This document shows, piece after piece, positions 1-64,000 of a DNA stretch of 64,000 nucleotides. Source of the DNA: a phage. The number at the start of each line of letters is the position of its first letter. Position 1 is the first letter of the stretch. Below the pieces are notes generated by a model. The model had not been told where the DNA came from, did no database searches, and worked only from the letters and a program-made list of their open reading frames with translations. A program made the translations under genes and the position numbers. Location: sequence record PV805632.1; one strand, written 5' to 3'.

Positions 1-95
1 TGGCTAGGGCTACACCCTTACACGTTAACTACCCCCCCCCCCCCCGGTATGTTGACTCATGGGTGTACTACCCTACCCCACCTTACACGTTACAC

Positions 96-115
96 GTTGC
101 TCCGCAACTTATGGA
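96..115 (+). promoter_or_regulatory. N4-type virion-RNAP early promoter: hairpin GTTGC-TCC-GCAAC followed by TTATGGA
   Basis: 5-bp inverted repeat with 3-nt loop plus TTATGGA; template strand reads 3'-CAACGAGGCGTTGAATACCT-5', one base off the N4 early promoter consensus as I recall it; about 40 nt upstream of the first ORF. Confidence 0.55.
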
Positions 116-151
116 CATGTCGTCCTATCATCAACTATTGGAGCTATCATC

Positions 152-475
152 ATGACTACTACCGCTACTGTACGTATGACCGCAGGAACTCTGCTGGGTA
201 CTGTTAACTCTGCTGCTACTACTGTTGCAGATTCATTCGGTGCTGCTACTAAAGCAGTTGGTATGCTTAATTCTTACGTAGCTACTATGGCAAAGAAACA
301 AGCCATTCGTACTAAATTAGAAATGCATACTTTCGAAAACAAATTAGCTGAAGAAACAGCTATGAACGAGACTATGCGTAAGAAAAGTATCGAAGAATTC
401 TGCAAAGATCCAGAAAACGCTCGTATCTACAACGCAGAATATTCAAGAATAATTGACATCCTGTCTAAAGACTAA
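152..475 (+). CDS. hypothetical early protein (107 aa)
   Basis: ORF track 59..475; start moved to ATG 152 preceded by GGAG 8 nt upstream. Confidence 0.5.
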   Translation: MTTTATVRMTAGTLLGTVNSAATTVADSFGAATKAVGMLNSYVATMAKKQAIRTKLEMHTFENKLAEETAMNETMRKKSIEEFCKDPENARIYNAEYSRIIDILSKD

Positions 476-480
476 ATCAA

Positions 481-503
481 TAGGAGGCTCTTCGAGCCTC
501 CTA
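481..503 (+). promoter_or_regulatory. perfect 10-bp hairpin TAGGAGGCTC-TTC-GAGCCTCCTA without T-run
   Basis: inverted repeat read directly; sits just after the stop of the first ORF; no U-tract, so either a weak terminator, a processing site or a promoter-like hairpin. Confidence 0.3.
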
Positions 504-564
504 TTAAGGGCATTAGATAGATAGATAGTCAGTTCTGTATAAAAAGATAGGAGAGATACCTACT

Positions 565-711
565 ATGAGCAAACTAAAAAACGCATTCATGCTGATTGTC
601 AGTGTCCTTGCACTTGTTGCTATGGTTTCCGTATACATTGGAAAACCTCTGGTAAACACTGACTATGGTCATGGTCAGAAAGTAAAATCCATCCTGCTAA
701 TGGATAAGTAA
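565..711 (+). CDS. small hydrophobic protein (48 aa), not in ORF track
   Basis: manual translation MSKLKNAFMLIVSVLALVAMVSVYIGKPLV...; AGGAGAG RBS about 10 nt upstream. Confidence 0.3.
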   Translation: MSKLKNAFMLIVSVLALVAMVSVYIGKPLVNTDYGHGQKVKSILLMDK

Positions 712-774
712 AATGTCCCTGAATCTAAATCACCGTAAGAATCTCTGGATATCTTACATACCCTAAAAGACAAC

Positions 775-794
775 GACGCTCCGCGTCTTATGGA
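775..794 (+). promoter_or_regulatory. N4-type virion-RNAP early promoter: GACGC-TCC-GCGTC + TTATGGA
   Basis: same 5-bp stem, TCC loop and TTATGGA geometry as 96-115, with compensatory stem changes. Confidence 0.55.
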
Positions 795-895
795 TGATGT
801 AAATGCATCCACTAATCATTGAAATTTTATCCTTTTGTTTGGGTGTTCTCACCGACGAGTTCACCCGTAAATCACATAAATCTGGAGAGTACAAA

Positions 896-1279
896 ATGTC
901 TATTCAAAAATTCACTTTCGGTCAATCTAACGCTGCTGCTACTTCTACTGCTAAAACTGATAAACCAAAAGCTCAGTTCTGGCTGAACATTGGTTATGTA
1001 GCTAATGAAGGCTCTGATGATGAGAAATTCATCTCGCTGCCTACTGGTATTCCACTGGATACTCAGGAACCACTGCCAACTAACAGCAGCAATGCTGACT
1101 TCCGTGCTATGCGTTGTGCACAGAACGATTTGTTAGAACAGTTAATCGAATATGCTCAGAACCTGAAACCAGGTGAAGAAGGCATCATTAACCTGCAAGT
1201 TCAACTTCGTCGTGTGAAAGCAGAGGCTGCTGACATCCCAGCAGACGAGAATAAATATGCTCGTAAACTGACTTTCTAA
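896..1279 (+). CDS. hypothetical early protein (127 aa)
   Basis: ORF track 803..1279; start moved to ATG 896 with GGAGAG RBS; followed by terminator. Confidence 0.5.
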
Positions 1280-1289
1280 TCAACCACTG

Positions 1290-1317
1290 GACTCCCTTCG
1301 GGGAGTCTTTTATTTTT
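1290..1317 (+). terminator. intrinsic terminator GACTCCC-TTCG-GGGAGTC + TTTTATTTTT
   Basis: 7-bp stem, tetraloop, T-run read directly. Confidence 0.7.
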
Positions 1318-1422
1318 AACTCAGCGATAAACTAAGTTTAACTTTTAGGGGCTTTTCGACGAAGAGTCACTAAAACTTAAACGTAAACAGAAGCAGATAA
1401 CTTAGAGTAAGGAGTAATCAAG

Positions 1423-1722
1423 ATGCGTACACTATGTAACCGTTATAATCCAACCGGACTGATTAACATCATGGCCTTATATGGTAGCAAAATGACTTAT
1501 GGTGCTCGTTGGCAAGTGTCTGTAGAAGACAAGAATGGCAAATGTCATGACCACTACTTCGTAGCTAAGCCTACTCGTAAACAAATCCGTAAACTTCACA
1601 AAGTACGTAAGCATTACTTACTAAGTAAATGCTACGAATGTGGCAAAAGGATAGAACTAGGTAAAGAATTTACTTTTGATGATCTCAACTATGCTCACAA
1701 TAACTGCTTAGGAACTAAATAA
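1423..1722 (+). CDS. small Cys-rich protein (possible zinc ribbon), 99 aa
   Basis: ORF track; GGAG RBS (taaGGAGtaatcaag) before ATG; C..C/H..C..C spacing. Confidence 0.5.
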   Translation: MRTLCNRYNPTGLINIMALYGSKMTYGARWQVSVEDKNGKCHDHYFVAKPTRKQIRKLHKVRKHYLLSKCYECGKRIELGKEFTFDDLNYAHNNCLGTK

Positions 1723-1723
1723 A

Positions 1724-2128
1724 ATGACTACTCATAAAATTGTAAAAAGCTGGACTACTGAAGCTGGTTTATCTGCTGTAATCCTGCTAGTAAATGATGG
1801 TTCTCACCATTGTGGTTACGTAGCATTGCCTGCTGATTTAGCAGACAAAGACTTTATTAATTATGATCCAGAAGAATCCATTTCTGTTCATGGTGGTGTT
1901 ACCTATCAAGATGCACTTCCTCAATTAGAGGATAAAATCGCTATCGGTTTTGATTGTGCTCATCACGGTGACCTCATGAAATGCCCTGAGAAGTACAAAG
2001 GTACTCCTCTGGAAGGACTGCGCATGTATTCAGAAGGTGTATGGCGAGATGAGCAATATTGCACCAATGAGTGTGAGTCTATGGCTAAACAACTAATGGC
2101 AATGTTGCCTAAACAACTAGAAGGATAA
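1724..2128 (+). CDS. hypothetical protein (134 aa)
   Basis: ORF track; starts 2 nt after previous stop. Confidence 0.5.
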   Translation: MTTHKIVKSWTTEAGLSAVILLVNDGSHHCGYVALPADLADKDFINYDPEESISVHGGVTYQDALPQLEDKIAIGFDCAHHGDLMKCPEKYKGTPLEGLRMYSEGVWRDEQYCTNECESMAKQLMAMLPKQLEG

Positions 2129-2132
2129 TGCT

Positions 2133-2285
2133 ATGAAGCTACTAGCAGAGATTCTGTGTATTTTATTAATGATACTGCTGGTAGCTGCATTTCCGTGGCT
2201 ATTAGCCGTAGGCATTATTATTGGTATGCTCGTAGCCGGAGCGAGTGATGCTCGTGGCAGAGATGAGCCAGGTGGAGATGTGTAA
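2133..2285 (+). CDS. small membrane protein (50 aa), not in ORF track
   Basis: manual translation MKLLAEILCILLMILLVAAFPWLLAVGIIIGMLVAG...; AAGGA upstream. Confidence 0.3.
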   Translation: MKLLAEILCILLMILLVAAFPWLLAVGIIIGMLVAGASDARGRDEPGGDV

Positions 2286-2317
2286 ACACTGCCAGAAGAG
2301 TATGTACGGGGGAACCA

Positions 2318-2491
2318 GTGATATTCACTAACATTGAGGATGCCATTGAAGAATGTATCTTCCGTAGATATCACACTGGAGTACAGAAACGACACTATGG
2401 TGTTGTGCAACTCAATGGCTATCAAATGGCTGTAAGAATTGTACGTAACAATAAACCTTTTAACTTTATGTGGAGTACTAAACATGCGTAA
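2318..2491 (+). CDS. possible small ORF (57 aa, GTG start)
   Basis: manual translation; competes with antisense ORF 2117..2593, which looks low-complexity. Confidence 0.2.
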   Translation: MIFTNIEDAIEECIFRRYHTGVQKRHYGVVQLNGYQMAVRIVRNNKPFNFMWSTKHA

Positions 2492-2612
2492 GTCATTAAT
2501 CATGGGAACCAAAGCTGACGTACAAAAGATGAAAGAGCGTCTGGCTGCTAAGCAACAGGCATCTGAACCAGTACGTAAGATTGTTACCTTCAATCATCCG
2601 TGCATCAAATAG
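2484..2612 (+). CDS. possible small basic protein (42 aa)
   Basis: manual translation MRKSLIMGTKADVQKMKERLAAKQQ...; ends just before terminator hairpin. Confidence 0.25.
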   Translation: MRKSLIMGTKADVQKMKERLAAKQQASEPVRKIVTFNHPCIK

Positions 2613-2615
2613 TAA

Positions 2616-2653
2616 GGAGTCCTCCAATAGGAGGCTCCTATTTTTTATTTTTG
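2616..2653 (+). terminator. intrinsic terminator (imperfect GGAGTCCTCC/GGAGGCTCC stem + TATTTTTTATTTTT)
   Basis: hairpin followed by long T-run. Confidence 0.6.
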
Positions 2654-2689
2654 AATAGTTAGATATGTATTTAAATAGGAGAAAGAACC

Positions 2690-2998
2690 TTGAATGAAAT
2701 AGTATGCATACTTCCACACTTAGCTAAAGTAGCTGATAGGAATATACGGATACATTTACCCTTCCCATTAAGTAACCCATTCACTCGTAATGAAAGAACC
2801 ACAGTAGAGGATATAGAGGTAGCTTATGAAGCTTACCTTCGTAATCGTCTTATTAGTGGTGACAAATTAATTACAGCAGAGATGGAAAGGATTGCTGGCT
2901 TTGTCACAGATAGTACAAAGAAACCTGTTGGTTTAATTGGTACTGAATCTGATGTTAACGTTATTCGTAAAATATTAATGGAGGCATTAAGCCAATGA
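2690..2998 (+). CDS. hypothetical protein (102 aa, TTG start)
   Basis: ORF track; AGGAGA 8 nt before TTG; N-terminal codon usage atypical so true start may be later. Confidence 0.4.
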   Translation: MNEIVCILPHLAKVADRNIRIHLPFPLSNPFTRNERTTVEDIEVAYEAYLRNRLISGDKLITAEMERIAGFVTDSTKKPVGLIGTESDVNVIRKILMEALSQ

Positions 2999-3216
2999 TG
3001 TACTCAAACGATTATGGTATATGCCCAGTCTGTAAGAAAGGACGTGGAGTTGCCAATCATAAGCGTTGTAGTCGTATATTGCAGAAACAACGGAACCAGA
3101 AAGAATGGTCTAAGGTGCTGGAAAATCAGCATAAAGAAGAGAATCAACAAATGGCTGTTAGGGCATCTACTCAACGTATTCGCCGTATTAACTATATACA
3201 AGGATACCAAAAGTGA
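2995..3216 (+). CDS. small basic protein with CxxC/HxxC motif (73 aa)
   Basis: ORF track; ATGATG overlap with upstream stop. Confidence 0.45.
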   Translation: MMYSNDYGICPVCKKGRGVANHKRCSRILQKQRNQKEWSKVLENQHKEENQQMAVRASTQRIRRINYIQGYQK

Positions 3217-3470
3217 TTATTACATTCCCTGTAACTAAATCATTTAACTATATGGGACAAACTATTGAAGTCCCATTATGGGTTAAATATGTAGCCTTAT
3301 TACCTCGACCACAGAAGAGTAAGAATGCCTCACTAATTGGATTTAGTAGAAAGCCTAAGCTAACCGAAAACTGTATTTGGAAGTCTAGTGGTAGACAAGA
3401 GGAAATTGGTTTTTGTGACTATGTACCTCAACCAAATACAGTATACCTAACCCTGGAGAAAGTAGAGTGA
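3213..3470 (+). CDS. hypothetical protein (85 aa)
   Basis: ORF track; coupled to neighbours. Confidence 0.4.
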   Translation: MIITFPVTKSFNYMGQTIEVPLWVKYVALLPRPQKSKNASLIGFSRKPKLTENCIWKSSGRQEEIGFCDYVPQPNTVYLTLEKVE

Positions 3471-3781
3471 ATAATATTGTAGTAGTACATGATAGTACAT
3501 TTACTGATGTAGATAAGATGATGCGTAATATTGATTATGTATCTCAGACCAGTAAAGCATTTAACGAAGAGTTCACTATTTACTGTGAACCAGAGTCACC
3601 ACTGGTTCCTGTATTAAAAGAAGCTGGTCTACCGTTCTCTACAAAGAACTTCCCAGAGGAACCAGAGTATATGATTACATTCATATATGACTTACATGAT
3701 GGATCTCCTGCCAGTGAACTAGCTATGAACCAGTGGAGTAGTAAACGTCCTGTATATGCTTTCCAGGTACTCAAACCATGA
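3467..3781 (+). CDS. hypothetical protein (104 aa)
   Basis: ORF track; 4-nt overlap coupling. Confidence 0.5.
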   Translation: MNNIVVVHDSTFTDVDKMMRNIDYVSQTSKAFNEEFTIYCEPESPLVPVLKEAGLPFSTKNFPEEPEYMITFIYDLHDGSPASELAMNQWSSKRPVYAFQVLKP

Positions 3782-4020
3782 TCTATGAAGAATATTATGT
3801 ATTCAAAAAGGGAGATGATTTTATAGCTATGTCCAATGATTACATGGATTGGCATACAACTCCTGTATTAAAGGAAGCATTTTCCGTACCTAACCTGGAA
3901 GAGGTTAATAAAGTAATGAACGGAGTAATGCTAACAAGAGGTATGGCTTACAAAATAGACGCATTAGAAGGAGCTTCTGTATGCAAAGTAACTACATCCA
4001 TTGAGGTACTTAAACCATGA
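3778..4020 (+). CDS. hypothetical protein (80 aa)
   Basis: ORF track; 4-nt overlap coupling. Confidence 0.5.
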   Translation: MIYEEYYVFKKGDDFIAMSNDYMDWHTTPVLKEAFSVPNLEEVNKVMNGVMLTRGMAYKIDALEGASVCKVTTSIEVLKP

Positions 4021-4397
4021 AAACTATCTCATTAGGTGATAACACCAATGCTCTGATAGGTATATCTGCACATCCAATTACTATTGTTAATAAGCATCAC
4101 GGTAAATCCGGTGAGTATATTGGACGTGGTTCACCATTAGGCAATCCATTCATCATTGGTAAACATGGAACCAGAGAGCAAGTAATTGCTAAGTATAAGG
4201 TCTGGCTACAAGAACAGATTGATAAAGGTAATCCAGTTGTACTGGATGAACTTAATCGTCTTGGTAATAAAGCCATTGACGAGAAAGGGCTGGCCTTACA
4301 GTGCTTCTGTTATCCGAAGCCATGTCATGGTGAGGTTATTAAAGAGAAGCTCGTTCGGGCTATGTATAACTATTTTGTAGAAAATCCAAAAGGGTAA
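4017..4397 (+). CDS. hypothetical protein (126 aa)
   Basis: ORF track; 4-nt overlap coupling. Confidence 0.5.
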   Translation: MKTISLGDNTNALIGISAHPITIVNKHHGKSGEYIGRGSPLGNPFIIGKHGTREQVIAKYKVWLQEQIDKGNPVVLDELNRLGNKAIDEKGLALQCFCYPKPCHGEVIKEKLVRAMYNYFVENPKG

Positions 4398-4400
4398 CTA

Positions 4401-4751
4401 ATGAAAGAAATCTTCGTATTCACTACCAATGTACTTGGGCAGCATACCAATGCTGCTGCCAAGTTAGCTTATAAGAAGCACGGTGCACGTTGGGGTATGG
4501 CTTACGGTCATTATGGTAATAGCTTTGCCATTCCAGTAAGGGATGGCAATGGTAACCGAATTAAAGAGGGTGCTATCTATGGCTTCGTTGAAGGCTTTAT
4601 TTCCTATGCATCTACTAATCCACAGTGGGATTTCAAAGTAATGGGAGATGACTTTCTGGACCCATACCTGTTCAATAATGTTACTGGCAATGTACTGTTA
4701 CCTGAAGCATGGCGTAAACACTTAGGTGATGCTTACAACTACTGGTCATAA
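4401..4751 (+). CDS. hypothetical protein (116 aa)
   Basis: ORF track. Confidence 0.5.
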   Translation: MKEIFVFTTNVLGQHTNAAAKLAYKKHGARWGMAYGHYGNSFAIPVRDGNGNRIKEGAIYGFVEGFISYASTNPQWDFKVMGDDFLDPYLFNNVTGNVLLPEAWRKHLGDAYNYWS

Positions 4752-4755
4752 GAAG

Positions 4756-4775
4756 GGTGCTCCGCACCTTGTGGT
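4756..4775 (+). promoter_or_regulatory. N4-type virion-RNAP early promoter variant: GGTGC-TCC-GCACC + TTGTGG
   Basis: same hairpin geometry and TCC loop as 96-115 and 775-794, stem differs by compensatory changes; in the 48-bp gap upstream of the RNAP II genes. Confidence 0.5.
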
Positions 4776-4799
4776 AATTAACTAATTGGAGAATATGCG

Positions 4800-5615
4800 A
4801 TGTACTCATCTATCGAACATCAGAAGCAACTCGAAGTACTATTCAATAAAAATCAGCTCCTGCCAAGGATGCGAAAAGAGTTCGAGGACTCCAAAGAAAT
4901 TGACTTTAAGGCATTCGCTGCCTATTTAGAAATTGATTATAAGCTGCTCATTGATGCAATGGTGCAGATTGCCCTACATAAACGTGCTGACATCCAGACT
5001 ATGATTGGCTCCCTCATGAGCCACTCAGATGATGCTCAGTACATCGCTGACTGTCTGTATAAGATGGCAGAGAATGACTGTTTCAACTATGACCCTACTA
5101 TCGACAAATTCGGTGTTATCTATGAGATTAGTGAAGATGTTCAGATGGAACTGGAAGCATTCCAGTATCCATTACCTATCGTAAGTGCTCCTAATCCTGT
5201 CAGAACTAACAGGGATACTGGTTATTACCAGACTAAAGGAAGCATCATCCTCAAGAAGAACCATCATGAGATGGATGTCTGCCTTGACCACATCAACCGT
5301 ATGAACAATCAACGTCTCTGTGTTAACTGGGACGTTGCTAACTATGTAAAAGACTCTCGTCCTAACATGGATAAACCCAAAGAGGGTGAAACCCGTCAGG
5401 ACTATGAGAAACGAGTTAAAGCCTTTGAGAAGTACAGTCGTACTGCTAAGGAAGTAATGGAGTTAGTGACTCAGGAAGGTAATAACTTCTCACTAGCACA
5501 TAAGTACGATAAGAGAGGGAGAACCTATGCCTGTGGTTACCACATTAACTATGCGGGAACCTCTTATAACAAAGCAGTCATAGAGTTCGCAGATAAAGAG
5601 CTTGTGGAGGACTAA
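4800..5615 (+). CDS. phage RNA polymerase II, small subunit (N4 gp15-like), 271 aa
   Basis: size and position match the N4 two-subunit T7-like RNAP II (about 269 + 404 aa); partner gene downstream carries the catalytic motifs. Confidence 0.6.
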   Translation: MYSSIEHQKQLEVLFNKNQLLPRMRKEFEDSKEIDFKAFAAYLEIDYKLLIDAMVQIALHKRADIQTMIGSLMSHSDDAQYIADCLYKMAENDCFNYDPTIDKFGVIYEISEDVQMELEAFQYPLPIVSAPNPVRTNRDTGYYQTKGSIILKKNHHEMDVCLDHINRMNNQRLCVNWDVANYVKDSRPNMDKPKEGETRQDYEKRVKAFEKYSRTAKEVMELVTQEGNNFSLAHKYDKRGRTYACGYHINYAGTSYNKAVIEFADKELVED

Positions 5616-6229
5616 TGAAAATGTGCAAAGACTGTGGAGAAGTTAAAGACCTCTCCCAGTTTGTACCTAAAGCATCCTGCACAGACGGCTACGAAGTACG
5701 CTGCCGTAGTTGCAGGGTACTCAAATACAATAAAGCTGATCCAGTTAAGATGTTTAAAAAGACATATATCTCTCAGGTGAACCACTCTGTAACGAGAGGT
5801 CATCCACCACCAGCTTATAGTCTGGAAGAGTTATATGACTGGCTGGATAACCAGCCAAACATTCATGAACTATGGGATGCTTACGTCACCAACAACTATG
5901 CTAAGGACTTAAAACCATCAATCGACCGCATAGATGACCTTAAGCCGTATACTCTTGATAACATTCAGTTAATGACGTGGAAAGAGAATAGGAACAAAGG
6001 TGCCAAGAGCAAAAAAGAAGGTGTTATTGGGAAGCATAAACCAGTGATTGCCTACCACTTGGATGGCTCAATCTATAAAGAATTTGTTAGTACCATTGAA
6101 GCTGCTAGACATGTGTCAGGCAGAGCATGGGGAATCACCACGGTAGCTGATGGCATACCAGTAAAGGATGGAAGGGGTAAGCTCTACAATCCTAAAACAT
6201 ACAAAGGCTACATCTGGGCCTGGAAATAA
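5615..6229 (+). CDS. HNH homing endonuclease with C-terminal IENR1/NUMOD-like DNA-binding motif (204 aa)
   Basis: N-terminal Cys cluster CKDCG...CRSC; HNH-like core IDRIDDLKPYTLDNIQLMTWKENRNKG; C-terminal KPV...F.S..EAARH..G.....GYIW motif typical of intron-encoded nuclease repeats. Confidence 0.6.
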   Translation: MKMCKDCGEVKDLSQFVPKASCTDGYEVRCRSCRVLKYNKADPVKMFKKTYISQVNHSVTRGHPPPAYSLEELYDWLDNQPNIHELWDAYVTNNYAKDLKPSIDRIDDLKPYTLDNIQLMTWKENRNKGAKSKKEGVIGKHKPVIAYHLDGSIYKEFVSTIEAARHVSGRAWGITTVADGIPVKDGRGKLYNPKTYKGYIWAWK

Positions 6230-6270
6230 TCCATTAAGCAGGGCTTACGCCCAAGAAGCGGAGAAATATC

Positions 6271-7488
6271 ATGCAATTACTTACTGCTCGCGAATATTTG
6301 AAAGTAGACATCGCTAATTCTTATGGTCTGGATAAGAAGACATGGGATGAACGTATTAGCTGGTTCGATGAGAACGAAGCTAACCTGCTTAATCTGGTAG
6401 ATGAAGCTGAAGAATCTGCACTGTTCTATGCAGGTGTAAACGCATGGAAAGATATGAAAGCTGGTAAGCCTATCGGTTATGCCGTAGCTCTGGATGCTAC
6501 ATCATCTGGTTTGCAGTTACTGGCTTGCCTGACTGGTGACCGTTCTGCTGCTGAACTGTGTAACGTAGTTAACTACATGGGAGAGAATGGTAAGCCATTA
6601 CGTCGTGATGCTTATACAGTTATCTATCACAAGATGCTGGACATCCTTGGTGAAGCATCCCGTATTAAACGTAGTGATACTAAGCAGGCAGTTATGACTG
6701 CATTCTATGGTTCAGAAGCTAAGCCTAAAGAAGTATTCGGTGAAGGTATCCGTCTCAAAACTTTTGAGAATGTAATGGAAACAGTTGCTAGTGGACCTTG
6801 GGCACTGAACAAGTTCTTACTGCAATGTGGTAACCCGGATGCTAACCGTTACGTATGGGTACTGCCTGACAACTTCCATGCTGTCATTAAGGTCATGGTT
6901 CCGGAAGTACAGACTGTTAACTTCTTAGGTAAGCCTTTCGACATCACCCGTATGGTTCAGGGTACTGAAGAGAAGACTCGTATGCTCTCTGCTAACATCA
7001 CCCACTCTATTGATGGGATGGTGGTACGTGAGATGCTGCGTCGCTGTAACTTCAACATGAACCAGGTGAACTATATTAAGTCCCTCTGTGAAGGAACCAG
7101 TGAGTATATGCTGGGTACTAGCGAGAATTACGATATGGTTAGTCAACTGTGGCATAACTATGAGAAATCAGGATTCCTGTCTACCCGTATCTTTGATTAT
7201 CTGGATTCTGACTCAATTAAACTGGTTGATACAGATGTAATCATGGCTATGCTTAATACCATGCCTAAGAAACCATTCCCTGTAATGACTGTACACGACT
7301 GCTTCCGTTGTCACCCTAACTATGGCAATGACTTGCGTCGTCAATACAATCAGATTCTGTCTGACATTGCTAAGAGTGATCTACTGGGCTTCATCCTGTC
7401 TCAGGTACTGGGGCAAGAGTTCTCTGCTGGTAAGCTGGATGACAGCCTCTGGCAGGACATTCTTGAAACAGACTATGCATTAAGTTAA
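6271..7488 (+). CDS. phage RNA polymerase II, catalytic subunit (N4 gp16-like, T7-like RNAP), 405 aa
   Basis: T7-RNAP-like motif A (ALDATSSGLQ), motif B (RSDTKQAVMTAFYG) and motif C (TVHDCF). Confidence 0.7.
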   Translation: MQLLTAREYLKVDIANSYGLDKKTWDERISWFDENEANLLNLVDEAEESALFYAGVNAWKDMKAGKPIGYAVALDATSSGLQLLACLTGDRSAAELCNVVNYMGENGKPLRRDAYTVIYHKMLDILGEASRIKRSDTKQAVMTAFYGSEAKPKEVFGEGIRLKTFENVMETVASGPWALNKFLLQCGNPDANRYVWVLPDNFHAVIKVMVPEVQTVNFLGKPFDITRMVQGTEEKTRMLSANITHSIDGMVVREMLRRCNFNMNQVNYIKSLCEGTSEYMLGTSENYDMVSQLWHNYEKSGFLSTRIFDYLDSDSIKLVDTDVIMAMLNTMPKKPFPVMTVHDCFRCHPNYGNDLRRQYNQILSDIAKSDLLGFILSQVLGQEFSAGKLDDSLWQDILETDYALS

Positions 7489-7496
7489 TAAACTGG

Positions 7497-7530
7497 CCTC
7501 ATACCTTCGGGTATGGGGCTTTTATTTTTT
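7497..7530 (+). terminator. intrinsic terminator (CCTCATACC-TTCG-GGTATGGGG + TTTTATTTTTT)
   Basis: hairpin plus T-run read directly. Confidence 0.7.
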
Positions 7531-7547
7531 GCTTGGAGGTAGTCAAC

Positions 7548-7730
7548 ATGACAGACATCTATGATGTTATTACTAAAACCGTACTGATAGTTTTATCTGC
7601 TATTGTGATATTCACTATAGCCAATGTTCATAAATCCAAGTTTTCCTATTGCTACTATGGAGCATATTCTGCCGGATGTTTTGTATTAGCCGGTTGGATA
7701 GCTTACTGGATTTACTGCATCATCAACTAG
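7548..7730 (+). CDS. small membrane protein (60 aa)
   Basis: ORF track 7533..7730; ATG 7548 preferred, GGAGG 8 nt upstream; one hydrophobic helix. Confidence 0.4.
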   Translation: MTDIYDVITKTVLIVLSAIVIFTIANVHKSKFSYCYYGAYSAGCFVLAGWIAYWIYCIIN

Positions 7731-7757
7731 CCACCCTCATGGGTGGCTTTCTTTTTA
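7730..7757 (+). terminator. intrinsic terminator GCCACCC-TCAT-GGGTGGC + TTTCTTTTTAT
   Basis: hairpin plus T-run; overlaps stop codon. Confidence 0.7.
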
Positions 7758-7803
7758 TCAGCCTTCATAATGATTAGGCATATTTACTCAAGAGGATACA
7801 TGC

Positions 7804-8637
7804 ATGCCAACCCTAAAGATTGCGTTTAATAAAACTACCAACGTTGCTACCGTGCTTGATTCAGATGGCAATGTTCCAGATGGTTCTGTGGAAGTAGGTA
7901 CTTTTGTACATCCAGATGCCACTTACCCAGATAGCTTAGTTATCTATCACGGTGTACGCGACCTGTTGTATAAATGCTCAGCTGAAGACCCTGCTGAAGA
8001 AGGTTTCTGGCCTAACAACATCGTGGATATGCAGTCGATCACTATCGACATGCAAGCTACTCCACGACTGACTATTGCTACCAAACTGCCTCGTGTAATC
8101 TCCACCATCGAAGGTGAAGATATTAACTGGCATGTTGATGTAGCAGGCGGTAAAGCACCATTTACTTATGAGTGGCAATATAAAGCTAACACTGCTGATG
8201 CAGTATTCGCTGATATTGATTCTGATGACAACGAATCTGCTGCTACTGCAACATTGACCCTTAATGGCGTAACCGCTGCTTCTGCTGGTACTTATAAAGT
8301 GATTGTTACTGATGCTAATGGAACCACGGTGGAAGATACCTCACTGCTGGCTGTAGGCTACCACGAAGCAAGCTCACTGGTAGCTACCCCAGATTCACTG
8401 GAACTGTCTGTTGCTGACGATGCCACTGATGGTAAGACTGTAACCATTACTGCTATGCCTGTTGGAGCGTCTGTTGGTACTTTATCTATCAAGACTGCTC
8501 CGGATTCTGCCCGTGCTACAGCTACCATTGCTGGTAACGTACTGACAGTTAAACCTGTGGCAGAAGGTGAAGATACTTCTGTAGTAGTTACCAATGGTAA
8601 TGTCGATGTAACCATCGCTGTTACTGTTGCAGAGTAA
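7804..8637 (+). CDS. Ig-like (BIG2-type) domain protein, possible capsid decoration protein (N4 gp17-like), 277 aa
   Basis: Thr/Val/Ala-rich beta-strand repeats typical of Ig-like domains; sits after the RNAP II genes as gp17 does in N4 (recalled). Confidence 0.5.
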   Translation: MPTLKIAFNKTTNVATVLDSDGNVPDGSVEVGTFVHPDATYPDSLVIYHGVRDLLYKCSAEDPAEEGFWPNNIVDMQSITIDMQATPRLTIATKLPRVISTIEGEDINWHVDVAGGKAPFTYEWQYKANTADAVFADIDSDDNESAATATLTLNGVTAASAGTYKVIVTDANGTTVEDTSLLAVGYHEASSLVATPDSLELSVADDATDGKTVTITAMPVGASVGTLSIKTAPDSARATATIAGNVLTVKPVAEGEDTSVVVTNGNVDVTIAVTVAE

Positions 8638-8687
8638 GGGTATACCTTATTTGGGGTTATAAACCCTGAAAGGAATCCCTCTAGTTT

Positions 8688-8717
8688 GACCTCCCTATTG
8701 AAGGGAGGTCTTTTTTT
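8688..8717 (+). terminator. intrinsic terminator GACCTCCC-loop-GGGAGGTC + TTTTTTT
   Basis: 8-bp stem and T7 run. Confidence 0.7.
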
Positions 8718-8742
8718 GACTTAAACAAACTGGAGCCAGGAA

Positions 8743-8931
8743 ATGTATAAAGAGATTGCATTCTTCTCGTTCTTGTTAGGTGGGTTAATTGGTGCAGGAA
8801 TTGTAGCTATTTCTAATAACTACTTTGGTTCTACTCCAAATTCTGTAACACAAACCCTCAAGCATGAATGTGAATTGAATATCCCTCGTAATCAAAGCTG
8901 CGTAATGCAGTTCGTACCGGAGAAGAAATGA
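8743..8931 (+). CDS. small membrane protein (62 aa)
   Basis: ORF track; N-terminal hydrophobic helix. Confidence 0.4.
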   Translation: MYKEIAFFSFLLGGLIGAGIVAISNNYFGSTPNSVTQTLKHECELNIPRNQSCVMQFVPEKK

Positions 8932-9188
8932 ATATTCATAACCTACGTTTGGTTGAAAGACTGTATGAAGAATACAACGACAACCGACAGCAATTGGCTA
9001 GTCTAAAAAAGTCCCCGCATATGGTGAAAGTAACCTTCTGTGATACAGATTTGGGGGTACAAGCTCGTGCAAGCATAATCCCTAAATTACTAGCATTTTA
9101 TCAAAAGAAAGTGGATGACTTAGAGAAACGCCTGAAGCATTTAGGAGTTGATCTATCTTTATTACCTGAAGAAGAGGAAGAAGAGTGA
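8928..9188 (+). CDS. hypothetical protein (86 aa)
   Basis: ORF track; overlap coupling. Confidence 0.45.
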   Translation: MNIHNLRLVERLYEEYNDNRQQLASLKKSPHMVKVTFCDTDLGVQARASIIPKLLAFYQKKVDDLEKRLKHLGVDLSLLPEEEEEE

Positions 9189-9370
9189 AACTTACTCAGT
9201 CCCAAGCAATTTTCCTTCGCATGGTTCAAGGTGGTTCTGCCACCAGCAACCGTAATAACAAAACCGCACAGTCTCTTAAGAAGCTAGGCTTAGTACAGTT
9301 CAATGCTGGTCTTGGGTGGTCATTAACCCCTACCGGTGTACTTCAACTCAACGAGTTAAAAGGTAACTAA
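9185..9370 (+). CDS. hypothetical protein (61 aa, GTG start)
   Basis: ORF track; GAGGAAGAAGA upstream. Confidence 0.4.
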   Translation: MKLTQSQAIFLRMVQGGSATSNRNNKTAQSLKKLGLVQFNAGLGWSLTPTGVLQLNELKGN

Positions 9371-9697
9371 ATGAAAACTTTAATTGCTGTTGTTCTAGTA
9401 GCTCTATCAGTTCTGTCATTCGGTGCTCAAGCATCCAGTCGTGCAACCTTGTTGGAAGCTGCTGCTGATTACAAAGCCAATGAGGGTAACTTTTTGAACC
9501 AGGGTTACTTCATGGGCATGGTTACCATGGCAGCAGAGGCAGGGGATAACTGTGTACCTGATGGTATAAAGTTAGGTCTCCTTTTTGACAAAGTGGCTTC
9601 TATTATTCTGTATGACCGAAAGGTTAATGCAGTAAAAAAACCATCAGACATGATTCTGTTAGCGATAGATACAGCGTATCCATGCGTTAAATCTTAA
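9371..9697 (+). CDS. secreted/periplasmic protein with signal peptide (108 aa)
   Basis: N-terminus MKTLIAVVLVALSVLSFGAQASS has signal-peptide features. Confidence 0.45.
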   Translation: MKTLIAVVLVALSVLSFGAQASSRATLLEAAADYKANEGNFLNQGYFMGMVTMAAEAGDNCVPDGIKLGLLFDKVASIILYDRKVNAVKKPSDMILLAIDTAYPCVKS

Positions 9698-9731
9698 TTA
9701 GTAATTCCATTAACTTTAGGAGAGTAAGTAA

Positions 9732-10784
9732 ATGGCGAGCATTGACTCCTTGACTGTATGTAATACACGTCAAGCCCGTAACTTTATTATCCGTGCCTTG
9801 CAAGCAGGTAACGTACCGTTCCTGACTTCATCACCGGGTATGGGTAAGTCTGCAATTATTCGTTCTATTGCAGAAGAATTTGGTATGAAGCTGATTGACC
9901 ATCGTCTGTCTACTTCTGCCCCGGAAGACTTATCTGGTCTACCATTCCGTAATGGTGACCGTGCAGAGTTTATTCCATTTGCTGACTTATTCCCTATCGA
10001 GGGTGACGAAGTACCAGAAGGCTATAATGGCTGGCTCCTGTTCCTTGATGAGTTCAACTCAGCTAAAAAAGAAGTAGTAGCTGCTGCATACAAACTGATT
10101 CTAGACCGTATGACCGGGCAGAAAAAACTTCACCCTAATGTGATGATTATCTGTGCCGGTAATAAAGCTACTGACCGTGCTATCGTTAACCCACTGGGTA
10201 CTGCAATGCAGTCTCGCGTTGTCCACTTCGAAATGGAACTTAACTTCGACATTTTTGTTGAAGACGTAATGATTCCTCAAGAATGGGATGAGCGTCTGGT
10301 TGCATTCTTACATGCTAACCCTGGTTATCTGCACGACTTCGACCCTGCCCATAAGAACAAAACATTCTGTTGTCCACGTACCTGGGACTTTGTTAACAAA
10401 GACCTCAAGAACCGACCAGAAGGTGCTTTGCCTGATGAAGATTCTATCTACTATGCAGGCCACGTTACTGCTGGTAAGGCTACAGAGTTTGTTCAGTTCA
10501 CTCAGGTATACAATCGTATGATTACGATTGATAAGGTAGTCAAAGACCCTTTGGGCTGTGCACTACCAGAGGATAATAACCTGTGCTGGGCTACCGTTAA
10601 CCACCTGGCTAACAAGACCACTGAAGATAACTTCGTTGATGTACTTAAGTACATTGAACGCTTTAAAACGTTCACCCATAAGATTCTGTACTTCCGTACA
10701 GCAGGCAAAGCATTACCAGAAATTCAGGCTACCCCTGAATGGCGTAAAGCTGCTGCCAATATATCTCGTTACATTCACGGATAA
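9732..10784 (+). CDS. MoxR-like AAA+ ATPase (350 aa)
   Basis: Walker A SPGMGKSA, Walker B LLFLDEF; paired with VWA gene downstream. Confidence 0.6.
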   Translation: MASIDSLTVCNTRQARNFIIRALQAGNVPFLTSSPGMGKSAIIRSIAEEFGMKLIDHRLSTSAPEDLSGLPFRNGDRAEFIPFADLFPIEGDEVPEGYNGWLLFLDEFNSAKKEVVAAAYKLILDRMTGQKKLHPNVMIICAGNKATDRAIVNPLGTAMQSRVVHFEMELNFDIFVEDVMIPQEWDERLVAFLHANPGYLHDFDPAHKNKTFCCPRTWDFVNKDLKNRPEGALPDEDSIYYAGHVTAGKATEFVQFTQVYNRMITIDKVVKDPLGCALPEDNNLCWATVNHLANKTTEDNFVDVLKYIERFKTFTHKILYFRTAGKALPEIQATPEWRKAAANISRYIHG

Positions 10785-10791
10785 TCACAAC

Positions 10792-11967
10792 ATGAACCAG
10801 ATACCTCAGCACACACTTAGTGATGAACAACTCATGCGTGAGTATGACCGTATTCAGGCGCAGGCATTTCTTGGACGCAGTGCAGCGTTTTTTGGTTCAT
10901 TGCTGTGTAGTCTTAAGTTCTCATGGAAACGTGAGGGCTGTCCCACTGCATGTACCGATGGGATAGAACTCCATTTCAACCCAGACTTCTTTATCTGGAT
11001 GTGCCCTGATGCAAGAGAAACGGTGCTAATGCACGAACTCTGGCATGTGGCATACCTACATGGCATCCGTTGTGGAAGCCGTGACCCAGAAGTCTGGAAC
11101 CAGGCATGTGACCACTTCATTAACCTTCAGTTAGAGGAAGATGGTTACAAGTTCACTGGTATCGACGAAGGCATTTGCAAAGACCCTCAATATAAAGGAT
11201 GGGTCGAAGAAGACATCTACGATGACCTGATGAAGAACCCTCAGAAAAGGCAGAAGCCGTCAGGGGGTGCTGGAGCAGGTCTTGCTGGCGACATGAAAGC
11301 TCCCTCTTCGGGGCAGTCCCAGGGTGCTGTTGTCAACAACGTAGTACGTGCAATGCAAAGCCAGAAGATGGCTGGTGGAATGATGCCCGGTAAAGGTGCT
11401 GGTCGTATGGAAGAGGTTATTACCCAATTCCTTAAACCAGTGGTTCCTTGGCAGGAAGTCCTGCTGAACTTCTTTACCGACATTGATGGTACACACTATA
11501 CGTGGGCCAGACCTAACCGTCGTTTCACTGACGTCTATCTACCTTCTCTGGAAGATGATGAAGGACGCTTACGACACTTAGCCTACTTTGAGGATGTATC
11601 TGGTTCTATTAGTAGTGCTGACTCTCTGCGTTTTAACTCAGAGGTTGCCTACGTTAAGAGCCAGTTCAATCCTAAGAAGATGACCCTAATTACCTTCGAC
11701 GATATTATCCAAGAAGAAATAGACATCACTGAAGAAGATACTTTTGAAGAGATTAAGATTACTGGTCGTGGTGGTACAAACCTTGAACCAGTGCGTGAAT
11801 GGATCATTAAGAATAAGCCAACCGCTGCAATCATATTCTCCGATATGTATGTTCGTCCTATGGAAGAATTGCCATTTGATATCCCTATCATCTGGTGTGT
11901 TCTGAATAATCCTAATGCTACCGTACCTTTTGGGGAGGTAGTTCATATCCCTAAAGGAATGAAATAA
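10792..11967 (+). CDS. VWA-domain protein with N-terminal HExxH metallopeptidase-like motif (392 aa)
   Basis: HELWH motif; MIDAS-like DVSGSISS; ORF-track ORF 10558..11967 trimmed to first ATG after the upstream stop. Confidence 0.55.
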   Translation: MNQIPQHTLSDEQLMREYDRIQAQAFLGRSAAFFGSLLCSLKFSWKREGCPTACTDGIELHFNPDFFIWMCPDARETVLMHELWHVAYLHGIRCGSRDPEVWNQACDHFINLQLEEDGYKFTGIDEGICKDPQYKGWVEEDIYDDLMKNPQKRQKPSGGAGAGLAGDMKAPSSGQSQGAVVNNVVRAMQSQKMAGGMMPGKGAGRMEEVITQFLKPVVPWQEVLLNFFTDIDGTHYTWARPNRRFTDVYLPSLEDDEGRLRHLAYFEDVSGSISSADSLRFNSEVAYVKSQFNPKKMTLITFDDIIQEEIDITEEDTFEEIKITGRGGTNLEPVREWIIKNKPTAAIIFSDMYVRPMEELPFDIPIIWCVLNNPNATVPFGEVVHIPKGMK

Positions 11968-12473
11968 TGATTGTTAATGGTAATTCTCTATACCGTTCAT
12001 CTCAATTGCTGGATGTCCCAGACCGTAAGGTATCCGAGCATGGTGTAAGCTATGGATTAGGCGAAGCTGGTTATGATATTCGTATCAAACAAGACATTAC
12101 CTTCTATCGCTTATTTGGGTTAATTCCAATGGTGAAAATCGTTGATGGAAAACAAGTATCACGCCATCTCGGTAAATTCGCATTGGCTTCAGCAATTGAG
12201 AAATTCAACATGTCTCCGTCCTGTGTAGCTATCGTTCACGATAAGTCCACATGGGCAAGACGTGCATTATCTGTGTTCAATACCGTAATAGAACCAGGAT
12301 GGAAAGGGTATCTTACCCTCGAACTGGTCTATCATGGTCGTAAGAAACTGCATATCCCGGCTGGTGCTGGGATAGCTCAAGTATTATTTCATCTGGTTCA
12401 AGAGCCTGCTAATTACAACGGCAAGTATCAGAACCAGGAGGACAAACCAGTAGCTGCAAGAAGCAGTAAATAA
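11967..12473 (+). CDS. dCTP deaminase/dUTPase-family protein (168 aa)
   Basis: weak match to the dUTPase-fold motifs (GYDIRI, VIEPGWKGYLTLEL); motif-level only. Confidence 0.4.
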   Translation: MIVNGNSLYRSSQLLDVPDRKVSEHGVSYGLGEAGYDIRIKQDITFYRLFGLIPMVKIVDGKQVSRHLGKFALASAIEKFNMSPSCVAIVHDKSTWARRALSVFNTVIEPGWKGYLTLELVYHGRKKLHIPAGAGIAQVLFHLVQEPANYNGKYQNQEDKPVAARSSK

Positions 12474-12482
12474 GGAAACAAC

Positions 12483-12683
12483 ATGTCAGTATTTCAAGTA
12501 ACTCCTGTTGACAGTACCCAACGTAAAACTATTGTTGCAACTAACGTAGTAGATGTAGATGAAACTCCGGCTGGTGCTGTAGTTCATCTGATTGATGGGC
12601 GAACTGTAACTGTAAAAGAAAGCTATCGTTCAGTACGTGGTTACGTCCGTAAAGCTTTAACTGCTGACTCTGACGCAGAGTAA
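12483..12683 (+). CDS. hypothetical protein (66 aa)
   Basis: ORF track. Confidence 0.45.
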   Translation: MSVFQVTPVDSTQRKTIVATNVVDVDETPAGAVVHLIDGRTVTVKESYRSVRGYVRKALTADSDAE

Positions 12684-12695
12684 GTAGCTGCCTAA

Positions 12696-12722
12696 ATAGC
12701 CCAGCATAGCTGGGCTATTTGT
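12696..12722 (+). terminator. hairpin ATAGCCCAGC-ATA-GCTGGGCTAT + TTT
   Basis: 10-bp stem, short T-run. Confidence 0.5.
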
Positions 12723-12756
12723 GAAGAAACTAACTCAACCCCACATAGGAACCATC

Positions 12757-13017
12757 ATGGAATCTTTAGCAGCAATTCTCGTTCTGTTATTTGCACTTGC
12801 TATATACCTTATCCCTACTATTATTGCTTTTGCACGAGGCCATGCCTCTAAGTGGGGCATTGGTGTACTCAATATCGTATTAGGCTGGTCTTTAGTCTTC
12901 TGGGTAGTAGCACTGATTTGGTCACTGTCTAATAAAGGACAGTCTCAGACTACAATCGTTAACGTTGGTAGTGGTAACCAGTACAACGTGTCTCAAACGA
13001 GCCAGTCTGATAAGTAA
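12757..13017 (+). CDS. superinfection-immunity (T4 Imm-like) membrane protein (86 aa)
   Basis: PTIIAFARGH...LNIVLGWSLVFWVVALIWSL resembles the Imm family signature; start moved to ATG 12757 downstream of the hairpin, AGGAA RBS. Confidence 0.45.
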   Translation: MESLAAILVLLFALAIYLIPTIIAFARGHASKWGIGVLNIVLGWSLVFWVVALIWSLSNKGQSQTTIVNVGSGNQYNVSQTSQSDK

Positions 13018-13091
13018 CTAACTTAAGCATCATTGTATAGTGGTGCTTGTGGAAGTTGCTTCCAGCTCATTACTTATCCATCTCCTAATCC

Positions 13092-13118
13092 AAGCCCACC
13101 TAACCCGTGGGCTTTTTT
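13092..13118 (+). terminator. intrinsic terminator AAGCCCAC-loop-GTGGGCTT + TTTTAATT
   Basis: 8-bp stem plus T-run. Confidence 0.7.
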
Positions 13119-13139
13119 AATTACAGGTAGTAAATACTA

Positions 13140-13583
13140 ATGCGTATCCCATTCCTAAGAAAAAGGGAACGAAATCCTGTTCTTTATAATAAAGGCATAG
13201 AGGATGAGTACGAACTCAACCGTAAAGCTCGTTCCTACGCAACAAAATTATTCATGGGGACTAGCAACCCTAATAGATTACTGGACTTTGTTTTCGAACA
13301 AGTCTTTATCATATACAGCTTAGCTATGTCTGCTGGTTCACAAGAAGTAAGTGATAAGGCAAGATATGCTCTCTGTATGCTCCGGAAAGAGTACGAAGCC
13401 ATCCTGTATGAAGACTTGTACTCCTTTAAGAAAGAAACCGCTGTAGCGTGTTCTGTGGCTCTTACTGAAGGTATAGCAGTATTACAAGAACTGCCCCGTA
13501 GTGAGTTTAAACTGGTATATGTCCAGGCCAGGAGAATTACAGAAAACCGTAGTGGTATTACCAACTATCTAAGGTCATTCTAA
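13140..13583 (+). CDS. hypothetical protein (147 aa)
   Basis: ORF track. Confidence 0.45.
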   Translation: MRIPFLRKRERNPVLYNKGIEDEYELNRKARSYATKLFMGTSNPNRLLDFVFEQVFIIYSLAMSAGSQEVSDKARYALCMLRKEYEAILYEDLYSFKKETAVACSVALTEGIAVLQELPRSEFKLVYVQARRITENRSGITNYLRSF

Positions 13584-14527
13584 TGATTAAGGCAACTGTC
13601 ATTGCAGATTCCGTTCATCATGTAACGGGTACTCGTATTACTACCTTTGAATTGGTTTATCCTCGATTCATTCACAGTGAGTTTATGACCCACCGTGTAT
13701 TCAACCGCAATGCTTCAAGTAGTCGTGCTATCCCTACTTCTAAGTTTATTGAACAGGTTCGTAATGAACCAGTAATGCCAAGTCACTGGGGCAAGAACCA
13801 GAAAGGTATGCAGGCATTTGAAGAATTGTCTGAAGACCAACGTAGTGATGCAACCTTTATCTGGGAACAGGCTGCATCCAGTGCTGCTACCTATGCAGAA
13901 ATGCTACGTCGTGGACAAGTACATAAGCAGATTGTTAACCGCATTCTGGAACCATTCACACATATCCGTGTAGTGGTAACTTCAACTAGCTGGGCTAACT
14001 TCTACGGCTTACGTGACCATGAGGATGCCCAACCAGAAATTCGTTTACTGGCTCAGGCCATGAAGAAAGCTCATGAAGAATCTGTTCCGCAAAAGCTCAA
14101 GAAAGGTGACTGGCATCTGCCTTATATTCGCAGGATTGATTGTATTAACGCTTACGATCATTGCAAATATCAACGAGTTACTTGTGATAAACCAAGTGAT
14201 GAAGAAGTTTTAGGCTTACTGCTTAAAGTCTCTGCTGCTCGTTGTGCTCGTGCCTCCTATAACAACTTTGAAGGCAAGCCATCTACTATTAGTGATGACC
14301 TTGCTCTCTTTGCTAAGTTGGTAGAGAAACAACCAATACATGCATCACCTACTGAGCATCAAGCTACCCCTATGGACTTCAGTACCAAGTTTGTTAACAA
14401 CCAGAACCCATTAACCTGGGAACAAGGTGTTACCTCTATGGACCGTGAAGGTAAGCTGTATTCTGGTAACTTAATGGATTTCATCCAATTCCGTAAACTA
14501 ATCCCCGGAGAAACAATTACAGAATGA
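13583..14527 (+). CDS. possible flavin-dependent thymidylate synthase (ThyX-like), 314 aa
   Basis: HRVFNRNASSSR resembles the ThyX RHR-x7-S signature; longer than typical ThyX, so tentative. Confidence 0.35.
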   Translation: MIKATVIADSVHHVTGTRITTFELVYPRFIHSEFMTHRVFNRNASSSRAIPTSKFIEQVRNEPVMPSHWGKNQKGMQAFEELSEDQRSDATFIWEQAASSAATYAEMLRRGQVHKQIVNRILEPFTHIRVVVTSTSWANFYGLRDHEDAQPEIRLLAQAMKKAHEESVPQKLKKGDWHLPYIRRIDCINAYDHCKYQRVTCDKPSDEEVLGLLLKVSAARCARASYNNFEGKPSTISDDLALFAKLVEKQPIHASPTEHQATPMDFSTKFVNNQNPLTWEQGVTSMDREGKLYSGNLMDFIQFRKLIPGETITE

Positions 14528-14760
14528 AACGTCTAGCTATCCAAGCAACGATTATAAGTATCATCCTGGTTCTGGAATTTGTATTTGCACTGCATGGTGC
14601 ACAGAGCCTGGAAGAGATGTTTTTCGTAGTAGCCCGTTTCTCTGCGTGTGTTCTTGGTTTATGGTGTGTGTATTACTATGCACGCGACTATGTAGCTATC
14701 AAGGAACACGATGATGCTAAGGAACGTCTACGGCAATTCGTAGAAGAGAATCGTAAGTAA
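14524..14760 (+). CDS. small membrane protein (78 aa)
   Basis: ORF track; two hydrophobic segments. Confidence 0.4.
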   Translation: MKRLAIQATIISIILVLEFVFALHGAQSLEEMFFVVARFSACVLGLWCVYYYARDYVAIKEHDDAKERLRQFVEENRK

Positions 14761-14766
14761 ACCTAA

Positions 14767-14791
14767 GACCTCCTCCGGGAGGTCTTTTTTT
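14767..14791 (+). terminator. intrinsic terminator GACCTCC-TCCG-GGAGGTC + TTTTTTT
   Basis: 7-bp stem, tetraloop, T7 run. Confidence 0.75.
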
Positions 14792-14819
14792 GGTTTCAAT
14801 TACTGTCCCAGGAGGACTT

Positions 14820-15044
14820 ATGGCAAGTTGGTACGCAACTATGTTGGAGAAGGATTCCAATGGACTATACAGGGAATCCGTCGGTAGTTTTAAAAACATC
14901 TGTATAGATGGGCGTTTACATGAAGGTAATGCAATGGATATTGCAGAAGAAGCCCTGTCTAAAGAGTCAGGTTATGCAGGGTTTAAGCTGGAAAAACTTA
15001 ATAGAGCCTGGGATTACAGAAATCCTTTTATTTATAAAAATTAA
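14820..15044 (+). CDS. hypothetical protein (74 aa)
   Basis: ORF track 14790..15044; ATG 14820 preferred, GGAGG 5 nt upstream. Confidence 0.4.
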   Translation: MASWYATMLEKDSNGLYRESVGSFKNICIDGRLHEGNAMDIAEEALSKESGYAGFKLEKLNRAWDYRNPFIYKN

Positions 15045-15053
15045 GGAAACAGT

Positions 15054-15266
15054 ATGCCTGCTAAATACCGTATCAAAGACACTCCACTAATGTGTGAGGG
15101 TGAGAAGGGTGACATTGTATATGCCTGTATACAGGATGATTTCAATGCTGCTCTGATGTTAACCCAAATGACAAATACACTGCATGTATCAGTAACACTG
15201 GACCCTACCGGGGACTATCCATGCTTCCCTATCCCTGCTCATAACCTGGAGCAAATCCGTGATTAA
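15054..15266 (+). CDS. hypothetical protein (70 aa)
   Basis: ORF track. Confidence 0.45.
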   Translation: MPAKYRIKDTPLMCEGEKGDIVYACIQDDFNAALMLTQMTNTLHVSVTLDPTGDYPCFPIPAHNLEQIRD

Positions 15267-15573
15267 TCCTGAAGTTATTCATAGTAAAACTGGTAAGGCT
15301 GTACCACTTAGTGATATTGCAGTTACTGGTGATATTGCTGCTTGCCCAGCTAATATCGCCTCCCTATGTATGTGCATTGCTGCACTAGCAGAAGAACGTA
15401 AATTATGGCTGGAACCAAGCAAAGAAATGGTACTGGCTGGCATGTCTGAACTGAATGCACTTCTGAAAGAAATGTATGACGAGGATGGACAATTAGTTGA
15501 GCCAACTGATGATCAGATTTCGGATGCTGTAGTATTCGTCCTTCAAGCAATGGCAGGTAAACGCAATGATTGA
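15259..15573 (+). CDS. hypothetical protein (104 aa)
   Basis: ORF track. Confidence 0.45.
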   Translation: MINPEVIHSKTGKAVPLSDIAVTGDIAACPANIASLCMCIAALAEERKLWLEPSKEMVLAGMSELNALLKEMYDEDGQLVEPTDDQISDAVVFVLQAMAGKRND

Positions 15574-15706
15574 AGTATTCATCTATTTCATGGCTCTACC
15601 CTACATACTTAATGAGTTATTGGGTACATACGGTACAGCCGTAGGCATTTCTGTAGTTGTATTCAGTCTTTTCCTATAAGCAACATTTAAACTGGAGAGT
15701 AAATAA

Positions 15707-18271
15707 ATGTTAGTCGCAGATACCAATCAATCAGCCACTTCAGCGACACTGGGTGGCAAAGAAGCAATCGCTTTTGCCATCTCAGATGACCCGGCATTCT
15801 TTCATGTATTAAGTACCTCCTTGTATAACAACCCTACTCTGGCAGTAGTCCGTGAGACTATCTGTAACAGTTGGGATGCTCATATTGAAGCAGGTAAGAC
15901 TGATACTCCTATCCGTATTACTATTGATACAGACAATTTTATTACCTTCCGTGACTTCGGTAATGGGATACCAGATGAACTCATTGGTTCCATTTACGGT
16001 GTCTATGGTGCATCTACCAAGAAGTCCAACAGTAGTGTTACTGGTGGCTTTGGTCTGGGATGTAAATCCCCATTCGCTTATACAGATAGTTTCCAGGTTA
16101 CTTCATGGAACCAGGGAAAGATGTCGGTATATAACGTAGCTAAGGCTGCAATTGAGAATGATGGTAAACCGGGTATTGTCCCTATTGTTACTGGTATTCC
16201 TACTGAAGAATCCGGTCTGGAAGTTAAATTCCAACTGGGTAAGCATGATGTAAATACCTTTGTACATTACATCACATCAATTGTATTTAACGGCGAGATT
16301 AAGGCTGAGCTTAATATTCCTAAACTTGTTCGTGAAGAAACGGGTAATAGTATTCAGCAAGGTAACTACACTCTACTGAATACTCTAGGTATGTCATTTG
16401 AACCTGGTTCATATGATATGTCTGATAGATGGTATCAAGGCTATATGGGTAACAGCACCATCTTTGTTCGCTACGGTAACGTAATGTACCCAATAGTATC
16501 TAGTCCGGCTAGTGAAGAGGCTGTAGGTCTTATTCTCAACTTCATGAATATCATTGGAGCTGATAATTTAGTAGTTCAGGCTGCACCGGATACCTTAGCT
16601 ATTGCCCCTAGTCGTGAAACTCTGTCTAACCAGAAGTTAACCGACGATGGTATTACTACTCTATGCGTAAATTTAGTAGATCGTATGGAGAAAGAAATTA
16701 AGGCTAAGATTCCTGAAGCTATTAAGCAGATTGAAGAATATGCCTCCAAATCTTCTACTCGCTACTGGGAATACCCATCTTTCATTCTTGCTGTTACAGA
16801 TGAGATTGTTAGACGCTATATGTCCTCTAGCTTGTGGGCTAAGCAACGTAAGCATCATATTAAGCACTGGCGTAATCTATCTAATAAGGCATTACTAGCT
16901 CGCCCTGAATATGCAGGTCTTAAAAGACTGTATGGTAAGGCTATGCGTGCTCTTAAGGATACCCGTGAAGATAGTACCAACCATTCTTTCCAGGATTTGG
17001 TATATCGTCATCTGCACCTACCTCAGCTTGCTGCTTTAAAAGCTACAGGTATTAAGTGGTCTGGTTACATAATGAACCAAGGTAACTGTGTTGACTTAGT
17101 GAAGGGTAAACTTACTGACTACTTTAAGATGGGTTATAACTCCCACCTAGGTATTGGTATTTTCACTACCAGGAACGTTGTAGTTACCCGACGTTTATCT
17201 GACTGTGCAGACTCTTTCTCATACTTCCCAGAGTACATCCAAGGTGACCTGGAGCGAACAGCTTTTGTTCACGTCGTTGGTCCTAAGAAAGGGGAAGCAG
17301 AGAAAGCTGTAGCTAAGTTCACTGCTATGGGTTATCGGGTTATTGACCTTACTCAATATAATGAGTGGGACAGGCCAACTAACTTCCGCAGGGAACAGGC
17401 TAAGATAGCTGCTGAGAAGCGGGCTAAGACAATAGCTGCCAATAAAACCAAAGCAGGTGGTAAAACTAATGCACTGGTTTCATTGAATGCAGTACTTGGT
17501 ACTTCCCCTGTACGAGATAAAAATGGAGATTTGGTATCTAAACCACACATTGACAAGGATTTTGCTGACCCAAGATTCCATGAGGAACCTAGATTCGTTG
17601 AGGTGGATCTGCCTAAGTACTACGTACCAGCCAGTCAGGTTGTTTCTGGTAGACCAGAAACTGCCAAGATTGGAACCATGTGGAAATGGTGGGAGTTGTC
17701 TGATGAGATGAAGGCAGAGACTGTTGTCTGTCGTAATCAAATCGAAGTTAACAAAGCCAAACGACGTGGTGCTATTCATATTGATGATGTTCGTTTTAAC
17801 GAACTGATGTCCGTCATTACCAGTAAAGGATTCAAGAAATATGCTACTGAACAGCGTATCGGTGTTCTTGAGTATCTTGATTTAAATGACAAAGAGTACT
17901 GTGAAATCCTCGACATTCTTGGACTAACATTCAAACCATTACAGAGTCTGGTTCTTAAACCAGAGTATGAATGGGCATGTAACTTCCTAAGAAATCATTC
18001 GAGTAACAAAGATAAACTGGTTGAGAAGGGCCTCATTAAGTCAGTAGATGACTTGGAACCATATGTAAAGATGGTTAATCCTCGTATGCATAAGCATTTC
18101 GAAGTACTTAACGAGTACAAAGGGTTATTTAGATATAGCTGGGCTAAAAATGACATCCTACAGACGCTAGACTTAGGTAGTTTAGTTAAACACCTCAAGA
18201 AGAATCCAGAGGATATCCCTGGGTTTAAGTCCCTCTACCGTAATCGTCTAAATAAACTGAAAGGTAAATAA
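15707..18271 (+). CDS. rIIA-like protein with N-terminal GHKL-type ATPase motifs (854 aa)
   Basis: NSWDAH...FRDFGNGIP...GGFGLGCKS resembles the GHKL Bergerat fold of rIIA; followed by an rIIB-like gene. Confidence 0.55.
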   Translation: MLVADTNQSATSATLGGKEAIAFAISDDPAFFHVLSTSLYNNPTLAVVRETICNSWDAHIEAGKTDTPIRITIDTDNFITFRDFGNGIPDELIGSIYGVYGASTKKSNSSVTGGFGLGCKSPFAYTDSFQVTSWNQGKMSVYNVAKAAIENDGKPGIVPIVTGIPTEESGLEVKFQLGKHDVNTFVHYITSIVFNGEIKAELNIPKLVREETGNSIQQGNYTLLNTLGMSFEPGSYDMSDRWYQGYMGNSTIFVRYGNVMYPIVSSPASEEAVGLILNFMNIIGADNLVVQAAPDTLAIAPSRETLSNQKLTDDGITTLCVNLVDRMEKEIKAKIPEAIKQIEEYASKSSTRYWEYPSFILAVTDEIVRRYMSSSLWAKQRKHHIKHWRNLSNKALLARPEYAGLKRLYGKAMRALKDTREDSTNHSFQDLVYRHLHLPQLAALKATGIKWSGYIMNQGNCVDLVKGKLTDYFKMGYNSHLGIGIFTTRNVVVTRRLSDCADSFSYFPEYIQGDLERTAFVHVVGPKKGEAEKAVAKFTAMGYRVIDLTQYNEWDRPTNFRREQAKIAAEKRAKTIAANKTKAGGKTNALVSLNAVLGTSPVRDKNGDLVSKPHIDKDFADPRFHEEPRFVEVDLPKYYVPASQVVSGRPETAKIGTMWKWWELSDEMKAETVVCRNQIEVNKAKRRGAIHIDDVRFNELMSVITSKGFKKYATEQRIGVLEYLDLNDKEYCEILDILGLTFKPLQSLVLKPEYEWACNFLRNHSSNKDKLVEKGLIKSVDDLEPYVKMVNPRMHKHFEVLNEYKGLFRYSWAKNDILQTLDLGSLVKHLKKNPEDIPGFKSLYRNRLNKLKGK

Positions 18272-18275
18272 TCTG

Positions 18276-20320
18276 ATGAAAATCGAACTGATTTCTATCA
18301 TCGCACTGGCAGTTGACAGTCGAAACCTCACACTGTGGAAGCCTGATGGCTCCACGGTTGTATACCCTCAGAGCGACCCACGGGTTGCTCGTATTGTATC
18401 TGAAGCACAGACTAAAGGTCTGGGCACTACCCAGGATCAAATAGAAGTAAACATTGCACCAGAAGTAGAACTTCGTACTGAATACCTGGAAGCAGAGAAG
18501 AACACCAACGGATTCGTTCGTTTCTTTAAGGTAGCTAAAGCTAAACTCAAAGAGTTCTTCGAAGATGGTACAGGTGTTTCACCAGCCCGTACCGTTTCAG
18601 ATATTAAGCTGGGTAATCCTACTAAGACACTAGTGTCTAAAGCTATGGATACTTTTCTGGCTGTCCAGGCTAATGAACCAGAAGTAACGGTAGCAGATGG
18701 TTACTACGACAAACGTGACAATCTGATGTGGGTTACCGGTTGGGATAAAGACCATAACCATCTTGCACTGGTTCGTTTTATTGACTACGTACTTTGTTGG
18801 AGTCATAAGCATACTGATCATATTCTTGCACAGGAGTGGCCTATTGCAATTCGTGCAGTATCTGATGATGAAATGGGTGAGTTTGCTAAACAAGCCCAAT
18901 ACATCAAAGGTGTACACATTGTATTTACCAACCGTGGAGAAACACCACTGCCTTACGTGGAAGTAGCTAAAACCTCGAACCAGGATAAGCTGGCTGCTGC
19001 TTCAGAGAAACTGGCTGCATTAGGTGCTATCAGTACTGATGACACTAACTTCCATACTGATGTGAAGGAAGATGAAGTGGTTGTTGCTGTTACCAACAAT
19101 GGGGTTATCCCTGGGGTTGAGAACCTGCAACGCCACCTGCGTCAGTCTGCCAAGCTGAAAGACTATAAGGGCTTTACTAAGTTCCTTGAGCGTCTGGCTC
19201 CGGTTATTAAAGACCGTCTGCACTCAGTGGAAGACCTGATGAAGTTCATGGAAACTGCTGAACTGCCTATCGCTGATGATGGCTCTATCCTGTTCCTGAA
19301 ACGACTTAAGTTCAGAGGTGAAGAAATGGTAAGCGTGTATTCGTTGACTGTCACTCAGGCAACATTCGTCAGTGGGTAGGTTGTAAAGTACAGGTACGAG
19401 AAGACCTGGTAGACCCTGACCGTCGTCAGGACTGCTCTAATGGTCTGCACGTAGCATCTATGAGCTATATCCGTACCTTCGGTGGTAACGTAACTATCCT
19501 TGGTAAAGTAGCACCAGAAGATGTATTTGCTGTTCCTGAGTACAACACTAATAAGATGCGTGTAGCTGCGTATCACATTATTGCTGAACTACCAGAAGAG
19601 GAACGTTGCAACGTTAACAATGGTATCTATCTGTCTAATACAGAAGTGGGTAAGAAGTTACTTAATGATGCCATCGTTGGGAACCATAGTTCACCTACCA
19701 CACTTGTTATGGTTGGTGGGCATCGTGGTACTAACCTCAAATACACCAATCTATCGTCTGGTTCTGTAGAACAATTCCGTACAGTTGCTAATAAAGAGGC
19801 ACTGAATATGGAAGAGTCACTGAATGAAGCTGTAGCTGCTGAACCAGTGAAGGCTACTGACCTTAAACCTATTGTTAATAAGGCTCCTACCGTGAAAGAA
19901 CAAATCCAGGAACTGATTAAAGAGTTCCTTAACGCTGCTACTCCAGAAGATAAATTAGCTGCTGCTGATTTACTTGTGGAAATGCGAGGTAAGGCTCGTA
20001 AGCCATGGGCTGCTTTAGGTGTTGGTTCCGATGTGGTATCTAAGATTGCTGATGTACGTAGTACTCGCATTCCTGCACCAAAAGCGAAACCAGTGAAGAA
20101 AACTAAGGTTCACCGTTCGGCTACTGCTACTAAGGTAGCACCGTCTGGTAAACACGCTGATAATCTGCGTAGCATCCTGAATGATACGTCCTACTCTGAC
20201 TATCAGAAAGGTCATGCTCTGCAAGACTATAAGCGTCATGCTAAGAAGTCATTCACTGCAATGGGTCTGACTGAAGAAGAAGCTAAGTTAGCTACCAAGC
20301 TGGTCAAGGCCGTTAAGTAA
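18276..20320 (+). CDS. rIIB-like protein, reading frame interrupted by an apparent -1 shift near 19320-19330
   Basis: downstream frame encodes DCHSG...CSNGLHVASMSYIRTFGG...APEDVFAVPEYNTNKMR, matching the T4 rIIB core (DCHSG...CSRGLHVCSKSYIRHFG) as recalled; ORF-track ORFs 18276..19379 and 19460..20320 are in frames 0 and 2; no RBS before ATG 19460. Confidence 0.6.
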
Positions 20321-20335
20321 TAGCCTGTTCAAATG

Positions 20336-20359
20336 CCCTCACTTATAATAAAGTGAGGG
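20336..20359 (+). terminator. hairpin CCCTCACTT-ATAATA-AAGTGAGGG, weak T-tract
   Basis: 9-bp perfect stem after the rIIB-like stop. Confidence 0.4.
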
Positions 20360-20382
20360 TAAATTTGAAGAGGAAATGTACT

Positions 20383-20778
20383 ATGAGTTCTGTATACAGA
20401 GTTAATCGCAAAGCAACTGATGAAGACATCATTCGTATGAATGCTGTTGGTCTGTCCCTCGCAACTATCGCTAAGACGTTGGGGGTTCACCCCACTACGG
20501 TTACTTTGCGATTGCGTTCTTTAAACATTGAACCAGCCGACACACGTCGGACGTTCATGGAGAATGTACTCCGTCCATTACCAACCCATGTGGTAGATTG
20601 GCTATCAGAGCAAGTTGGTCCTGCTTATGAGATTCGTTCATATGTAAGGGACTTGATTCTGGAGGCATATAATAATCGCCACCTTAACCAAGAGAGTGAG
20701 CATGACAAGTTCATCCGTTTGTACGCTGGAAAACACACGGCAATGGTTTCTAAAAGCCGTACCAAATCCGACGAGTAA
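20383..20778 (+). CDS. putative HTH DNA-binding protein (131 aa)
   Basis: ORF track 20353..20778; ATG 20383 with GAGGAAA RBS; helix-turn-helix-like GLSLATIAKTLGVHPTTV; C-terminus overlaps the putative MazG start. Confidence 0.4.
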   Translation: MSSVYRVNRKATDEDIIRMNAVGLSLATIAKTLGVHPTTVTLRLRSLNIEPADTRRTFMENVLRPLPTHVVDWLSEQVGPAYEIRSYVRDLILEAYNNRHLNQESEHDKFIRLYAGKHTAMVSKSRTKSDE

Positions 20779-21156
20779 GAATATTAGTACCCAGATTGGT
20801 TGCCATCTGGAAGAAGTAGAGGAAATGCTTCAGACCATTTATCCAATGGTAGTTACGATGCAGAACTACTACAACGTGCACAGGATGCCATTACAAATCT
20901 GGCAAACCATATGAAGCGTAAGGCCGATGCCTACCGTATTGACGTTAGTACTGACCTGCTGGATGCACTGGCAGACCAGATTGTTACAGCAACTGGCGTC
21001 GGTACTTTCCTTGGGATGAATGTCCCCGGAGCATTGGCTGAGGTCAATCGCTCAAACTATTCCAAGTTCGAAGATGGGGAACCTATCTTCAACGAGAACA
21101 AGAAAGTCATGAAGGGGAAAGATTATACTCCCCCTGATTTAAAACCTTACATCTAA
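20702..21156 (+). CDS. MazG-like NTP pyrophosphohydrolase, apparently split across two frames (break between about 20840 and 20912)
   Basis: frame 2 carries RQWF...HLEEVEEMLQ (EExxE motif), frame 1 carries IDVSTDLLDALADQ...AEVNRSNYSKF (second MazG motif and C-terminal box); ORF-track ORFs 20696..20914 and 20800..21156. Confidence 0.35.
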
Positions 21157-21176
21157 CCCTCTACGGAGGGTTTTTT
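21156..21176 (+). terminator. intrinsic terminator ACCCTC-TACG-GAGGGT + TTTTT
   Basis: hairpin plus T-run. Confidence 0.7.
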
Positions 21177-21189
21177 ACTGGAGATTTAA

Positions 21190-22500
21190 ATGTTTTCCAA
21201 ACCTACCAAAGCCCCATTGAACCAGGGGCAAGAAGCGGTTGCGAAGGAGTTCTTCGACTTCCTGCTCGACCCTAATGCCACAGAGTTCGGAATCAGTGGA
21301 CCTGGAGGAACTGGTAAGACATTCCTGATGTCGCACCTCATTGATGACACTATGCCTGCATATATGGAAACCTGTTCTCTAATGGGAACCAAGCCTCTGT
21401 ATAACGAAGTTGTCATGACTGCGACCACGAACAAAGCTGCTGAAGTTCTGGCTCAAGCTACTGGGCGTCCAACGTCTACCTATCATTCCTTCCAGGGGCT
21501 GATTGTTAAGAATGACTTTAAAACCGGTGAGGCTACTGTCGTACCGTCTAAGTCATTCGCTATTAAGAAGAACAAAATCATCTTCGTAGACGAAGCATCC
21601 ATGATTGACCGTCAATTACTTAAGTATGCACGTGAAGGCACTCACCAGTGCAAACTGGTATTCGTAGGTGATGCTTCTCAGCTTCTGCCTGTTAAAGAGA
21701 GTAAATCTCCAGTGTATGCTGGCAATATTCCAACACACTATCTGACTGAACAGATGCGTACCGATACACCAGAACTCAAAGCGTTGCATCAGCAATTGCG
21801 TGATACGGTGGAAGGTAAGACAGGCTTCCTGCCTATTAAATGTATTCCAGGCATTATTGACTGGGTACAGGGGGAAGAGATGGAGAAACTGGTTCTCAGT
21901 CACTTCACTCAACCCACCAATAGCCGCATTGTTGCTTACACCAATGACCAGGTTATTAATTACAATAACTACATTCGTGAAGCTAACGGTTACGTGGGGG
22001 AATATTCCATCGGTGAGCAGCTAGTTTCTAACTCAGCCGTTCGCTTGGGCGTGGAAGACCGTCTGTCTATTGAGCAGGACGTAAAACTTATTGACCAGGA
22101 TAGTAGTACTCGCATGATTCAAGTCACGGGAGACCTGGAACTGGAAGTCCGTGATAGTACTCTAGACCTTGGTTATGGTGGTATTGTTAGTGAAGTACCA
22201 GTTCCTACCGACCCAGACTACTTCAACCGTTTGGTTAAGTGGTTAGGTAAAGAGAAGAACTGGGAACCTTACTTCCGCCTTAAAGAAACCATTCCAGACC
22301 TGCGTGCTACTCATGCATGTACTGTTCATAAATCACAAGGCTCTACTTACGACACAATCTTCATTGATGCAAATGACCTCTCAAGCTGTCGCCAACCTGA
22401 TATGGTTGCCCGTCTGCTTTACGTCGCTGTGTCTCGTGCCCGTAAGCGAGTAGTGTTCTATGGCAATCTTGCCAGTAAGTATGGTGGTCTAACTTTCTAA
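21190..22500 (+). CDS. SF1 DNA helicase, RecD/Pif1-like (436 aa)
   Basis: Walker A GPGGTGKT, Walker B IIFVDEASM, C-terminal TVHKSQGST and VAVSRAR motifs. Confidence 0.65.
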   Translation: MFSKPTKAPLNQGQEAVAKEFFDFLLDPNATEFGISGPGGTGKTFLMSHLIDDTMPAYMETCSLMGTKPLYNEVVMTATTNKAAEVLAQATGRPTSTYHSFQGLIVKNDFKTGEATVVPSKSFAIKKNKIIFVDEASMIDRQLLKYAREGTHQCKLVFVGDASQLLPVKESKSPVYAGNIPTHYLTEQMRTDTPELKALHQQLRDTVEGKTGFLPIKCIPGIIDWVQGEEMEKLVLSHFTQPTNSRIVAYTNDQVINYNNYIREANGYVGEYSIGEQLVSNSAVRLGVEDRLSIEQDVKLIDQDSSTRMIQVTGDLELEVRDSTLDLGYGGIVSEVPVPTDPDYFNRLVKWLGKEKNWEPYFRLKETIPDLRATHACTVHKSQGSTYDTIFIDANDLSSCRQPDMVARLLYVAVSRARKRVVFYGNLASKYGGLTF

Positions 22501-22510
22501 GGGAGGGTAT

Positions 22511-23041
22511 ATGCCTCAGATTGGTTCAGCGACTATTGGTCAGGTTGCCAATAGTAGTGAGATAGTCAAACACCTGTTCTTAGCAGAGCTGGTTCGTCTT
22601 GATGGTGTGTTAAACGGCATTATTGATAAGAATGATCGTATCAATGGTGTAGATGTATCGGCTGGATTCCTTCACCAAGGGGAGTTCTATCAGCGTTCTA
22701 ACGCTACCAGACCTCCAACCTACGGTGAGCGATTAACACTTAATCCAGAACTTTGGCCTGCAATGGACAAGTATCTGAAAGCCTCCAGTCGTCTGATTAT
22801 GGAAGTACACCTTGTGAACCAGACTGTATATCGTCTGGTTCGTGGTTGTATGTCCTATCAGGATGTACGTGATGCTTTACCTGAATGTCTGGTAGCACAA
22901 GACCAAACTGGTCAGTACAAAGGACTACCACGTACTCGTGAAGCAGCTTGGACTCTTGCTGGTGACGCTATGGCAATCAAACAGTATGAGAAGATTCTAC
23001 CTTCTATTGAGTACTATGCAGCTTCACATCTGATCTTCTAA
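22511..23041 (+). CDS. hypothetical protein (176 aa)
   Basis: ORF track. Confidence 0.45.
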   Translation: MPQIGSATIGQVANSSEIVKHLFLAELVRLDGVLNGIIDKNDRINGVDVSAGFLHQGEFYQRSNATRPPTYGERLTLNPELWPAMDKYLKASSRLIMEVHLVNQTVYRLVRGCMSYQDVRDALPECLVAQDQTGQYKGLPRTREAAWTLAGDAMAIKQYEKILPSIEYYAASHLIF

Positions 23042-23050
23042 GGTAAAGCT

Positions 23051-25630
23051 ATGCGTTACATCACCTCTCAGGATACTGGCAAGTATCCTATTGCTATCCT
23101 CGGTCATCAAATCCGAAGGGAGGAGATGATTAAAACCTACCTGCTGCCTTATGACCTAAGCATGGAAGATTTCATCTTCCTTGAACTCCATTCTGCCCCC
23201 GGCAAGAAGAAAACTCCTGCAAGGGAGATTAAAGAGTTCATACAGCAGGAACTACAGCAAGTACTGGATGATGCAGAGACTCAGTACATTATCTGTACCG
23301 ATTCTGACTACTTCAAAATACTGACTAAAGAAGCTAAAGCAGAGGCTAACCTCGGCTATGTTTGTGATTCAGTATGGGGTAAGCAGAAGGTTATCTATAC
23401 ACCTAGCTACAGACAGGTCTTTTATGACCCACCTGTAGTGAAAGCCAAGATTGCTCAGGGAATGGATGCATTACTTAACCACATTCGCGGACAGTATGCT
23501 GAACCAGGGCAGGGAATAATTGAGTTTGAAGCCTACCCAGATACACCCGAAAAGATTAAAGCCTGGTTGGACCAGTTGCTTGAGATGAATAAGCCTCTGG
23601 CTATAGACATCGAATCGTTCGGTTTAAAGCACTATAACGCAGGTATAGGAACGATTACGTTCTGTTGGAGTAAGACACAAGGCATAGCCTTTAATGTGGA
23701 CTATGAGCCGATTAAGGGGGCTACTGAAGCTCCTTATGGGCGTATTAACAGGAACGATGTTGTTCGTAACCTGTTACGTGAGTTCTTCATTAAGTACACT
23801 CAACGGCAGATGTATCACAACATTAGCTATGACGTGTACATACTTATCTATCAGTTATTCATGGATAACCTGATTGATACAGAAGGCTTACTACATGGCA
23901 TGGAAATCATGCTGCGTAATTGGGACTGTACTAAGTTAATCACCTACCTGGCTACTAACAGTTGCGCCGGTAATCACCTTAGTCTGAAAGAACAGGCTCA
24001 GGAATATGCTGGTAACTATGCTCAGGACGATATTAAAGACATACGTCTTATTCCTAATGAGCAACTGTTACGCTACAACCTCATTGATGGTTTATGTACG
24101 TGGTACACCTACGAGAAGCACTGGGATACTCTCATTGCTGATGACCAACTGGATGTTTACAACAACATCTTTAAACCAGCCTGTGAAGACATTATTCAGA
24201 TGCAGTTAACCGGTATGCCCATGAACATGGAAACCGTTAACCAAGTGGCTGAAGAGATGGAAACTGACAGGAACCAGGCTTTGAAAACTATTCGTGAATC
24301 TAAGCTCATGAAGAATTTCACCCTGATGCTGCGTCAGGAATGGGTAGATGATAAGAATGCTAAGCTTAAGAAGAAGCAGGTAACACTGGCTGATTGTGAC
24401 ATTGAGTTTAATCCTAACTCCGGTCCTCAATTACAGAAGCTGTTATTTGATTATATTGGCTTACCGGTTCTTGGTCTTACTAAGAGCAAGCAACCTGCTA
24501 CTGACGGTGACACTATTAAAGCACTGCGTACACATACGCAGAGTGAAGATGTTAAGGAACTGCTCAATGCACTTATCGACTATAAACTTGTGGATAAGAT
24601 TATCACTAGTTTTATACCAGCTTTCAGGAATGCCCAACCGGGGCCGGATGGCTGGCACTATCTGTTCGGAAACCTCAATCTGGGAGGCACAGTCTCCGGC
24701 AGGTTATCGGCTTCAGAGCCAAATCTACAAACAATTCCATCCGGCTCTAAATATGCCAAGAAGATTAAGAAATGCTTCGAAGCCCCTCCTGGCTGGATAT
24801 TTTGCGGTTTGGACTTCGCCTCGCTGGAAGACAGAATATCTGCATTGACTACTAAAGATCCTCAGAAACTTAAGGTGTATACCGATGGTTACGATGGTCA
24901 TAGTCTTCGTGCGTATGCTTACTTTGGCGAGCAGATGCCAGATATAGTAGACACAGTTGAGTCAATCAATTCTATTCAGACGAAGTACAAGCACTTGCGC
25001 AGCGATTCTAAAGCCCCAACATTCTTGCTTACCTATGGTGGCACGTATATGGGCTTGATGAAAAACTGTGGCTTCTCAGAAGAGAAAGCTAAAACAACAG
25101 AGAAGCGTTATCACGATCTCTATGTAGTTAGTGATGCGTGGGTTCAGGCTAAGCTAGACGAAGCTGCCAAGACTGGCTATGTTACTGCTGCATTTGGTTT
25201 GAGAGTGCGTACTCCTTTACTGGCTCAGGTATTACGTGGGACATGTAAGACTCCATATGAAGCAGAAGCTGAAGGTAGAACTGCTGGTAATGCTTTAGGG
25301 CAAAGCTGGTGTCTACTTAATAACCGTGCTGGTTCAGAGTTTATGCGTAAAGTCAGAGCCAGTGAGTTCAGGTTAGATATACGTCCTAGTATTCATATTC
25401 ATGATGCTCAGTACTTCATGATTCGTGACAACATGGATACTTTGCAGTACACGAACAAGCATTTGGTTGAGGCTGTTAACTGGCAAGACCATCCTGATAT
25501 TGCTCATCCAGAAGTTGGTTTGGGTGGGGAACTATCCTTGTTCTACCCAACGTGGGCTAACGAGATTGAGATTCCAAATCACGCTACCCCGGAAGAAGTT
25601 CATCAAATAATTCAAAAGGCATTCGCATGA
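23051..25630 (+). CDS. family A DNA polymerase with 3'-5' exonuclease domain (859 aa)
   Basis: Exo I-like DIESFGL; motif A LDFASLEDR; motif B RSDSKAPTFLLTYGG; motif C HIHDAQ. Confidence 0.7.
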   Translation: MRYITSQDTGKYPIAILGHQIRREEMIKTYLLPYDLSMEDFIFLELHSAPGKKKTPAREIKEFIQQELQQVLDDAETQYIICTDSDYFKILTKEAKAEANLGYVCDSVWGKQKVIYTPSYRQVFYDPPVVKAKIAQGMDALLNHIRGQYAEPGQGIIEFEAYPDTPEKIKAWLDQLLEMNKPLAIDIESFGLKHYNAGIGTITFCWSKTQGIAFNVDYEPIKGATEAPYGRINRNDVVRNLLREFFIKYTQRQMYHNISYDVYILIYQLFMDNLIDTEGLLHGMEIMLRNWDCTKLITYLATNSCAGNHLSLKEQAQEYAGNYAQDDIKDIRLIPNEQLLRYNLIDGLCTWYTYEKHWDTLIADDQLDVYNNIFKPACEDIIQMQLTGMPMNMETVNQVAEEMETDRNQALKTIRESKLMKNFTLMLRQEWVDDKNAKLKKKQVTLADCDIEFNPNSGPQLQKLLFDYIGLPVLGLTKSKQPATDGDTIKALRTHTQSEDVKELLNALIDYKLVDKIITSFIPAFRNAQPGPDGWHYLFGNLNLGGTVSGRLSASEPNLQTIPSGSKYAKKIKKCFEAPPGWIFCGLDFASLEDRISALTTKDPQKLKVYTDGYDGHSLRAYAYFGEQMPDIVDTVESINSIQTKYKHLRSDSKAPTFLLTYGGTYMGLMKNCGFSEEKAKTTEKRYHDLYVVSDAWVQAKLDEAAKTGYVTAAFGLRVRTPLLAQVLRGTCKTPYEAEAEGRTAGNALGQSWCLLNNRAGSEFMRKVRASEFRLDIRPSIHIHDAQYFMIRDNMDTLQYTNKHLVEAVNWQDHPDIAHPEVGLGGELSLFYPTWANEIEIPNHATPEEVHQIIQKAFA

Positions 25631-25932
25631 CTAAAAGTACTAAAGAAACCGTCGTCAAAAAATATCATTGGATGGTGGCAGCACAGGTAATCTTCCAGCT
25701 TCCTAAAGCCGATGATGGTTCCCTGCTTACCATGAACACAATGCTGCTCACTGACGAACCTCATGTGACTTATAAAGATTTGGCCCGTGTCAATCACTCC
25801 CTGAAAATTAGTCTGGACCAGCGTTTCGACACCTCAGTTGACCTGAAAGATATTGTTTATCTGTCTCTTAGCAACCTGGGTCTGATGTCTGAACCAGAGT
25901 TCCAGGCAAACATGATTCCCAAGGGGGAATAA
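25627..25932 (+). CDS. hypothetical protein (101 aa)
   Basis: ORF track. Confidence 0.45.
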   Translation: MTKSTKETVVKKYHWMVAAQVIFQLPKADDGSLLTMNTMLLTDEPHVTYKDLARVNHSLKISLDQRFDTSVDLKDIVYLSLSNLGLMSEPEFQANMIPKGE

Positions 25933-26216
25933 TGACTAAGCTCTCCGGTGGTCTTAATAACTACTATGTAGTTTCAATTAAGAATCCCCAACGGAAAGAG
26001 CAAGAGCCATATCAAGCAGAGTGTGAGGATATTATCCAAGCACTGGGCATGACCTTCGATGAAGGTTGTGCCTTTAAAGCTCTATGGCGAAATGCTGCTG
26101 CCCGTATGGGTAATGGTAAACCTGGCAACTCTTCAGTGTACGACTCAGAGAAGATTGTGCATTATGCCAATCGAATATTGAAAAAGGCTTACAATGAAAG
26201 TAACCAACAATCATGA
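25932..26216 (+). CDS. hypothetical protein (94 aa)
   Basis: ORF track. Confidence 0.45.
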   Translation: MTKLSGGLNNYYVVSIKNPQRKEQEPYQAECEDIIQALGMTFDEGCAFKALWRNAAARMGNGKPGNSSVYDSEKIVHYANRILKKAYNESNQQS

Positions 26217-27174
26217 TGTCTCACTGGCTCTGGCTGTATGGCTATTACATGATGAGTATGATTATGTAGACAATCCCAAGTACCTGTCTGCTACTACATT
26301 GCTTAAGCCCATTAAGCAAATCGTCATGAAGCATCGTGTAGATTTTAGTGACCAGTCCATTGATGTTATGGATTTTGTTTCCACATCAATGGGTACTGGC
26401 TTACATGATTCTATCGAGAAAGCCTGGAAGCTAGGCCATAAGACTGCATTGAAGAAGCTAGGTTATCCTCAGCGAGTAATTGATGCAGTAGTCATTAACC
26501 CAACCAAAGAAGACTTTGCTGCTAACCCTGACCTTATCCCAATCTACATTGAACAGCGTGGAACCAAGCAGGTTAAGGGATGGACTATTGGTGGTAAATT
26601 CGACATCGTAACAGAAGGTCTGTTGCAAGACTTCAAGTCTACCTCAACCTATTCCTGGGTTGCTGGTTCCCGTGATGATGAACACAAGATGCAAGGCAGC
26701 TTGTACCGTTGGATTCACAACGACATCATTACTGAGGATGTCATTCGTATTAACTACATCTTCACCGACTTCATGAAACACATGGCTAACAGCAATCCGA
26801 ACTATCCTGCTAATCGTATTATGCATAAGGATATACCATTGCTATCTGTCGAGAAGACTGAGCGTTGGGTGGAAGAGAAGATTCACTTAATCGAAAAGTA
26901 CTGGGATGCACCTGAAGAGGAAATCCCTGAATGTACTGACGAGGAGTTGTGGCGAACAGAGCCACAGTTCAAATACTTCTCTGATGCTTCTAAGGTAGAT
27001 GTACCTGGGGCCAGAAGTACCAAAAACTTTGGCGATATGGCATCTGCCCGTATCTTCATGGCTGAAAAAGGTGGCAAGGGTGCTATCAAGGTTGTGGAGG
27101 GGCAGGTTAAACGCTGTTTATATTGCCCTGTCGCATCCATTTGCAAACAAAGAGAGAGATATTTTCCATCATGA
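26194..27174 (+). CDS. possible PD-(D/E)xK nuclease with C-terminal Cys cluster (Cas4/RecB-like), 326 aa
   Basis: FDIV...QDFK candidate catalytic motif and C-x2-C-x5-C near the C-terminus; motif-level only. Confidence 0.4.
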   Translation: MKVTNNHDVSLALAVWLLHDEYDYVDNPKYLSATTLLKPIKQIVMKHRVDFSDQSIDVMDFVSTSMGTGLHDSIEKAWKLGHKTALKKLGYPQRVIDAVVINPTKEDFAANPDLIPIYIEQRGTKQVKGWTIGGKFDIVTEGLLQDFKSTSTYSWVAGSRDDEHKMQGSLYRWIHNDIITEDVIRINYIFTDFMKHMANSNPNYPANRIMHKDIPLLSVEKTERWVEEKIHLIEKYWDAPEEEIPECTDEELWRTEPQFKYFSDASKVDVPGARSTKNFGDMASARIFMAEKGGKGAIKVVEGQVKRCLYCPVASICKQRERYFPS

Positions 27175-29324
27175 GCATTGACCTTACCGGAGTAGTGCAT
27201 CATCCAGCGATTGAAGAAATCGTAGATGTGCTCTGCAATAAAACCCAGAATAACGACCGGGGATTCTTCCGTGTCGAAGTAGCCTACTTCTTGGCTAAAA
27301 TGGCATCCTGCATGGGTGCAACCATCGTAACTAAAGACCGTGGTGACCTGCCGGTAAACATCTACGCTATGGCGTTGGCTACATCTGGTTTCGGTAAAGG
27401 TCACTCGGTAAATATCATTGAAGACGGGTTCATGACTGGCTTCCGTAAACGTTTTATGGAAGACACCATGCCCGTCATTGCAAATGACCGTTTATGGAAG
27501 ATTGCTAACGAACGTGCTGCTCGTCAGGGTACGGACCAGAATGATGAGTTCGATAAAGTTGAGGCAGAGTATAAGCGTGCTGGGGCATTCCCATTCACAT
27601 TCGACTCTGGTACAGCACCTGCTGTAAAACAGCTTCGTCACAAGCTGCTTATGGCTGGTTGTGGTGCTATTAACTTACAAATTGATGAGATTGGTTCCAA
27701 CCTCATTGCCAACGTTGAAGTTCTTAACCTGTTCCTTGAGTTGTATGACCAGGGGAAAGTAAAACAGAAGTTAACCAAGAACACTGCTGAAAGTATTCGT
27801 GGTGAAGAACTGGATGGTAAAACTCCTGCTAACCTGCTGCTGTTCGGTACTCCGAGTAAGCTGCTGGATGGTGGTCAGACCGAAGACCAGTTCTATGACT
27901 TCCTCGATACAGGGTATGCACGTCGTTGTCTATTTGCCATTGGGCACTTAGATAAACGAGCACATGCAACGATGACTCCGGAAGAAATCTACCATAACCT
28001 GATTAAGCAGGATAACGTTCAGTCTCTTGGTAAGTGGGCCAACCACTTCCATAGTCTGGCTGACCCAAACCTGTTTGGCTTTAAGATGATTGTGGAAGAT
28101 GCAGTGGGTATTGCTCTGATTGCTTACAAAATTGATTGTGAGAAACAAGCAGAGGCTATGGCTGACCACGAAGAAATTCGTAAGGCTGAAATCTCCCATC
28201 GTTACTTCAAGGCTCTTAAACTGGCAGGTGCATTGGCGTTTGTTGACCAGAGTTCATTCATTGAGATGTCTCACCTTAAACAAGCAATCCTGCTCGTAGA
28301 AGAATCTGGGGCAGCATTCCAGGGTATTCTCAATCGTGAGAAAGCCTATGTGAAGCTGGCTAAGTACATTGCCTCCGTAGGTAAAGAGGTTACTCATGCT
28401 GACTTGCTGGAGTCGTTACCATTCTATAAGAGTGGTAATGCAGCTCGTAATGAGATGATGACTCTTGCTACAGCATGGGGTTACAAACAGCACATCATTA
28501 TTAAGAAGACCTTCAATGAAGGTATTGAGTTCTTCCGTGGGGAGACTCTGAAAGAGACTGACACCAATGAGATGATAGTGGCATATAGTGATAGCTTTGC
28601 TTATGACTATGTTGGTGAACGTGTACCGTTTGACCAGCTACATGTATTAACCCAAGCTCCCGGTATGCACTGGGTAAACCATCACATGAAGAATGGGCAT
28701 CGTTCTGAAGAGAACGTTATTCCAGGATTTAACATGATTGTTATTGACTGTGATGGTGGAGTACCACTGCATACGTGCCATGAACTGATGAAGGAATATA
28801 AGTTCATGACCTATACCACTAAGCGTCATACCGATGAAGAGAACCGTTTCCGTTTGATTATTCCAATGAACTATGAGTTACACCTCGACACTGAGGAATA
28901 CAAAGAGTTCATGAATAACGTTATGGCTTGGCTACCATTCGAAACGGATGAGTCTGCTAACCAACGAGCTAAGAAGTGGATGTCCTGTGAGACTGGTTCC
29001 TATCATTACAACCTTGATGCGAATCTGTTGGATGTACGTGACTTTATTCCTCGTACCAGTAAGAACGAGCAGTTCCAGAACCAGATGAAGGAAGTTCAGT
29101 CGTTGGATAATCTGGAGCGTTGGTTCGCTGGTCGTATTGCCTCCGGTAATCGTAATAATCAAATGATTAAATACGCACTGGCATTAGTAGACAGTGGTTG
29201 GGACTTTGCTCAGGTACAGCAAGCCGTCTACTCATTCAATAAGAAACTGGCTAATCCATTACCAGATGATGAATTGAATTCAACCGTAATGGTCACCGTG
29301 GCTAAACGCTTCGCTGGCAAGTAA
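27171..29324 (+). CDS. primase-like replication protein (717 aa)
   Basis: ORF track 27123..29324 trimmed to ATG 27171 (ATGA overlap with upstream stop); VIDCDGG resembles a primase-polymerase DxD motif; position between polymerase and recombination genes. Confidence 0.4.
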   Translation: MSIDLTGVVHHPAIEEIVDVLCNKTQNNDRGFFRVEVAYFLAKMASCMGATIVTKDRGDLPVNIYAMALATSGFGKGHSVNIIEDGFMTGFRKRFMEDTMPVIANDRLWKIANERAARQGTDQNDEFDKVEAEYKRAGAFPFTFDSGTAPAVKQLRHKLLMAGCGAINLQIDEIGSNLIANVEVLNLFLELYDQGKVKQKLTKNTAESIRGEELDGKTPANLLLFGTPSKLLDGGQTEDQFYDFLDTGYARRCLFAIGHLDKRAHATMTPEEIYHNLIKQDNVQSLGKWANHFHSLADPNLFGFKMIVEDAVGIALIAYKIDCEKQAEAMADHEEIRKAEISHRYFKALKLAGALAFVDQSSFIEMSHLKQAILLVEESGAAFQGILNREKAYVKLAKYIASVGKEVTHADLLESLPFYKSGNAARNEMMTLATAWGYKQHIIIKKTFNEGIEFFRGETLKETDTNEMIVAYSDSFAYDYVGERVPFDQLHVLTQAPGMHWVNHHMKNGHRSEENVIPGFNMIVIDCDGGVPLHTCHELMKEYKFMTYTTKRHTDEENRFRLIIPMNYELHLDTEEYKEFMNNVMAWLPFETDESANQRAKKWMSCETGSYHYNLDANLLDVRDFIPRTSKNEQFQNQMKEVQSLDNLERWFAGRIASGNRNNQMIKYALALVDSGWDFAQVQQAVYSFNKKLANPLPDDELNSTVMVTVAKRFAGK

Positions 29325-29380
29325 GTAAACAGGAGTCTTTCTTTGGTTTGAAGGACTCCTAAACTAAACGAGGAAAAATA

Positions 29381-30133
29381 ATGTCCGAAGAAATCTCCAA
29401 TGATATGAACACTCAGCTAATTCTGATTGCAGGATTCTCAGCGAGTGGTAAATCAGCATCATTGCGTAATATCCGGAACCAGGATCGCTGGTTGTATCTG
29501 AATACGGAAGCAGGTAAGCGTCTACCTTTCCGTAATAAGTTCAACACCTACAACATTGAAGACCCATATCAGATTTGGGAAGCATTTGATGTTGCATCTC
29601 CGGGTGGTGAAATGGCAGACGATGTTGATGGTATCATTATCGACTCTGCTACCTTCATGATGGACATGCTGGAATCCCAGTATGTATTGCCATCTGCTAA
29701 TACCCAGAAAGCCTGGGGAGACTTTGCACAGTTCTTTAAAATACTGCTGCAACAAAAAGTCGTTAAGTTTGGTAAGCCAGTAATCATTACTGCTCATGCC
29801 AAAGATGAACTCGATGAAGCTGCTGGTGTGATGAAAACATTCATCCCAGTTAAGGGTTCACTGAAGAACAATGGCCTTGAGGCTTACTTCTCTACAGTGG
29901 TTTACGCAGAACGCGTAGACATTAAAGAGCTGGAGAAGTATGGCAACAAGATGCTTGATATTACGGAAGAAGAACGTGACTTAGGCTATAAGCACGTATT
30001 CCAGACACGTCCAACCAAGAAGTCTGTTGGTAAACGACTTCGCTCACCAATGGGTATGTTTGATAAGTCGCAGACTTATATTGATAATGATGCCCAAAAA
30101 CTCTTAGACCATCTGGCTGAATACTACGCTTAA
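29381..30133 (+). CDS. RecA-like/Sak4-like P-loop ATPase (250 aa)
   Basis: Walker A GFSASGKS, Walker B GIIIDSATF. Confidence 0.45.
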   Translation: MSEEISNDMNTQLILIAGFSASGKSASLRNIRNQDRWLYLNTEAGKRLPFRNKFNTYNIEDPYQIWEAFDVASPGGEMADDVDGIIIDSATFMMDMLESQYVLPSANTQKAWGDFAQFFKILLQQKVVKFGKPVIITAHAKDELDEAAGVMKTFIPVKGSLKNNGLEAYFSTVVYAERVDIKELEKYGNKMLDITEEERDLGYKHVFQTRPTKKSVGKRLRSPMGMFDKSQTYIDNDAQKLLDHLAEYYA

Positions 30134-30173
30134 GCGTTTGCCTGGTTGTTAATCACTTATTAGGAAAAATATT

Positions 30174-30977
30174 ATGTCACTGTTCGGTAACTTGAAAGAA
30201 AAGACCAAAAACGTTGAAGCTGCAAAAGACACTCTTGGTGGTGGTGGCTTCGGTGTGAAAGAATCTGATATCTACACCGGTACTGTAAAAGTAGCTTACG
30301 TAGGTAAAGCTGATTCTGGTGCAGACTGGATGCAATTAATCATCGAAAACCTGAAAGGTTCTGACGGCAATAATGCTGGTGAGTTCCGTGCTCAGGTGTA
30401 CTTTACTTCTGGTAATGCTAAAGGCAATAAGCCAACTTACGAGAAGAATGGTAAAGAATACTTCCTGCCTGGTTACACTGTCATTAATGACATGATGCTT
30501 ATGGCTACTGGTTGTGAACTGCCGGATGCAGACTTTGAAGAGAAGATTGTTAAAGTCTATGACTTCGATCTGAAAGCTGAAACCAACAAGTCTGTCATGG
30601 TTCCAGTTGACCTGGTTGGTCAGACTGTTACCTTCGCTCTGGAAAAGGTTCTGGAAGCTAAACAGGTTAAAGGTGACAACGGTTACGTTGACTCCGGTGA
30701 AACTCGTGAAGTAAACGAGATTCAGAAAGTGTTTCACCCGGAACTGCTGGTCACAGTCGTCGAGGCTCAGGAAGCAGAGAAGGCTGAGAAAGAACTGACT
30801 CCAGAACTGGCTGTATTCTATGGAGCATGGCTGGAAAAGAACAAAGGTAAAACCCGTGATAAGACCAAGGGTTCTGCTGGTGGCAATGGTAAAGGTGGAT
30901 TGCCTCCTAAACCAGGTGCAGGTGCTGGCACTGGTACTACTCCAGCTGGTGGTAAATCTCTATTCGGTAAGCGTTAA
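30174..30977 (+). CDS. putative single-stranded DNA-binding protein (N4 gp45-like by position and size), 267 aa
   Basis: size matches N4 SSB (about 265 aa, recalled) and sits next to recombination genes; Gly-rich C-terminal tail; no motif evidence. Confidence 0.35.
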   Translation: MSLFGNLKEKTKNVEAAKDTLGGGGFGVKESDIYTGTVKVAYVGKADSGADWMQLIIENLKGSDGNNAGEFRAQVYFTSGNAKGNKPTYEKNGKEYFLPGYTVINDMMLMATGCELPDADFEEKIVKVYDFDLKAETNKSVMVPVDLVGQTVTFALEKVLEAKQVKGDNGYVDSGETREVNEIQKVFHPELLVTVVEAQEAEKAEKELTPELAVFYGAWLEKNKGKTRDKTKGSAGGNGKGGLPPKPGAGAGTGTTPAGGKSLFGKR

Positions 30978-31531
30978 TGAAAATCCCAATTGTCGGCGCA
31001 GATATTAGCCTCCGCAATTGGGGATTAGCTCGTGGGATGCTGGACATTGAGTCCGGCGTCTTCGAGCAGGTCGAACTTAAACTGGTTCAAACTGAAGTTG
31101 ACCATAACAAACAAGTTCGAACCAACTCCAAAGATATACAAGCTGCCCATGATTTGTTTCTTGGTTGTGAAGAATGGTTACGGTCTGCTAAAGCAGTATT
31201 TGTAGAAGTACCAGTAGGCTCTCAGTCTGCTAATGGTATGAAGTCCTATGGTGTATGCGTAGGATTAATCGGTGCATTCCGTGCATTGGGTTGCCCAATC
31301 TTTGAAGTATCCCCAATTGAAAACAAACTTGCACTGGTCGGTGATAAAACTGCATCCAAAGACACGATGATTCGTGCTGCTCATGCCATCTATCCTGAAG
31401 CCAACTGGCTCACGGATAGTAAAGGTAAACTTCTGAATAAGAATGAGCACTTAGCTGATGCAATCGGTGCAATCCACGCTGGGGTAAATCTTCCAGCTTT
31501 CCAGAATCTCATTAAATTAATAAAGGCATAA
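30977..31531 (+). CDS. RuvC-like Holliday junction resolvase (184 aa)
   Basis: N-terminal acidic IVGAD and C-terminal EHLADAIGAIHAG resemble RuvC-family catalytic motifs. Confidence 0.45.
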   Translation: MKIPIVGADISLRNWGLARGMLDIESGVFEQVELKLVQTEVDHNKQVRTNSKDIQAAHDLFLGCEEWLRSAKAVFVEVPVGSQSANGMKSYGVCVGLIGAFRALGCPIFEVSPIENKLALVGDKTASKDTMIRAAHAIYPEANWLTDSKGKLLNKNEHLADAIGAIHAGVNLPAFQNLIKLIKA

Positions 31532-31532
31532 T

Positions 31533-31982
31533 ATGCAAATCGTTCTGAACCAGTCTGAAGTTGAAGCTGCTATTGAAGCTTATGTAAATGAGCAAGTTAA
31601 TCTTGCCGGGGACATTAATATCCTGGTGAATGCAGATGGTACTGCCACTATCGGTATTAATGAAGAGGCCGGTCATAGTGATGACACTCCCCCCGTGGTA
31701 GAGAAGAAGACTCGTCGTTCTCGTAAGAATCCACAAGAAGCCAAACACCGTCCGGTAGAACCGGAACCGGTTGTTGAGGATGAAGCTGAAGAAGAGGTAA
31801 AGGAAGAAGAAATCCAGACCTCTACTGGTGGTGTGAACGGGAGTTCTACGCCGGAACCTGAAGAAGTAGTAGCTGAACCAGAAGCACAAGAAGAAGTTGT
31901 GCAGGAGGAAGTTAAGGCAGAAGAACCAGCAGAGAAACCTGCTGCGAAGCCTTCACTGTTCGCTGGCCTAAAACGTAGTTAA
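31533..31982 (+). CDS. highly acidic protein with Glu/Pro-rich C-terminal half (149 aa)
   Basis: ORF track; composition only. Confidence 0.45.
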   Translation: MQIVLNQSEVEAAIEAYVNEQVNLAGDINILVNADGTATIGINEEAGHSDDTPPVVEKKTRRSRKNPQEAKHRPVEPEPVVEDEAEEEVKEEEIQTSTGGVNGSSTPEPEEVVAEPEAQEEVVQEEVKAEEPAEKPAAKPSLFAGLKRS

Positions 31983-32213
31983 TCTGGTAGGTGGCTCAGA
32001 AGCTGCTGCTAGGTGTGGTAGTGTTTATAGTCCTGATGCTACTACTGGTCAGGATTATAGACGTGTCGGCTCCATACATAGCTTTTATCATCACTGTCAT
32101 TATCCTGTGGAAATGCAGTGGTAAACACGGTGGTGACAAGCCGCCAGAATAACAACAACCGAACCAGTGGATTGGAATACTCTCCCCAGTCCATTGGTTC
32201 AACCGAGGCTAAT

Positions 32214-32384
32214 ATGAACAAATTTACTATTCACTGGCTCAATGGAATAGTTAGTTCTTTCATGGGTGGGGAACCTGTTGAAGGAAACAAAGCATTCCAC
32301 ATTGATTCAGAAGGCTGCAAAATCTTAGTACCATACGCTTGGTATAAGAATGGTGAAGTTGAAGCATTGAAAAAGAGCAGTTAA
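32214..32384 (+). CDS. hypothetical small protein (56 aa)
   Basis: ORF track 32118..32384; ATG 32214 with CCGAGG RBS preferred. Confidence 0.35.
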   Translation: MNKFTIHWLNGIVSSFMGGEPVEGNKAFHIDSEGCKILVPYAWYKNGEVEALKKSS

Positions 32385-32922
32385 TATCGTGAAGGGTTCT
32401 GTCAGAATCCTTTGAGATAGGAACTCCTATCATAACCTTTCTTAACTTAATCTTTGCCGTATGGCACTGACGCTAGGGGTGGCCCCCCATCCGTCAGACA
32501 GACTATTTTAAGAATAGGTTATCTCAGAAAATGTAAAGCAACATTCGGGTTAATCAATGGCCTCTTCTATAGGGGCCATTTCTGAATCTTAGGCTATATC
32601 CCAAAGGTTAGTATCTTTGGGATAAGGCTTCAGATCCCTTATCAAACTAACTGCTCAATGTTGAGTATATTAACTAACCAAGCCCAGTAAGGGGGCGGGA
32701 GTTTAATGCCGGTAAGCATAAGCCTATCCGTCTACGACATCGAACTGTTAGATCTTACGTGCAACATAGGGTAATGGGAGGATTCGTCCCCTCCCACCTA
32801 TTATGAACCAATTCGAAGTAGCACTGATTGATTAGCTGTGGAAGGTAGGCCGATGTCCACAAGCATGGCCCAGAATCAGTGCTACCCCTAATTGGAAGAA
32901 TTAAGACGGGTCTGGTGAAGTA

Positions 32923-33016
32923 GATGGGGTTCGATTCCCTCCGGTGGAGTAATCCACTAGCGTGCTTGGTGCACGAATAAGACTTAGTACTGGTGGTTCG
33001 ATTCCATCCCCCGTTA
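32923..33016 (+). other. tRNA-like element: two tandem consensus T-arm motifs (GGGGTTCGATTCCC at 32926-32939 and GGTGGTTCGATTCCATC at 32992-33008) that do not fold into canonical cloverleaves
   Basis: GGTTCGATTCC 11-mer twice, 69 nt apart, inside a 1.1-kb ORF-free region; a partner 5' acceptor strand is absent for the first copy, and for the second only as GATGGGG giving a 94-nt span. Confidence 0.25.
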
Positions 33017-33442
33017 CCCGAAGTCGCCAGGTACTTATGGCAAACAACGAGGTAGTAACGAACTAGTCATTCGTCAAACGCCTCACCTAATTATGAGTCA
33101 GCAAGAACGCCTTCACCTAAACTTAAACAAAAAAGCTTAACGCAATAATTATGTAGGGGTATGTAAGGATTGCGAAGAAGGAGCCAGTTAGAGCCTGGTA
33201 TGACTCACCTATTTAGCAGTAACATAGTCCTGATTGCATAGCACTCTAAAGACAACACTGGTAAGACAGTCCAGTGGCTGCTAATGTATAGTTATTCCCC
33301 TCGACGGGAATTTCGCTAGTGAAGGTAACACTTAAAAATCCAAACCTACGTCTTACTACTATCGGGCTATCAACCCACGGTCGCTTAACCCACTGGTGGT
33401 AGCAGTTTGACGGCCTGCCTCGTTGACTGCGTTAAAGTCACT

Positions 33443-33480
33443 AAGTCCCTCGGAGCCGTCACTCTGGGGGACTTTTTTAT
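33443..33480 (+). terminator. hairpin AAGTCCC...GGGACTT with TTTTTT
   Basis: 7-bp stem, large loop, T-run at the end of the ORF-free region. Confidence 0.35.
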
Positions 33481-33507
33481 TTGAGAACTACTTATGAGAC
33501 GTTTTAT

Positions 33508-33660
33508 ATGATTGACCTAATCTTAACCCCGTATGCCTATGAGGTAACGGATAACCGAGGACGTAAGTCTTTGGTGTTTGCAGGTAGCGTAGCCTATAAC
33601 AACGCAGTCATGTTTAAATACAAACTTAAACCACTCTATGAGGCTAACAATGGAATTTGA
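33508..33660 (+). CDS. possible small ORF (50 aa), not in ORF track
   Basis: manual translation MIDLILTPYAYEVTDNRGRKSLVFAGSVAYNNAVMFKYK...; overlaps start of next small ORF. Confidence 0.25.
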   Translation: MIDLILTPYAYEVTDNRGRKSLVFAGSVAYNNAVMFKYKLKPLYEANNGI

Positions 33661-33787
33661 TGATTTAGATTTTGAAGCTATTGAAAAGGCGAACCAGGAG
33701 AAGCTGGAACAGGCTAATCGTGAAGCTGAAGAGCTAGAAAACGCTAAAGGTAACAACGATTGCACGAGTGGTGGTTGCACCATTTAA
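33650..33787 (+). CDS. possible small acidic helical protein (45 aa), not in ORF track
   Basis: manual translation MEFDDLDFEAIEKANQEKLEQANREAEELENAKGNNDCTSGGCTI; codon usage matches the genome; preferred over antisense ORF 33523..33783. Confidence 0.3.
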   Translation: MEFDDLDFEAIEKANQEKLEQANREAEELENAKGNNDCTSGGCTI

Positions 33788-33860
33788 CAAACAAGTGTAA
33801 GGTAGTTTTTACCGAAAGGTACTGAACTACTTACGTAGTGAGGCTGTAATAGCCAAAACA

Positions 33861-33898
33861 AAGAAAGCCCCTCATTTGAGGGGCTTTCTTATTTATAC
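33861..33898. terminator. bidirectional intrinsic terminator (13-bp stem AAGAAAGCCCCTC / GAGGGGCTTTCTT)
   Basis: long perfect stem with T-runs on both strands, between convergent + and - units. Confidence 0.7.
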
Positions 33899-34495
33899 AG
33901 GATTTACTGTTTGAAATACCCTGACAGATACCTTAGTGAGTGTAATAGTTTGTCCACTAACGTTATGCATACCTAATTGTATGCCATTGACCATAAATGG
34001 GTCAGTGCTGCCCATGGTATATGTTGCAAGGTTTACTTCCTCGTTGCTTATATCATTACCCTGGAATTTAGAACTAAAAGCAGAACCCCTTATAGTTGTT
34101 CCATTGGGTCGTCTTGTTTGTGTTCTCCACTCTCTAACTGTCCCATCATCCCCGGCAATACTACCAGTAATCCGTACTACGAAAATTACTTGTGTATTGC
34201 CTTCTCTAGCAGGGAAGAGTAGATTGTTATCTAATATAGTAGTACCAGCAGTTCCTGCCGGATCCTTAGTTAAGCCTTCCAAACTAAAATAATTGAACCA
34301 GCTTGTATCAGTGATTGTCTGGCTTCCAGCCCAATCCCATATATCTAATAAAAAAGGATTTGGCAATTCTTTTGCCAAATCCTCGTCCGTTTTGGATGCA
34401 AGTATGCTTTTCCCCTTGTCTCCGATAAGGGTCATTCCACCCATAACCAAAGGCATTGCATCAAAACCCTGATCGTATTTGTCTTTAATGGTCAT
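33893..34495 (-). CDS. hypothetical protein downstream of the virion RNAP gene (200 aa)
   Basis: ORF track 33893..34531; start moved to ATG 34495 (MTIKDKYDQ) with GGGGA RBS, since 34531 lies inside the terminator hairpin. Confidence 0.5.
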   Translation of the reverse strand: MTIKDKYDQGFDAMPLVMGGMTLIGDKGKSILASKTDEDLAKELPNPFLLDIWDWAGSQTITDTSWFNYFSLEGLTKDPAGTAGTTILDNNLLFPAREGNTQVIFVVRITGSIAGDDGTVREWRTQTRRPNGTTIRGSAFSSKFQGNDISNEEVNLATYTMGSTDPFMVNGIQLGMHNVSGQTITLTKVSVRVFQTVNPV

Positions 34496-34523
34496 AAAGT
34501 CCCCGTAGATAATAATAAAAAGA

Positions 34524-34550
34524 AAGCCCACACTACTGGTGGGCTTTATT
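34524..34550. terminator. terminator hairpin AAGCCCAC-loop-GTGGGCTT with T-rich flanks
   Basis: 8-bp stem immediately after the virion RNAP stop. Confidence 0.6.
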
Positions 34551-34553
34551 TTA

Positions 34554-37500
34554 TCAATTTACAAGGTTTATCCAAGGGTTCAGGTTGTGAGCACGAAGAC
34601 CCTGACCAAAGCCCCATGAGTAATCCAGACTACCCTTAGCAGCAATACTAAAGATGTTGTCCTGAATAGGTAAGCCAACATTACCAAACATGGTAGGAGT
34701 TGGAGCCAACATCGCCATTGCTGCATGTACTGGGTTGTTACGAATCATGGACACTGCAACCTTAGCTGAACGAATCTTAAAGTTGTAGAACCACATCAAA
34801 CCAACGCTTTCCATATACCCACGGAAGCGACCAGGCAGACGGTCATAGTTAATGAACTCTTCGGTTACACGTCCCAGTGCTTCTTCACGAGTCTTACCTT
34901 TACGCTGGGTCAATTCATCATAGATGATTGCTTTAGCGATAAAGTCAGAGTACTCAACCGTCTTCTGGATACCCTGGAACAGAGCAGTATCCTTAGTGAT
35001 AAGTGCATAACGACCAGCAGCACGTACAGACTTAGGTAACTTATCCGCCAGCTTTTCCATGTATTCGTGAAGTTTACCTTCAGTAATCAGGATGTCATCA
35101 CGACCAATACCAGCATCTGCAATTGAAGAGAACTCACCAGCTTCTATCAGAGGCCAGATACTCATACGCTTATGGCTATCAGTAATGGACTGAATCTCAG
35201 CCTTAAGTTTACGAATCTGGTTCGGGTTAGTAGCTGCACGTAATTCTGCTTCTGCATCTACCTGACGTAAACGAGATTTAAGGTATTGGTTAATCTCAGC
35301 AGTCTTCCGTGGAATGCTCTTAGCAATGCTCTTAACCGGTACACCACGAGCAACCATCTGGTAAAGGTTAGCCAAAAAGTTAACAACAGGTACGACTACT
35401 GACTTAACTACAATCAGAGTCTTAGCATCTTTAACTAAATTTTGAACCAGGTTCTCACCACCCATTAAGTACTTATAGGCACGGTTACCGGCTAAACCCA
35501 GAATAGCTTTTTTAAAAGTATTAAGCGTTTCCGGGGACCAACGAGAATTACCAGACCAAGCATCACCAATCGAAGCTGCACGATAGCCAAGTGCATCATT
35601 CAGCATGTCACGACGTACCCACAGTTCACCCTCACCAAACAGTTTTTCTGCTTTCCGTCGAGTTTCACTGTTCATCAGCTTAAGAGCATCAGCAGTTACT
35701 GGGTCCAGTTTAGAACCAAAAAGGTTCACGTACTGGGACTTATTAGCAGCAGACATCTTAATGTCTTCCTTGTACATGCTATACAGGTTCTCAATCAGCA
35801 TATCGTTGAAACGCTGAGCCTTAGCTTCTTCCACCTGACGACCACGCCATACACCAATTGCACGGGCAAGATGATTTTCACCTTCAATATGCTTCAGCAT
35901 ATTAGGGTTAATTGATTCCTCATAAGCAACCACATCACCTTTAGCATTATATACGGGCAATAGTGGTTCATTACCACGTTCACCACGAGCTAGTGCTTTA
36001 GCGATACGGTCTACAGAAGGCTTGTCAGTAATACGACCAGCTACCATGGAACCCATCGTAAAGCCTGTACCGAGGTCTACACCACCAGCAGTATTACGAA
36101 CGTTCTGTAGAATACCTTGTGAGAACGGAGCCTGTGCCTGTACTGGGGCAAAGTAGTAGCTACGTGCCAGACCTCGGTTAGCAGAGCTACCTTGATAAGT
36201 ACTCAGACGTACATAGGACTTCTCTATCAAATCACCAAACTGGCTATCTTCAGCAACAACCAGACTAACACCCTGTTTAGTCTCACTAGGGATATACCCT
36301 TTGTACTGGTTCAGGGTTGCACGCATATTAGATTTGGCTTTAGCCATTTCATCTTTACGCTGCCCAACCAGGTAAGAAGTAGCAAAGTCCATTCCCTCAA
36401 CTTCTGTCTGAGCCAGTGAAGATAACATCTCACGGTCGGACTTGTTCATTGCTTCCAGTGCATACAGGGTAATAAGTTTATCCAGTTGAGCTACATCTAC
36501 AATAGAGCGAGTAGTCTTACGTTCACCTAACATACGAGAGATTGCAGTAGCATTCCGCAGCAAGTTTTTACCGACTGTGCCATTAATCATGTACTGAGCC
36601 AGTTGCTTAGATTTACGGTTAATCAGAGGCCAGTTACGACCAGCTTGTTTCTGCAAATCTGCTTCCAGCTTATTCACTTCACGGTCAACAATCTTCTGGT
36701 CAGATAGCAGGTCACGGATTTCAGCCAGAGACATGGTGTCACGCAGGACAGCTAAGTCAGTTTTACCCATACCAGTGTACATTGCTTTCCACTCATCCTT
36801 AGTCAGCTTACGGCTGAACTTAGATGCGATAGTGGTAGGCAGGTGTTCACGGAACTGCTGACGGTCAGCCTGCACCTGTGCACGAACTGCTTTAATCAAA
36901 TCGTATACAGAAGCATTACTCTTAGTACGACCGGTTAAGTCATTAACCAGGTCATGGAAAGGTTGCCATACTTTACCCTGGTTCATTGCAACCATAACGC
37001 CTTCAGCTACGTTTGCACCATTCTTCTCTGTAGCAATAGCAGCCATTAGTTGTGCAGCATGAGCAGCACCCTTAACCAATGGATTTTTGGTATTGGCTGC
37101 AACTTCACGAGCACTTTCTAAAACACGGGTAGACAGTACATCAATAGAGTCCACCAAATACTGGTTAGCACGGTCAATAGCATTACCACTAGGAGTAGCA
37201 ACGGAATCATAGAATGACTGTGCATTAAGGCTAGTCTGCATGATTGTTTGAGCCAGTGCATCCATACCTTCCTGTACGTTGGTAGCTTTAGTGTCACCTG
37301 CTACACGAGCATTCAGGCTTGCCATTGCAGCAGTACCAATGTTAGTCAGCATTGCATCGACGGTATTCCCAGATTTCTTATCTGCTTTCATAACAGGAAT
37401 GTTAGCCAGTACATTACGTACCTCTTCACTTACCATTGCCAGACCAACAAAGGTAGGCAGTATTGAAGAACGACCCTGCGCATCAAACTCAATATTGTTA

Positions 37501-40500
37501 GCACCCATGATGGTATCGAACTTCTGCTGTGCATAGTAACGGTCAGCAGGGTTAGTACTATCTGGGTCAGTCATGAATGATTCAACAGTCAGGTTCTTAG
37601 TAACGTGTGCATAGTATTCCTGTGCACGAGAAAGAGCAGCCGGACTAATAGCAGCTTCAGTAGCGAGTGCAGCAACAATGTTAGTAAAGAGACGCTGCTC
37701 CTGCATATTCATAGTGAAGCCATGAGCCTGAACATCACGGGTTACTTTAGTTGCGTGCTTTTTCGCATCAGAGAACTTACCTTCACGGATTACTTGCTGT
37801 ACTGGTTCTGAACCAATGTAGTTAGTAATCAGCTTATCAAATGTCTGTCCTAACTCTTCCAGACGGGTATTGTCACCATATGCTTTGTTATGGAACAAGG
37901 TAGTATCTTTGGCTACAGCAGCCGTAGGAGCCTGTCCACGCATAACTACTGAAGAGTTAAACAGTAAGCCAGAGAACATATCATCTGCATTAGCAGGTGC
38001 TTTCTTGCGACCAAATACCAGACGTTTGATTGCTTCATATACTGACTGAACCATGGCTTTCAGTGCAGTGGTCTTCTTCTGCTTACTAATTAATTCACGG
38101 TTAGTTAAGCCCCAAGCCATGTACTCATTCAGTGCAGCAGCTTTAGCCATTGCTGGTTCAATAAAGCCGTTAGACAAGTGACCATTAATGGTATTAAGTG
38201 CATCAGCATATGCTTCACGTACTGCCGGAGATTCATCCATAACATCCAGATTACGGAACTGGTTCATCAAGTCTTCAATATTCTGGACTGCTTCATTAGG
38301 AGTACCCTCATAGTGAGCCAGTACAGATTCAAAAGTAGAAGCATGTACTAATTCATGAACCAGAGTCTCTAGGGAAGGGGTAACTAAGTAGATGGTTTTA
38401 TCATCAAAGTTAGTCCAGCCATACGCATTACCAGCTTCGGCAGCTTCAATATCTTCCGGTGCTGGACGAGTAATGTTCTTCTCAATAGCATAGGCATCCA
38501 GTTGAGCAGGAGTACCGTAAACAACTTTGTAGTCTTTAGCAGCAAGGGATTTCTGTATCTCTTTCAATACTGCTTGCTGTTCTGGAGACATCTCTTTAGC
38601 CAGCTTGGTAATAGCAGTATTAGACAATAGACGTACACCAGACTTAAGTACACGACCAACTTGTTCCATTGCTGGCACTTCTTTAACAGGTGCTTCTTTA
38701 GTAGGTACTTCTTTCACTGGATCTGCTTTAGCAGCACGTACTGCATCACGACGCTTATTTAATTCAGCATCAAACAGTTCGTTCAGCTTAGCTACTTGCT
38801 GGTCTACAGTCAGTCCCTCAAGAGAAATTTTACCGTTGTTCACATAAGGAGCACCTACAGCAGCCATCTGGTCAACAGTGGTCTGTACCTGGTTCATTAC
38901 TTTGTGGCGAATATCCACACTTAAAGCAATGTTACGCAGGTTACGCTCAATAAGGTTAACACCTGAATTCTTAATCATATCAATCTTATACTGCCTGTCT
39001 CCCTCAACGCGACTGATATGAGAAAGCTGTTCAAAATCTAAAGCGGAACGGGCAATGTCATCAATTGTCTTATCTGACAACTTATCAAAGTCTACATTCT
39101 TCAAGAACTCAGAGAAGGATTCATATACAGCCTTGATAGGATTCCCCTGCCAGGAAGTGTATACAGCCTCGTTTGCTTTACGACTTGCATCAGTGATGTC
39201 ACTAATACCAATGTTCATACCATCAAAGATTTTCAGGGTATTCTTCGGAGCACCTTTCATAGTAGAAAGGGTCTGCATCATCATGCCATCACCAGTACCG
39301 ATGGTCATAAATGGAATACCTGCAACACCTGCTTGTGAAGGAGCATAGATGCTCATTGGCACACGCATACGGTCATCTAAGTTGGTAGCCAGTACTTGGT
39401 TAGCAACGTCAGTACTCTCACTGCCAGCAAGGTAGAAAGTCTGTGAGCCAGTCTCAATCATTGGAGCCAATGGAGATAATGATTCCTGGATTTCATTCAG
39501 TTCTTTCTGTGTTAAGAAATCACCCTTCTTCCAGGTTGGGTCTTTTTCTTTTTCTGCTAGCTTAGCCTGTACTGCTTGCTGGAACATATCCTGCAATACC
39601 AGAGACTGAATCTGAGTAGCCTTCTGCAAGTTCTCAGTAGAGTACATCAGACCTTCACCAACAGTATTACGGATACCGGTACGCATTGGCTCAACGAACA
39701 AATGGAGCATGTTCTCTTGTAAGTTCTTCAGAGCATTACCGGATACGGTAAATTTCTGAGGGTCTAACTTACCAGTCAGAGCACCATCTACTTCCTTAAT
39801 AAATAACTTACCTTTGCGCTTAGCTGGAATTTTACCAGTCAGTGCTTCCATAGAAGTAAGGAAGGTATCCAGCATAGCCTGAGCATCTGCCTCAGACGCA
39901 GCCTCTTTACCAAACATTGCCATAGCCGGGGAAATGCTGGGGTCAGCAGCACGTGCTTGCAGAACGTCGCTGAAACGTTCGTAGATGGTGTCAGTAATTG
40001 CACCGACTATATTACCAGCAATACCACGTGCACCAGCACCATAGATGGTAATGGTCAGGGGGTTTTTAGCGATGCCACGTTTCAGGTCCAGAGTACCATC
40101 TTCATTCAGGTTAAAGTCTTTAATGAACAGGTCCATTAACTTCTGGAGATGATTTATCTGGTTTATAACTGGAACGTTGTTACGGTAAGTAGTACGTAAC
40201 GCATTCAGTGCTTGTTGCAGACCATTGGTAGATGCTTCATACAAGTCAACATTATCGTCGATAGAACAATGTTCGTTCATCGTTTTACCAGCACGACCGA
40301 AGAACAAACCACCTTTGGCAGTATTCTTAATCCAGTCTGGGGTGAACTTACCACCAGTCATTAATACCATTGCGTTGATTGGGCCGTTGGTTACACCATC
40401 AGCTTCAACGTACAGAGGGGTAGTAAAATTAGCACGGTCATCACTGTTCAGGTAACGGGCATATTCCATCAGGGCCATGAGAGCTACGAAGGATTTGTTA

Positions 40501-43500
40501 TCACCCAGAGAGGTTTTCAGAATATCTACTGCATCAGTAGGTAAATAACCAGACTTATCAAACTCAACCATCATATCAACAGCAGGTTTCAAATTACCTT
40601 CCAGAGCTTTGGTCAGATTTTCAGACATAGCTTCACGGGACATTTTATGTACCTTGATGCCCAATGCCTGAGCCAGACCTAACTGGAAGTCAGAGAATGC
40701 TTGGCTGTTTTCATTACTCAAGTCGATAGTGGAGAAGGTTGGCAGAATTGCTTCACGAACCAGTTTACTGGATTGTGGGTTATTCTTACCAAGCATCTGC
40801 ATACGACCTACACGGGTCATGTTGTAACCGTAGTGAATGGGGGTATCCAAACCATTCTCTTGTTCTTTTAGCTGATTAATTAAACCGAACAAAGAATCAT
40901 ATGCCATAGATACCGATAAGTTCTTACCTTCCAGAGATTTGGCAGTGTTTTCATTCAGCAAATCAGGATTAAGAGAACCAGCACCCATCAGTTCCAGAAT
41001 GCCGTCTCGGCCTAATGCTTCATAGAAGTTAACCATCGGCATGTGTACACGGAACTCCGTAGCCTGTTCAGCTTTCAAAGCAGCTTTCTGTTCCGGGGTA
41101 TTCCTAACAGCAGGGTTACGTAACTGAGTTTGAGCCACGGAAGGAATGTCATCACCGAAGTACGTTTTCTCTTCCGGATTTACCAGCACAGCTTCCTCAA
41201 TTGCTGTAGGGAAATTATTAATAGGGTCTTTATCTGCCAACTTATTAATAGTGTACAAACCAATAGTCTTATTAGAATCCGGGTCAATCTCAGACACATC
41301 CAGCATAGTCTCAGTAACTGCACCCATCTCGATGAGGGAAGACAGAATCTCTGTAGCCATTGCCACTGGAATACCCTTGGTATAACCCAGTGGTGCATTA
41401 GGGTTACGGTTTAAACCCCAGTAGGATTCAATCTTTTGAGCCAGTGAGTTAGTAGCCTCAATCAGAGTCTGGGCATTCTCGAACTCAGCCAGAATACTTT
41501 CTGGTAACAGAGATGCATCTACACCAGTAATAGCAGCCACGTCTTTCATATCTTTAATGGCAGCATTCTGTGTAGCAGTCAGTCGCCATTGCAGACCAGC
41601 AAGTACAGCAGTCTCTAACAACTGGTCATTGAACTTAAAGGTATCTCCATCTTTCTCTACGATGTTAAGTAACTTACCACCTACCCAACGGTTAGCCTCA
41701 GTACCTTCTGCAAAACGTTTACCAACATTTTTATTAGCAAGGAACTTAGCCAGTCGTTCAGACAGAGTAGCCTTCAGAGTTTCCCCAAAGTCCATCAAGT
41801 CTTGATAGCGTTCTAACACATCACCTGCGAGAACGTTATTTTCTTTTTGAGTGAACGCTTCAAAGCGAGCAGCAGAAGACAGTGCTTGCTTGATATCAGC
41901 CAAAGGAGATTCAGAACCAATGGTACGGGACTTAGGTTCTTCCGGTAGGGTAAATGCCTTCAGGAACTGGTTCGGTGTCTTCTCATTGTTATAGACAGGG
42001 AACACTGCTTCCATTCCAGAAAGGGGTTTGCCACCCACTGTATAATCTGCTTTCAGCTGAGCCAGTGATACTTCATCCTTCTCCACGTTGTTAGTGTTAC
42101 GACCAGTGGTATCTACACCAACCAGAATCTGTGCATTATTGGCTTCAACGAAAGACTGAACAGTATTGAATTGTTCAGCAGTCAGCTTCTGATTATCAAA
42201 CAGTTGCAGAGATACAAATGGTTGTTCACTGCCTTTATAGAAGGTAGAGCGAATAGCACCTGTATCCAGGGACATATCACGATACCCATCATGCCCAAAT
42301 ACGTCGGACAGGCTGATATGGTCGCCATTAGAACCAACCACAGTACCATCAGCAAACAGCCATGGACTCTCCCTACGATCACCATACTTATTAAGAGTTT
42401 CCTGTGAAATAGTATTTTCTTTCACATAGGCATCTCTTTCAGATTCAGTAGGTTGCTCGATGGTATCCTCATTAGTGGGGGTAGCATCATCTACAACCGG
42501 GCTAGTCTTTTCAGACTTAGGTACTTTCTCTTCCTGTACAGGTGTAACTTCTGGCTGGGAGAATGTATTACGTACATAGTTCATAAAATCATTACGTGCT
42601 TGAGAAGGAGAAGACCATACTTCCCGTGTGCTACGTAAACTAAAGATTCGACCTTCAGGAGTCATTACGTAAGGTACATTTGTTTTACCGTACTTAAATG
42701 AAGTGAGTACATCTGACTTACCAGTAACAGTGCTTTCCCCTGGAATGACAATAGTCTTACCACCAGTAGAGGGAACAGCACGAACACCCTCAATATCCTT
42801 ACCAAGAGAAATATACTCTTTACCGTTGTAATCAAAGTACTGACCTATCTGCATATAGGTAGCTTGTTGCTTACCAGTAAACTCAGCAGTTTTCATCTCC
42901 GGGCCGTTAGGTACAGACGTACTTTCAGACTTAGGCTTAGATACTTTCTCTGGTTCTGACTTAGACTCTACAGTGTTAGGAGCAGTTTTATTGTTTACCA
43001 CTGGTTTAGCTTTAGACTGTACAGTAGTAGTGTCCTCTTGCACTGGTGCAGGGGTTTCATCAACCTGATTCACTGGTTCATTAGTCTGTTGGGACTGAGT
43101 GGCATTAAGACCACCTTGACGGAACTCTTTAACTACCTGGGCAGCTGGCTTGTTCAGACGTGAATCCAACGAGGTAACTTTCACATGAGAAACATTAAGC
43201 TCCGGGTAAGCCGTAGCAAGTGCGTTAGCAATATCAGCTACGGTCTTAGCTTCCAGCGCTACTTGCTGGGCAAACTTAACAGACTTGGTATCATAAGGAT
43301 TAACACCGAGGCCAGTACGACTACGTACCCATTCACGCGTAGGCGTGAGAGCCTGATAATGAACAGACTTATTCTTATCCGCATTCCCCGAAATCAGATG
43401 CTCATTCAACGCTCCGACCTTATTCTGCATGTGCTGGGCGAACTTCATAAAATCGCTCAGATAAGCGGAGGCCAAATCGAAGTTACCAGAGTTATACGCA

Positions 43501-45815
43501 GAACGAATGCGTTTCGCATGTTGCAACGCAGAGTACTGTCCTTCATTAGAACGAGACTCGTCGGTTTTAATCTGTTTACTAACGATGTCTTGACGACGTA
43601 AGCCCAGTTCTTCTGCTTTAGCATCATACTCACGTGCACCCTGTAACAGAGCAGCAGCTGATTGCAGGGCAGCACGTTGACGATTATTCAGTGTAATCTT
43701 ACCCTCACTCGCATGCTTCAGAACCATGTTCACTGAATCTGCATCCAGTACTTCTGGAGACACATCAGCAGCCATAGCAATGTTGTTTGCTTGGGCTTGG
43801 TTAGCTTCTTCAGTAGCTTTCAGCTTACCTGCTTCAGCCTGTTCCTGAATCATAGAATGGATGGCACGGAATGCACGAAGTACTTTAGGGGTATTCTGTA
43901 TGTTAGCCATCAGACCGGAGAACTGGTCTACGATTGCAGCAGCAGGGGAACCTTGTTCCAGATTAGCCAGTGCACCTGGGTCACGGTTAATGAAGCTATC
44001 CATAGACATGATGTTGTCATACATCTGGATTGCAGCTTCCATTTGAACGTTAGGGTCTTCAGCAGTATTAACCAGGTCAGCCATCTTCTGAATAGCTTCC
44101 ACACGGTTAGTGGAACCAGAAACAGCTTCGCGGATTACTGGGTTAGCTTGCTCCAATTCTACTGGGTCAAACTTCATTGCCTGAGTTAAATCAGCAGCAT
44201 ACTGGGTAGCAGCAGCCTTCTCTTCTGGAGTGATATCCATTGCATCTACTGCTTCCTGTACAGTTGCTTGTGCTTGCTCTGCCTGAGCAGCAGCTTCCTG
44301 TGCAGCAGCATTAACCGTAGCATCAGCTACAGGGGATGCTTGTTCATTACGCTTAGCAACTTCTTCACCACGTTGAACCAGGATGTTAGTAAGAGGAGAT
44401 GCAGCTTTTGCTAATGTTTTACCAACCAGAGAAGCACCAGCCAGAGTAGTACGAAGAGCAGGGCCAGCAGCAGCACCGGCAGCTTTAACAGTTGCACCAG
44501 GAGCTTGAGCAACCCCAGCACTACCGAAGCCATAAAGTGCACCAAGACCAGCTTGCTCACCAACCCCTTTGAGAGTATCTCGGGATGCATCAACATTTTC
44601 CTTGATTGCACGGTTCTGGGCATACTGACCAAAGCCTGACTGAATACCTTCTTCAACTGTTTCACGTAGCATATTGGAACCAGCACCAGCCAGTGAACCT
44701 ACCTTAAGTGGGTTAAGTTCAAAGCGAGATACCAGTGGACCGGTAGCAGCAGCAACTGGAGCAGTTAAGCCAGCAGCAAGGATACCTGTTTCAGATGCAG
44801 TCTGACGACGTGCTTCATCAGGAGATAAACCATCGGCAATATGTTGTTGGTAAACAGGAGACTTACTTGCCAGTTCTGGATGGGACATCTTCATGATTTC
44901 AGAAGCAGTCTGTTGGTATGCACCACCAGCTTCCATAGCACCGATTGCAATAGCAGGTGCAGCAACACGACCAGTAGACAATGCAACCTGTGCAGGACGT
45001 GAACCCAACCCAGCAGCTAAGGTAATACCCTTAACAGCTTTATCACCACCTACCATTACTTTACCGAGTGCAGATACACCACGGATAAGTGGACCACCGG
45101 TAAAGAGGGAACCAACACCTTCACTCAGTCCATCTGAGGCAGCCATACCATTATCAAGTGTGTTAGCAACAGAGTCGAAAGCGTCACGACCAATACGAGA
45201 CAGGGAGGCAACCAAATCGCTCTCCCCGTTTTTGATATCCTGTTCATAGAGTTTCTGGTTCTTTTGGGCAGAAATCTGGTTCTGATTCTGAACAACTTTA
45301 CGGGTAGCATTCAGTGCATCAGACTGTAGATTGTGTACACCTTCATTCAACCAATCCATCCCGGAAGCAATGGTTGCCCCGGCATTATCATTGACCAGAC
45401 CTGCGCCAAGAGCAGCAATGCCCCCAAGGGTATTAGCAACACCAAGACCAACACCAGAAAGAGTATCGCCAAATGCTTCTGCGTTAGTACGCTGTTTAGA
45501 TAAGTCCTGACGTACAGCATCCGCAGCATTAGCTCGGCTATTAAGAATCTGTAAACCTTGCTCATTACCGTACTTATTAATGATTTCTAATGGGGAGGCT
45601 TGAGTGAAATCTGCCTGAAGTGAACCTGGTTCGAATGCACCGATTCCAAGATTACCTACTCGTCCAGTCTGGAGATTGTAAGCATTCTCTGGGGTTAATT
45701 GGAAAGGGTTTTGCCCTTGTGCAGCTTGCTTCTGAGAGGTTGCAGTAGAGACATCGACTTGCTTAGCATTAGTGATGCTGTCTGCGAAACCTGCCAGACG
45801 GTCAAATGTTGACAT
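34554..45815 (-). CDS. giant virion-encapsidated RNA polymerase (N4 vRNAP-like), about 3,750 aa
   Basis: single uninterrupted ORF of about 11.3 kb, the hallmark of N4-like phages; start set to ATG 45815 (MSTFDRL) with AGGAAA RBS; no catalytic motif verified by eye. Confidence 0.8.
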   Translation of the reverse strand: MSTFDRLAGFADSITNAKQVDVSTATSQKQAAQGQNPFQLTPENAYNLQTGRVGNLGIGAFEPGSLQADFTQASPLEIINKYGNEQGLQILNSRANAADAVRQDLSKQRTNAEAFGDTLSGVGLGVANTLGGIAALGAGLVNDNAGATIASGMDWLNEGVHNLQSDALNATRKVVQNQNQISAQKNQKLYEQDIKNGESDLVASLSRIGRDAFDSVANTLDNGMAASDGLSEGVGSLFTGGPLIRGVSALGKVMVGGDKAVKGITLAAGLGSRPAQVALSTGRVAAPAIAIGAMEAGGAYQQTASEIMKMSHPELASKSPVYQQHIADGLSPDEARRQTASETGILAAGLTAPVAAATGPLVSRFELNPLKVGSLAGAGSNMLRETVEEGIQSGFGQYAQNRAIKENVDASRDTLKGVGEQAGLGALYGFGSAGVAQAPGATVKAAGAAAGPALRTTLAGASLVGKTLAKAASPLTNILVQRGEEVAKRNEQASPVADATVNAAAQEAAAQAEQAQATVQEAVDAMDITPEEKAAATQYAADLTQAMKFDPVELEQANPVIREAVSGSTNRVEAIQKMADLVNTAEDPNVQMEAAIQMYDNIMSMDSFINRDPGALANLEQGSPAAAIVDQFSGLMANIQNTPKVLRAFRAIHSMIQEQAEAGKLKATEEANQAQANNIAMAADVSPEVLDADSVNMVLKHASEGKITLNNRQRAALQSAAALLQGAREYDAKAEELGLRRQDIVSKQIKTDESRSNEGQYSALQHAKRIRSAYNSGNFDLASAYLSDFMKFAQHMQNKVGALNEHLISGNADKNKSVHYQALTPTREWVRSRTGLGVNPYDTKSVKFAQQVALEAKTVADIANALATAYPELNVSHVKVTSLDSRLNKPAAQVVKEFRQGGLNATQSQQTNEPVNQVDETPAPVQEDTTTVQSKAKPVVNNKTAPNTVESKSEPEKVSKPKSESTSVPNGPEMKTAEFTGKQQATYMQIGQYFDYNGKEYISLGKDIEGVRAVPSTGGKTIVIPGESTVTGKSDVLTSFKYGKTNVPYVMTPEGRIFSLRSTREVWSSPSQARNDFMNYVRNTFSQPEVTPVQEEKVPKSEKTSPVVDDATPTNEDTIEQPTESERDAYVKENTISQETLNKYGDRRESPWLFADGTVVGSNGDHISLSDVFGHDGYRDMSLDTGAIRSTFYKGSEQPFVSLQLFDNQKLTAEQFNTVQSFVEANNAQILVGVDTTGRNTNNVEKDEVSLAQLKADYTVGGKPLSGMEAVFPVYNNEKTPNQFLKAFTLPEEPKSRTIGSESPLADIKQALSSAARFEAFTQKENNVLAGDVLERYQDLMDFGETLKATLSERLAKFLANKNVGKRFAEGTEANRWVGGKLLNIVEKDGDTFKFNDQLLETAVLAGLQWRLTATQNAAIKDMKDVAAITGVDASLLPESILAEFENAQTLIEATNSLAQKIESYWGLNRNPNAPLGYTKGIPVAMATEILSSLIEMGAVTETMLDVSEIDPDSNKTIGLYTINKLADKDPINNFPTAIEEAVLVNPEEKTYFGDDIPSVAQTQLRNPAVRNTPEQKAALKAEQATEFRVHMPMVNFYEALGRDGILELMGAGSLNPDLLNENTAKSLEGKNLSVSMAYDSLFGLINQLKEQENGLDTPIHYGYNMTRVGRMQMLGKNNPQSSKLVREAILPTFSTIDLSNENSQAFSDFQLGLAQALGIKVHKMSREAMSENLTKALEGNLKPAVDMMVEFDKSGYLPTDAVDILKTSLGDNKSFVALMALMEYARYLNSDDRANFTTPLYVEADGVTNGPINAMVLMTGGKFTPDWIKNTAKGGLFFGRAGKTMNEHCSIDDNVDLYEASTNGLQQALNALRTTYRNNVPVINQINHLQKLMDLFIKDFNLNEDGTLDLKRGIAKNPLTITIYGAGARGIAGNIVGAITDTIYERFSDVLQARAADPSISPAMAMFGKEAASEADAQAMLDTFLTSMEALTGKIPAKRKGKLFIKEVDGALTGKLDPQKFTVSGNALKNLQENMLHLFVEPMRTGIRNTVGEGLMYSTENLQKATQIQSLVLQDMFQQAVQAKLAEKEKDPTWKKGDFLTQKELNEIQESLSPLAPMIETGSQTFYLAGSESTDVANQVLATNLDDRMRVPMSIYAPSQAGVAGIPFMTIGTGDGMMMQTLSTMKGAPKNTLKIFDGMNIGISDITDASRKANEAVYTSWQGNPIKAVYESFSEFLKNVDFDKLSDKTIDDIARSALDFEQLSHISRVEGDRQYKIDMIKNSGVNLIERNLRNIALSVDIRHKVMNQVQTTVDQMAAVGAPYVNNGKISLEGLTVDQQVAKLNELFDAELNKRRDAVRAAKADPVKEVPTKEAPVKEVPAMEQVGRVLKSGVRLLSNTAITKLAKEMSPEQQAVLKEIQKSLAAKDYKVVYGTPAQLDAYAIEKNITRPAPEDIEAAEAGNAYGWTNFDDKTIYLVTPSLETLVHELVHASTFESVLAHYEGTPNEAVQNIEDLMNQFRNLDVMDESPAVREAYADALNTINGHLSNGFIEPAMAKAAALNEYMAWGLTNRELISKQKKTTALKAMVQSVYEAIKRLVFGRKKAPANADDMFSGLLFNSSVVMRGQAPTAAVAKDTTLFHNKAYGDNTRLEELGQTFDKLITNYIGSEPVQQVIREGKFSDAKKHATKVTRDVQAHGFTMNMQEQRLFTNIVAALATEAAISPAALSRAQEYYAHVTKNLTVESFMTDPDSTNPADRYYAQQKFDTIMGANNIEFDAQGRSSILPTFVGLAMVSEEVRNVLANIPVMKADKKSGNTVDAMLTNIGTAAMASLNARVAGDTKATNVQEGMDALAQTIMQTSLNAQSFYDSVATPSGNAIDRANQYLVDSIDVLSTRVLESAREVAANTKNPLVKGAAHAAQLMAAIATEKNGANVAEGVMVAMNQGKVWQPFHDLVNDLTGRTKSNASVYDLIKAVRAQVQADRQQFREHLPTTIASKFSRKLTKDEWKAMYTGMGKTDLAVLRDTMSLAEIRDLLSDQKIVDREVNKLEADLQKQAGRNWPLINRKSKQLAQYMINGTVGKNLLRNATAISRMLGERKTTRSIVDVAQLDKLITLYALEAMNKSDREMLSSLAQTEVEGMDFATSYLVGQRKDEMAKAKSNMRATLNQYKGYIPSETKQGVSLVVAEDSQFGDLIEKSYVRLSTYQGSSANRGLARSYYFAPVQAQAPFSQGILQNVRNTAGGVDLGTGFTMGSMVAGRITDKPSVDRIAKALARGERGNEPLLPVYNAKGDVVAYEESINPNMLKHIEGENHLARAIGVWRGRQVEEAKAQRFNDMLIENLYSMYKEDIKMSAANKSQYVNLFGSKLDPVTADALKLMNSETRRKAEKLFGEGELWVRRDMLNDALGYRAASIGDAWSGNSRWSPETLNTFKKAILGLAGNRAYKYLMGGENLVQNLVKDAKTLIVVKSVVVPVVNFLANLYQMVARGVPVKSIAKSIPRKTAEINQYLKSRLRQVDAEAELRAATNPNQIRKLKAEIQSITDSHKRMSIWPLIEAGEFSSIADAGIGRDDILITEGKLHEYMEKLADKLPKSVRAAGRYALITKDTALFQGIQKTVEYSDFIAKAIIYDELTQRKGKTREEALGRVTEEFINYDRLPGRFRGYMESVGLMWFYNFKIRSAKVAVSMIRNNPVHAAMAMLAPTPTMFGNVGLPIQDNIFSIAAKGSLDYSWGFGQGLRAHNLNPWINLVN

Positions 45816-45880
45816 AGCATGTTTCCTGTTCAAACTTATATCGTATATAGGTAACCTACTCTACAGTAAGCCAGTGTAAG

Positions 45881-45902
45881 AAAAAAGCCCCGTAGGGCTT
45901 TT
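45881..45902 (-). terminator. intrinsic terminator AAAGCCC-CGTA-GGGCTTT with U-tract on the - strand
   Basis: between upstream virion gene stop (45919) and virion RNAP start. Confidence 0.6.
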
Positions 45903-45918
45903 ATTAGTATGAAGTATT

Positions 45919-47865
45919 TTAAGGCATTTTCACATACCCAGGTATGCCTTGGGCTTGGCGTATATACCGTATAGCACGCTCCTGGTTTTCTTTCTCAGCC
46001 TCCCGATCTACAGAAGCCTGTGATCGAAAATTACGTGGAGCCAGGTTTTGAGGGTCAGCCTGAACTTGGCCCTGGGCATTTTTAAGCATTTCAGCAGCTC
46101 TACGTACTTGTTCCTGTCGTGCAGGTAACAGTGCAGTAAGTCCAGTCTGCCCAGTAGCAATCTTATTCTGAGTATTTGTCAGTGCAGCTACAGCAGCATC
46201 ATATGCAGTCTGTGCTGCCTGAATATTCTGCATAGCCTGAGCACGACCAAGGTTACGTACACTTGCTTCAAGGGGTTCACCACGTTTTAGCCCCTCAATC
46301 ATTTGGTCTACCTGACGGTCATTAAGTCGCAAGCCATTACCGGCTTCTGGGGTTTGTCCTATGGTTAGATAATCAATAAGACGTCCTGTATTACTTTCCG
46401 GTACGTTAGTCATTGCACGTTGAACAACAACACCTGCCATAGCCGGGGATACATTAGCACGCTGAGCAATATCATTGATACGAGCCACAACCCATTGTTT
46501 ATCTGCCCCCTTAAAGTCACCCTCTAGTAATCTGTTAGCAACTTCCCCAACAGTAGAAGTGTCATTTAAGGCAGGTAAATAATCGGGGGCAATACTTCCA
46601 GCATTGTCCTCCATAGAACGAGTACCAATCATACCGGTAGCCAGAGTAGATACTGCCTGATTGCCCTGAGCCATAGCAAGTGGGTCAGCCCCTACTTCAG
46701 CTTGAGCAATAACAGGTTTCATCTCTTCCCATGTCTTATCCTTATAAGCACCTGGAGTAGCGTTAGGCAGAGCAGCCCAGGTATCTTTAAGGTTACCGTT
46801 CTTACGAGCCTCGAAGATAGCCCTACCAATCTTATCCTGGTTCTCAGGAGAAAGAGGCTGGCTTTGCCAATCTGAACCAAGAACTTTGGGAGCGAAGTCT
46901 AGCAGAGTAGCTTGGTTAATCTGGAATGCACCAACAGGAGAAGCACCCTGCTTCGTCTTCATACTATCCTGGTGTTTAATTACATCACCAATACTCATTT
47001 GAGTAATAGGGGTAGATGTACCAGCAAACTGGTAAGTAACATCATAAGGGGAACCCTGACGAGTACCAGCAGTGCCTGGTGCAGACGTAGCACCAACATT
47101 GTTACCGTAAACACCTGGATATGCTCGTGCAAGCATTTCCTGCAAACGTGCCTGTGCAACCGGAGACAGATTCTTACTATAGGATTCTGCCAGAATACGG
47201 GCATCGTCAGCATTCTCAGCACCTCTAGTAATCAGTGCCATTACACCCGTAGCAGCCTGACTATCAGCATCATTACGTTGAGCAACACCCAAATCAAAAC
47301 GGTTCTGTGCCTGATTAATAGCCTGACCACTTTGGCCTTGAAGACGGCTCAGCATGTCCAATTGCTGGTCAGCAGGGAGTGCAGACAATGCATCGCGGGT
47401 CTGACTTAATGCAGCATTAATACGGTTCTGGTCTCCAGACTGATAAGCCTCAGACAGTAAACGAATAGCTGGGGAAGCATTATCTAATGCAGAGTTAGTA
47501 TCTTGTAACCGTCCAAGGTTATAAGAATTGTAGTCATTGGTTCCCTGCTGACCTTGTTGAGTCAGCAATGTACCTGCTCGCTCATCCAGGTTTTGGAGGG
47601 TACGCTGGTTTATCAATGAACGGTCAACCCCCTGAAATAATGCACCAGATGCCAAAGCATTACGGTACTCAGTAGGGTCTTGGTACTGCATAGCATTCAT
47701 CATGACGGCATTGCCAGCCTCCTGCTTGGCAGCGTTCTGGAAATTACCCAGTGCATCACTTAAGCCGGAGGTGGCGTTACCAATCATGCTACCAAATGTG
47801 CGAATGCTGTCACCAACTCCGGAGAAGTTAGGTGCATCAACATTTCTCCACGTTATCTGAGCCAT
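45919..47865 (-). CDS. virion protein (N4 gp51-like by position), 648 aa
   Basis: ORF track; AGGAAACC RBS; Gln/Ala/Asn-rich. Confidence 0.5.
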   Translation of the reverse strand: MAQITWRNVDAPNFSGVGDSIRTFGSMIGNATSGLSDALGNFQNAAKQEAGNAVMMNAMQYQDPTEYRNALASGALFQGVDRSLINQRTLQNLDERAGTLLTQQGQQGTNDYNSYNLGRLQDTNSALDNASPAIRLLSEAYQSGDQNRINAALSQTRDALSALPADQQLDMLSRLQGQSGQAINQAQNRFDLGVAQRNDADSQAATGVMALITRGAENADDARILAESYSKNLSPVAQARLQEMLARAYPGVYGNNVGATSAPGTAGTRQGSPYDVTYQFAGTSTPITQMSIGDVIKHQDSMKTKQGASPVGAFQINQATLLDFAPKVLGSDWQSQPLSPENQDKIGRAIFEARKNGNLKDTWAALPNATPGAYKDKTWEEMKPVIAQAEVGADPLAMAQGNQAVSTLATGMIGTRSMEDNAGSIAPDYLPALNDTSTVGEVANRLLEGDFKGADKQWVVARINDIAQRANVSPAMAGVVVQRAMTNVPESNTGRLIDYLTIGQTPEAGNGLRLNDRQVDQMIEGLKRGEPLEASVRNLGRAQAMQNIQAAQTAYDAAVAALTNTQNKIATGQTGLTALLPARQEQVRRAAEMLKNAQGQVQADPQNLAPRNFRSQASVDREAEKENQERAIRYIRQAQGIPGYVKMP

Positions 47866-47877
47866 GATGGTTTCCTA

Positions 47878-48339
47878 TTAACGGGTTAGTTTATTAGCTG
47901 CAATGTAAGCGTCAGCCGAAGACTGGTCACGGTTCTCTGCTGTAGCACGACTACGAGCACGGTCTTCCAGTGCAGTGTTATAAGACTTAATCTGATTATT
48001 CAGGTTAGTGTTAGTAACGCTCTTAGCAAAGTTCAACTGGTTTTTGGCTAACTTGTTAGCCTGGAAACCGCCATAGATATTGGCTAAGGAACCAAGTGCA
48101 TCCAGACCTAGTTGGAAGGTAGGAATGTTCATGCCCAATTGGTCAGTCAAGCCTGAATCGTTACCAGAACCAAACAAAGAACTATCCAAACTACCATTTA
48201 AAAAATCCATGCCAACTGTTTGTCCGGGCCGATAATTCATTGCCGGAGTACTAAAGTTTTGCTTCTGGTTGTTACCAGATAACCAGGACAAAGCCCCTGG
48301 CTGAAGGGTTTGGTTGCCTGTTAAGAATGACAAATCCAT
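47878..48339 (-). CDS. virion protein (N4 gp52-like by position and size), 154 aa
   Basis: ORF track 47878..48360; ATG 48339 preferred, AGGAGA 6 nt upstream. Confidence 0.5.
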   Translation of the reverse strand: MDLSFLTGNQTLQPGALSWLSGNNQKQNFSTPAMNYRPGQTVGMDFLNGSLDSSLFGSGNDSGLTDQLGMNIPTFQLGLDALGSLANIYGGFQANKLAKNQLNFAKSVTNTNLNNQIKSYNTALEDRARSRATAENRDQSSADAYIAANKLTR

Positions 48340-48352
48340 GGGGATTCTCCTG

Positions 48353-51003
48353 TTAAACAAGGTCTGTATTAAGAGTCATATCAGAGTAGCTGCCAATCAT
48401 GTTTAAAGACATGTCAGCTATATCCGAACCAGTCATAAGAGTACGTGAGAGGAAAGAATCCAACGACTCCATTGACACAAATTGCATAGGGTCAATTACA
48501 CCCTGCCCAGCAGTACCAAACATTTCTTCATACTGCTTATTGATTGCCATCATATCAGTATTGTACTGCTGCATTACATTCTCTGCTTTCTGAATAGTAG
48601 CAGCCGTAGATGCATTAATATACTGGCTAATACCATTACCTACTGAACTGGTAAGCTGCATAATGTTCTGAGCATTCATCATTTCACCGGCTAAGGTAGA
48701 TAAGGATGTACCAGTAGACATAGCAGTACCAACGTTCATAGCCACCATTGAAGCAATAGCAGCAATGATAAAACCTAGCTTATCACCAAACAGAGAAGTG
48801 GATACTTTAGTGACAATAGATATCATAATCATTGCAGCAATGGCGTTTGCTACAGCACCTACTATTACAGCAGCTAATCCAACAAAACCTAGCGATGCAC
48901 CAACTGCACCATAAGCCCCAAGAATACCTGCACCACCAGCACTACCAGCACCCATAGTAAATACGGATATAACGACAGCAACTACAACAACCACAATCTT
49001 AAAGGCAGAGGACTGATACCACTTTTTCTTAACCTTTTTATATGAGTTCATTACTAAGTAAGAGCAGGCAGTAGATAACTGAGTGCTACGAACTAGTGAC
49101 ATTGAACGATAGATGTTGGTGTGCAGGGGAATAATGAATCCACTCTCTTCTGCATCACCCATTGCTTCAGCAACATCAATATTTACTGACTTATTTTTAT
49201 ATACCTTGTTGCTATGATGAAGGCCCAATACCCTAAGTTTACGGTAGGTATTATTACCATCCTGCCAAAGCAACTCATATTCTTGCATAGTATAAAACGT
49301 AGGGGTAACTTCCAGCTTTTTGCTAGCACCAGCACGCATGTTCTTACGGGTAAGGGTTATATCCCCTGCATATCTGGCTCGAAGTTGTCCTTGTTTAGCA
49401 CCAGCCCATGCTTCACCGGAATGGGTAGTTTCAAATACGTAGTTCCAACTAATAGTCATATCATACTTATAATGCTTACTACTATGCACCCTAAACTCCC
49501 GCTTAGGTATAACAGGGTATTCTGGCAGAGGTGGAGGTGTTCCAACAATTTGACCTTCCTGCCTGTTCCACCATTCCTCATATGCATCAACTGCATCATT
49601 TGCTGCCTGATAACCTGCAATCACTGCTTCCAGTGTAGGGTAGGTTGGATCAGGTGGAAATGCTTCAGTAGCCATCTGAAAGAAACGGTAGATGTATTCC
49701 TTAGCAGTATCTTCTGGAGTATTAAGAGATACACCGAATGTGCCATAGATGTATTGAATATCGCCTATGTCATCATTCTTCTTAAGCTCAGTCACTACTT
49801 TATCTAGCTTACCACCAGTAGCTTTATAGAGTGCCTTCTTACAGTGGGGGTAGATTGTGTCATTCTCTACCCATTGCTTATCATTCCTGATTGGAATAAA
49901 TGGATAGAATCGGTTATCAGTAGCCTCAGTTTCAAACAGTGAATCGAGTGTAGCGTTACCTGAGTTCTTCTTATAGATAAGCATCTTAGGTGTACCAACA
50001 GCAGTCATCTCAGTGTCAGTACGAGTAGTCTGGGATGAGTACTTACGAACCAGTGTCTCTGTGGTCGTGGTGATTGTATCTGTGCGAGTAACACCACCAC
50101 CTAAATTAACTACATTAGTGGTTACAGTAGTACTGGATTGAACCTCACCGAACTTTCTATGAGTCATTACCCTATCAGATACAACTACAGTTACATCATC
50201 AGGCTTCTCAGTGAATCCTCTACGGTAAACCTTAACGTAAGAGTTCCAGTTATCCACACTTGGTACAGTAACAGTACTGTCTTCATATGGTCTACCATCA
50301 GAGTAAACAGAATGAATCTGTATAGTCTTAGTAAGATTGGTTGTGTTAGCCGTCGTATTACTTGAGATGGTAGTCCATAACAGAGTAGACGGTAAGTCAT
50401 TTTCGCTGTTATAGACAGTAGTCGGACCTACTACCGGTGGATTGGTAGCCGGGGACTTATAGAACGTGTAATCAGCATAGAGATACAAAGCACCTGGTTC
50501 AAAGTTAGTAGGTGTGAATGTAATGGGGGAACTCCATCTAAGGAGGTCATAGTGATTACATTAGTATCTTCATCAATGTCTATGTCGAATCGTTCCATGA
50601 TTCGACTTGGGGCATTCTCATAAAGATACTGATCACACCATTGCTCAAAGTCAGCAAAGCCAATCTCTGCTGCCTGAACATAGACAGATTCTCCAGCAGG
50701 TGGGGTAATTTGATCCTCTATAACAGTAGGGTCAATCTTAGCCAGTACACCTAACGAAGAACCTGCCATACCAACTTCTGAATCATAGTGATTCTTACTC
50801 CAGCTAGAAAACAGTCGCATACGTATACCAGGCCCCTTCAGATAACTATCAGAGATAGTGTCTGCCATAGTGAATCCTGTATCAGCAACAATCTTACCGA
50901 TGACTACAGTCTTCATATAGTTTGGACGCTTGTGTATATCCCCTGCCATGTTATAGACAGAGGATGCTACGTATACTTTGGTCTTACTACTGAATAAGCC
51001 CAT
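48353..51003 (-). CDS. large virion protein with C-terminal transmembrane segments, apparently one gene split by a -1 frame break at a C5 run near 50510-50525
   Basis: ORF 50431..51003 and ORF 48353..50488 overlap by 58 nt; downstream ORF has only a TTG start with poor RBS, its frame is open and well codon-adapted upstream of that TTG, and the frames meet at GGAGTTCCCCCATT. Confidence 0.45.
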
Positions 51004-51004
51004 A

Positions 51005-51847
51005 TTAATTCAGCCCGTTGTTAATCTTCAGCTTGGACAAAATGGTATCAATACTTGCGTTGGTGAAACCATTAGGTGGGTTCAAGCCTTCATCAATAGT
51101 CTTCTGTGTAATCCATGCATCAGTAAACAGCTTAGATGCTTTAACTTCTGCATCACGTTGGTAAGAAGTAATCTGTTGAGAGTACAACTCTTTCTGCTTA
51201 CCTACGGAACCCCTAACGGCTGCACCGTCTGTACGAGTATCCAATGTCTGTGCACGTTGTGCCTCAGTCTGCTCAGTAATCAGTTTAAGCTGTTGAGGTA
51301 ACATCTGGTTAGCATTAAACAATGCAGCACAGTATGTTTCAGACTCAGTAGCAATCTTCATCTTAGTGAGGGCATATTCACTTTTAGCAGACAGTGCCTG
51401 AATCTTAGCCAGCACATACTGAGCTTTAGAAGTAGCCAATGTAACACGAGCAGTAACAGCCTGAATCTGTGCCATAGCAGCAGCCCAGTATGCTTGGTCA
51501 CGACCAAGTAAGAACTGAACAGCATTACTCATGCATGATTCCATCATGGCAATATAGGCTTTGGTATATTCACCACCAGTAATACGGTTAGCTTTAAACT
51601 CAGCTTTAAGATGGTTGTGTGCAGATTCCATTAAAGCATCAAACGTACCGCTACCACCCACTTCACGGGTAGTAAGTGATTCATTAGTTACTTTAGTAAT
51701 AGCATCAAAGATTGGGGAATCATCTCCACCAGGGATATCCCATTCAGGACCAGACATATCAATGTCAGGGAGGGTAAAGTCATCACCCTTTGTTAACTCT
51801 TCTAGGAGTCGGTTAGCTTCTACCTCAGCAGAACAAGACATAATCAT
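51005..51847 (-). CDS. virion structural protein (280 aa)
   Basis: ORF track; AAGAGGA RBS. Confidence 0.5.
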
Positions 51848-51917
51848 TCCTCTTGGTTCAAAAAGAAACGGCCCACGGAGTTACCCCAGTGAGCCGTGTT
51901 GAACTGTAGCTTATACG

Positions 51918-52559
51918 TTAATCGTTCAGGCTACCAGCAGCAATCTGTGCTTGAGCCAGTTGAGCCAATTCTGCTTCAGTCAGCGGAGGCAATACTTCAA
52001 TGGAGAACTCACGTGCTTCTGTTGCACGGATATCCGGTAAGCCATTCTTACCTTTACGAGTCGTAATGTTGATGAACTTACGCTCTTTAAGGAACTCGTA
52101 GATACAGTACGGAATATGATAACCATTGTCGGTGACTTCACCGAACGGAACAAACTTACGTACAGTACCCATATATTCGTTAGCTACGGTGATAATCTCA
52201 CCCGGCAGGTCTTTCTTCTTAGGATCAAGGTTCTGGATACGTACACGAATCAGTCGAGTCTGCTCTGCACGAATCTTCTGACCCAGAGTCATCTTCTTAA
52301 CACCAGCTTCCTGTTTTTCACCCAAAGGGTTAACAGCAGCTTCTTTTACTTCTGGTTCATCTTTTGCTTGTGCAGCTTCAATCTTCTCACGGAGTTTCTC
52401 AACGGAGATGTTGTTAGAGAACTTAATATTCATCAACGTTGCACGTTGCTTAAGAACCTCAAGTTCGCTAGGCATTGCAATATCGTTAACGGTATCTTCG
52501 TTGCCCTGTACGTCCAGTTCTACGCCAGTGGTCGGTTTATCGTTAATGCTCATGTTCAT
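51918..52559 (-). CDS. structural-module protein (213 aa)
   Basis: ORF track; AGGAAA RBS. Confidence 0.5.
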   Translation of the reverse strand: MNMSINDKPTTGVELDVQGNEDTVNDIAMPSELEVLKQRATLMNIKFSNNISVEKLREKIEAAQAKDEPEVKEAAVNPLGEKQEAGVKKMTLGQKIRAEQTRLIRVRIQNLDPKKKDLPGEIITVANEYMGTVRKFVPFGEVTDNGYHIPYCIYEFLKERKFINITTRKGKNGLPDIRATEAREFSIEVLPPLTEAELAQLAQAQIAAGSLND

Positions 52560-52588
52560 ATTTCCTGTGGTTCAACTAGTTTTATTAA

Positions 52589-52620
52589 GAGGGGGACACT
52601 AGTCCCCCTTATTTTATTTA
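52589..52620. other. strong hairpin AGAGGGGGAC-ACTA-GTCCCCCTT with T-run only on the + strand
   Basis: 9-bp stem; in a - strand gene gap just downstream of the putative capsid gene but oriented like a + strand terminator. Confidence 0.4.
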
Positions 52621-52626
52621 GGACTA

Positions 52627-53829
52627 TTACAGAGGAGCAACAGTCTTAATCAGAGCCAGACGTTCCGGACGTTTAACCAGGATACCGTAGTACCACTTGA
52701 TGGAGCTGAAGCCAGTCTCACCATACGGGTCATTACGGTCAGCAGTTTCTCGACCAGGCATCTTAGTCATGATGGAGAACTTAACAGACTTACCATCAGT
52801 CTGGAAGCCAATGGTAGAGAAGGAGTCATCACCAACTACCAGCATCGGGAATACGTCGTAGTGTTCTTGACCACTAACCATAGAAGAACGGTAACCTGGG
52901 TTAGTAGAGACTTGAGCACCAGCACCTGCCCAATGCAGCATCTCAGGAACCTGGATAATACGGAACTTGTCGATACAACCAATCTCACCATTCATCAGAG
53001 TACCAGCATCAGCATAGTGCTGAACCTCGATGAATGCTTTATTACCGAACAGATCTTTCATCGCTTTCAGTTCTGGAACCAGTTCAGAACCAACGTACAT
53101 TACACGAGTACCACCAAGTACTTTGGTATCGGTAAGTTTAGAGCCAGTGATGATAGTAGTCTGAGTCGGAGTACGGTTCTCAGTAAGAATCTGGTCAAGA
53201 CGCATCAGGTTCTTATAAGAAACTACAGACGGGGTAGCACCTTCACCAGTGATGGTAGCATCGGAGGTAGCAGCACCTGCATACAGTACAGTACCAGCAG
53301 CAGCCAACAGGTCTTTCTGGAGAACAGCTTCAGTCAGCTGTACAGCACCGTTCATCAGTTCGCGAGACAGGTGTTCTTTCAGTTGGTCATCAGAATCAAA
53401 GTCCAGGGACTCTTGAGTAAATTCGTAGAAGAAACCAAACTTATGAATGGAACCTTCACGAGACAGACGGGTAAAGCCTACACGGTTAACACGACCACCG
53501 TTCTCTGTCAGCAGAGGCAGTTTAGAGGTGATGTTACCAACGTCTCGGGAAGAACCATACAGGTTACCGTTAACGATGGTAGCACCATTAGCATCAATAC
53601 CCTGGTCGTTGATGTTCTTATCGTCAAGCAGTGGAACGTACTCATACACCTTAACAGTCTTACCATAGTTCTTCGGCATGTTAATGGTGTTAGCCAGTGG
53701 CATGAAGTACTGGTCTTTACGGGACTGAATAATAGCTTTCTTCAGCCAGTAATAGGTATTCATCTGGTCGGAACCAGCACCATCAATGCTAGATTTCTGG
53801 CCGTCAATTGGGGCGTTATAGTTTAACAT
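52627..53829 (-). CDS. putative major capsid protein (N4 gp56-like by size and position), 400 aa
   Basis: size matches N4 capsid protein (about 44 kDa, recalled); position between scaffold-like and portal-side genes; no motif evidence. Confidence 0.5.
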
Positions 53830-53845
53830 ATCATCTTATTCCTGT

Positions 53846-55078
53846 TTAAAGACTACCCGGTACTGGGAGTTTAGCGAAATCTTCATCACTCATGGCGAGT
53901 GGGTTTACAATAGGTGTTGCTTTACGTGTAGCAGCCCGATTAAGGGAAGCTGCTTTAGCTTGCTCACTGTTAGCCAGAGTCTGCTTAGGTTGTGCTACTC
54001 GCACTACCGGCTGAACCACTGGTTTAACTGCTTGTACCGGTTCTGGCTTAGCTACTCGGTTAAATGCCCCCTGCTGTGCAAGGAGGTTACCGACGTGGTT
54101 ATAAGCCTGAATGAACGGAGTACCTACCGGAATCTGGCCTAACATCTGAAGACGGTTCACTTCGTTTGCAATGGTGTCATAAATACCATTCTCACGTTGT
54201 TCGTGAATAGTCTGGAGTAGGCCACGATTCTGGTAAAGAGCTTCTTTACTGGCAGCATCCCATGTCGAGCCGATAACACCTAATGTAGCTTGTCCTTCTT
54301 GAGTAGACTTTAAGTCGTCAATTTCGGTTGCAAAATCTGCTTCGGTGTCGGTAACACGGTGATTGCCACCCTGGTAGTTAATTTCCTCATCTGGGTTAAA
54401 GTCCAGAGGATCTGTACCAGAGTCTTTGAGCAACTTCTTAATGGCTTCTGGATTCTTTTTATCCAGGTCAATCAGGAAGGAAAGTTTATCCTCATCCATT
54501 AAACCGTTGTTCTGTAACATCAGCATTACCTTACGGTAAGGCTTCAGTTCTTGCATCTTACGAGTATAGTTAGCACCCATCTGCATCAGGCTAATGGCCT
54601 CCTCCGGTGAACGGGGAGTAATCACTTTGCCGTTAGCTTTAAAAGGAGCCATCAACTTCTCGTAACCTTCCTTATAGTTGAAGTCAGCAGGCAGACCTTC
54701 AGACTGTTTGCCTTCTTCTTTCTGTTCCTGGCCTAGTTCAGTAGTAGAAGGTTCAGCTTTAGTAATCGGCTCACCGTTACTATCAACTTCTGTGTCAACA
54801 ACTTTATCAACAACTTTATCATCAACTTTATCAGAAGTTAAAGAATTTGCTGAATCTTCTTCATCAGGTTCGGCTTCAGGGGGGGTTTCTTCGGTTGGTA
54901 GGTCTTCAACAGCAGGAGTGTCAACTTCTTCTTCAGGAGTCTGTACGCCGTTGGTTTCTGGGTTGTTCTGAGTGGAAGTATCTTCCTCAGCAATAATTGC
55001 TGGGGCTTCCATATTCAGAATCTCATCATCCGACATTGCGAGAATGTCGGAAGCTGTGGTTGCAGCTTCCGTAGTCAT
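53846..55078 (-). CDS. acidic structural-module protein, possible scaffold (410 aa)
   Basis: ORF track; strongly acidic N-terminal third; immediately upstream of the capsid gene. Confidence 0.4.
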   Translation of the reverse strand: MTTEAATTASDILAMSDDEILNMEAPAIIAEEDTSTQNNPETNGVQTPEEEVDTPAVEDLPTEETPPEAEPDEEDSANSLTSDKVDDKVVDKVVDTEVDSNGEPITKAEPSTTELGQEQKEEGKQSEGLPADFNYKEGYEKLMAPFKANGKVITPRSPEEAISLMQMGANYTRKMQELKPYRKVMLMLQNNGLMDEDKLSFLIDLDKKNPEAIKKLLKDSGTDPLDFNPDEEINYQGGNHRVTDTEADFATEIDDLKSTQEGQATLGVIGSTWDAASKEALYQNRGLLQTIHEQRENGIYDTIANEVNRLQMLGQIPVGTPFIQAYNHVGNLLAQQGAFNRVAKPEPVQAVKPVVQPVVRVAQPKQTLANSEQAKAASLNRAATRKATPIVNPLAMSDEDFAKLPVPGSL

Positions 55079-55097
55079 AGGAAATATCTCCGGTTAA

Positions 55098-55442
55098 TTA
55101 TTCGTCTTCAGGTTCAGCACGAACTGCGTCGAGTTCTTCTTCTACCTGTAGAATAACGTCAGCTTCGTTTTCGCCCATACGAATGGCAAGATCAAGCCAA
55201 CGACGTAAGTGACCAGCAGCTTGAGCCATGTTCAATGCATCTGCACGGTTATTAGGTTCAAGCAGTGGGTCACCAGACTCTTGCACGTAACGTGCACAAT
55301 CTTCCGTACAGAACTGGCGAAGAATTACTTTACGGAACAGTGGATTCTCCAGAAGTTTACGTACATCTTCTGCATGTGCAACTGCACCTTTAGCAGCTTC
55401 CAGTCGATGTTCCAGTCCAGCGATTGTTGATTCTTTACTCAT
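55098..55442 (-). CDS. hypothetical structural-module protein (114 aa)
   Basis: ORF track. Confidence 0.45.
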   Translation of the reverse strand: MSKESTIAGLEHRLEAAKGAVAHAEDVRKLLENPLFRKVILRQFCTEDCARYVQESGDPLLEPNNRADALNMAQAAGHLRRWLDLAIRMGENEADVILQVEEELDAVRAEPEDE

Positions 55443-55455
55443 GTGAAGGTCTGCC

Positions 55456-57726
55456 TTACAGGTTCATGCCAAGAGCCGATGCTGGGTCTTGGCTAGGGTC
55501 ATAGTATTGGGAACTAAGTGAATAAGCTGGGTCTTGCTGAGCAGCTAAATCCCGTTCTGGTATAGAGTTCACGTTAGTCAAAGTATTATATCCAACAGCT
55601 GCAGATATGTTGGGGGTAGTTTCCCCTTCTTTAATAGGTGTTGTCAATGCCTTAGTTATCTGAAGGTTCTGGTTTCCTTGGGATTGTGCTTTTTGTTTTT
55701 CCATATCACGAGCATGTTTAGTACCAGATTCCTGTTCCAGATAATCCAGGTCTTTAAGGTCACCACTGGAAGCAGCCTCTTTAGCCTTAGCCATATTGAG
55801 TGCAATCTTACTTTGTAACTCTTCATTCTCAAGCTGTGCTTTCTGAATTGCCAATTGCTTAAGCTGTTCTTCCATAGGGTCTGGCTGTGGTTGCCAGGTA
55901 CGTAACTCATGAGCCAGGTCGGGCATACGTTTAAGTTCTGCAATCTTAGCTACGAGAGATAACGTAATAGTTTGGTCAACCGTATTACCCAATGTTTGAA
56001 CCATGAAGCTCAAGTCCTGGGATTTCTGGTTATCAATTTCAGCAGTGTTGATATCAACCTCAATATCGAAGTTACCTTTAAGGTCTTCACGGTTAATCTC
56101 TACATACTGCTCGTTAGTAATACGTACTACTTCTTTCTCAGATAAGAACACAGCATTCATTGCACAAATCTTAGTACCAATGTCTGCCATGCCCTTAGCT
56201 AATCGGCGAAGGATTGCCATCTCACGTTTGGATGCTGCATCAAGTGCACCACGAATACCGGCAGCCACTTCCCCGTATGCTGAACCAGTTACACCACCAG
56301 AGAATGCTTTAACACCAGTTAATGATTCAGCTTCCTGGTTTTGCATCTGGGTCATTATTATTGCCGACTGAGGTAACTCAGGGAACTTATGTTCCATAAT
56401 GGCCTGACTAGGATTACCCTGCATTGGGTTGTATTCGTAGTCTTGCCCATCGTCATATCGACGACGGTTTAGTGTATCCAACATCCCTTTAGGATAACCA
56501 CGTTGACCGTTTGCACTTCGACCTAACAGGTCAATCATCCCACGCATAGTTGCACCAAGAATTGCTTGGTTATCCCCTAACAGTTCAGCATCAGCTTCAC
56601 CGAAGAGTTCGCGTTTACGGGGCATGTAAGGAACAACTACTAAAGGTAATTTACCGTCAGGGAATGGGTTCCTCTCCATACGAATAAGAGTAGAACCAAT
56701 CCAGGTAGCAACAATAGGTTCCAGAGAACCATCATCATTGATGTCGTAAAATCCCCAGTATTCGTAGGCAACAACTTTCTTACGAAGTGCATCCTTAAAC
56801 TGAAAGTCACTTGGAGTCTTACTTTCATGGTCTGGGTCGGTCATAGGGCTAGAACTTTCCCAGTCAATCTTATCTAAATTGTGATAACGATCTTTGTTCT
56901 TCATGAGGTCTGCTTTGCATGTCTCAAAGGAGATAACTGCATACAGAGCCTTATCCAAATCACCGTTACAGCTTGGGTCAATAACTACGTTATTAGGGTT
57001 AAGCATTTCAACGGTAGGTCTGTTAACTAGTGCCTTCTCTACTTCTACTTCAGTAACTCCAGTCTGGATTGCATAGGTAGCTTCCCCAGTTTCATTAAAG
57101 TAGTTAACAGCTTCCTTAATATCTTCCGGCATTGTCTCATCGTACTCACGAGGATTCTCTGCCTGAAGCTGTAAAGCCTGTTGAAGAACATCTGCTTGTT
57201 CCTGGTTCTCGATTGGATATAACTGGAAGACTGGTGTTTCTGTTTTAATCTTAACAGTCTTACGTTCCCAACCAATACGAGCAATACCAGTACCGTCATC
57301 TACAACACTGTGTACGTAATCATCCACCAGTTTTACTTTATTAAGCTGGGTACGAAATTGGTAGTTAAGAACTAATTCATTCTGTCGTGCAGCTAACTCA
57401 TCCTCAAAAGTAACCGGAGTTACTTTAAAGAGCTTATTAGATGAGAGGAATGGCTCAGACAATGGAGCATATCGCCACTCTGCCTGACGGCGAACCAGTC
57501 TGGGTTGGACTTGTGAGCGTCCCTTAACCTTTGGGGGTTTAGCCTTACCTTTAACTTCCATCAGGTCATTCCACTCACGAATCTGAGCCATAATTGCATC
57601 GTGAGCAGGTTTAGCCGATTCCAAATCACCCTTCAGTAATTGGATACTTGGTTCCTTCTTCCAGTCCGTTAGCTTCTCTGATTGAGCTGGGTCTGGTAAA
57701 GGCTTAAAAGTGTCTTGGTGTTCCAT
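55456..57726 (-). CDS. putative portal protein (N4 gp59-like by size and position), 756 aa
   Basis: large ORF between lysis cassette and capsid module, as in N4; no motif evidence. Confidence 0.5.
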
Positions 57727-57734
57727 AGTTAATC

Positions 57735-58262
57735 CTATTCAAAAAGTTTACGGTCAGCCTGAATTTGTTTACCCAACTCAATTAGTTGGTTGTCACGGAG
57801 TCTAACAGTTGCCCGGAGTTCTTCAACCAAACGTCTGCCTTCTTCAAGACTGTTGTCGAGTCTGGCTGCATGGCTTGCAAGACTTCTGCACTCAAGGGTT
57901 CCGGCTTCGGCTTGACGTTTATATACCGATGCTCGTCTTTCAGACTGTTGCATCCGGCTGTCGTAATCACTGCTAACGCGAGCAAGCTCGCTTGCGTAAT
58001 TACTCTCAGCCGTCTGCAACCTAGAGGTGAGTATCCCGACTTCATAACTATGGTTTCTTTGGAGAGCATTGTATTTGTCCTGTATTTTTTGTGTTGCCTT
58101 CAGGTCTTCGGCTTTTTGGGCATCCCACTTCTTTTGAACAGTAGACTGTCCATTGGAATTGCCCCAAAAGTAAATGGTGGCCCCGAGGACCACCACCAGA
58201 AGATAAGGCCAACCTTTAGAGATTAGCATCTTCATTACATGCCTCCAGTGGTACATTACCAA
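57735..58262 (-). CDS. i-spanin (Rz-like): N-terminal TM segment plus coiled coil
   Basis: hydrophobic [16 protein letters not shown] followed by charged helical sequence; downstream of endolysin; true start probably an internal Met. Confidence 0.5.
57782..58045 (-). CDS. o-spanin (Rz1-like) lipoprotein nested in the i-spanin gene in another frame
   Basis: signal sequence ending in lipobox LAVITTAGC, then Pro-rich mature region; ORF track 57782..58069 trimmed to internal Met. Confidence 0.4.
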   Translation of the reverse strand: MKSGYSPLGCRRLRVITQASLLALAVITTAGCNSLKDEHRYINVKPKPEPLSAEVLQAMQPDSTTVLKKADVWLKNSGQLLDSVTTN

Positions 58263-58851
58263 TTCGGTTAGCTACCCAACCATACGTAAAGTCTGGCATG
58301 TTCAATGAGGTGTAGTGGTTCAGTTGTTTAGCATCGAGTAACTTAATCATTACCTTACATGCTGCAACTTTGCCTCGTTTTTTCTGTAATGCTTTATATG
58401 CATTAACAGTACCTGCACCGACTTTACCATCAACTTGTATTTTAGGGTAGTCTTTGCCATCACGGGACATTTCATTAAGAGATTGCTGCAACCACTTGGC
58501 TGGTCTGGTTACACCAGTGTTAACACCAGCATCAACCAGTTTGTGTGTTACAGCAGGAGATATATCAGCGAAGGCTACGAAGTTAGGCTTAATAACGTAG
58601 TCATCAATGTATATCTCAGCAGCCATCTCTTTAGATAAACCCTTCATGGAACCATCCCAACCATACTCAGTAGCCAGAACTTCTTTATGAGACTTAGCTA
58701 CTGATTGGGTAATACCATGATTAGTTTCCCCACCCGGGTCACGAGGATTGTTTACGTACCCTCCTTCCATATAGAACACTGCCCCCAGAATAGCAGCGAT
58801 AACTCCTCCCACTGCACCCCCTTTTGCAGCAAGTTTCTGTTTAGCTTTCAT
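58216..58851 (-). CDS. SAR-type endolysin, GH108 N-acetylmuramidase with peptidoglycan-binding domain (211 aa)
   Basis: Gly/Ala-rich weakly hydrophobic N-terminus GGAVGGVIAAILGAVF, then GH108-like MEGGYVNNPRDPGGETNHGIT. Confidence 0.65.
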   Translation of the reverse strand: MKAKQKLAAKGGAVGGVIAAILGAVFYMEGGYVNNPRDPGGETNHGITQSVAKSHKEVLATEYGWDGSMKGLSKEMAAEIYIDDYVIKPNFVAFADISPAVTHKLVDAGVNTGVTRPAKWLQQSLNEMSRDGKDYPKIQVDGKVGAGTVNAYKALQKKRGKVAACKVMIKLLDAKQLNHYTSLNMPDFTYGWVANRIGNVPLEACNEDANL

Positions 58852-59101
58852 GAGAATCTTCCTTTGGATGGAATCGTATTAGTCTGCCTACAATATTTAA
58901 GGCAAACAGTGCGATTGTAATACTGGAACCATGGGGAATATATTCAAGGATGTGACGTGGTAGTCCCGTCAACATTGGTTGGATAATATCTACTGTAGAA
59001 AACAGAATTAATCCAAATGCACTAATCTGAACAGATGCCCACTTCCAGGACTTCTTCCAGTTAGGAACTAGCCCTATTTTTCTTTTTAGCTTGTGAACCA
59101 T
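58841..59101 (-). CDS. holin, two transmembrane domains (pinholin-like), 86 aa
   Basis: ORF track 58841..59167 trimmed to ATG 59101 with GGAGATA RBS; two hydrophobic helices; adjacent to SAR endolysin. Confidence 0.5.
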   Translation of the reverse strand: MVHKLKRKIGLVPNWKKSWKWASVQISAFGLILFSTVDIIQPMLTGLPRHILEYIPHGSSITIALFALNIVGRLIRFHPKEDSHES

Positions 59102-59418
59102 GCGAATATCTCCCGTCTTGCAGCAGCCAATACACCAATAATTGCACCTGCACCAGCCCACACCCACTTACCAAAAATTCCAGCACCTGCAACCTTATGT
59201 TTAATGGTGATGAACTCTTCGATGGTAGGTTCAGACTTAGTGATGCTCTCCTCTACCCGTCTAAGTCGGGTACTAAGATCACCCATAGACTCGCTTAGCT
59301 TTTTAATAGACTCATCCATTTTCTCCCTTTCCCTCGATTCACGAGTTTGGTTTTCGAAAATGTTTCTCAGTCTCTCTTCGAGTCGGGCTAGAGTTACGTT
59401 ATCTGGTTCATTTCCCAT
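59086..59418 (-). CDS. coiled-coil protein with C-terminal transmembrane segment, possible lysis regulator (110 aa)
   Basis: ORF track; overlaps holin start by 16 nt. Confidence 0.4.
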   Translation of the reverse strand: MGNEPDNVTLARLEERLRNIFENQTRESREREKMDESIKKLSESMGDLSTRLRRVEESITKSEPTIEEFITIKHKVAGAGIFGKWVWAGAGAIIGVLAAARREIFAWFTS

Positions 59419-59488
59419 AGGGATTTTCTCAGGTTAGTTAAGTCGTAATTGACTGAAACAGTCTACATAAAGGTTTGATTGGGGTACA

Positions 59489-59515
59489 ACAAAAAAGCCC
59501 CTCCCTCATGGGCTT
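59489..59515 (-). terminator. intrinsic terminator AAGCCC-loop-GGGCTT with U-tract on the - strand
   Basis: hairpin plus T-run on - strand, downstream of tail-spike gene. Confidence 0.55.
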
Positions 59516-59540
59516 CGAAGATTAAATACTTTTTCTGATG

Positions 59541-59566
59541 ATAAAAATAACCCCGCCGAAGCGGGG
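59541..59566 (-). terminator. intrinsic terminator CCCCGC-CGAA-GCGGGG with U-tract on the - strand
   Basis: hairpin plus TTATTTTTAT on - strand; same core as 62170-62192. Confidence 0.65.
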
Positions 59567-59594
59567 CATAATTTTAGTTAACTGCTATGCCAGA

Positions 59595-62150
59595 TTAGCC
59601 CACATTACCAATAGTCATGCTGTACTCAAGAGTAAATAACTGACTAGAAGCAGACGTGTTATATAATCCTACATAACCAGATGTAGCTACAGTAGTAGAG
59701 AATGCAGACGTAGTTGCCGTGCCATCATCTGACTCTACGGTAAAGGTATGAGCACCAGTAGAGGCGGAAGTATATTCCCATACTTTAAAGCCTTTATCTT
59801 CACGAGTAGTATCACCAAATACTACCCAGTCAGTTGGGTTAGTATTGTTGAACGTACCGATGCACATATTACCTGCAGCATTCACACCGACTAACACACC
59901 AACATTAGTAAGTGGGTTATAGTTAAGTGCAATATAGGTGTTTTTCTTAAGACCTTTCGGTACAGCCAGATAACCTACAGATGCAGCATTATAAAGGTGA
60001 GAGTCTGCGGTTTTACTGAACTGAGTACCAGACAAAACTTCACCAAATACACCATAGTCATTGGCGTTAGACTGCTTCATTACTGGAGCAGGGCGGGTCA
60101 TGTTAGGTTCTTTGCTAAGACGAACCATCGGCAGCTTAACCCCATCCGTTTTGTAAGAACCAAACTTCAGCATAGGGAAGTAAGCATCAGTAGGACTACC
60201 ATCAATGATATAACGGATAAAGTTCAAACCTTTACGTAATCGCCCCATATAGGTAGTAAGGGTTTTGCCACCCCCAAAGTAACTCATGGCAGTCTTGCCA
60301 TTAAGCACGGTACGGTAGGCATTAATTTGAGTATTACGCTCTTGGTATTCACCGGACTCAATCAATGCTTTGCCCGCAGGAGACTCAACACGGATGTTGT
60401 GCTGTTGCCCAACAACGGCAGCATTAGTCCATGGTTCTAGAAGGGATACAGTCATACCTTCTTCTTCACACCATACCATTGTGGTCATGGTTACATTTTC
60501 ATTAGTTACACACTTAGACAGAAAACGGAATACGTTCAGAGCAGGAGCACCAGATACAGGTACATACTGTGGTGCATAGTGAGTACCGGAAGGATACCCT
60601 ACACAATCCCAATAGTTTTCTACAGCAGCCTGAGTGATCATATCCCCCGGTCTAACACGACGACAGTACTTATTACCAAGGGTCTGCATATACATCGCAT
60701 TACCCATAGCCATTTGTCCAAGTTCTTGTGGGTGAGTAGTATCCCAGGTTCCATCCTTCTTAACATAGTAGTAGTACCCAGTTTGCTCATTGCGGCTACT
60801 TGCACTAGTCAGATTTGGTCCCAAGTTAAAATACTCAACACCTAGTTTATCTGCCATGTACTTCTTAGTACTAAGCTCAAATGCCATACGTACTGAGTCA
60901 TTATCGTTGACTGTTACAATACCAACAGCACAACCGTAGCCCCATGCTTTACGAACAAACTTGTCAATCTGGTCACGGTAGGTAGCGATACTAGCACTAC
61001 TGTCATTCCAACCCATTGCAAGGATACATACACGAGGAGCTTCTGCACCATAGCGTGTGTTACCGAAGAACCCACGGTCGAAGTTACGATAGCCCCAACC
61101 GTCGGATAACTTCTTACCAGATACGGAACAGTTAGCTGATTGGTAAATAGTTTCACCACTACGACGAGACTGTGTGAGCAACAAGCCATTCATCCAGTGT
61201 TCAGTCCATGAGTGGGAACCTCCAGATAAAGAATGATTGTATGTACTTGGGGCATCTAAGTCACCATCTGAGTTAGTTGGCGGAGAACTCCAGTCCTGTT
61301 TACCCCATGCACCATCAGTAATGGAATCGCCAATGATACCGATACGACAAAATGTCTGGTCACGGAATGCACAGTATATTTCGTCATTAACGGTTTTATT
61401 GTTACCATTCATTGAAGCAGCAATGTCAAACGTATGGTCCTTTGCATACCACTGGTTTTTAACAATAAGTTTGCCTTCCCCAACAAACTTACGGACATCA
61501 TCATCGGGGAGTAAGTTACAACGAATGGTAACACCCTTAGGGATAAAGATTTTACCGGGGAAAGCATAAGCAGCTGCACGGTTATCCGTAGTAGTATTAA
61601 CAACAATACCAGGAACATCATATACGGAAGTAGAACCAACAGGAGGAATTAGACCACTGTTTAATTCTTGTCGTATTAATTCATCATTAGCAATAACCCA
61701 TGCAGTGGGAGAAATACCACCTGCACTAAACGGAGTAGAGTTAAGTGGTACGCTCTTGGGTAACCCACCAGCCCAGCGATACTGCGTGCCATTATGAGTA
61801 AGCAACTCATTCTTGGTCTGTATAACTGAGCCAGAAGTAAACGTATCCGGTAAAGTTACATATTCTTTGCGAGTAACAGCTAATGCACCTAAGTCCACGC
61901 TACCAGCAGAGTGAACTAATACACCAGCAGGGCTAAGGCTTATAGCAGTAACACCTGAACCAATGTTAGCAGGTAAGGAATAAGCACGTTGTGTAGCTTT
62001 GTCATAGATGACTTTGTAACCAGTAAGCAGAGCACCCACTGAGAAGTAAACAACCTCAGATTGTTTAACCCCAAAGTGACGTGCTATTGCTTGTTTATTG
62101 GTTAGGATTCCTGTTGAACCCTTACCGCCTTGTGAGAACATTTCGTTCAT
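59595..62150 (-). CDS. tail spike with SGNH/GDSL esterase domain (851 aa)
   Basis: GDSL block GIIGDSITDG, GxND block AMGWNDSS, DxxH block WDTTHP; resembles the esterase tail spike of G7C-type N4-like phages (recalled). Confidence 0.6.
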   Translation of the reverse strand: MNEMFSQGGKGSTGILTNKQAIARHFGVKQSEVVYFSVGALLTGYKVIYDKATQRAYSLPANIGSGVTAISLSPAGVLVHSAGSVDLGALAVTRKEYVTLPDTFTSGSVIQTKNELLTHNGTQYRWAGGLPKSVPLNSTPFSAGGISPTAWVIANDELIRQELNSGLIPPVGSTSVYDVPGIVVNTTTDNRAAAYAFPGKIFIPKGVTIRCNLLPDDDVRKFVGEGKLIVKNQWYAKDHTFDIAASMNGNNKTVNDEIYCAFRDQTFCRIGIIGDSITDGAWGKQDWSSPPTNSDGDLDAPSTYNHSLSGGSHSWTEHWMNGLLLTQSRRSGETIYQSANCSVSGKKLSDGWGYRNFDRGFFGNTRYGAEAPRVCILAMGWNDSSASIATYRDQIDKFVRKAWGYGCAVGIVTVNDNDSVRMAFELSTKKYMADKLGVEYFNLGPNLTSASSRNEQTGYYYYVKKDGTWDTTHPQELGQMAMGNAMYMQTLGNKYCRRVRPGDMITQAAVENYWDCVGYPSGTHYAPQYVPVSGAPALNVFRFLSKCVTNENVTMTTMVWCEEEGMTVSLLEPWTNAAVVGQQHNIRVESPAGKALIESGEYQERNTQINAYRTVLNGKTAMSYFGGGKTLTTYMGRLRKGLNFIRYIIDGSPTDAYFPMLKFGSYKTDGVKLPMVRLSKEPNMTRPAPVMKQSNANDYGVFGEVLSGTQFSKTADSHLYNAASVGYLAVPKGLKKNTYIALNYNPLTNVGVLVGVNAAGNMCIGTFNNTNPTDWVVFGDTTREDKGFKVWEYTSASTGAHTFTVESDDGTATTSAFSTTVATSGYVGLYNTSASSQLFTLEYSMTIGNVG

Positions 62151-62169
62151 ATAAACCTCTTTGTTTTTC

Positions 62170-62192
62170 TAAGAAACCCCGCCGAAGCGGGG
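62170..62192 (-). terminator. terminator hairpin CCCCGC-CGAA-GCGGGG (second copy)
   Basis: identical core to 59551-59566; in the 47-bp gap between the two tail-spike genes. Confidence 0.5.
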
Positions 62193-62197
62193 GTATT

Positions 62198-64000
62198 CTA
62201 CCTGATAATGAACTTACCGAGGCTAATATCATTTATCAAAGTTGCTACTATGTTTGCCAGTTGGGTGGTTGTTAACGTGTTCACATCACCACCACGCAAC
62301 TGTCCGGCGTTGGTGAACGGGAACTGCTGAGGCTGAGCGCTATTGTAGAACTGGTTACCCTCTTCATACCGAGAAGACGGCGTAGAAGTGTAAAGGATTC
62401 CTTTAGTAGTCGCAGGAACAGAACAATTCACGATGTTTACATGACCAGCGATGCCAACGCACTCGATAGGGCGATCAACAGTACCAAACGGTTGAACACC
62501 AACCAGGCGATGCACGTTCAAGCTCTGAGCTGCCTGCGCGTACAGATAAGAACTAGGCTGCCCGTTAACACCTCTGATGTTCCAGTTATCCACTTCAATA
62601 TGACGGGCATTATGAATCTGACAGATTGCTTGACCGTCTGCATCAGGAAATGCGCCAACAATACGCACGTTCTTCATAGTGATGTCGGAAGTAGCTGTTG
62701 CGTTCAACCCGCAGTTAATCATAACAGCTTTAGACCCAGATTGTGTGCAGTGGATTGTTAACCCATCGAATTCAATATCACCTAGATTTACCGTGTGAGA
62801 GGATCCATCCTTACGCAAAAAGAATACAGCCCAATCTGTGTGACCTGTTATTAAGATATTACTAAATCGCAGGCGTGTGCAGACTACCGGATAATATCGA
62901 CAGAGGATTGGCTGTGAACAATTCTTGATTGTGATGTTGTCATACGTGACATCACTGGAACCCTCAATCGCAATACCCGCATTACATGCTTCAATGTAAG
63001 CACCGGTCACACTTCCGTTGGTGAAGTTTGCGCGGATGCCATGCGATTCACAGTTCTTAATTGTTACGTTGCTAATGTTGACGCGAGTAATTGCAGTACC
63101 ATTACCGCCGCCAACACCAGTAACCAAATCGTCAGACTGAAGACGCAAACCGTTACCGCCGGATCCATTAATACTAATATCATGAATCATCACATTAAGC
63201 GTGCGACCGGGACGTGTTGAAGTCATAAACACAGAAGATGCCCATGTGTCTCTAGTACGGATATGATGTATATGTGCTTCTGTTGCGTTCCCAACAATAA
63301 TCGCCATACCCTGACGGTTGCTGCCGTCCGGCTGTTGGATTTGTCCACGCCCACAATCGTGAGAATACAGGTTGTTTGCAAGCGTCCATCTACCATAATC
63401 CATTGTTACGTTGCTATTCCATGCCCCCTGCAATTCACACCCTGAAAGCTCAAGCGTACCAGCAGATTGCATAGCCAACCCAACGCCAGGGTCAAATGAC
63501 GCATCCTGTCGGTAGAAATCAAAAAGGAAGTTACCGACAATGCGGATGTCATAAGGGGTATAGTCATATTCATTGTTTGTATCATTCCATGTTCTCGGTG
63601 AACGCAGCCAGAACTGACGCGAATCTACCGTCACTTTCGGTAATAGCGGTTTGAGGTGAATATCCCCCTGGATGGTGAATATACCCTCAACTGTAACCGG
63701 TGAATAGCCAATGTAAATATTACCTGCCTTTGGTAGTAGGCGCGAAAGCTGCGCATCGTTCTGCGCAATCTTCCAGCCAGTGATCACTTCGTTGAAGAAC
63801 GAAGCCGGATATAGCTCGTGAGCGCCGTTAATGACGGTCTGGTCGAAACTGGTGACTGTCACAGATGACGTAAGCGCGGAACCCAACATCATCAGATTGC
63901 CACTCACCCTGACAAACAGTACTCCTGACGGAATAACATCACCGACAGACAACGAACGGTTATTTTCTGTTGGGAAGCACGAACCACCGTAAAAACCTGA
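62198..64000 (-). CDS. tail spike/fibre with right-handed beta-helix repeats; 5' end beyond the window
   Basis: repeated NVTIKNC / ITIKNCS segments; frame stays open on the - strand to position 64000, so the N-terminus is outside the window. Confidence 0.5.
   Translation of the reverse strand, partial: SGFYGGSCFPTENNRSLSVGDVIPSGVLFVRVSGNLMMLGSALTSSVTVTSFDQTVINGAHELYPASFFNEVITGWKIAQNDAQLSRLLPKAGNIYIGYSPVTVEGIFTIQGDIHLKPLLPKVTVDSRQFWLRSPRTWNDTNNEYDYTPYDIRIVGNFLFDFYRQDASFDPGVGLAMQSAGTLELSGCELQGAWNSNVTMDYGRWTLANNLYSHDCGRGQIQQPDGSNRQGMAIIVGNATEAHIHHIRTRDTWASSVFMTSTRPGRTLNVMIHDISINGSGGNGLRLQSDDLVTGVGGGNGTAITRVNISNVTIKNCESHGIRANFTNGSVTGAYIEACNAGIAIEGSSDVTYDNITIKNCSQPILCRYYPVVCTRLRFSNILITGHTDWAVFFLRKDGSSHTVNLGDIEFDGLTIHCTQSGSKAVMINCGLNATATSDITMKNVRIVGAFPDADGQAICQIHNARHIEVDNWNIRGVNGQPSSYLYAQAAQSLNVHRLVGVQPFGTVDRPIECVGIAGHVNIVNCSVPATTKGILYTSTPSSRYEEGNQFYNSAQPQQFPFTNAGQLRGGDVNTLTTTQLANIVATLINDISLGKFIIR

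Follow-up and report, generated by a model that had tools for sequence, protein, structure and literature searches.

Does a phage in which the rIIB-like gene is interrupted by a single missing nucleotide really lack an intact RIIB protein, or does the interruption exist only in its sequence record? The question is raised by a 64,000-nucleotide stretch of phage DNA (PV805632.1; here termed the window), in which the reading frame of an rIIB-like gene shifts by -1 about halfway through the gene. A frame break of this kind could represent a consensus error, a mutation, a pseudogene, a recoding signal or a gene divided in two, and these readings were weighed by comparing the locus, and the remainder of the window, with related phages.

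The rIIB-like gene and its frame break

The window was found to be collinear with the genome of Escherichia phage vB_EcoP_G7C (G7C) from base 7 to base 64000 (G7C 7..65667; whole-window blastn). Megablast searches with the rIIB locus and with 24 kb around it matched 56 phage records, all Gamaleyavirus. The nearest was G7C with 95-96% identity, and none of the 56 was closer. Judged by this similarity the window represents the left-hand 64 kb of a genome from Gamaleyavirus (G7C-like, N4-type Schitoviridae). No entry in the gene catalogue corresponded to the exact products of the 367-aa ORF, the 286-aa ORF or the intact rIIA.

The interrupted gene starts 4 nt after the end of an intact rIIA-like gene (Table 1). 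The latter matched phrog_2979 RIIA with an E-value of 4e-290 in a PHROG profile search, and a GHKL-type ATPase domain (Pfam HATPase_c_3) was found at its N-terminus, in residues 47-155. Both halves of the interrupted gene matched adjoining stretches of phrog_2886 "RIIB lysis inhibitor", which has 552 positions, with E-values of 2e-92 for the 5' half and 2e-117 for the 3' half. The first 100 aa past the break also matched four other RIIB PHROGs (phrog_609, 11221, 36818, and 3803) and, by tblastn, approximately 2550 phage records, T4 rIIB among them (38.9% identity, E 1e-11). No match to the gene was found in local copies of Pfam-A or NCBIfam; PF26926 is carried by rIIB homologues. Membership of the rIIB family is therefore given both by profile and by a core shared with T4, and sequence comparison confirms the gene as rIIB-like and as the counterpart of the 681-aa G7C gp34. 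The original prediction had identified the gene as rIIB-like, which the phrog_2886 match and the rIIA-like neighbor (phrog_2979) bear out, and had labeled the segment past the break a conserved rIIB core, which the T4 match shows to be correct.

The gene occupies the same place as gp34 of G7C (HQ259105, AEL79644) and of Gamaleyavirus/N4, i.e., after the rIIA-like gp33 and before a stem-loop and gp35. The stem-loop past the rIIB stop codon is likely to be the end of the rIIA-rIIB transcription unit, a function suggested by its sequence and position. The likeness to T4 rIIB extends over an aligned core of approximately 90 residues, and in both phages the gene is paired with a rIIA carrying a GHKL ATPase-like domain. 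Compared to T4 rIIB, the N4-type protein has in addition an N-terminal part of approximately 350 residues and a C-terminal tail, both specific to N4-like phages, and it is about twice as long as the product of the 939-nt rIIB gene of T6 (PMC10312443).

Table 1. Positions in the window of the rIIA-rIIB locus, the frame break and two further interrupted genes.
Feature	Position	Strand	Basis
rIIA-like gene, 854 aa, intact	15707..18271	+	ORF; phrog_2979; equivalent of G7C gp33
rIIB-like gene, 5' part: 367-aa ORF of 350 authentic and 17 out-of-frame residues (MVSVYSLTVTQATFVSG), then TAG	18276..19379	+	ORF; phrog_2886 positions 1-259
rIIB-like gene, 3' part: -1 frame, 332 codons, conserved rIIB core (VFVDCHSG...SYIRTFGG)	19322..20320	+	phrog_2886 positions 246-552; T4 rIIB match
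Frame-break site: AAA, where G7C, Bas96 and one contig from IMG/VR or JGI have AAAA	19324..19326	+	DNA alignments; which A is lost is indistinguishable
Stem-loop (CCCTCAC...GTGAGGG) past the rIIB stop	20336..20359	+	Same position as the G7C stem_loop annotated at 20939..20962
MazG-like nucleotide pyrophosphohydrolase (G7C gp36), split into ORFs 20696..20914 and 20800..21156	20696..21156	+	1-nt deletion at 20845-20846
gp53 homologue, split into ORFs 50431..51003 (190 aa) and 48353..50488 (711 aa)	48353..51003	-	1-nt deletion at 50532

Frame 0 of the gene is open from the ATG at 18276 to a TAG at 19377-19379. Frame 2 is closed by a TGA at 19319-19321 and from there open to the TAA at 20318-20320, reading RNGKRVFVDCHSGNIRQW...CSNGLHVASMSYIRTFGG (also written RNGKRVFVDCHSGNIRQWVGCKVQVREDLVDPDRRQDCSNGLHVASMSYIRTFGG...), which gives the two frames a shared stretch of 58 nt (19322-19379). 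From 19322 to 19459, ATG, GTG, and TTG are all absent from frame 2. Its first start codon is the ATG at 19460, and direct reading revealed no Shine-Dalgarno-like motif just before it. The window consequently holds no single uninterrupted rIIB ORF; the gene is split at 19324-19326. The authentic residues end at E350, in register with G7C gp34 as far as ...FRGEE, and are followed by the 17 out-of-frame residues. As written, the truncated product would have a size of roughly 41 kDa and the C-terminus ...RGEEMVSVYSLTVTQATFVSG, and the peptide on the truncation side would read ...FRGEEMVSVYSLTVTQATFVSG. When one A was added, a 2046-nt ORF of 681 aa resulted, 98% identical to the G7C gp34 protein and with the frame-restored junction ...FRGEENGKR....

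The rIIB gene is broken by one missing A in the given sequence. On the homologies above, the break falls between an N-terminal half found only in N4-type phages and the core that all rIIB families share, and the core could not be translated as written. Most of this had been predicted from the letters of the window: the position of the break and its -1 direction agree with the reading frames and with the DNA alignment, 348 codons do precede GAAGAA, the core was rightly said to have no start codon of its own (none before 19460 in frame 2), and one extra A in the AAA run does mend the gene.

Conservation of the locus in related phages

An alignment to related phages, which had been proposed as a means to place the break, was made with five relatives and located it to the A-run at 19324-19326. 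The window has GAAGAAATGG (aligned as GAAGA-AATGG) opposite GAAGAAAATGG in both G7C and Bas96, while the other three relatives have different letters at this site and keep the frame. The rIIB site of a metagenomic contig also has the run of four, reading GAAGAAAATGG. The window gene has 95.2% DNA identity to G7C gp34, and the 98% identity at the protein level is obtained once one A is added. Without that A from the A4 run the window gene terminates shortly past its 350 authentic residues, whereas its relatives encode 673-686 aa without a break.

The 461 nt of the window between 19100 and 19560 correspond to 462 nt in 54 of the 56 related records and to 465 nt in the remaining two, both IME11 records. 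Every annotated record among the 56 has one rIIB CDS under the match, and a single ORF, 2037-2052 nt in length, was present in each of five relative loci that were inspected. Where the relatives' records show a second "hypothetical protein", it is a small downstream gene. The best 120 protein clusters from NCBI, ENA, JGI, and Logan were all 673-686 aa long with 100% coverage. Relatives encoding rIIB as two separate proteins split at this point, which would have spoken for a genuine arrangement, are thus not found among the 56 records or the best 120 clusters. The short (A3) allele had no match in IMG/VR, where the intact allele had two. A scan of JGI metagenome contigs that accepted both alleles returned one contig only, carrying the intact allele, and none with the short one.

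The sequence past the break was found to be as well preserved as that before it. Compared to G7C, the ratio of synonymous to nonsynonymous codon differences is 45:10 up to the break and, in the restored frame, 32:7 beyond it, and the 332 codons past the break contain no stop. An established pseudogene can be rejected, as purifying selection is equal on both sides of the break and has acted on the downstream half over practically the entire divergence from G7C. The lack of decay implies that the lesion is either an artefact or extremely recent.

Further interrupted genes in the same sequence

We listed all indels between the window and G7C from a full DNA comparison. Coding indels were multiples of three or compensated within a few bases, with the exception of those in rIIB, gp36, and gp53. 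Each of these three genes has lost one base from a short run: A4 to A3 at 19324-19326 in rIIB, A3 to A2 at 20845-20846 in gp36, and C2 to C1 at 50532 in gp53. The remaining large genes of the window are intact, including the 3759-codon ORF of the virion RNA polymerase.

The two fragments of the MazG-like gp36 homologue match phrog_671 at positions 532-580 and 578-657, and addition of one A gives a 151-aa ORF near-identical to G7C gp36. Likewise, the gp53 fragments match phrog_2220 at positions 1-147 and 161-847, and one added base gives an 883-aa ORF near-identical to the G7C protein. In the window gp53 is cut at codon 157. The extra base is kept in 25 of 25 relatives among the matches listed (552 nt vs. 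551 in the window). The gp53 protein of N4 is the virion tail plug, which was seen by mass spectrometry and modeled in a cryo-EM map. The knot with which it seals the tube is formed within one chain, by residues 29-56 together with 670-716 (PMC13434306). By extrapolation from the N4 structure, gp53 would be essential in G7C-like phages as well.

At two intergenic T-runs that look like terminator tails, at 7752 and at 13119, the window has one T fewer than G7C. All five single-base differences within runs relative to G7C are losses in the window. The break sites of rIIB and gp36 share the local context AAATGGTA. It was considered as a systematic error motif and rejected, since other copies at 15425 and 51040 are unaltered.

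Several other features of the window were observed in the course of the comparison. In the gp53 coding strand, a CCC CCA run begins one codon (GTT) past the lesion. A -1 slip in the P-site at CCC CCA would bring the frame back and alter nothing beyond GS to VP, although this is speculative. The homologues of gp35 and gp36 (20383-20778 and 20702-20914) overlap by approximately 77 nt in different frames and are annotated in the same way in G7C and Bas96; the overlap is unusually long for genes and conserved. A poly-C near the left genome end, at 39-52, is C14 in the window and C7 in G7C, which may reflect either natural length variation of the terminal-repeat region or a problem of homopolymer calling.

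Differences in gene content were also found. The HNH homing-endonuclease genes gp2.1, gp24.1, gp41.1, and gp47.1 of G7C are absent from the window and their flanks are joined directly, at approximately 1337/1349, 10784/10801, 26176/26194, and 32221. A further G7C HNH gene, gp15.1, which lies between the genes for the two subunits of the middle RNA polymerase, is replaced in the window by an unrelated 204-aa ORF (5615-6229). An additional 86-aa ORF that G7C does not have is located at 8928-9188, between the homologues of gp17.1 and gp17.2, and the gene downstream of it has a GTG start that lies within a GTGA start/stop overlap. An apparent 1-nt deletion at 9186, at the gp17.1/gp17.2 junction, was examined as another frame break and rejected, as it is accounted for by the extra ORF together with the GTGA overlap.

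Origin of the break and its significance

The break in rIIB is probably an indel error of the consensus. The locus would then be the ordinary rIIA-rIIB pair of a G7C-like phage, from which one base of an A4 run is missing in the record. The missing A would reflect an under-called short homopolymer or an assembly that was polished poorly, not the real phage, which would make one 681-aa rIIB-like protein, as do all its relatives. The argument depends mainly on two points: a phage whose tail-plug gene is split would hardly be viable, and the differences are uniformly losses from runs. Since a phage with its tail plug cut at codon 157 is unlikely to form plaques, at least the gp53 lesion is probably a consensus error. 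In a sequence that carries such errors, the rIIB lesion, which is of the same type, unique and unaccompanied by decay, is best explained likewise. What characterizes an error of this sort was indeed found, i.e., a single-base change in run length unique to this sequence, with other frame-breaking single-base indels in conserved genes of the same assembly, one of them the tail plug.

Other considerations count against an error. Runs as short as A4, A3, and C2 are not the commonest place of classical homopolymer errors, and the context shared by the rIIB and gp36 sites is not a systematic error motif. In addition, rIIB and the MazG-like gene are of the accessory kind that a phage can lose.

If the deletion were real, it would be a recent one, natural or arisen in the laboratory, and the stock would be rIIB-null and make the 350-residue, N4-type-specific N-terminal part followed by 17 junk residues. 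We consider this main rival biologically reasonable and yet unlikely. Loss of rIIB would on this account be tolerated, on a host without RexAB-like exclusion, or selected, on a host with a defence that senses RIIB. There are precedents for both. T4 rIIB serves as a protector from prophage-induced early lysis and as counter-defence against lambda RexAB. On hosts that lack RexAB, T4 can do without rII, and the rIIAB locus of N4-type phages is homologous (PMC8594841); the core after the break matches T4 rIIB. T6 escapers of a CARD/gasdermin system are rIIB frameshift or nonsense mutants (PMC10312443). The undecayed downstream half also fits a very recent event. However, the break was found in 0 of 56 related records and in 0 of the best 120 protein clusters, indicating that rIIB is strongly maintained in the lineage, and the A3 allele was encountered neither in IMG/VR nor in JGI contigs. 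Moreover, the sequence carries two more single-base breaks, one of them in the tail plug, and these are either indel errors or would require three simultaneous nulls in a viable phage. The resemblance to frameshift mutants of T-even rIIB, i.e., the classical rII mutants and the T6 CARD/gasdermin escapers (PMC10312443), lies in the conserved RIIB part being lost through a single-base frameshift; the T-even mutants were obtained by selection and verified by experiment, whereas the window allele is known from one sequence that bears two other breaks. A more specific version, in which A3 would be the first rIIB-null allele of natural origin in N4-type phages, maybe selected by a host defence that senses RIIB as CARD/gasdermin systems do in T6, appears more doubtful still and draws on analogy to the T-even phages.

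A programmed recoding event, in which either the ribosome shifts by -1 or transcription slips at GAAGAAATGG, would give full-length rIIB from the sequence as written, and its only support is the 58-nt overlap of the frames and the -1 direction of the required shift. It is very improbable. Direct reading of 19319-19379 revealed no X XXY YYZ heptamer in frame 0 of the overlap, whose sole triplet runs are AAA-TGG and GGG-TAG. At GAA-GAA-A a -1 slip would make the tRNA-Glu (GAA) re-pair with AGA. A stimulatory structure was not found, the minimum free energy of the 94 nt at 19327-19420 being -19.8 kcal/mol, compared with -23.4 kcal/mol on average for shuffled copies (z +1.17). The two-frame arrangement is conserved in no relative, all of which have a single frame. 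Transcriptional slippage occurs on long A or T homopolymers, typically of 6-9 or more, and the run of A3 is far below such a tract. A literature search for Gamaleyavirus and frameshift found nothing.

Finally, a genuinely split gene, in which the N-terminal domain and the C-terminal rIIB core would each be a functional protein in its own right, is hardly credible: both frames are long and open and the ATG at 19460 sits 80 nt beyond the upstream stop, but a start there lacks a preceding Shine-Dalgarno motif and loses approximately 45 of the most-conserved core residues (VFVDCHSGNIRQW...NGLHVAS), where the T4 rIIB alignment runs from residue 6 of the segment, and no relative is split. The original prediction had left a sequencing error, a pseudogene and slippage side by side. 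Of these the error is favored, with two more broken genes in the same sequence, while slippage and an established pseudogene are rejected.

Given that a consensus error is the preferred reading, the record most likely holds at least three of them, in rIIB, in the MazG-like pyrophosphohydrolase and in the tail plug gp53. In an annotation they would appear as three spurious pseudogenes or as six short CDSs that do not exist, and re-polishing is called for before the record is put to comparative or structural use. The phage itself most probably does not have this break, and the rIIB-like gene of N4-type phages is already well known, if functionally obscure. The biological weight of the finding is therefore small, and its value lies in annotation quality, with three likely errors flagged.

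No function has been demonstrated for rIIAB in N4-like phages (PMC8594841); protection from RexAB exclusion and an effect on lysis timing are known for T-even phages only (PMC8594841; PMC10312443). Should the A3 allele nevertheless turn out to be real, rIIB would be dispensable in Gamaleyavirus, and a trade-off between counter-defence and the triggering of defence, as in T-even phages, would extend to this genus. The phage would then provide a natural knock-out with which to ask what role rIIAB plays in N4-like phages.

Follow-up and report, generated by a model that had tools for sequence, protein, structure and literature searches.

The all-alpha NTP pyrophosphohydrolase superfamily comprises MazG, HisE and the dimeric dUTPases (Moroz et al. 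2005, as cited in PMC5608427). The dimeric dUTPases encoded by Staphylococcus aureus phages combine a conserved catalytic core with a hypervariable 'domain VI' that occurs in many alleles (PMC5608427). Two bacterial proteins are also relevant here: DR2231 of Deinococcus radiodurans, a MazG-like NTP-PPase with dUTPase activity, and Exig_1061 of Exiguobacterium, a structural genomics target (PDB 3NL9) described as a putative NTP pyrophosphohydrolase. The closest described counterparts of the gene considered in this work are gp36 of phage G7C (YP_004782165.1) and gp36 of phage N4, which occupy the same position in the order rIIB, hairpin, gp35, gp36, terminator and gp37 helicase. In G7C, where this locus reads rIIB (gp34), stem-loop, gp35, gp36 and the RecD/Dda-like helicase gene gp37, the annotation gives gp36 as an intact 151-aa 'nucleoside triphosphate pyrophosphohydrolase family protein' that overlaps gp35 by 77 nt. 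Phage Bas96 has an identical locus layout. A literature search found no experimental work on gp36 of N4 or G7C.

The DNA analysed here, a stretch of 64,000 nt referred to below as the window, is, to judge from its sequence, the nearly complete genome of a G7C-like coliphage, an N4-like podophage (Gamaleyavirus, Schitoviridae). Starting at the left end, the whole of it aligns colinearly with G7C, at approximately 96-97% identity. A megablast search with positions 20300-21300 returned 76 phage records, headed by Escherichia phage vB_EcoP_G7C at 97.8% identity, in an alignment that pairs 1001 window bases with 1002 G7C bases. The locus shows the synteny of the N4-like gp36 orthologue group (rIIB, gp35, gp36 and helicase, with the gp35/gp36 overlap) together with full-length colinear similarity. 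The gp36 orthologue in the window is an already known and routinely annotated N4-like gene, biochemically uncharacterised. Unlike G7C gp36, the window copy lacks one A at 20845-20846, so that the gene is distributed over two reading frames.

The gp36 homologue extends from 20702 to 21156, frame 2 holding codons 1-48 and frame 1 codons 50-151; the single uninterrupted frame of its orthologues is broken in this copy. The frame 2 ORF (20696..20914) has an ATG at 20702 and encodes MTSSSVCTLENTRQWFLKAVPNPTSKNISTQIGCHLEEVEEMLQTIYP, followed by 22 out-of-frame residues and a premature TGA at 20912..20914 (+ strand). Its authentic part, codons 1-48 (20702..20845, + strand), was assigned from identity to G7C and from PHROG 671, and comprises helices 1 and 2, including the invariant HLEEVxEML metal-binding motif (E37, E38, E41). 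Frame 1 is open from 20788, directly after a TAG at 20785-20787, to the TAA at 21154-21156, and encodes ...NGSYDAELLQRAQDAITNLANHMKRKADAYRIDVSTDLLDALADQ...AEVNRSNYSKF.... Codons 50-151 and the stop codon (20848..21156, + strand), assigned from 96% identity to G7C residues 49-151 and again from PHROG 671, contribute helices 3-5 and the C-terminal tail. The frame 1 protein carries the series NGSYDAELL...LLDALADQ...AEVNRSNYSKF, in which the LLDxLADQ motif (D88, D92) and the RSNYSKF motif (N119, K122) can be recognised.

The first-pass annotation had read this region as a MazG-like gene split over two frames, with HLEEVEEMLQ in frame 2 and AEVNRSNYSKF in frame 1, and this reading was borne out by both protein and DNA comparison. 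When G7C gp36 was used as a tblastn query, residues 1-48 aligned with 20702-20845 in frame 2 at 100% identity and residues 49-151 with 20845-21153 in frame 1 at 96% identity. In the DNA alignment the window reads TATCC-AATGG against TATCCAAATGG in G7C, with one base missing, and ungapped it reads TATCCAATGG; over a shorter span, CCAATGG stands where G7C and every relative with the same version of this segment have CCAAATGG. The frameshift site lies at 20845..20846 (+ strand), within the interval of about 20840-20912 to which the break had previously been confined, and consists of AA where the relatives have AAA, as seen in alignments with G7C and SRR22255903. Because the A-run is AA and not AAA, only AT is left of codon 49 (AAT, Asn). 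As the sequence stands, the product would be a truncated 70-aa peptide. Insertion of a single A restores an ORF of 151 aa that is 97% identical to G7C gp36, 67% identical to N4 gp36 (the proteins being 150-151 aa long) and 99% identical to P0001, an intact metagenomic homologue. This repaired gene differs from that of G7C at 16 codons, and since 12 of these differences are synonymous and the residues at the 4 non-synonymous positions are all present in P0001, gp36 shows no sign of decay.

The same site was followed in relatives and in sequence collections. All 13 phage records that span the break have one base more than the window, and in a tblastn search covering 286 phage records gp36 appeared as one in-frame piece in every match listed. 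All retrieved homologues, including P0001, read ...LQTIYPNGSYD... unbroken across the site. An exact-pattern scan of viral, metagenome and genome collections found the intact allele in 7 contigs (2 viral and 5 metagenome) and the deletion allele in none. Among the phage records and collections scanned, the two-frame layout of gp36 is unique to the window.

Frame changes were also sought genome-wide with the translation of each G7C CDS as a query against the window, which covered approximately 65 shared CDSs. Only three of these genes are split, namely rIIB (gp34), gp36 and gp53, and each carries an uncompensated, private 1-nt deletion in a short homopolymer within highly conserved surroundings. 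In rIIB, the A-run at 19324-19326 (+ strand) is AAA where relatives have AAAA; tblastn passes from frame 3 to frame 2 at this point, leaving one fragment at 18276..19379 and a second part that reads to 20320. The rIIB break noted at first pass is therefore real in this sequence, and its -1 direction is that of the gp36 break. In gp53, which lies on the - strand and is a core gene, comparison with G7C revealed a single C (as written on the + strand) at 50532 where relatives have CC, and the gene is divided near residue 158 of 883 into fragments at 50431..51003 and 48353..50488. This third break is absent from the first-pass annotation. For the rIIB and the gp53 deletion alike, all 56 relatives listed have one base more. 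Intergenic T-runs near 7752 and 13119 contain two further isolated 1-nt deletions relative to G7C; one of these changes turns T6 into T5 after a stem-loop and the other turns T7 into T6, and both agree with the pattern of homopolymer deletions. No 1-nt insertion relative to G7C was found in any conserved coding sequence, and the remaining indels form compensated pairs, have lengths divisible by three or fall within non-coding DNA that is divergent. The suspicion that the assembly carries single-base deletions is supported by the three split genes and the two intergenic changes. The main value of this result is quality control: with at least three gene-breaking and two intergenic single-base deletions in the window's assembly, other apparent pseudogenes or split genes in the window need comparison with relatives first.

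Two of the three gene-breaking deletions, those of rIIB and gp36, have an A-run followed by TGGTA in common. A systematic error specific to this sequence context was considered and set aside as a weak hint only, given that most AAATGG/AATGGTA sites are the same in G7C and in the window. No Dam or Dcm motif is visible in the sequence contexts of the deletion sites.

The breaks in gp36, rIIB and gp53 are probably residual homopolymer under-calls from sequencing or assembly, in which case the real gp36 of this phage would be intact. Under this explanation, one A would have been dropped from a three-base A-run at 20845-20846, splitting gp36 over two frames, and the same under-calling would account for the equivalent 1-nt deletions in rIIB and gp53. 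Private changes that consist of deletions only and fall in homopolymers have the look of residual under-calls, as known from sequencing error profiles. The runs affected here go from A4 to A3, from A3 to A2 and from C2 to C1, without insertions. The strongest hint of assembly errors comes from gp53: all N4-like phages have just 14 conserved genes in common, gp53 being one of them (PMC4193335), and a viable phage is unlikely to lack it. Several points speak against an artefact. The runs are only 2-4 bases long and such errors are most frequent in long homopolymers. No genome more than 99% identical to the window was found, the nearest relatives among the contigs compared being about 96% identical, and the intact alleles have thus not been seen on a background of more than 99% identity. 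In addition, laboratory growth probably requires neither rIIB nor gp36, and therefore genuine mutants in these genes would be viable. For gp53, essentiality is a prediction from conservation only.

The strongest competitor, which must nevertheless be regarded as unlikely, is a real and very recent frameshift that has turned gp36 into a pseudogene with a 70-aa product, the rIIB and gp53 deletions perhaps being real as well. Such a mutation may have arisen during laboratory passage or may represent a defective genome in a mixed population. The deletion is, after all, present in the given sequence, and slippage at short homopolymers provides a natural mechanism. Genes of the rII type are classically dispensable on permissive hosts, as known from T4, and this too was counted in favour of real mutation. 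Moreover, gp36 lies outside the 14 core genes of N4-like phages (PMC4193335). Against these points stands the coincidence that would be required, that is, three private frameshifts in one genome at sites where none is seen in more than 50 relatives, one of them in gp53, a universally conserved core gene of the structural module. That all changes are deletions is the signature of homopolymer under-calling; the downstream part of gp36 is undecayed, and the allele is missing from all collections searched. If every one of these deletions were real, a viable phage would be able to do without gp53; this reading is judged less likely than the interface role of gp36 considered below.

Programmed recoding, in which a -1 ribosomal frameshift or transcriptional slippage would join the two frames into full-length gp36, is highly improbable. 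The -1 direction is that of most programmed frameshifts and the frames do overlap, from 20788 to 20914. However, this overlap zone holds neither an in-phase X_XXY_YYZ heptamer nor a homopolymer of four or more bases, the RNA downstream of it is no more stably folded than shuffled sequence (z -0.97), and no significant Rfam element was found. The layout is also not conserved, since every relative has one frame. The shift site is the relative's sequence minus one base. Recoding was rejected because slippery site, RNA structure and conservation of the shift are all lacking. There is equally little to recommend two separate genes, one for a small N-terminal protein and one for a shorter MazG-like C-terminal protein with its start at TTG 20800 or ATG 20911: a 118-aa ORF does exist at 20800..21156 and versions of 110-120 aa are sometimes called in other contigs, but these short versions are start-codon choices within one frame (MGCHLEEV... 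or MLQTIYPNG...) that read across the break, no Shine-Dalgarno-like sequence precedes 20800 or 20911, the two-ORF layout is found in no homologue elsewhere, and the frame 1 ORF is without helix 1 and the invariant EExxE motif, both of which every homologue has in one and the same frame. The finding that would have refuted the first-pass reading, a complete single-frame MazG inside 20800..21156, was therefore not made.

Taking under-calling as the preferred explanation, the protein restored by one A can be placed in its family. The first-pass annotation proposed a profile search with the repaired protein, and this search supports the MazG-like assignment: PHROG 671, 'nucleotide pyrophosphohydrolase', is matched with E 2.5e-32. 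Both halves match the same profile colinearly: the N-terminal part covers positions 532-580 with E 1.2e-4, and the C-terminal part covers 578-657 with E 3.6e-24. Weaker matches of the repaired protein are to two PHROGs of MazG-like pyrophosphatases, 2144 (E 6e-5) and 12019 (E 2e-4). Scans of Pfam-A and NCBIfam with the fragments and the repaired protein gave no MazG, HisE, dUTPase or other relevant match at E <= 1; the Pfam family PRA-PH is matched weakly by 5 of 72 gp36 homologues, the window protein not being one of them. The wider family is large, as a gp36 profile searched against 1.8 billion cluster representatives gave 2919 matches at E <= 1e-3 and 207 at E <= 1e-30.

Conservation within this family is concentrated in a small set of residues. 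Across 72-79 homologues of about 40% identity, E37, E38, E41, D92, T96, N119, K122, K135 and K138 are invariant, and W15, F16, H35, K72, D88, E114, S118, S121 and F123 are nearly so. Two acidic motifs lie on separate helices, EExxE on helix 2 and DxxxD on helix 4 (D88 being conserved in at least 90%), and an RSNxSKF motif is present as well. The second motif, DxxxD, departs from the canonical superfamily pattern ExxE ... ExxD. The AF2 model of gp36 is an all-helical bundle; it became confident with an alignment of 79 diverse sequences, compared with a pLDDT of 58 from a shallow alignment.

Remote comparison leads to the two bacterial proteins introduced above. A profile of diverse gp36 homologues, which was needed for this match, detected 3nl9 (Exig_1061) in the PDB with E 3.7e-7, and below it came repeated weak matches to DR2231 and to a 'MazG-related protein'. 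Searches of the PDB with the single sequence or with narrow profiles gave noise and DR2231 at E about 0.4-0.7. The 3NL9 protein has a DxxxD second motif like that of gp36; it differs in being bacterial, 171 aa long and only about 22% identical. DR2231 resembles gp36 in being an all-helical bundle, two helices of which carry acidic motifs. It is a recurrent weak sequence match (E 0.26-0.9), and a C-terminal ALAD...EV.R.N.SK pattern is common to both proteins. DR2231 was also the top Foldseek match of the gp36 model, at a Foldseek E above 1 and a TM of about 0.42; neither the sequence nor the structure match to DR2231 is statistically significant by itself. The PHROG matches, the EExxE and DxxxD motifs and the 3nl9 profile match together indicate that gp36 belongs to the all-alpha NTP pyrophosphohydrolase superfamily of MazG, HisE and dimeric dUTPases. 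Its subfamily has neither a Pfam model nor a characterised member.

By analogy with MazG, HisE and the dimeric dUTPases, residues E37, E38, E41, D88 and D92 of intact gp36 would hold Mg2+, and the conserved K72, R117, N119 and K122 would bind the triphosphate. With the metal coordinated by these carboxylates, the enzyme would be predicted to cleave a (d)NTP to (d)NMP and PPi. Since a dCTP-deaminase-family protein (gp26) and ThyX (gp30) are encoded in the same genome, it is plausible, though speculative, that gp36 turns dUTP or dCTP into the monophosphate or serves in house-cleaning. The most plausible role for gp36 would be to act beside gp26 and ThyX in sanitising or re-routing the dNTP pool. 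With gp35, the gene is flanked by two hairpins and belongs to the DNA-metabolism and replication module.

Within this conserved framework, gp36 contains a hypervariable cassette, which was delimited by alignment of homologues and by DNA homology boundaries to residues ~44-86 (20830..20957, + strand). Pairwise identity within the cassette averages 35% (minimum 2%) over the 105 closest full-length homologues, compared with 86% in the N-terminal flank and 94% in the C-terminal flank. By their cassettes these proteins, otherwise about 90% identical, form 15 clusters, with less than 50% identity between clusters. In DNA alignments with most relatives, homology ends about 40-50 nt into 20790-20900 (query base 38-53) and resumes at LLDALADQ, and the version of the window is common to only 13 of 54 records. 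Bas96, for instance, is unalignable across the cassette and about 98% identical on both sides of it. Such abrupt boundaries indicate that the cassette is exchanged by recombination. In the model, it corresponds to the loop between helices 2 and 3, helix 3 and the following loop, with K72 as the sole conserved residue. All four residues that distinguish the repaired protein from G7C gp36 are located in the cassette. The 5' edge of the cassette is 15 nt away from the frameshift, which falls within the cassette, but recombination does not explain the deletion because G7C and the window have the same cassette.

The dimeric dUTPases of S. aureus phages offer a parallel to this arrangement: they belong to the same superfamily, are likewise phage-encoded and also have one extremely variable internal region. 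No sequence similarity between them and gp36 was detected, and the variable part of gp36 differs in being a single helix with loops, of about 43 residues. A recombining hypervariable cassette suggests a surface under diversifying selection. By analogy, gp36 might be more than a housekeeping enzyme, the cassette serving as an interface in phage-host or phage-satellite conflict, a notion that is doubtful at present. The cassette nevertheless provides a cheap lead for the study of moonlighting nucleotide-metabolism enzymes in phage-host conflict.

The gene upstream of gp36 is the gp35 homologue (20383..20778, + strand; 131 aa), which is 100% identical to G7C gp35 across all 131 residues and matches PHROG 6377 over positions 1-131 of 131 (E 2.3e-73). 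An exact look-up of this protein retrieved just G7C and one partial contig that bears a different gp36 cassette, and the same look-up with the helicase retrieved no record. Its helix-turn-helix signal is weak, with sub-threshold matches to HTH_38 and HTH_23. The question raised at first pass, whether this HTH ORF reaches into the gp36 region, can be answered in the affirmative: it continues 77 nt past the gp36 start and is annotated likewise in G7C and Bas96. In the overlap, 20702-20778, the same DNA supplies the last 25 codons of gp35 and, out of frame with them, the first 25 codons of gp36. The overlap is kept in G7C and Bas96, in N4 both gp35 and gp36 are present under the match to it, and its DNA is almost invariant. 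None of the minus-strand ORFs around gp36 reaches 55 aa, and none has support.

Hairpins flank the gene pair on both sides. Between rIIB and gp35, a hairpin of the form CCCTCACTT-ATAATA-AAGTGAGGG (20336..20359, + strand) is the counterpart of the G7C stem_loop 20939-20962, at a colinear position. Directly 3' of the gp36 stop codon, an intrinsic-terminator-like hairpin is followed by a T-run (21155..21178, + strand). The Rfam family Whalefall-1 sRNA gave a sub-threshold match at 21125-21174 on the - strand (20.3 bits compared with a gathering score of 37; E 0.018); this match coincides with the terminator hairpin of gp36 and was judged to be due to chance.

Other differences from G7C are scattered over the window. 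Near the left end, the poly-C tract at 39-52 is C14 in the window and C7 in G7C, which could reflect a real length-variable tract or a homopolymer-calling problem. At the place of ST15.1, the window has a homologue of only 33% identity (5615-6154). The window is also without the G7C HNH endonuclease genes gp2.1, gp24.1, gp41.1 and gp47.1 and without gp1.2, the G7C coordinates of these missing genes being 1836-2330, 10917-11393, 27078-27575, 33592-34089 and 843-1058. These differences in gene content look like the presence/absence mosaicism typical of homing endonucleases.

Follow-up and report, generated by a model that had tools for sequence, protein, structure and literature searches.

The two tRNA T-arm motifs that stand out in an open-reading-frame-free part of a coliphage genome belong to a single 113-nt RNA, here called X, and not to two decayed tRNAs. 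X is a conserved, anticodon-less tRNA-like RNA of a small-RNA island, carried by N4-like and T4-like phages and placed within or just after their tRNA clusters. Its architecture and position make it probable that X is excised from a longer transcript and acts as a stable tRNA mimic or decoy.

The window, meaning the whole 64-kb stretch of DNA analysed, comes from a G7C-like, N4-like coliphage (Gamaleyavirus) whose nearest relatives are other Gamaleyaviruses with 82-95% identity. The region of interest, 32385-33507, has the gp47 homologue on one side and the convergent gene for the virion RNA polymerase on the other, which is the gp48-gp49 position of N4. A first-pass annotation had reported that this region lacks ORFs of 60 aa or more, and indeed the longest internal ones encode 43 aa (32454-32585, plus strand) and 48 aa (32901-33047, minus strand). 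Its observation held as a whole apart from slight errors in coordinates: all three perfect stems that it described are present, each displaced by one to four positions.

32556-32580: hairpin AATGGCC/GGCCATT (first placed at 32552-32576)
32597-32624: hairpin TATCCCAAAG/CTTTGGGATA (first placed at 32598-32625)
32775-32796: hairpin TGGGAGG/CCTCCCA (first placed at 32774-32795)

The T-arm sequence GGTTCGATTCC likewise occurs as exactly two exact copies in the 64-kb window (32928-32938 and 32995-33005, both on the plus strand), as had been noted, with a start-to-start spacing of 67 nt in place of the 69 nt first given. By chance, about 0.54 matches would be expected with up to one mismatch, and two or more were seen in 7 of 100 shuffles.

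The earlier failure to build a cloverleaf around these motifs was reproduced, since neither ARAGORN nor Rfam gave a credible tRNA. ARAGORN found no tRNA or tmRNA gene in the whole window, and Rfam gave no match at gathering score across it; within 32385-33507 the sole match at E<=10 was a 13-nt T-loop to tmRNA (10.9 bits). The candidates returned by the relaxed, intron, mitochondrial and tmRNA modes of ARAGORN (a 2-base anticodon, a 92-nt intron, 20 'mtRNAs') were dismissed as noise.

Comparison with N4-like relatives, a check that the first-pass annotation had proposed, was decisive. N4 carries four tRNAs in the homologous gp47-gp48 gap, Kaypoctaviruses (Klebsiella N4-like phages) carry three to six at the locus, and other Gamaleyaviruses carry one to three (tRNA-Ile, Ala, Cys or odd tRNAs), several of them additionally encoding a tmRNA-like tag RNA there. 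G7C and EC1-UPM have been described as having no tRNA genes (PMC3853248), and their gap of about 1 kb at this locus is unannotated. The region is thus the tRNA/small-RNA island of a Gamaleyavirus from which the canonical tRNA genes and the tag RNA of relatives have been lost. It now consists of six conserved modules of structured non-coding RNA, arranged one after another as A1, Z, Y, X, C and D:

32385-32670, plus strand: module A1, a multi-branched structured RNA (MFE z = -6.9) that includes the hairpins at 32556-32580 and 32597-32624
32670-32807, plus strand: module Z, structured, ending in a bulged hairpin at 32766-32800 that includes the stem at 32775-32796
32817-32886, plus strand: element Y, with a 13-bp outer helix (32817-32829 with 32874-32886) and a near-invariant core of ~44 nt
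32835-32842 with 32856-32864, plus strand: inner helix of Y, with one bulged A
32848-32851 with 32866-32869, plus strand: possible GGCC/GGCC pseudoknot of Y, predicted, and invariant and so without a covariation signal
32904-33016, plus strand: element X, 113-nt RNA with both T-arm motifs, defined by covariation (alignment A1)
33017-33213, plus strand: module C, ~197 nt, noncoding and largely invariant (88% mean column identity in nine Gamaleyaviruses)
33141-33146 with 33169-33174, plus strand: CGCAAT/ATTGCG hairpin of module C, which also has a GCCAG/CTGGT hairpin
33206-33213, plus strand: junction at which relatives have tRNA-Ile(aat), in some cases along with a second odd tRNA; none in the window
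33214-33442, plus strand: module D, structured, its first part (33208-33349) common to phage N4
33443-33482, plus strand: intrinsic terminator closing the island, with a stem of 13 pairs, 7 of them G-C, and then TTTTTATTT

The ORFs flanking the island lie on the plus strand and a plus-strand terminator stands at its end, which suggests a single transcription unit. The site of this terminator is likewise an annotated terminator in G7C and PhAPEC5, and a scan for sigma-70 promoters gave sites no more frequent than in shuffles. The island would be transcribed rightwards jointly with the upstream plus-strand genes, stopping at 33443-33482.

Within this chain, X folds into five helices, all on the plus strand:

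32904-32910 with 33010-33016: acceptor-like stem, 7 bp
32926-32929 with 32937-32940: T-arm 1, loop TTCGATT
32943-32948 with 32953-32958: closed acceptor-like hairpin (hairpin 2)
32961-32965 with 32971-32975: D-arm-like hairpin, loop TTGGT
32992-32996 with 33004-33008: T-arm 2, loop TTCGATT

The outer half of X resembles a tRNA minihelix, in that the 7-bp acceptor-like stem adjoins T-arm 2 (one unpaired C separates T-stem 2 from the acceptor strand). A single-stranded GG-containing linker takes the position of the D-arm. In place of the anticodon arm, the inner half holds another tRNA-like body whose parts are circularly permuted, running from T-arm 1 through the closed acceptor-like hairpin and a UA to the D-arm-like hairpin with its UUGG loop. 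X has two T-arms with the GTTCRANYC loop and a covarying acceptor stem of seven pairs that joins its ends; a cloverleaf whose anticodon arm bears a loop of 7 nt was found neither by ARAGORN or Rfam (RF00005, E<=10) nor in the consensus fold. Because the consensus fold has no anticodon arm, X cannot decode. Some features weigh against the tRNA-mimic reading: T-arm 1 has just four pairs and, in addition, a U-C mismatch that is conserved; in the window copy, A faces A at position 1:72; and CCA is incompletely encoded, with CCC directly 3' of X in the window (33017-33019), CCC or CCU in N4-like phages, and AAC, ACU or AUU in T4-like phages.

The fold rests on alignment A1, whose 15 X sequences represent three lineages of N4-like and T4-like phages. 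Across its five helices (26 pairs), 99.5% of cells are paired and both sides have changed in 13 of the 26 pairs, although the sequences form three tight clades, so that independent compensatory events are far fewer than these cell counts suggest. None of 500 shuffles matched this result, and slid controls were 39-56% paired. Unguided RNAalifold recovered the identical five helices, and the covariance model scored the window copy at 137 bits. As a single sequence, window X folds unexceptionally (z = -1.5). Its minimum-free-energy structure, in which hairpin 2 pairs with T-arm 2, was rejected in favour of the covariation-supported fold because the other lineages cannot form it.

The pairing is also asymmetric between strands. 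G-U pairs make up 49 of the 405 helix cells, which would be C-A mismatches on the opposite strand, and they lift pairing from 86% to 98% on the plus strand. This tolerance of G-U supports the view, drawn from sequence comparison, that X functions as a plus-strand RNA. X is 75-79% identical between N4-like and T4-like phages and 90-99% identical within Gamaleyavirus, no lower than the flanking DNA, and it is kept in phages without any tRNA (G7C, EC1-UPM and the window phage). Several unpaired stretches are invariant across lineages, namely GUAGAU, UAGC, UUGG and GACUUA; in tRNA, comparable invariant unpaired bases are those that make tertiary contacts.

X matched no Rfam family, the T-loop of tmRNA being the only in-region match at E<=10. 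Pattern scans of IMG/VR (two for X, one for Y) returned, for X, just the known phage lineages. A looser two-T-loop pattern run on metagenomes and genomes gave, among the matches listed, mostly tandem canonical tRNAs together with at least two further true X copies (L139 and L158). Bacteroidota arrays of anticodon-arm-less tRNA-like units were also among the matches listed for this pattern.

In relatives that bear tRNAs, X lies within the tRNA cluster or shortly downstream. In T4-like phages it takes a tRNA slot inside the cluster: in VR5, PEi20 and KLB31 a tRNA with a CAT anticodon (annotated Met or Ile2) precedes it, with a few to ~20 nt between the CCA and the start of X, in CkP1 a comparable tRNA-like 3' end without annotation stands before it, and in VR5 a tRNA-Arg comes after it. 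In Kaypoctavirus it is several hundred nucleotides downstream of the cluster.

The modules around X behave as independently exchangeable units, making the island a mosaic. Module A1 folds well below chance (MFE of -103.4 kcal/mol for 32385-32670 against -68.9 in shuffles; z = -6.9, with z = -2.7 for 32660-32905 and -2.2 for 33016-33485) and is near-invariant in nine Gamaleyaviruses (alignment A3). Only its boundary hairpins (32382-32422 and 32615-32651) are common to Kuravirus SU10, where they are adjacent and overlapping. Modules Z and Y together show 75% identity to a noncoding gap of this unrelated Kuravirus (L009, 1501-1747), and Z is partly replaced in G7C and UE-S5a (alignment A3). The outer helix of Y shows double compensatory changes in all 13 pairs around a constant core, in a set of 21 sequences from Gamaleyavirus, Kaypoctavirus KP8, Kuravirus and Ackermannviridae; in Ackermannviridae Y sits within the tRNA cluster and its flanking sequences resemble tRNA ends. 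The Y core had no Rfam match at E<=10, and hammerhead, HDV-like, pistol, twister and fluoride motifs did not fit it. Module C contains long invariant runs, and St11Ph5 retains the 33141/33174 stem through compensatory changes (alignment A2). It ends exactly at the tRNA-Ile site of relatives, where BLAST blocks abut with an 8-nt overlap (33206-33213) and where PhAPEC5, UE-S5a, Mimir124, ECBP1 and ST4 have a tRNA-Ile inserted. Module D is 77% identical to the N4 gp47-gp48 gap, and its consensus fold includes a Y-shaped element with four pairs kept by double changes.

We propose that the tRNA-maturation machinery may cut X from the polycistronic transcript, with RNase P acting at the 5' end and the 3' end passing through trimming and CCA repair, and that the T-loops would be modified. 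The product could then persist as a stable mimic with two tRNA elbows and an acceptor end on display, occupying a factor that reads tRNA shape and not the anticodon. Candidates for this factor are SmpB, an enzyme of tRNA processing, and a defence system or toxin of the host that is directed at tRNA.

A different role for the same structures would be in cis, with X and its neighbours serving as processing or stability punctuation of the polycistronic middle transcript and having no trans role; RNase P, RNase III or RNase E would be drawn to the tRNA-like folds and long hairpins, cutting the transcript there and leaving protected ends. The location of X in tRNA slots, with the ribosome-binding site of the next ORF 10-20 nt on in PEi20, KLB31 and CkP1, would suit such a role, as would the short A-rich linkers that connect the modules and the 13-bp helix of Y, which is extendable to ~22 bp and resembles an RNase III substrate. 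However, an acceptor/T minihelix would suffice for this purpose, leaving the second inner body and the invariant unpaired nucleotides unexplained, the window island contains no gene to punctuate, and X is near-unchanged among phages with very different neighbouring modules. We consider this cis role rather unlikely. Participation in phage trans-translation appears more doubtful still; here X would supply part of a tRNA-like domain or be a decoy for SmpB, either aiding or opposing the tag RNA known from relatives. Relatives do carry tag frames at the same locus (ANDDVVLMAA*, ANDDVVLMVA* and ANEEAYLMVA*), VLCpiP4a narrowly passes the gathering score of Rfam tmRNA_permuted, the outer half of X is like the tmRNA TLD (acceptor stem, T-arm, GG linker, no D stem), and tmRNA is inhibited by a TLD-only RNA (PMC4131195). 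Yet X and the tag are distributed independently: the window phage and G7C have X without the tag, ECBP1 has the tag without X, and the one T4-like locus screened (VR5, L010) has no tag frame. Nor is G3:U70 conserved, and the window lacks an Rfam tmRNA hit at gathering score. No tag frame that has both a resume codon and the hydrophobic ..AA* ending was found in the window, true tag frames being confined to relatives, in a segment absent from it. A tag-like frame in the window (ANNEVVTN*, at 33040) was discarded as the product of a window-specific 4-nt insertion, the other eight phages reading ANG*. We also rejected X as half of a permuted tmRNA, as hairpin 2 has no CCA and a loop of only 4-7 nt, and X and the tag RNA occur independently.

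The first-pass annotation had offered degenerate tRNA genes, a tRNA-like structured RNA, or an origin or packaging region, and the covariation supports the second, refined to one RNA whose five helices are kept by compensatory changes. An origin of the T-arms from two tRNA genes that have decayed, in a cluster being lost, would fit with the tRNA clusters of relatives, the loss of every canonical tRNA from the window phage, the rejection of X as a tRNA by ARAGORN and Rfam, and an architecture like a tandem tRNA dimer with deleted anticodon arms. Decay would not, however, yield one truncated architecture in every lineage, and it is already largely refuted by compensatory changes in five helices (13 covarying pairs) across N4-like and T4-like phages at 75-79% identity; within Gamaleyavirus X diverges no faster than its flanks (90-99% identity), and it is kept in tRNA-less phages. 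We regard decay as barely plausible. A DNA-level element (replication origin, packaging site or promoter hairpin array) is the least plausible explanation. The region is ORF-free and rich in inverted repeats, and the early promoters of N4 are DNA hairpins, but G-U pairs (49 of 405 cells) are tolerated on the plus strand only, both T-loops have the sequence of a canonical RNA motif, the modules are located in tRNA clusters of unrelated phages, X itself occupying tRNA slots in T4-like phages, and the block is closed by a plus-strand intrinsic terminator while the sigma-70 scan stayed at shuffle level.

Returning to the proposed mimic, an anticodon-less RNA that outlasts all decoding tRNAs points to a decoding-independent role of tRNA shape, and phage tRNAs are now discussed as counter-measures against host tRNA-targeting immunity. 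More tentatively, X might represent an undescribed class of phage tRNA mimic, closed, anticodon-less, two-elbowed and like a domain-swapped dimer, that is exchanged between N4-like and T4-like phages in a portable kit of RNA modules and acts as a decoy in trans. Such a kit could conceivably also include the pseudoknot-capped Y (N4-like phages, Kuravirus and Ackermannviridae) and the tmRNA-like tag RNA (relatives and lambdoid prophages), and the target of the decoy could, just as speculatively, be an acceptor- or elbow-directed defence toxin or SmpB. The gaps of phages described as tRNA-free, such as G7C and EC1-UPM, hold conserved structured RNAs, including a tRNA mimic shared with T4-like phages, and the tag RNA of relatives was missed by standard tools, which makes the island useful for finding RNA-based phage-host conflict. 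X itself is small and well defined (113 nt, five covarying helices) and so directly testable.

Among known RNAs, canonical phage tRNAs are similar to X in T-arm sequences, the 7-bp acceptor-like stem, the UA plus GG D-like hairpin and placement, and differ in that X, at 113 nt, lacks the anticodon arm and bears two T-arms. The T4 species 1 and 2 RNAs (rnaC and rnaD) are likewise small stable phage RNAs within a tRNA cluster, and rnaC ends in a T-arm and an acceptor-like 3' strand, with a single T-arm compared with two in X. X also differs in its position, since in X-bearing T4-like phages it follows a CAT-anticodon tRNA and not tRNA-Arg. No specific homology of the region to rnaC or rnaD was found: Smith-Waterman scores were within the shuffle range (the best alignment includes the common AUCUUUGCCGUA near 32450), and the X covariance model scored rnaC at 19.3 bits, like any tRNA (20-22 bits for ordinary tRNAs). 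GOLLD and ROOL are long ORF-free structured phage RNA regions beside tRNA genes, and the island is similar to them in this respect, but it is a mosaic of exchangeable modules where those are single large conserved RNAs. The Rfam models, those of GOLLD and ROOL among them, gave no notable in-region match at E<=10, and across the window no match reached gathering score.

The outer half of X is similar to the tRNA-like domain of tmRNA, having likewise an acceptor stem, a T-arm, a single-stranded GG linker for the D-arm and no anticodon arm, as does the TLD-only RNA of mycobacteriophage DS6A, described as a tmRNA/SmpB inhibitor (PMC4131195). X is also phage-encoded, at a locus where relatives have a tmRNA-like tag frame. 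Unlike tmRNA, X has neither a conserved G3:U70 nor a fully encoded CCA. The pair at alignment columns 10:119 is C-G in eight sequences, G-U in four T4-like copies and A-U in one, and all N4-like copies have C-G except UE-S5a and St11Ph5 (U-A); G3:U70, the AlaRS identity element, is confined to the four T4-like copies, so that charging of the tmRNA type is not conserved.

The inner half of X resembles YrlA, a bacterial Y RNA whose tRNA-like module has the order V-T-AS-D (Chen et al. 2014, PMC4201824). It shows the same permuted order, in which a variable region is followed by a T-arm whose T-loop is canonical, a closed acceptor-like stem and a GG-loop D-arm-like hairpin, and helices 2-4 of X, all covarying, correspond to the T-arm, closed acceptor-like stem and D-arm. 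The anticodon arm is absent from both RNAs. X appears to differ in having no Ro60-binding stem (the motif GNCGAAN0-1G was not seen in X by eye in alignment A1) and in not adjoining rsr (Ro60) or rtcB; the E. coli host is not known to have Ro60. The termini of X form a tRNA-type acceptor stem instead. Relative to the YrlA-like body, X has an additional T-arm and an acceptor-like stem of 7 bp that is open.

The closest relatives of the window were G7C-like N4-like coliphages of the genus Gamaleyavirus, with 82-95% identity over the region of interest. As the first-pass annotation had claimed, 32385-33507 held no ORF of at least 60 aa, and the three hairpins it had described were all present, although displaced by 1-4 nt. 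The T-arm sequence GGTTCGATTCC occurred exactly twice in the 64 kb, on the + strand at 32928 and 32995, a spacing of 67 nt rather than 69 nt. ARAGORN predicted no tRNA and no tmRNA in the entire window, no Rfam family matched the window at its gathering score, and at E<=10 the sole in-region match bearing on the T-arms was a 13-nt T-loop match to tmRNA. The region was more stably folded than chance (z = -6.9 for 32385-32670, -2.7 for 32660-32905 and -2.2 for 33016-33485), and both T-arms fell within a 113-nt tRNA-like RNA, element X (32904-33016).

Features of the region and its flanks
32118-32384, + strand: small ORF, stop codon immediately preceding 32385-33507
32817-32886, + strand: element Y, a 13-bp outer helix, extendable to ~22 bp, capping a ~44-nt core
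32904-32910 with 33010-33016, + strand: X, acceptor-like terminal stem, 7 bp
32926-32929 with 32937-32940, + strand: X, T-arm 1
32943-32948 with 32953-32958, + strand: X, hairpin with variable loop
32961-32965 with 32971-32975, + strand: X, hairpin with conserved UUGG(U/A) loop, preceded by UA
32992-32996 with 33004-33008, + strand: X, T-arm 2
33443-33482, + strand: intrinsic terminator, end of the RNA island
33861-33890, both strands: strong two-way terminator hairpin, 13 pairs, where rightward and leftward genes meet

The fold of X was read from pairwise compensations in an alignment of 15 non-identical copies, and RNAalifold, run independently, returned the same five-helix structure. Standard pairs occupied 99.5% of 390 helix cells, changes on both sides were seen at 13 of the 26 pairs, and each of the five helices had at least one compensatory change, although the independent events are few because the 15 sequences form three tight clades. 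None of 500 shuffles reached the observed covariation values, and when the 3' partners were shifted by 1-3 columns as a control, pairing fell to 39-56%. The minimum free energy structure of the window copy was an alternative pairing with an unremarkable z of -1.5; because the other clades cannot form it, the covariation-supported fold, which is well supported, was preferred. G-U pairs made up 49 of 405 helix cells and would be C-A mismatches on the opposite strand, indicating that the functional form of X is a + strand RNA. The unpaired GUAGAU, UAGC, UUGG and GACUUA were invariant in all three clades. X is a conserved structured RNA of the + strand with tRNA-type acceptor and T-arm features; lacking an anticodon arm, it cannot decode. 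Its inner half consists of T-arm 1, a closed acceptor-like hairpin, UA and a D-like hairpin, in that order. In formal terms X resembles two tRNAs in tandem, minus both anticodon arms, in which the 3' acceptor strand of unit 1 pairs with the 5' acceptor strand of unit 2, and the two outer strands with each other.

A search with 32896-33022 alone recovered the segment in three phage groups, namely Gamaleyaviruses (90-99% identity), Kaypoctaviruses (~75%) and T4-like phages of three genera (77-79%; Dhakavirus VR5, Kanagawavirus PEi20 and KLB31, Karamvirus CkP1). In VR5, PEi20 and KLB31 a CAT-anticodon tRNA (annotated Met or Ile2) with its CCA was followed by X within a few to ~20 nt; in CkP1 a similar, unannotated tRNA-like 3' end preceded it, and in VR5 a tRNA-Arg came after it, so that X fills a tRNA slot in these clusters. 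X lies within tRNA clusters or shortly after them and is kept where the decoding tRNAs are lost.

The homologous gp47-gp48 gap of N4 spans 1.5 kb with four tRNAs (Asn, Ser, Thr, Pro), Kaypoctaviruses (Klebsiella N4-like phages) have 3-6 tRNAs at the locus, and in other Gamaleyaviruses tRNA-Ile(aat) occurs by itself or accompanied by Ala, Cys or an odd tRNA. By this comparison the region is the tRNA island of N4-like phages, tRNA-free in the window. Block-by-block comparison with relatives established that it is a mosaic.

Blocks of the window in relatives
32100 to ~32805-32874: in all relatives compared
32877-33012/18, both T-arms: in PhAPEC5, UE-S5a, G7C, Mimir124 and St11Ph5; absent from ECBP1, Bas96 and ST4
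33018-33213: in all relatives compared
33206-33653: in most relatives

The junction at 33206-33213 is the exact site of tRNA-Ile(aat) in relatives, with or without the odd tRNA (2-base anticodon call), and the blocks flanking it overlap by 8 nt, which suggests that tRNA genes were gained or lost there in a cassette-like manner. Several relatives carry an extra ~370-720 bp at ~32875 (720 bp in PhAPEC5). Since this insert and tRNA-Ile are missing from the window, its phage has a reduced form of the island, as do G7C and EC1-UPM, the latter described as without a tRNA gene (PMC3853248). Relatives also had two more tRNA-like RNAs with an encoded ACCA 3' end (L001 ~1745-1817 and ~1822-1945; L005 1536-1719; L007 1430-1613): a ~72-nt mini form, UCCGGUG...UCUGGUUCGAGUCCAGA CGCCGGA ACCA, and one of ~125 nt, UACCAGU...ACUGGUA ACCA. 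G3:U70 was absent from both. At window 33654-33767 the gp48-like ORF of relatives (e.g. PhAPEC5, L001 2863-3243) appears largely missing or replaced, its two ends alone giving an alignment. The two-way terminator hairpin accounts for all spurious Rfam 'leader' and 'sRNA' matches near 33800-33940; the leftward genes beyond it are a 212-aa ORF (33893-34531) and then the virion RNA polymerase gene (3,759 aa, minus strand, 34554-45833).

The ~44-nt core of Y was nearly invariant across Gamaleyavirus, Kaypoctavirus KP8, Kuravirus SU10 and many Ackermannviridae, with double compensatory changes at all 13 outer-helix pairs. In Ackermannviridae Y lies within a tRNA cluster, and the sequences on both sides resemble tRNA ends. 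The core can form a putative H-type pseudoknot of GGCC with GGCC, both sites being invariant; no Rfam family matched Y and no known motif was recognised in it. Further copies were seen at L009 1646-1742, L011 1479-1575 and L060-L075. Modules Z and Y (32670-32904) were 75% identical to a noncoding gap of SU10, and module A1 (32385-32670), with its very stable fold, was almost invariant in Gamaleyaviruses. Paralogous boundary hairpins at 32382-32422 and 32615-32651 (GAGATAGGA...CCTATC; GGGATAAGG...CCCTTATC) bracket ~190 nt in the window; in SU10 (L009 1402-1467) the same two are adjacent and overlapping, as though in the window a module had been inserted and the boundary hairpin duplicated. Module C (33017-33213) contained extended invariant stretches, and compensatory change in St11Ph5 preserved one of its hairpins; module D shared a Y-shaped fold with N4. 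A 4-nt AACG insertion (33046-33049), present in the window only, interrupts the otherwise invariant module C and creates a spurious tag-like frame, ANNEVVTN-stop, where the other eight phages read ANG-stop.

Several relatives carry an SsrA-like 10-codon frame in a segment missing from the window (L001 ~1330-1395; L002 1355; L005 1254; L006 1236; L014 692; L015 767; L018 544).

Tag frames in relatives
ANDDVVLMAA-stop (GCA AAC GAU GAU GUU GUU CUG AUG GCU GCU UAA): UE-S5a, ECBP1, St11Ph5 and Kaypoctaviruses K60PH164C1 and VLCpiP4a
ANDDVVLMVA-stop: Kaypoctavirus PW7
ANEEAYLMVA-stop: PhAPEC5, L001 ~1330-1395

E. coli itself uses the tag ANDENYALAA. Where the loci were inspected (L001, L015, L316), the frame lay downstream of a long hairpin and of a U-rich leader that is conserved. 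Rfam tmRNA_permuted barely passed on VLCpiP4a (L015), scoring 47.8 bits where the gathering score is 47, and the tRNA-like half of that match was borrowed from the adjoining tRNA-Gly; ARAGORN found no tmRNA at the tag-frame loci, and none is reported there in the phage literature examined. A homologous leader with ANEEMYLAVA-stop lay between the Q antiterminator and holin genes of a lambdoid prophage (one genome inspected, L316 2543), and similar DNA occurred in 114 of 5,426 E. coli genomes. The tag RNA of relatives merits its own study.

Such a tmRNA-like RNA at the X locus suggests a role for X in trans-translation, a reading weakened by the independent occurrence of X and the tag RNA and by the lack of conservation of G3:U70 in X. 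Of the readings offered in the first-pass annotation, a tRNA-like structured RNA proved right, with five-helix covariation on the + strand, whereas covariation, strand asymmetry and context contradict degenerate tRNA genes or pseudogenes as well as an origin, packaging region or other DNA element. The main rival is that the region acts purely in cis, for processing or stability, a plausible role for the long hairpins that nevertheless leaves the inner tRNA-like body and the invariant unpaired bases of X unexplained. As a tRNA mimic, X would be released by RNase P and 3' trimming, have its CCA repaired and its T-loops modified, and then engage a factor that recognises the shape of a tRNA and not its anticodon.

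X is not in Rfam and is not mentioned in the literature examined, and it appears to be a previously undescribed form of tRNA mimic. A covariance model from the 15-copy alignment scored the window copy at 137 bits; ordinary tRNAs and T4 species 1 RNA (rnaC) alike scored ~19-22 bits, so specific homology of X to rnaC is unsupported, and a local alignment scored no better than shuffles. The outer half of X resembles the tRNA-like domain of tmRNA in its acceptor stem, T-arm 2 and single-stranded, GG-containing 5' linker. Among the matches listed, Bacteroidota genomes and metagenomes held tandem tRNA-like units without anticodon arms (L236 1169-1246; L287 ~5060, minus strand; L076, L093, L095, L098, L265), each ordered as D-arm, ~12 nt with GACU, T-arm and closed acceptor hairpin. 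A Band_7/SPFH gene lies near the arrays in L236 (downstream) and L287, and an RtcB gene is also near the L287 array, an arrangement reminiscent of YrlA-rtcB loci.

Follow-up and report, generated by a model that had tools for sequence, protein, structure and literature searches.

The tail plug of phage N4 is gp53, a protein that is present in a single copy and seals the dodecameric gp54 tail tube (PMC13434306). It was found in virions by LC-MS, and its status as a single-copy plug was shown by cryo-EM together with LC-MS (PMC13434306). Residues 29-56 and 670-716 of the same gp53 chain come together in a non-contiguous "hydrophobic knot" that corks the tube base, and displacement of the plug on receptor binding is proposed to let gp52, gp51, and the virion RNA polymerase (vRNAP) be ejected (PMC13434306). 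Pseudomonas phage DEV has a structural homologue of N4 gp53, gp74, which is shorter and does not carry the beta-feather domain (PMC13434306). The orthologue of Escherichia phage vB_EcoP_G7C (Schitoviridae, Gamaleyavirus) is a single coding sequence of 2652 nt for 883 aa (AEL79664.1, HQ259105 50016..52667), which is listed in the G7C record as a hypothetical protein similar to N4 gp53.

Here, we describe the gp53 locus in a stretch of 64,000 nucleotides of phage DNA (PV805632.1), referred to as the window, where two overlapping open reading frames (ORFs) of 190 and 711 aa take the place of the single gene. An earlier note, made from the letters of the window, had read the pair as one virion protein of about 890 aa split at a C5 homopolymer, with a sequence error as the probable cause.

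Overall comparison of the window with phage G7C

The window is collinear with the G7C genome from genome position 1, at ~96% identity overall, and this comparison identifies it as the left 64 kb of a Gamaleyavirus of the G7C type. Four intervals of G7C (1790-2334, 10913-11402, 26780-27572, and 33599-34090) are skipped in the alignment, at window positions ~1337-1349, 10784-10801, 26176-26194, and 32221, respectively. They hold four of the five annotated HNH homing-endonuclease genes of G7C, and the window phage appears to lack gp2.1, gp24.1, gp41.1, and gp47.1. The slot of the HNH endonuclease gene 15.1, between the genes for RNAP1 subunit B and RNAP2 subunit A, is occupied by an ORF of 204 aa (5615..6229, plus strand) that has no nucleotide alignment to G7C and thus may encode a different homing endonuclease.

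Smaller differences are scattered over the window. The left terminal-repeat region has 14 C at 32..45, compared to 7 C in G7C, and single bases are deleted relative to G7C at 7752 and 13119 (T- or A-runs at terminator-like sites) and at 9186 (the gp17.1/gp17.2 boundary); wherever a run differs by a single base, it is the window that has the shorter run. The rIIB-like gene (G7C gp34, 681 aa) is split at 19320..19330 on the plus strand by a 1-nt deletion (GAAGAAAATGG to GAAGAAATGG), its halves being 97.1% and 97.9% identical to G7C rIIB. The orthologue of gp36, an NTP pyrophosphohydrolase family protein according to RefSeq, is split in the same strand at 20840..20850 by another 1-nt deletion (CCAAATGG to CCAATGG), and its halves are 100% and 96% identical to their G7C counterpart.

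The split gene is the tail plug gene gp53

The 190-aa and 711-aa ORFs are, on the evidence of homology, collinear pieces of one gene that is orthologous to gp53 of phage N4 (Table 1). Both match the same PHROG family, phrog_2220 (850 positions), in collinear order, so the pattern is not due to chance; gp53 of G7C covers positions 1-847 of this family, and Pfam has no family or model for the gp53 protein. The repaired protein aligns with N4 Gp53 (PDB 9YFT chain FA) from 1-882 to 1-883 with a score of 1049 bits and runs through the junction uninterrupted. Its homology to gp53 of both N4 and G7C is full length and collinear, as is characteristic of an N4 gp53-type tail plug. At the nucleotide level, the whole gene is 99.1% identical to that of G7C, and the two have in common the C5 run and the neighbors, gp54 upstream and gp52 downstream. 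The split gene is therefore an ordinary finding: gp53, the already known N4-type tail plug gene, broken by a one-base deletion.

TABLE 1 Features of the gp53 locus and single-base deletions that break genes in the window
Feature	Position	Strand	Remarks
rIIB (gp34) deletion	19325	+	A4 to A3
gp36 deletion	20845	+	A3 to A2
gp50 (vRNAP) ORF	34554..45833	minus	matches G7C annotation
gp51 ORF	45919..47865	minus	matches G7C annotation
gp52 ORF	47878..48360	minus	matches G7C annotation
Whole gp53 (tail plug) gene	48353..51003	minus	2651 nt, compared to 2652 nt in G7C; 883 aa after one G is restored
Downstream ORF, 711 aa, listed from TTG	48353..50488	minus	matches phrog_2220 positions 161-847
Upstream ORF, 190 aa, ATG start	50431..51003	minus	residues 1-154 match phrog_2220 positions 1-147
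Frame-joining zone, 130 nt	50431..50560	minus	from the last stop in the -1 frame to the stop of the upstream ORF; a +1-base repair or a -1 slip here fuses the frames
C5 run (GGGGG on the plus strand)	50525..50529	minus	five C in the window and in the unbroken G7C gene
Frame break, codon 158	50531..50533	minus	coding strand GGA-G-TT, compared to GGn-GGT in all relatives
gp53 deletion	50532	minus	GG to G
gp54 (tail tube) ORF	51005..51847	minus	matches G7C annotation

The surroundings of the gene agree with this identity. The genes for the gp56 capsid protein, gp55, gp54, gp53 (split), gp52, gp51, and the gp50 virion RNA polymerase follow one another on the minus strand in the canonical N4-like order, and the cassette from the gp54 tail tube gene through gp53, gp52, and gp51 to the gp50 vRNAP gene is conserved on a single strand and matches the G7C annotation.

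Each ORF contains a part of gp53. Residues 1-157 of the upstream ORF are authentic gp53, and its last 33 residues (VPPLHSH...PIHR) are out-of-frame read-through; the change of frame is seen in a tblastn comparison with G7C gp53. The downstream ORF as listed corresponds to gp53 residues 173-883 and begins at a TTG that is an internal Leu codon, not a start; the frame extends 5' of this codon through GSPITFTPTNFEPGA, with homology to G7C and N4. The earlier note had seen an opening of about 30 codons upstream of this TTG; the -1 frame is indeed open there, to an extent of 24 codons, back to a TAA at 50563.

The likeness to N4 gp53 extends to the parts that form the cork. Both knot segments, the counterparts of N4 residues 29-56 and of the hydrophobic residues 670-716, are present and conserved in gp53 of the window, and a glycine- and alanine-rich hydrophobic stretch of the downstream ORF aligns to the N4 region containing residues 670-716. 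As sequenced, the two segments are in different frames because of the split at codon 158, so that the halves of the knot would sit on different polypeptides; after restoration of one G, they lie on one polypeptide. One difference from N4 concerns the attachment of the plug. In N4, it is anchored via the gp65 sheath, whereas G7C-like phages, by their annotation, carry the tailspikes gp63.1 and gp66 instead, and the anchoring partner of the plug probably differs between the two. The relationship to DEV is more distant: the C-terminal hydrophobic and helical region of DEV gp74, an "N4 gp53-like protein" (PDB 9ZE4 chain M, 740 aa), aligns with an E value of 6.7e-16, but a confident alignment is obtained for only about a third of the sequence.

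One G is missing just upstream of the C5 run

Compared base by base, gp53 in the window and gp53 in G7C differ by 24 substitutions and one indel. Alignments with G7C, Bp4, Uz-1, F22, and six Logan/ENA contigs place the indel in a GG pair, one G of which is missing (GGAGG to GGAG). The remaining G is at window position 50532, just upstream of the C5 run, and the missing base falls at 50532/50533. G7C has GGAGGTT and one open frame, whereas the window has GGAGTT, the coding strand reading ...ACC TCC TTA GAT GGA GTT CCC CCA TTA CAT... across the junction, and TAGATGGAGGTTCCCCC in G7C stands against TAGATGGA-GTTCCCCC in the window. Absence of this G at codon 158 puts the 725 codons that follow in the -1 frame and gives rise to the apparent ORFs of 190 and 711 aa. 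When the G is restored, 6 of the 883 residues of the resulting protein differ from G7C gp53, with SLDGGSPITFTP at the junction.

These alignments sort out several earlier claims about the break. The overlap of the 190-aa (ATG) and 711-aa (TTG) ORFs is 58 nt, as had been counted; the motif GGAGTTCCCCCATT is found on the coding strand at 50522..50535 and includes the C5 run; and, since the downstream ORF is shifted by -1 from the upstream one, a single added base would fuse both. The idea of a single gene holds as well, with a product of 883 aa in place of the ~890 aa proposed. The break had been assigned to the C5 homopolymer itself, but this run has five C in G7C too, and the lesion is the G missing just upstream of it. 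Repair by an extra, sixth C would take two indel events compared to one and leave two residues that differ from G7C, and it is rejected on these grounds. Accordingly, the junction peptide should read DGGSPITFTP and not DGVPPITFTP.

The C5 run is confined to the window and G7C. At the position of TCCCCC, the eight other relatives aligned (five assembled contigs and three phages from GenBank) read TCTACC or TCTACT; GGnGGT is kept in all of them. Bp4, Uz-1, and F22 have GGnGGTTCTAC(C/T) with no C-run, and six metagenomic or SRA-derived contigs have GGAGGT, again with no C-run.

gp53 is one continuous gene across the break site in relatives

A search of 5.8 billion proteins returned 132 hits, and 108 of the 120 listed are at least 800 aa long, with a median of 885 aa for all those listed. 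Every one of the 108 full-length homologues among the matches listed, down to 28% identity, is continuous over query residues 145-170. The 40 listed GenBank phage hits span 2643, 2652, or 2655 nt, lengths divisible by three, except for Bp4 and Uz-1 (2654 nt). Six independent Logan/ENA assemblies with a capsid protein identical to that of the window have one gene of 880-884 aa directly after a 278-aa gp54. The earlier note had pointed to orthologues in N4-like phages as a way to check its reading, and every orthologue examined encodes one protein across the site.

Pattern scans for the two alleles, with one G or with two, matched G7C alone in IMG/VR and gave no match in the JGI metagenomes, so neither collection contains the frameshifted form. 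A collection of 15 billion proteins contains no match to the exact 190-aa and 711-aa products, nor to gp51 and gp54 of the window.

Some homologues are shorter. Proteins of 695-787 aa, taken as candidates for natural versions made of the second ORF only, were rejected; their query coverage of 61-66% and identity of 30-40% fit DEV-type plugs without the beta-feather domain. Hits of 548-749 aa with 91-93% identity come from contigs of 2-3 kb and are cut by contig ends.

A broken gp53 does occur in two GenBank records, those of Bp4 (KJ135004.2) and Uz-1 (OP312987.1), where a 1-nt deletion likewise breaks the frame and the gene is annotated as two "hypothetical proteins." The site is a different one, TTCTATCC to TTCTACC near codon 367 (about locus 1595..1605), and is common to both records. 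The two records also have an identical length of 72583 and identical CDS coordinates, yet 230 positions differ within gp53. Their common indel looks like the product of a reference-guided assembly that inherited the indel of its reference.

Recoding finds no support at the break

How could a phage with this sequence still make its plug? One answer would be recoding, in which the break is decoded by a -1 ribosomal slip, such as that of the P-site tRNA-Pro on the C5 run (CCA back to CCC), or by polymerase slippage on the run. Recoding would give a full-length plug at a low level, perhaps enough as only one copy is needed per virion; the plug is indeed a single-copy virion component, and the 130-nt zone in which a -1 shift fuses the frames does include the C5 run. 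However, G7C does not differ from the window in the C5 run or in the sequence downstream of it, and its gene is in frame. The window from 50431 to 50560 contains no X_XXY_YYZ heptamer in the zero frame, and the nearest candidate, U_CCC_CCA, has a first base that does not allow P-site re-pairing. GGAG is located immediately upstream, at a spacing that would suit stimulation of a +1 shift, as in prfB, and not of a -1 shift, as in dnaX. No significant RNA structure was detected in the 141 nt from the junction, where the minimum free energy is -26.8 kcal/mol compared to a mean of -26.0 kcal/mol for shuffled sequences (z = -0.22). The only runs of at least 4 nt in the 130-nt zone are C5 and a C4 at 50451-50454. 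Transcriptional slippage uses A or T runs of ~9 or more, and the C5 run, the longest in the zone, is far shorter. Conservation of a two-frame arrangement is not seen among orthologues either, since the 108 full-length homologues and all related phage genomes have one frame here. Programmed frameshifting at gp53, a caveat of the earlier note, has no support: there is neither a slippery heptamer nor a significant downstream RNA structure. Recoding of any kind is an extremely improbable explanation of the break.

Slippage need not be programmed, and a related scenario would have the deletion be real and the phage viable, with the plug supplied by low-rate -1 slippage of the P-site tRNA-Pro on the CC-CCA of the C5 run or by fragments acting in trans. 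This is very improbable as well. Were the slippage rescue true, it would represent a newly arisen frameshift rescued by nonprogrammed slippage in a single-copy structural protein.

Sequence error or recent mutation

Two explanations of the missing G remain to be weighed, an error of sequencing or assembly and a genuine mutation. When all G7C ORFs were compared with the window by tblastn, exactly three genes were found to change frame, rIIB, gp36, and gp53, each by a 1-nt deletion in a run of 2-4 nt, and amino acid identity to G7C is 96-100% on both sides of each break. The count of the earlier note, which had called the gp53 break the third -1 break in the window, is thus exact. Every other coding indel relative to G7C either has a length divisible by three (3, 6, 9, 12, or 15 nt) or is offset by a second one only a few bases away. 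The codon differences in gp53 are 7 synonymous and 2 nonsynonymous upstream of the break and 11 and 4, respectively, downstream, and purifying selection is visible on both sides. A few deletion errors in a genome that is otherwise under selection would leave such a pattern, which does not fit gene decay. An error of sequencing or assembly is thus the most likely source of the missing G, and the plug of this phage is probably a normal protein of 883 aa. We draw this from the pattern, three such deletions in otherwise well-conserved genes, and it agrees with the sequence error that the earlier note had favored. Some points argue the other way. The run is only 2 nt long, which is not the classic context of homopolymer errors; real frameshifts might be tolerable in rIIB and gp36, and the three deletions could then have different causes; and the gp53 genes of Bp4 and Uz-1, broken elsewhere, could point to a tolerance of breaks, although an artifact common to both records is more likely there.

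The main rival is a genuine and recent frameshift mutation in the plug gene of the isolate or of a metagenomic variant, which would leave either a defective or minority genome or a truncated N-terminal fragment and a poorly initiated C-terminal fragment that assemble in trans. The sequence as given does carry the deletion, and the low dN/dS downstream of the break would be compatible with a very recent event. Assembly in trans would have to overcome the separation of the two segments that make the cork knot of N4 from one chain, and the C-terminal fragment would depend on a TTG as the only start, with an AGGTG just 2 nt upstream of it, which is too close. This start also lies 58 nt upstream of the stop of the upstream ORF, so translational coupling is unlikely. 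Broken gp53 genes in the GenBank records of another lineage, Bp4 and Uz-1, lend the mutation some precedent, but among the N4-like (Schitoviridae) relatives found, gp53 is conserved throughout as a single chain, no other public contig in the IMG/VR and JGI metagenome scans has the frameshifted allele, and a technical cause is suggested by the two further 1-nt deletions that go uncompensated in this genome. On balance, we consider a genuine mutation unlikely and prefer an error in the sequence.

Implications for annotation and for the tail plug

In the annotation, a single gp53 tail plug gene, flagged as frameshifted, should replace the two ORFs, and the breaks in rIIB and gp36 should be given the same treatment. 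If gp53 is made as one protein, a product of ~97 kDa would be expected, with a chymotryptic or GluC peptide covering TSLDGGSPITFTPTNF. Nothing here suggests that the break is real; if it were, it would affect the single-copy protein that gates ejection of the genome and vRNAP in N4-like phages, and the way in which such phages keep their tails closed would then be a question of moderate interest.

Follow-up and report, generated by a model that had tools for sequence, protein, structure and literature searches.

The region between positions 57735 and 59418 on the minus strand of the phage DNA analysed here (sequence record PV805632.1, the whole 64,000-nucleotide stretch of which is referred to as the window) carries the lysis module that is standard in Gamaleyavirus/N4-like phages, already annotated in Escherichia phage vB_EcoP_G7C and dissected experimentally in phage N4. 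It is very likely the late lysis cassette of a G7C-like coliphage working as in N4, with gp63 as the pinholin, gp62 as an accessory protein, gp61 as the SAR endolysin and gp60/gp60a as the spanins, a reading in which function is transferred from N4 orthologs that are 52-68% identical to the window proteins. The original prediction had named the two-TMD protein the holin and the 110-aa coiled-coil protein a possible antiholin or lysis regulator, and these two labels have most likely been interchanged.

All five overlapping genes were recovered at the coordinates originally predicted, with overlaps of 16 nt between gp63 and gp62, 11 nt between gp62 and gp61, and 20 nt between gp61 and gp60. The closest DNA is that of vB_EcoP_G7C (Gamaleyavirus, Schitoviridae; NC_015933), which is 97.5% identical over 57500-59700 and whose annotation supplies the names gp63, gp62, gp61, gp60 and gp60' (here gp60a). 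The G7C proteins are 98% (gp63) and 99% (gp62) identical to those of the window, the tail-spike neighbours of the cassette are 98.4% identical, and the gene order is the same with point differences only; in the G7C record the o-spanin ORF is longer (372 nt) and the gp60 start lies 6 nt downstream, at 58229. PHROG matches were obtained for gp63 (phrog_5211, 2e-48, covering residues 1-110), gp62 (phrog_1356, 4e-31), gp61 (1.5e-41) and gp60 (phrog_6197 'Rz-like spanin', 3.6e-77), and together with the DNA identity to G7C they place the cassette far above chance. An NCBIfam scan of the cassette gave no match reaching a curated cut-off. Two antisense ORFs on the plus strand (57786-58226 and 59093-59437) are without family matches and were rejected as genes, being treated as shadows. 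The order gp63-gp62-gp61-gp60-portal is kept in phages from Escherichia to Burkholderia, and N4 shares all five genes, their order, the style of overlap and the adjoining portal gene. N4 and the window also have in common the SAR helix, the catalytic motif, Receiver and TMD residues of gp63 that include T65 and T71, the lipobox and the length of the mature o-spanin. The N4 cassette gp63-gp62-gp61-gp60/gp60a has been studied by complementation and genetics (Awuah et al., preprint, bioRxiv 10.1101/2025.11.12.688109), with gp61 also treated by Stojkovic & Rothman-Denes 2007, and cloned N4 gp60-63 brings about lysis of E. coli in ~25 min (bioRxiv 10.1101/2025.11.12.688109). The prediction of a five-gene lysis cassette with a pinholin-type pathway matches both the G7C annotation and the N4 experiments.

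The gp63 ortholog (59086..59418, minus strand; 110 aa) is a putative pinholin encoded directly upstream of the gp62-gp61-gp60 genes, and its full-length homology, domain architecture and gene position place it in the N4 gp63 type (PHROG 5211, labelled 'unknown function'); searches of Pfam and NCBIfam found no family for it. It aligns with N4 gp63 without gaps at 60% identity. The predicted topology comprises an N-terminal cytoplasmic helix/coiled coil (aa 5-60), a conserved juxtamembrane 'Receiver' stretch (aa 61-75), a single TMD (aa ~76-100) and a 10-aa tail, with a clean a/d heptad pattern at residues 34-59 and the hydropathy maximum at 81-99. An AF2 model built on a 28-sequence alignment places helices at 5-60 and 77-100 and, being of low confidence (mean pLDDT 55, pTM 0.24), was used for secondary structure alone. 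These features agree with the initial description of a coiled-coil protein with a C-terminal TM segment whose gene overlaps the start of the next. The codons for residues 61-100 (PTIEEFITIKHKVAGAGIFGKWVWAGAGAIIGVLAAA; 59119..59238, minus strand) encode the Receiver and a Gly/Ala-rich TMD with a conserved K84, and this segment is one of the best-conserved in the cassette, at 86% identity to N4 and 38-64% to Achromobacter, Pseudomonas, Erwinia, Stenotrophomonas, Delftia and Burkholderia phages, with invariant alignment columns K73, H74, G78, A79, G80, G83 and W87. The N-terminal coiled coil is just 38% identical to that of N4.

The experiments on N4 gp63 point to a hole-forming function. Expressed alone, N4 gp63 is immediately lethal, with growth stopping and CFU falling by >99%, and it complements the defect of the phage 21 pinholin S21, while a gp63 deletion could be obtained only together with compensatory mutations in the SAR domain and was not complemented from a plasmid (bioRxiv 10.1101/2025.11.12.688109). 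The rapid-lysis mutations of N4 map to gp63 (T65I and T71A) and to the SAR domain of gp61 (G12E), and none maps to gp62 (bioRxiv 10.1101/2025.11.12.688109). Of the six N4 gp63 rapid-lysis alleles, T65I and T71A were compared with the window, as was gp61 G12E; T65 and T71 are both conserved in the window. By analogy, gp63 is probably a pinholin, i.e., a real hole-former, the lethal and depolarising formation of small holes that let out SAR but not soluble endolysins having been demonstrated only for N4 gp63. The suggestion that the 110-aa protein is an antiholin is not supported by these results, while the proposed effect on lysis timing survives in spirit, as gp63 would set the timing.

The gp62 ortholog (58841..59101, minus strand) starts at an ATG with a GGGAG Shine-Dalgarno sequence, giving 86 aa. 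Two hydrophobic segments are predicted as TMDs (aa ~21-42 and ~58-76; N-in/C-in), the loop is neutral and the N-terminus carries a net charge of +6, and the protein matches Pfam DUF7940 (PF25612; 1.2e-14, 55.1 bits against a cut-off of 27). The alternative starts of N4 are not kept in the window, where gp63 Met13 and Met17 are replaced by Leu (CTC, CTG) and the long form of gp62 (108 aa) would begin with a GTG at 59167 that lacks a Shine-Dalgarno sequence. This long form was rejected as a conserved dual-start antiholin, as its frame is also closed by a stop in the relative L009 and its extra residues come simply from reading the codons of the conserved gp63 TMD in a different frame.

The reverse assignment, in which lysis is triggered by gp62 as the true class II holin or pinholin and gp63 acts on gp62 as an antiholin or timing regulator, is backed by annotation: gp62 is entered as 'holin' in phrog_1356 and RefSeq and was classed by Wittmann et al. 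2014 as a class II holin throughout the N4 group, with G7C among its members, and the Piffle annotators call the gp63 homolog a 'putative antiholin'. It also draws on the activity of N4 gp62, which is late lethal and triggerable, kills once CCCP has been added, and gives slow release of the SAR endolysin and even the soluble lambda endolysin (bioRxiv 10.1101/2025.11.12.688109), so that the label 'not a holin' is too strong, and the gp62 and gp63 genes occur together in 60 of 65 N4-like genomes. However, gp62 of N4 acts only after about 2 h, and its deletion leaves lysis unaltered, making it non-essential (bioRxiv 10.1101/2025.11.12.688109), which together with the lethality and S21 complementation of gp63 and the location of the rapid-lysis mutations runs counter to a triggering role. 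The comparative evidence points the same way, as gp62 is the least conserved member of the cassette (52% identity to N4 gp62) and has no significant match to curated holin families (NCBIfam holin_3 at 16 bits against a cut-off of 80). Delftia phage RG-2014 has no gp62 at the syntenic site, where the SAR endolysin gene begins 8 nt after a gp63 homolog, and in Pseudomonas phage inbricus gp62 is broken by an in-frame stop while gp63 is kept. The reverse assignment is thus unlikely, and the original naming of the two-TMD protein as the holin falls with it. The conservation of the gp63 C-terminal half and the low conservation and loss of gp62 in relatives agree with the role assignment in N4, by analogy to which gp62 is most likely a lysis regulator or slow accessory holin, a dispensable helper.

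One of the closest known systems, with the same logic, is that of phage 21 (S21 68/R21), in which a small-hole holin depolarises the membrane, the SAR endolysin is released and the spanins follow. N4 gp63 substitutes for S21 and N4 gp61 works in a phage 21 background. The S21 68 protein spans the membrane with two TMDs, and one of these moves out of the bilayer. The window gp63 differs in its predicted single C-terminal TMD and large cytoplasmic domain, and R21 belongs to a lysozyme family other than GH108. No sequence similarity to the S21 type was found in gp63 with Pfam and PHROG, and neither gp63 nor gp62 matches a curated holin family in Pfam or NCBIfam; the resemblance of gp63 to S21-type pinholins is functional only.

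A different role for gp63 is suggested by the releasin gp25 of phage Mu (DUF2730), a protein of about 100 aa that is encoded near a SAR endolysin and promotes its release; it has a single TMD, and its cytoplasmic domain is ~73 aa long. A releasin-like gp63 would be membrane-tethered and help the basic N-terminus of the SAR endolysin to leave the membrane, and the two proteins are mirror images in architecture, gp63 having about 75 cytoplasmic residues, one TMD and almost no periplasmic part. As Mu gp25 releases foreign SAR endolysins, S21 complementation alone is not decisive, and N-terminal lysines, of which gp61 has four, confer releasin dependence in Mu. In contrast to gp63, the TMD of gp25 is N-terminal and oppositely oriented (N-out/C-in) and gp25 is not a holin, whereas the stop in growth and loss of viability caused by N4 gp63 alone is holin behaviour. 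Relationships of gp63 to DUF2730 and to XhlA were both rejected, no Pfam match being found at E<=0.1, and a releasin-like role is very improbable. The XhlA-type proteins of Bacillus prophage PBSX and its relatives have a short coiled-coil N-terminus and a C-terminal TMD, and their genes lie next to those for a small holin and an endolysin. They belong to Gram-positive hosts, and the weak match of gp63 to phrog_1193 'hemolysin' (E=0.001) may reflect coiled-coil/TMD composition only. The name 'tail length tape-measure protein', found for gp63 in UniRef and many GenBank records, would make it a structural protein, a role with next to no chance of being correct for a 110-aa product of a lysis cassette with a C-terminal TMD, a PHROG of 'unknown function' and N4 genetics that put it in lysis; the label looks like coiled-coil-driven annotation transfer.

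The gp61 ortholog (58216..58851, minus strand; 211 aa) is the predicted SAR endolysin, an N-acetylmuramidase with Pfam matches to GH108 (PF05838; 1.1e-19, 71 bits against a cut-off of 21) and PG_binding_3 (PF09374; 1.1e-07, 32 bits against a cut-off of 24.6), PDB relatives 6v3z, 6v40 and 7dnp, and 68% identity to N4 gp61. Its N-terminus reads MKAKQKLAAK followed by GGAVGGVIAAILGAVFYM, and the four Lys residues K2, K4, K6 and K10 stand at this end, ahead of the SAR helix. The SAR domain (aa 7-28, LAAKGGAVGGVIAAILGAVFYM; 58768..58833, minus strand) has a Gly+Ala fraction of ~0.5 and aligns with that of N4, with N4 G12 falling on window G15 and the Gly kept. The catalytic motif E29-x8-D38-x4-T43 (EGGYVNNPRDPGGET; 58723..58767, minus strand), identified by regex, begins one residue past the SAR domain and is intact in both the window and N4 proteins; its spacing equals that of the SagA catalytic residues Glu17/Asp26/Thr31 (PMC8334348). 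Hessa-type (position-independent) and Kyte-Doolittle sums gave similar values for all TM segments of the cassette, so that the SAR helix could not be told from stable anchors, and they were not counted as evidence for it. N4 gp61 is a SAR endolysin that works with the lambda holin and the phage 21 pinholin and leaks slowly alone (bioRxiv 10.1101/2025.11.12.688109). The Pfam match, the Gly/Ala content and the N4 data uphold the predicted GH108 muramidase with a SAR-type N-terminus, and the assignment of gp61 as a SAR endolysin is supported, with the uncleaved anchor and depolarisation-dependent release carried over from the N4 ortholog.

The i-spanin gp60 (57735..58235, minus strand; 166 aa) has an N-terminal TMD, where its hydropathy maximum lies, and a periplasmic helical domain. 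Its start (MKML at 58235) has a GGAGG Shine-Dalgarno sequence 7 nt upstream, and it is 55% identical to N4 gp60, with the last 50 aa nearly 100% identical. The o-spanin gp60a (57782..58045, minus strand; 87 aa, with an alternative longer ATG at 58069) is recognised by its ORF, its lipobox and the embedded ORF of N4, and lies wholly within i-spanin codons 64-152 in another frame (offset 1), as predicted and as annotated in G7C; an embedded o-spanin is also annotated in Bas96 and Mimir124. The predicted lipobox is present (LAVITTAG/C, with TAG followed by Cys32, an Asn at +2 and no Asp), appears to fit the PROSITE-style pattern, and gives a predicted mature lipoprotein of 56 aa, the same length as in N4, whose embedded ORF is 62% identical. 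The description of this protein as Pro-rich is generous at 4 Pro in 56 residues, although they are clustered as KPKPEP. Of 528 spanin pairs, 507 have one or more periplasmic Cys residues (PMC6139136), and the gp60/gp60a pair follows this rule through Cys116 of gp60, its single periplasmic Cys, conserved in N4, as the mature o-spanin has no Cys beyond the lipidated one. The pair resembles lambda Rz/Rz1 in the nesting of the o-spanin gene in another frame of the i-spanin gene, the N-terminal TMD of the i-spanin and the periplasmic Cys, but belongs to another sequence family (phrog_6197); N4 gp60/gp60a complement lambda Rz/Rz1 (bioRxiv 10.1101/2025.11.12.688109).

Taken together, these assignments suggest a sequence of events modelled on N4. 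One late transcript would carry the five genes, whose translational coupling is suggested by the 11-20 nt overlaps. The gp61 protein would be exported but stay inactive, anchored in the inner membrane through a Gly/Ala-rich SAR helix that is weakly hydrophobic and flanked by Lys, with the catalytic Glu29 at the membrane surface, while tail-anchored gp63 would accumulate in the inner membrane with its coiled coil in the cytoplasm. At a set time gp63, as both pinholin and lysis clock, would form small lethal holes and the membrane potential would be lost; depolarisation would then let the SAR helix exit the bilayer, giving active gp61 and degradation of the murein, after which the gp60/gp60a spanin complex would disrupt the outer membrane. 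In this scheme gp62 would be an accessory, a slow, triggerable, holin-like lysis regulator dispensable for lysis.

The architecture of gp63 also raises the tentative and rather doubtful possibility that it forms a separate class of holin, the tail-anchored pinholin, in which the Receiver is the core hole gate and not a lysis-inhibition-specific sensor. The gp63 TMD ends 10 residues before the stop and, by the reasoning applied to tail-anchored proteins, should insert post-translationally. N4 shows lysis inhibition and G7C reportedly does not, so regulation may differ between them, and a core gate would fit the finding that a G7C-type phage, reportedly without lysis inhibition, keeps the Receiver unchanged. 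In this reading the Receiver is 100% conserved, while the N-terminal coiled coil would be freely swapped, with a swap boundary at that of the neighbouring tail-spike module.

Upstream of the cassette, the window has a G7C-type esterase tail spike where N4 has gp64/gp65. An intrinsic terminator hairpin (GCCCCGC-UUCG-GCGGGGU with a U-tract; 59550..59567, minus strand) follows the tail-spike gene gp63.1 and is a repeat_region in G7C, and a 16-mer identical to one within it recurs at 62177-62192. A second terminator-like hairpin (AAGCCC-9 nt-GGGCUU with U6; 59491..59516, minus strand), identified by sequence and fold, lies ~70 nt upstream of gp63 and marks the point at which homology with most relatives ends, the megablast matches of PhAPEC5/7, F22, E20 and others stopping at query ~1996-2005 (window ~59495-59504). 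When 57400-59800 was scanned for sigma-70 promoters, none was detected on the minus strand upstream of gp63, and the counts did not exceed those of shuffled sequences.

The role assignment made originally for this DNA is the conventional one, shared with PHROG, RefSeq and the Piffle annotators and overtaken by the N4 experiments. Public annotation of the module misleads, with gp62 entered as 'holin' and gp63 as 'hypothetical', 'antiholin' or 'tail length tape-measure protein', and a topology-based guess in which two TMDs signify a holin most likely gives the wrong answer for gp62 and gp63. For G7C-like therapeutic phages, and for engineering or endolysin work, the lysis-timing gene to manipulate is probably that of the 110-aa gp63.

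The lysis cassette consists of five close-packed ORFs on the minus strand between a tail-spike gene (59595-62150) and the portal gene (55456-57726). Named after their orthologs in phages N4 and G7C, these are gp63 (59086-59418; 110 aa), the 2-TMD protein gp62 (58841-59101; 86 aa), the endolysin gp61 (58216-58851; 211 aa), the i-spanin gp60 (57735-58235; 166 aa) and the o-spanin gp60a (57782-58045; 87 aa), which lies in another frame within i-spanin codons 64-152. Consecutive genes overlap by 16, 11 and 20 nt, and the Shine-Dalgarno (SD) sequences GGGAG, AAGGAAG and GGAGG precede the gp62 ATG, gp61 and the MKML start of gp60, respectively. All five ORFs were re-found as originally predicted, with accurate coordinates and descriptions; the sole overstatement was to call the o-spanin Pro-rich, as its mature lipoprotein has 4 Pro in 56 residues.

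The cassette is an already known feature. Over 2.2 kb, its DNA shares 97.5% identity with Escherichia phage vB_EcoP_G7C (Gamaleyavirus, Schitoviridae), and the neighbouring tail-spike region 98.4%. The G7C RefSeq record labels gp63 as hypothetical, gp62 as holin, gp61 as endolysin, gp60 as Rz-like spanin and gp60′ as embedded spanin, and Bas96 and Mimir124 are annotated likewise. The order gp63-gp62-gp61-gp60-portal also occurs in N4 and in N4-like Achromobacter, Pseudomonas, Erwinia, Stenotrophomonas and Burkholderia phages. By tblastn, 150 phage records contain gp63 and 124 contain gp62; all of the latter and nearly all of the former are N4-like, and a few gp63 matches are truncated remnants in ~150-160-kb phages. 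A large protein collection holds 343 gp63 relatives, mostly from ~70-75 kb contigs, none of which has a Pfam domain and many of which carry the wrong name 'tail length tape-measure protein'. Annotation noise for the cassette in public records is considerable, with gp63 homologs also labeled 'putative antiholin', 'tail needle protein', 'DUF342 family' and 'chromosome segregation ATPase', and one Klebsiella phage record laying 'RIIA/RIIB lysis inhibitor' labels over the cassette genes.

The decisive functional information comes from experiments on the N4 orthologs (bioRxiv 10.1101/2025.11.12.688109 = PMC12642591), in which cloned gp60-63 lyse E. coli in ~25 min. N4 gp61 is a SAR (signal-anchor-release) endolysin, because it complements endolysin defects with a canonical holin or a pinholin and itself slowly leaks out when alone, and N4 gp60/gp60a fully complement lambda Rz/Rz1 (bioRxiv 10.1101/2025.11.12.688109). 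Expression of N4 gp63 alone leads to an immediate growth stop and >99% CFU loss, and rapid-lysis mutations map beside its TMD (T65I, T71A; the 'Receiver domain') and to the gp61 SAR helix (G12E). N4 gp62 shows activity only after ~2 h, no gp62 mutants occur among >60 rapid lysers, and the authors regard it as regulating lysis, with a holin activity that can be triggered (bioRxiv 10.1101/2025.11.12.688109).

The window proteins align with all five of these orthologs. Matching Pfam GH108 (1.1e-19) and PG_binding_3 (1.1e-07), gp61 is 68% identical to N4 gp61 by global alignment, has solved-structure relatives (6v3z, 6v40 and 7dnp, SagA), and carries the motif E29-x8-D38-x4-T43 with the spacing of the SagA catalytic residues Glu17/Asp26/Thr31 (PMC8334348). 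Its SAR helix, preceded by four Lys, retains the GGVIAAI core and, as G15, the Gly corresponding to N4 G12. The i-spanin gp60 (phrog_6197 'Rz-like spanin', 3.6e-77; 55% identity to N4) retains its single periplasmic Cys (Cys116) and so conforms to a general rule for spanins, which requires one or more such residues (PMC6139136); gp60a is 62% identical to N4, whose mature o-spanin likewise has 56 residues.

No Pfam or NCBIfam family was found for gp63 in profile searches; it belongs to phrog_5211, of unknown function (2e-48). Global identity to N4 gp63 is 60%, and residues 64-108, which include T65 and T71, are nearly identical (PTIEEFITIKHKV-GAG-FGKWVWAGAG-IIG-LAAARREIFAWF). Hydrophobic positions are spaced strictly 4-3-4-3 in two stretches, residues 34-59 and 10-21, and AlphaFold2 places helices at 5-60 and 77-100, joined by a linker (61-76) of low confidence, the model (mean pLDDT 55) being used for secondary structure alone. 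The TMD is Gly/Ala-rich with a nearly invariant Lys84 and is followed by only 10 residues, so that gp63 is predicted to be tail-anchored, a layout unusual for a holin, as the N4 authors also remark (bioRxiv 10.1101/2025.11.12.688109). The 2-TMD protein gp62 matches Pfam DUF7940 (1.2e-14) and phrog_1356 'holin' and is 52% identical to N4 gp62.

Comparative data independently support the role assignment from N4. When each cassette part was scored against 14 loci, the C-terminal half of gp63 was among the most conserved segments (86% to N4, 38-64% to distant genera) and gp62 was the least conserved part (52% and 21-35%). In Delftia phage RG-2014 (L027 2501-3440), gp62 is absent from the syntenic site, where there is no room for it because a SAR-type endolysin starts 8 nt after the gp63 homolog. 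In Pseudomonas phage inbricus (L024 2818-3070), an in-frame stop separates the two TMDs of gp62, in one record where a sequencing error is possible. The original prediction of a SAR endolysin, a pinholin pathway and nested spanins is upheld, but its labels of the 2-TMD protein as holin and the 110-aa protein as a possible antiholin or lysis regulator are most likely reversed; N4 gp62 does show some holin-like activity (bioRxiv 10.1101/2025.11.12.688109). We infer all cassette functions from orthologs, with a preprint as the key source.

The window differs from N4 at the alternative gp63 start Met17, which is Leu (CTG), and at Met13, also Leu (CTC). The long form of gp62 begins with ATG in N4 (109 aa) and with GTG lacking an SD in the window, a stop codon closes its frame in one relative (L009), and its N-terminal extension reads the conserved gp63 TMD codons in an alternative frame; dual-start regulation is therefore not conserved across the family. 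G7C is cited as being without lysis inhibition, yet the Receiver stretch (aa 61-75) is unchanged.

Upstream lie the G7C-type tail-spike genes gp63.1 (851 aa; 59595-62150, minus strand) and the start of gp66 (62200-64000), together 98.4% identical to G7C; some stretches of them also match, at 82-90%, tail-spike genes from Shigella, Enterobacter and Salmonella phages of ~150-160 kb. On either side of gp63.1, at 59551-59566 and 62177-62192, lies the same 16-bp palindrome, CCCCGCCGAAGCGGGG, with none expected by chance; it forms a UUCG-loop terminator hairpin, both copies are annotated as repeat_region in G7C, and the pair may mark the junctions of an exchangeable tail-spike module. Between gp63.1 and gp63 (59419-59594) are two tandem terminator-like hairpins, and scanning the minus strand downstream of both for sigma-70-like promoters gave none; the cassette may be transcribed by read-through or from an N4-type late promoter. 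For many Gamaleyavirus relatives the match ends inside gp63 at ~59257, a mosaic boundary that falls in the N-terminal coiled coil, with a second site at ~59497; the identity of IME11, for instance, is 90-96% in gp62, gp61 and gp60 but drops to 42% in the gp63 N-domain. Phapecoctavirus phages of ~150 kb (vB_Ec-G1, ZCKP1; loci L029:3498-3941, L030:3441-3680) carry truncated gp63 remnants that break within the conserved KHKVAGAGIFGKW/TMD codons and directly follow tail-spike or tail-protein genes. Taken together, the boundary within gp63 and the remnants beside tail genes suggest that a 5′ piece of gp63 was carried along by tail-spike module exchange.
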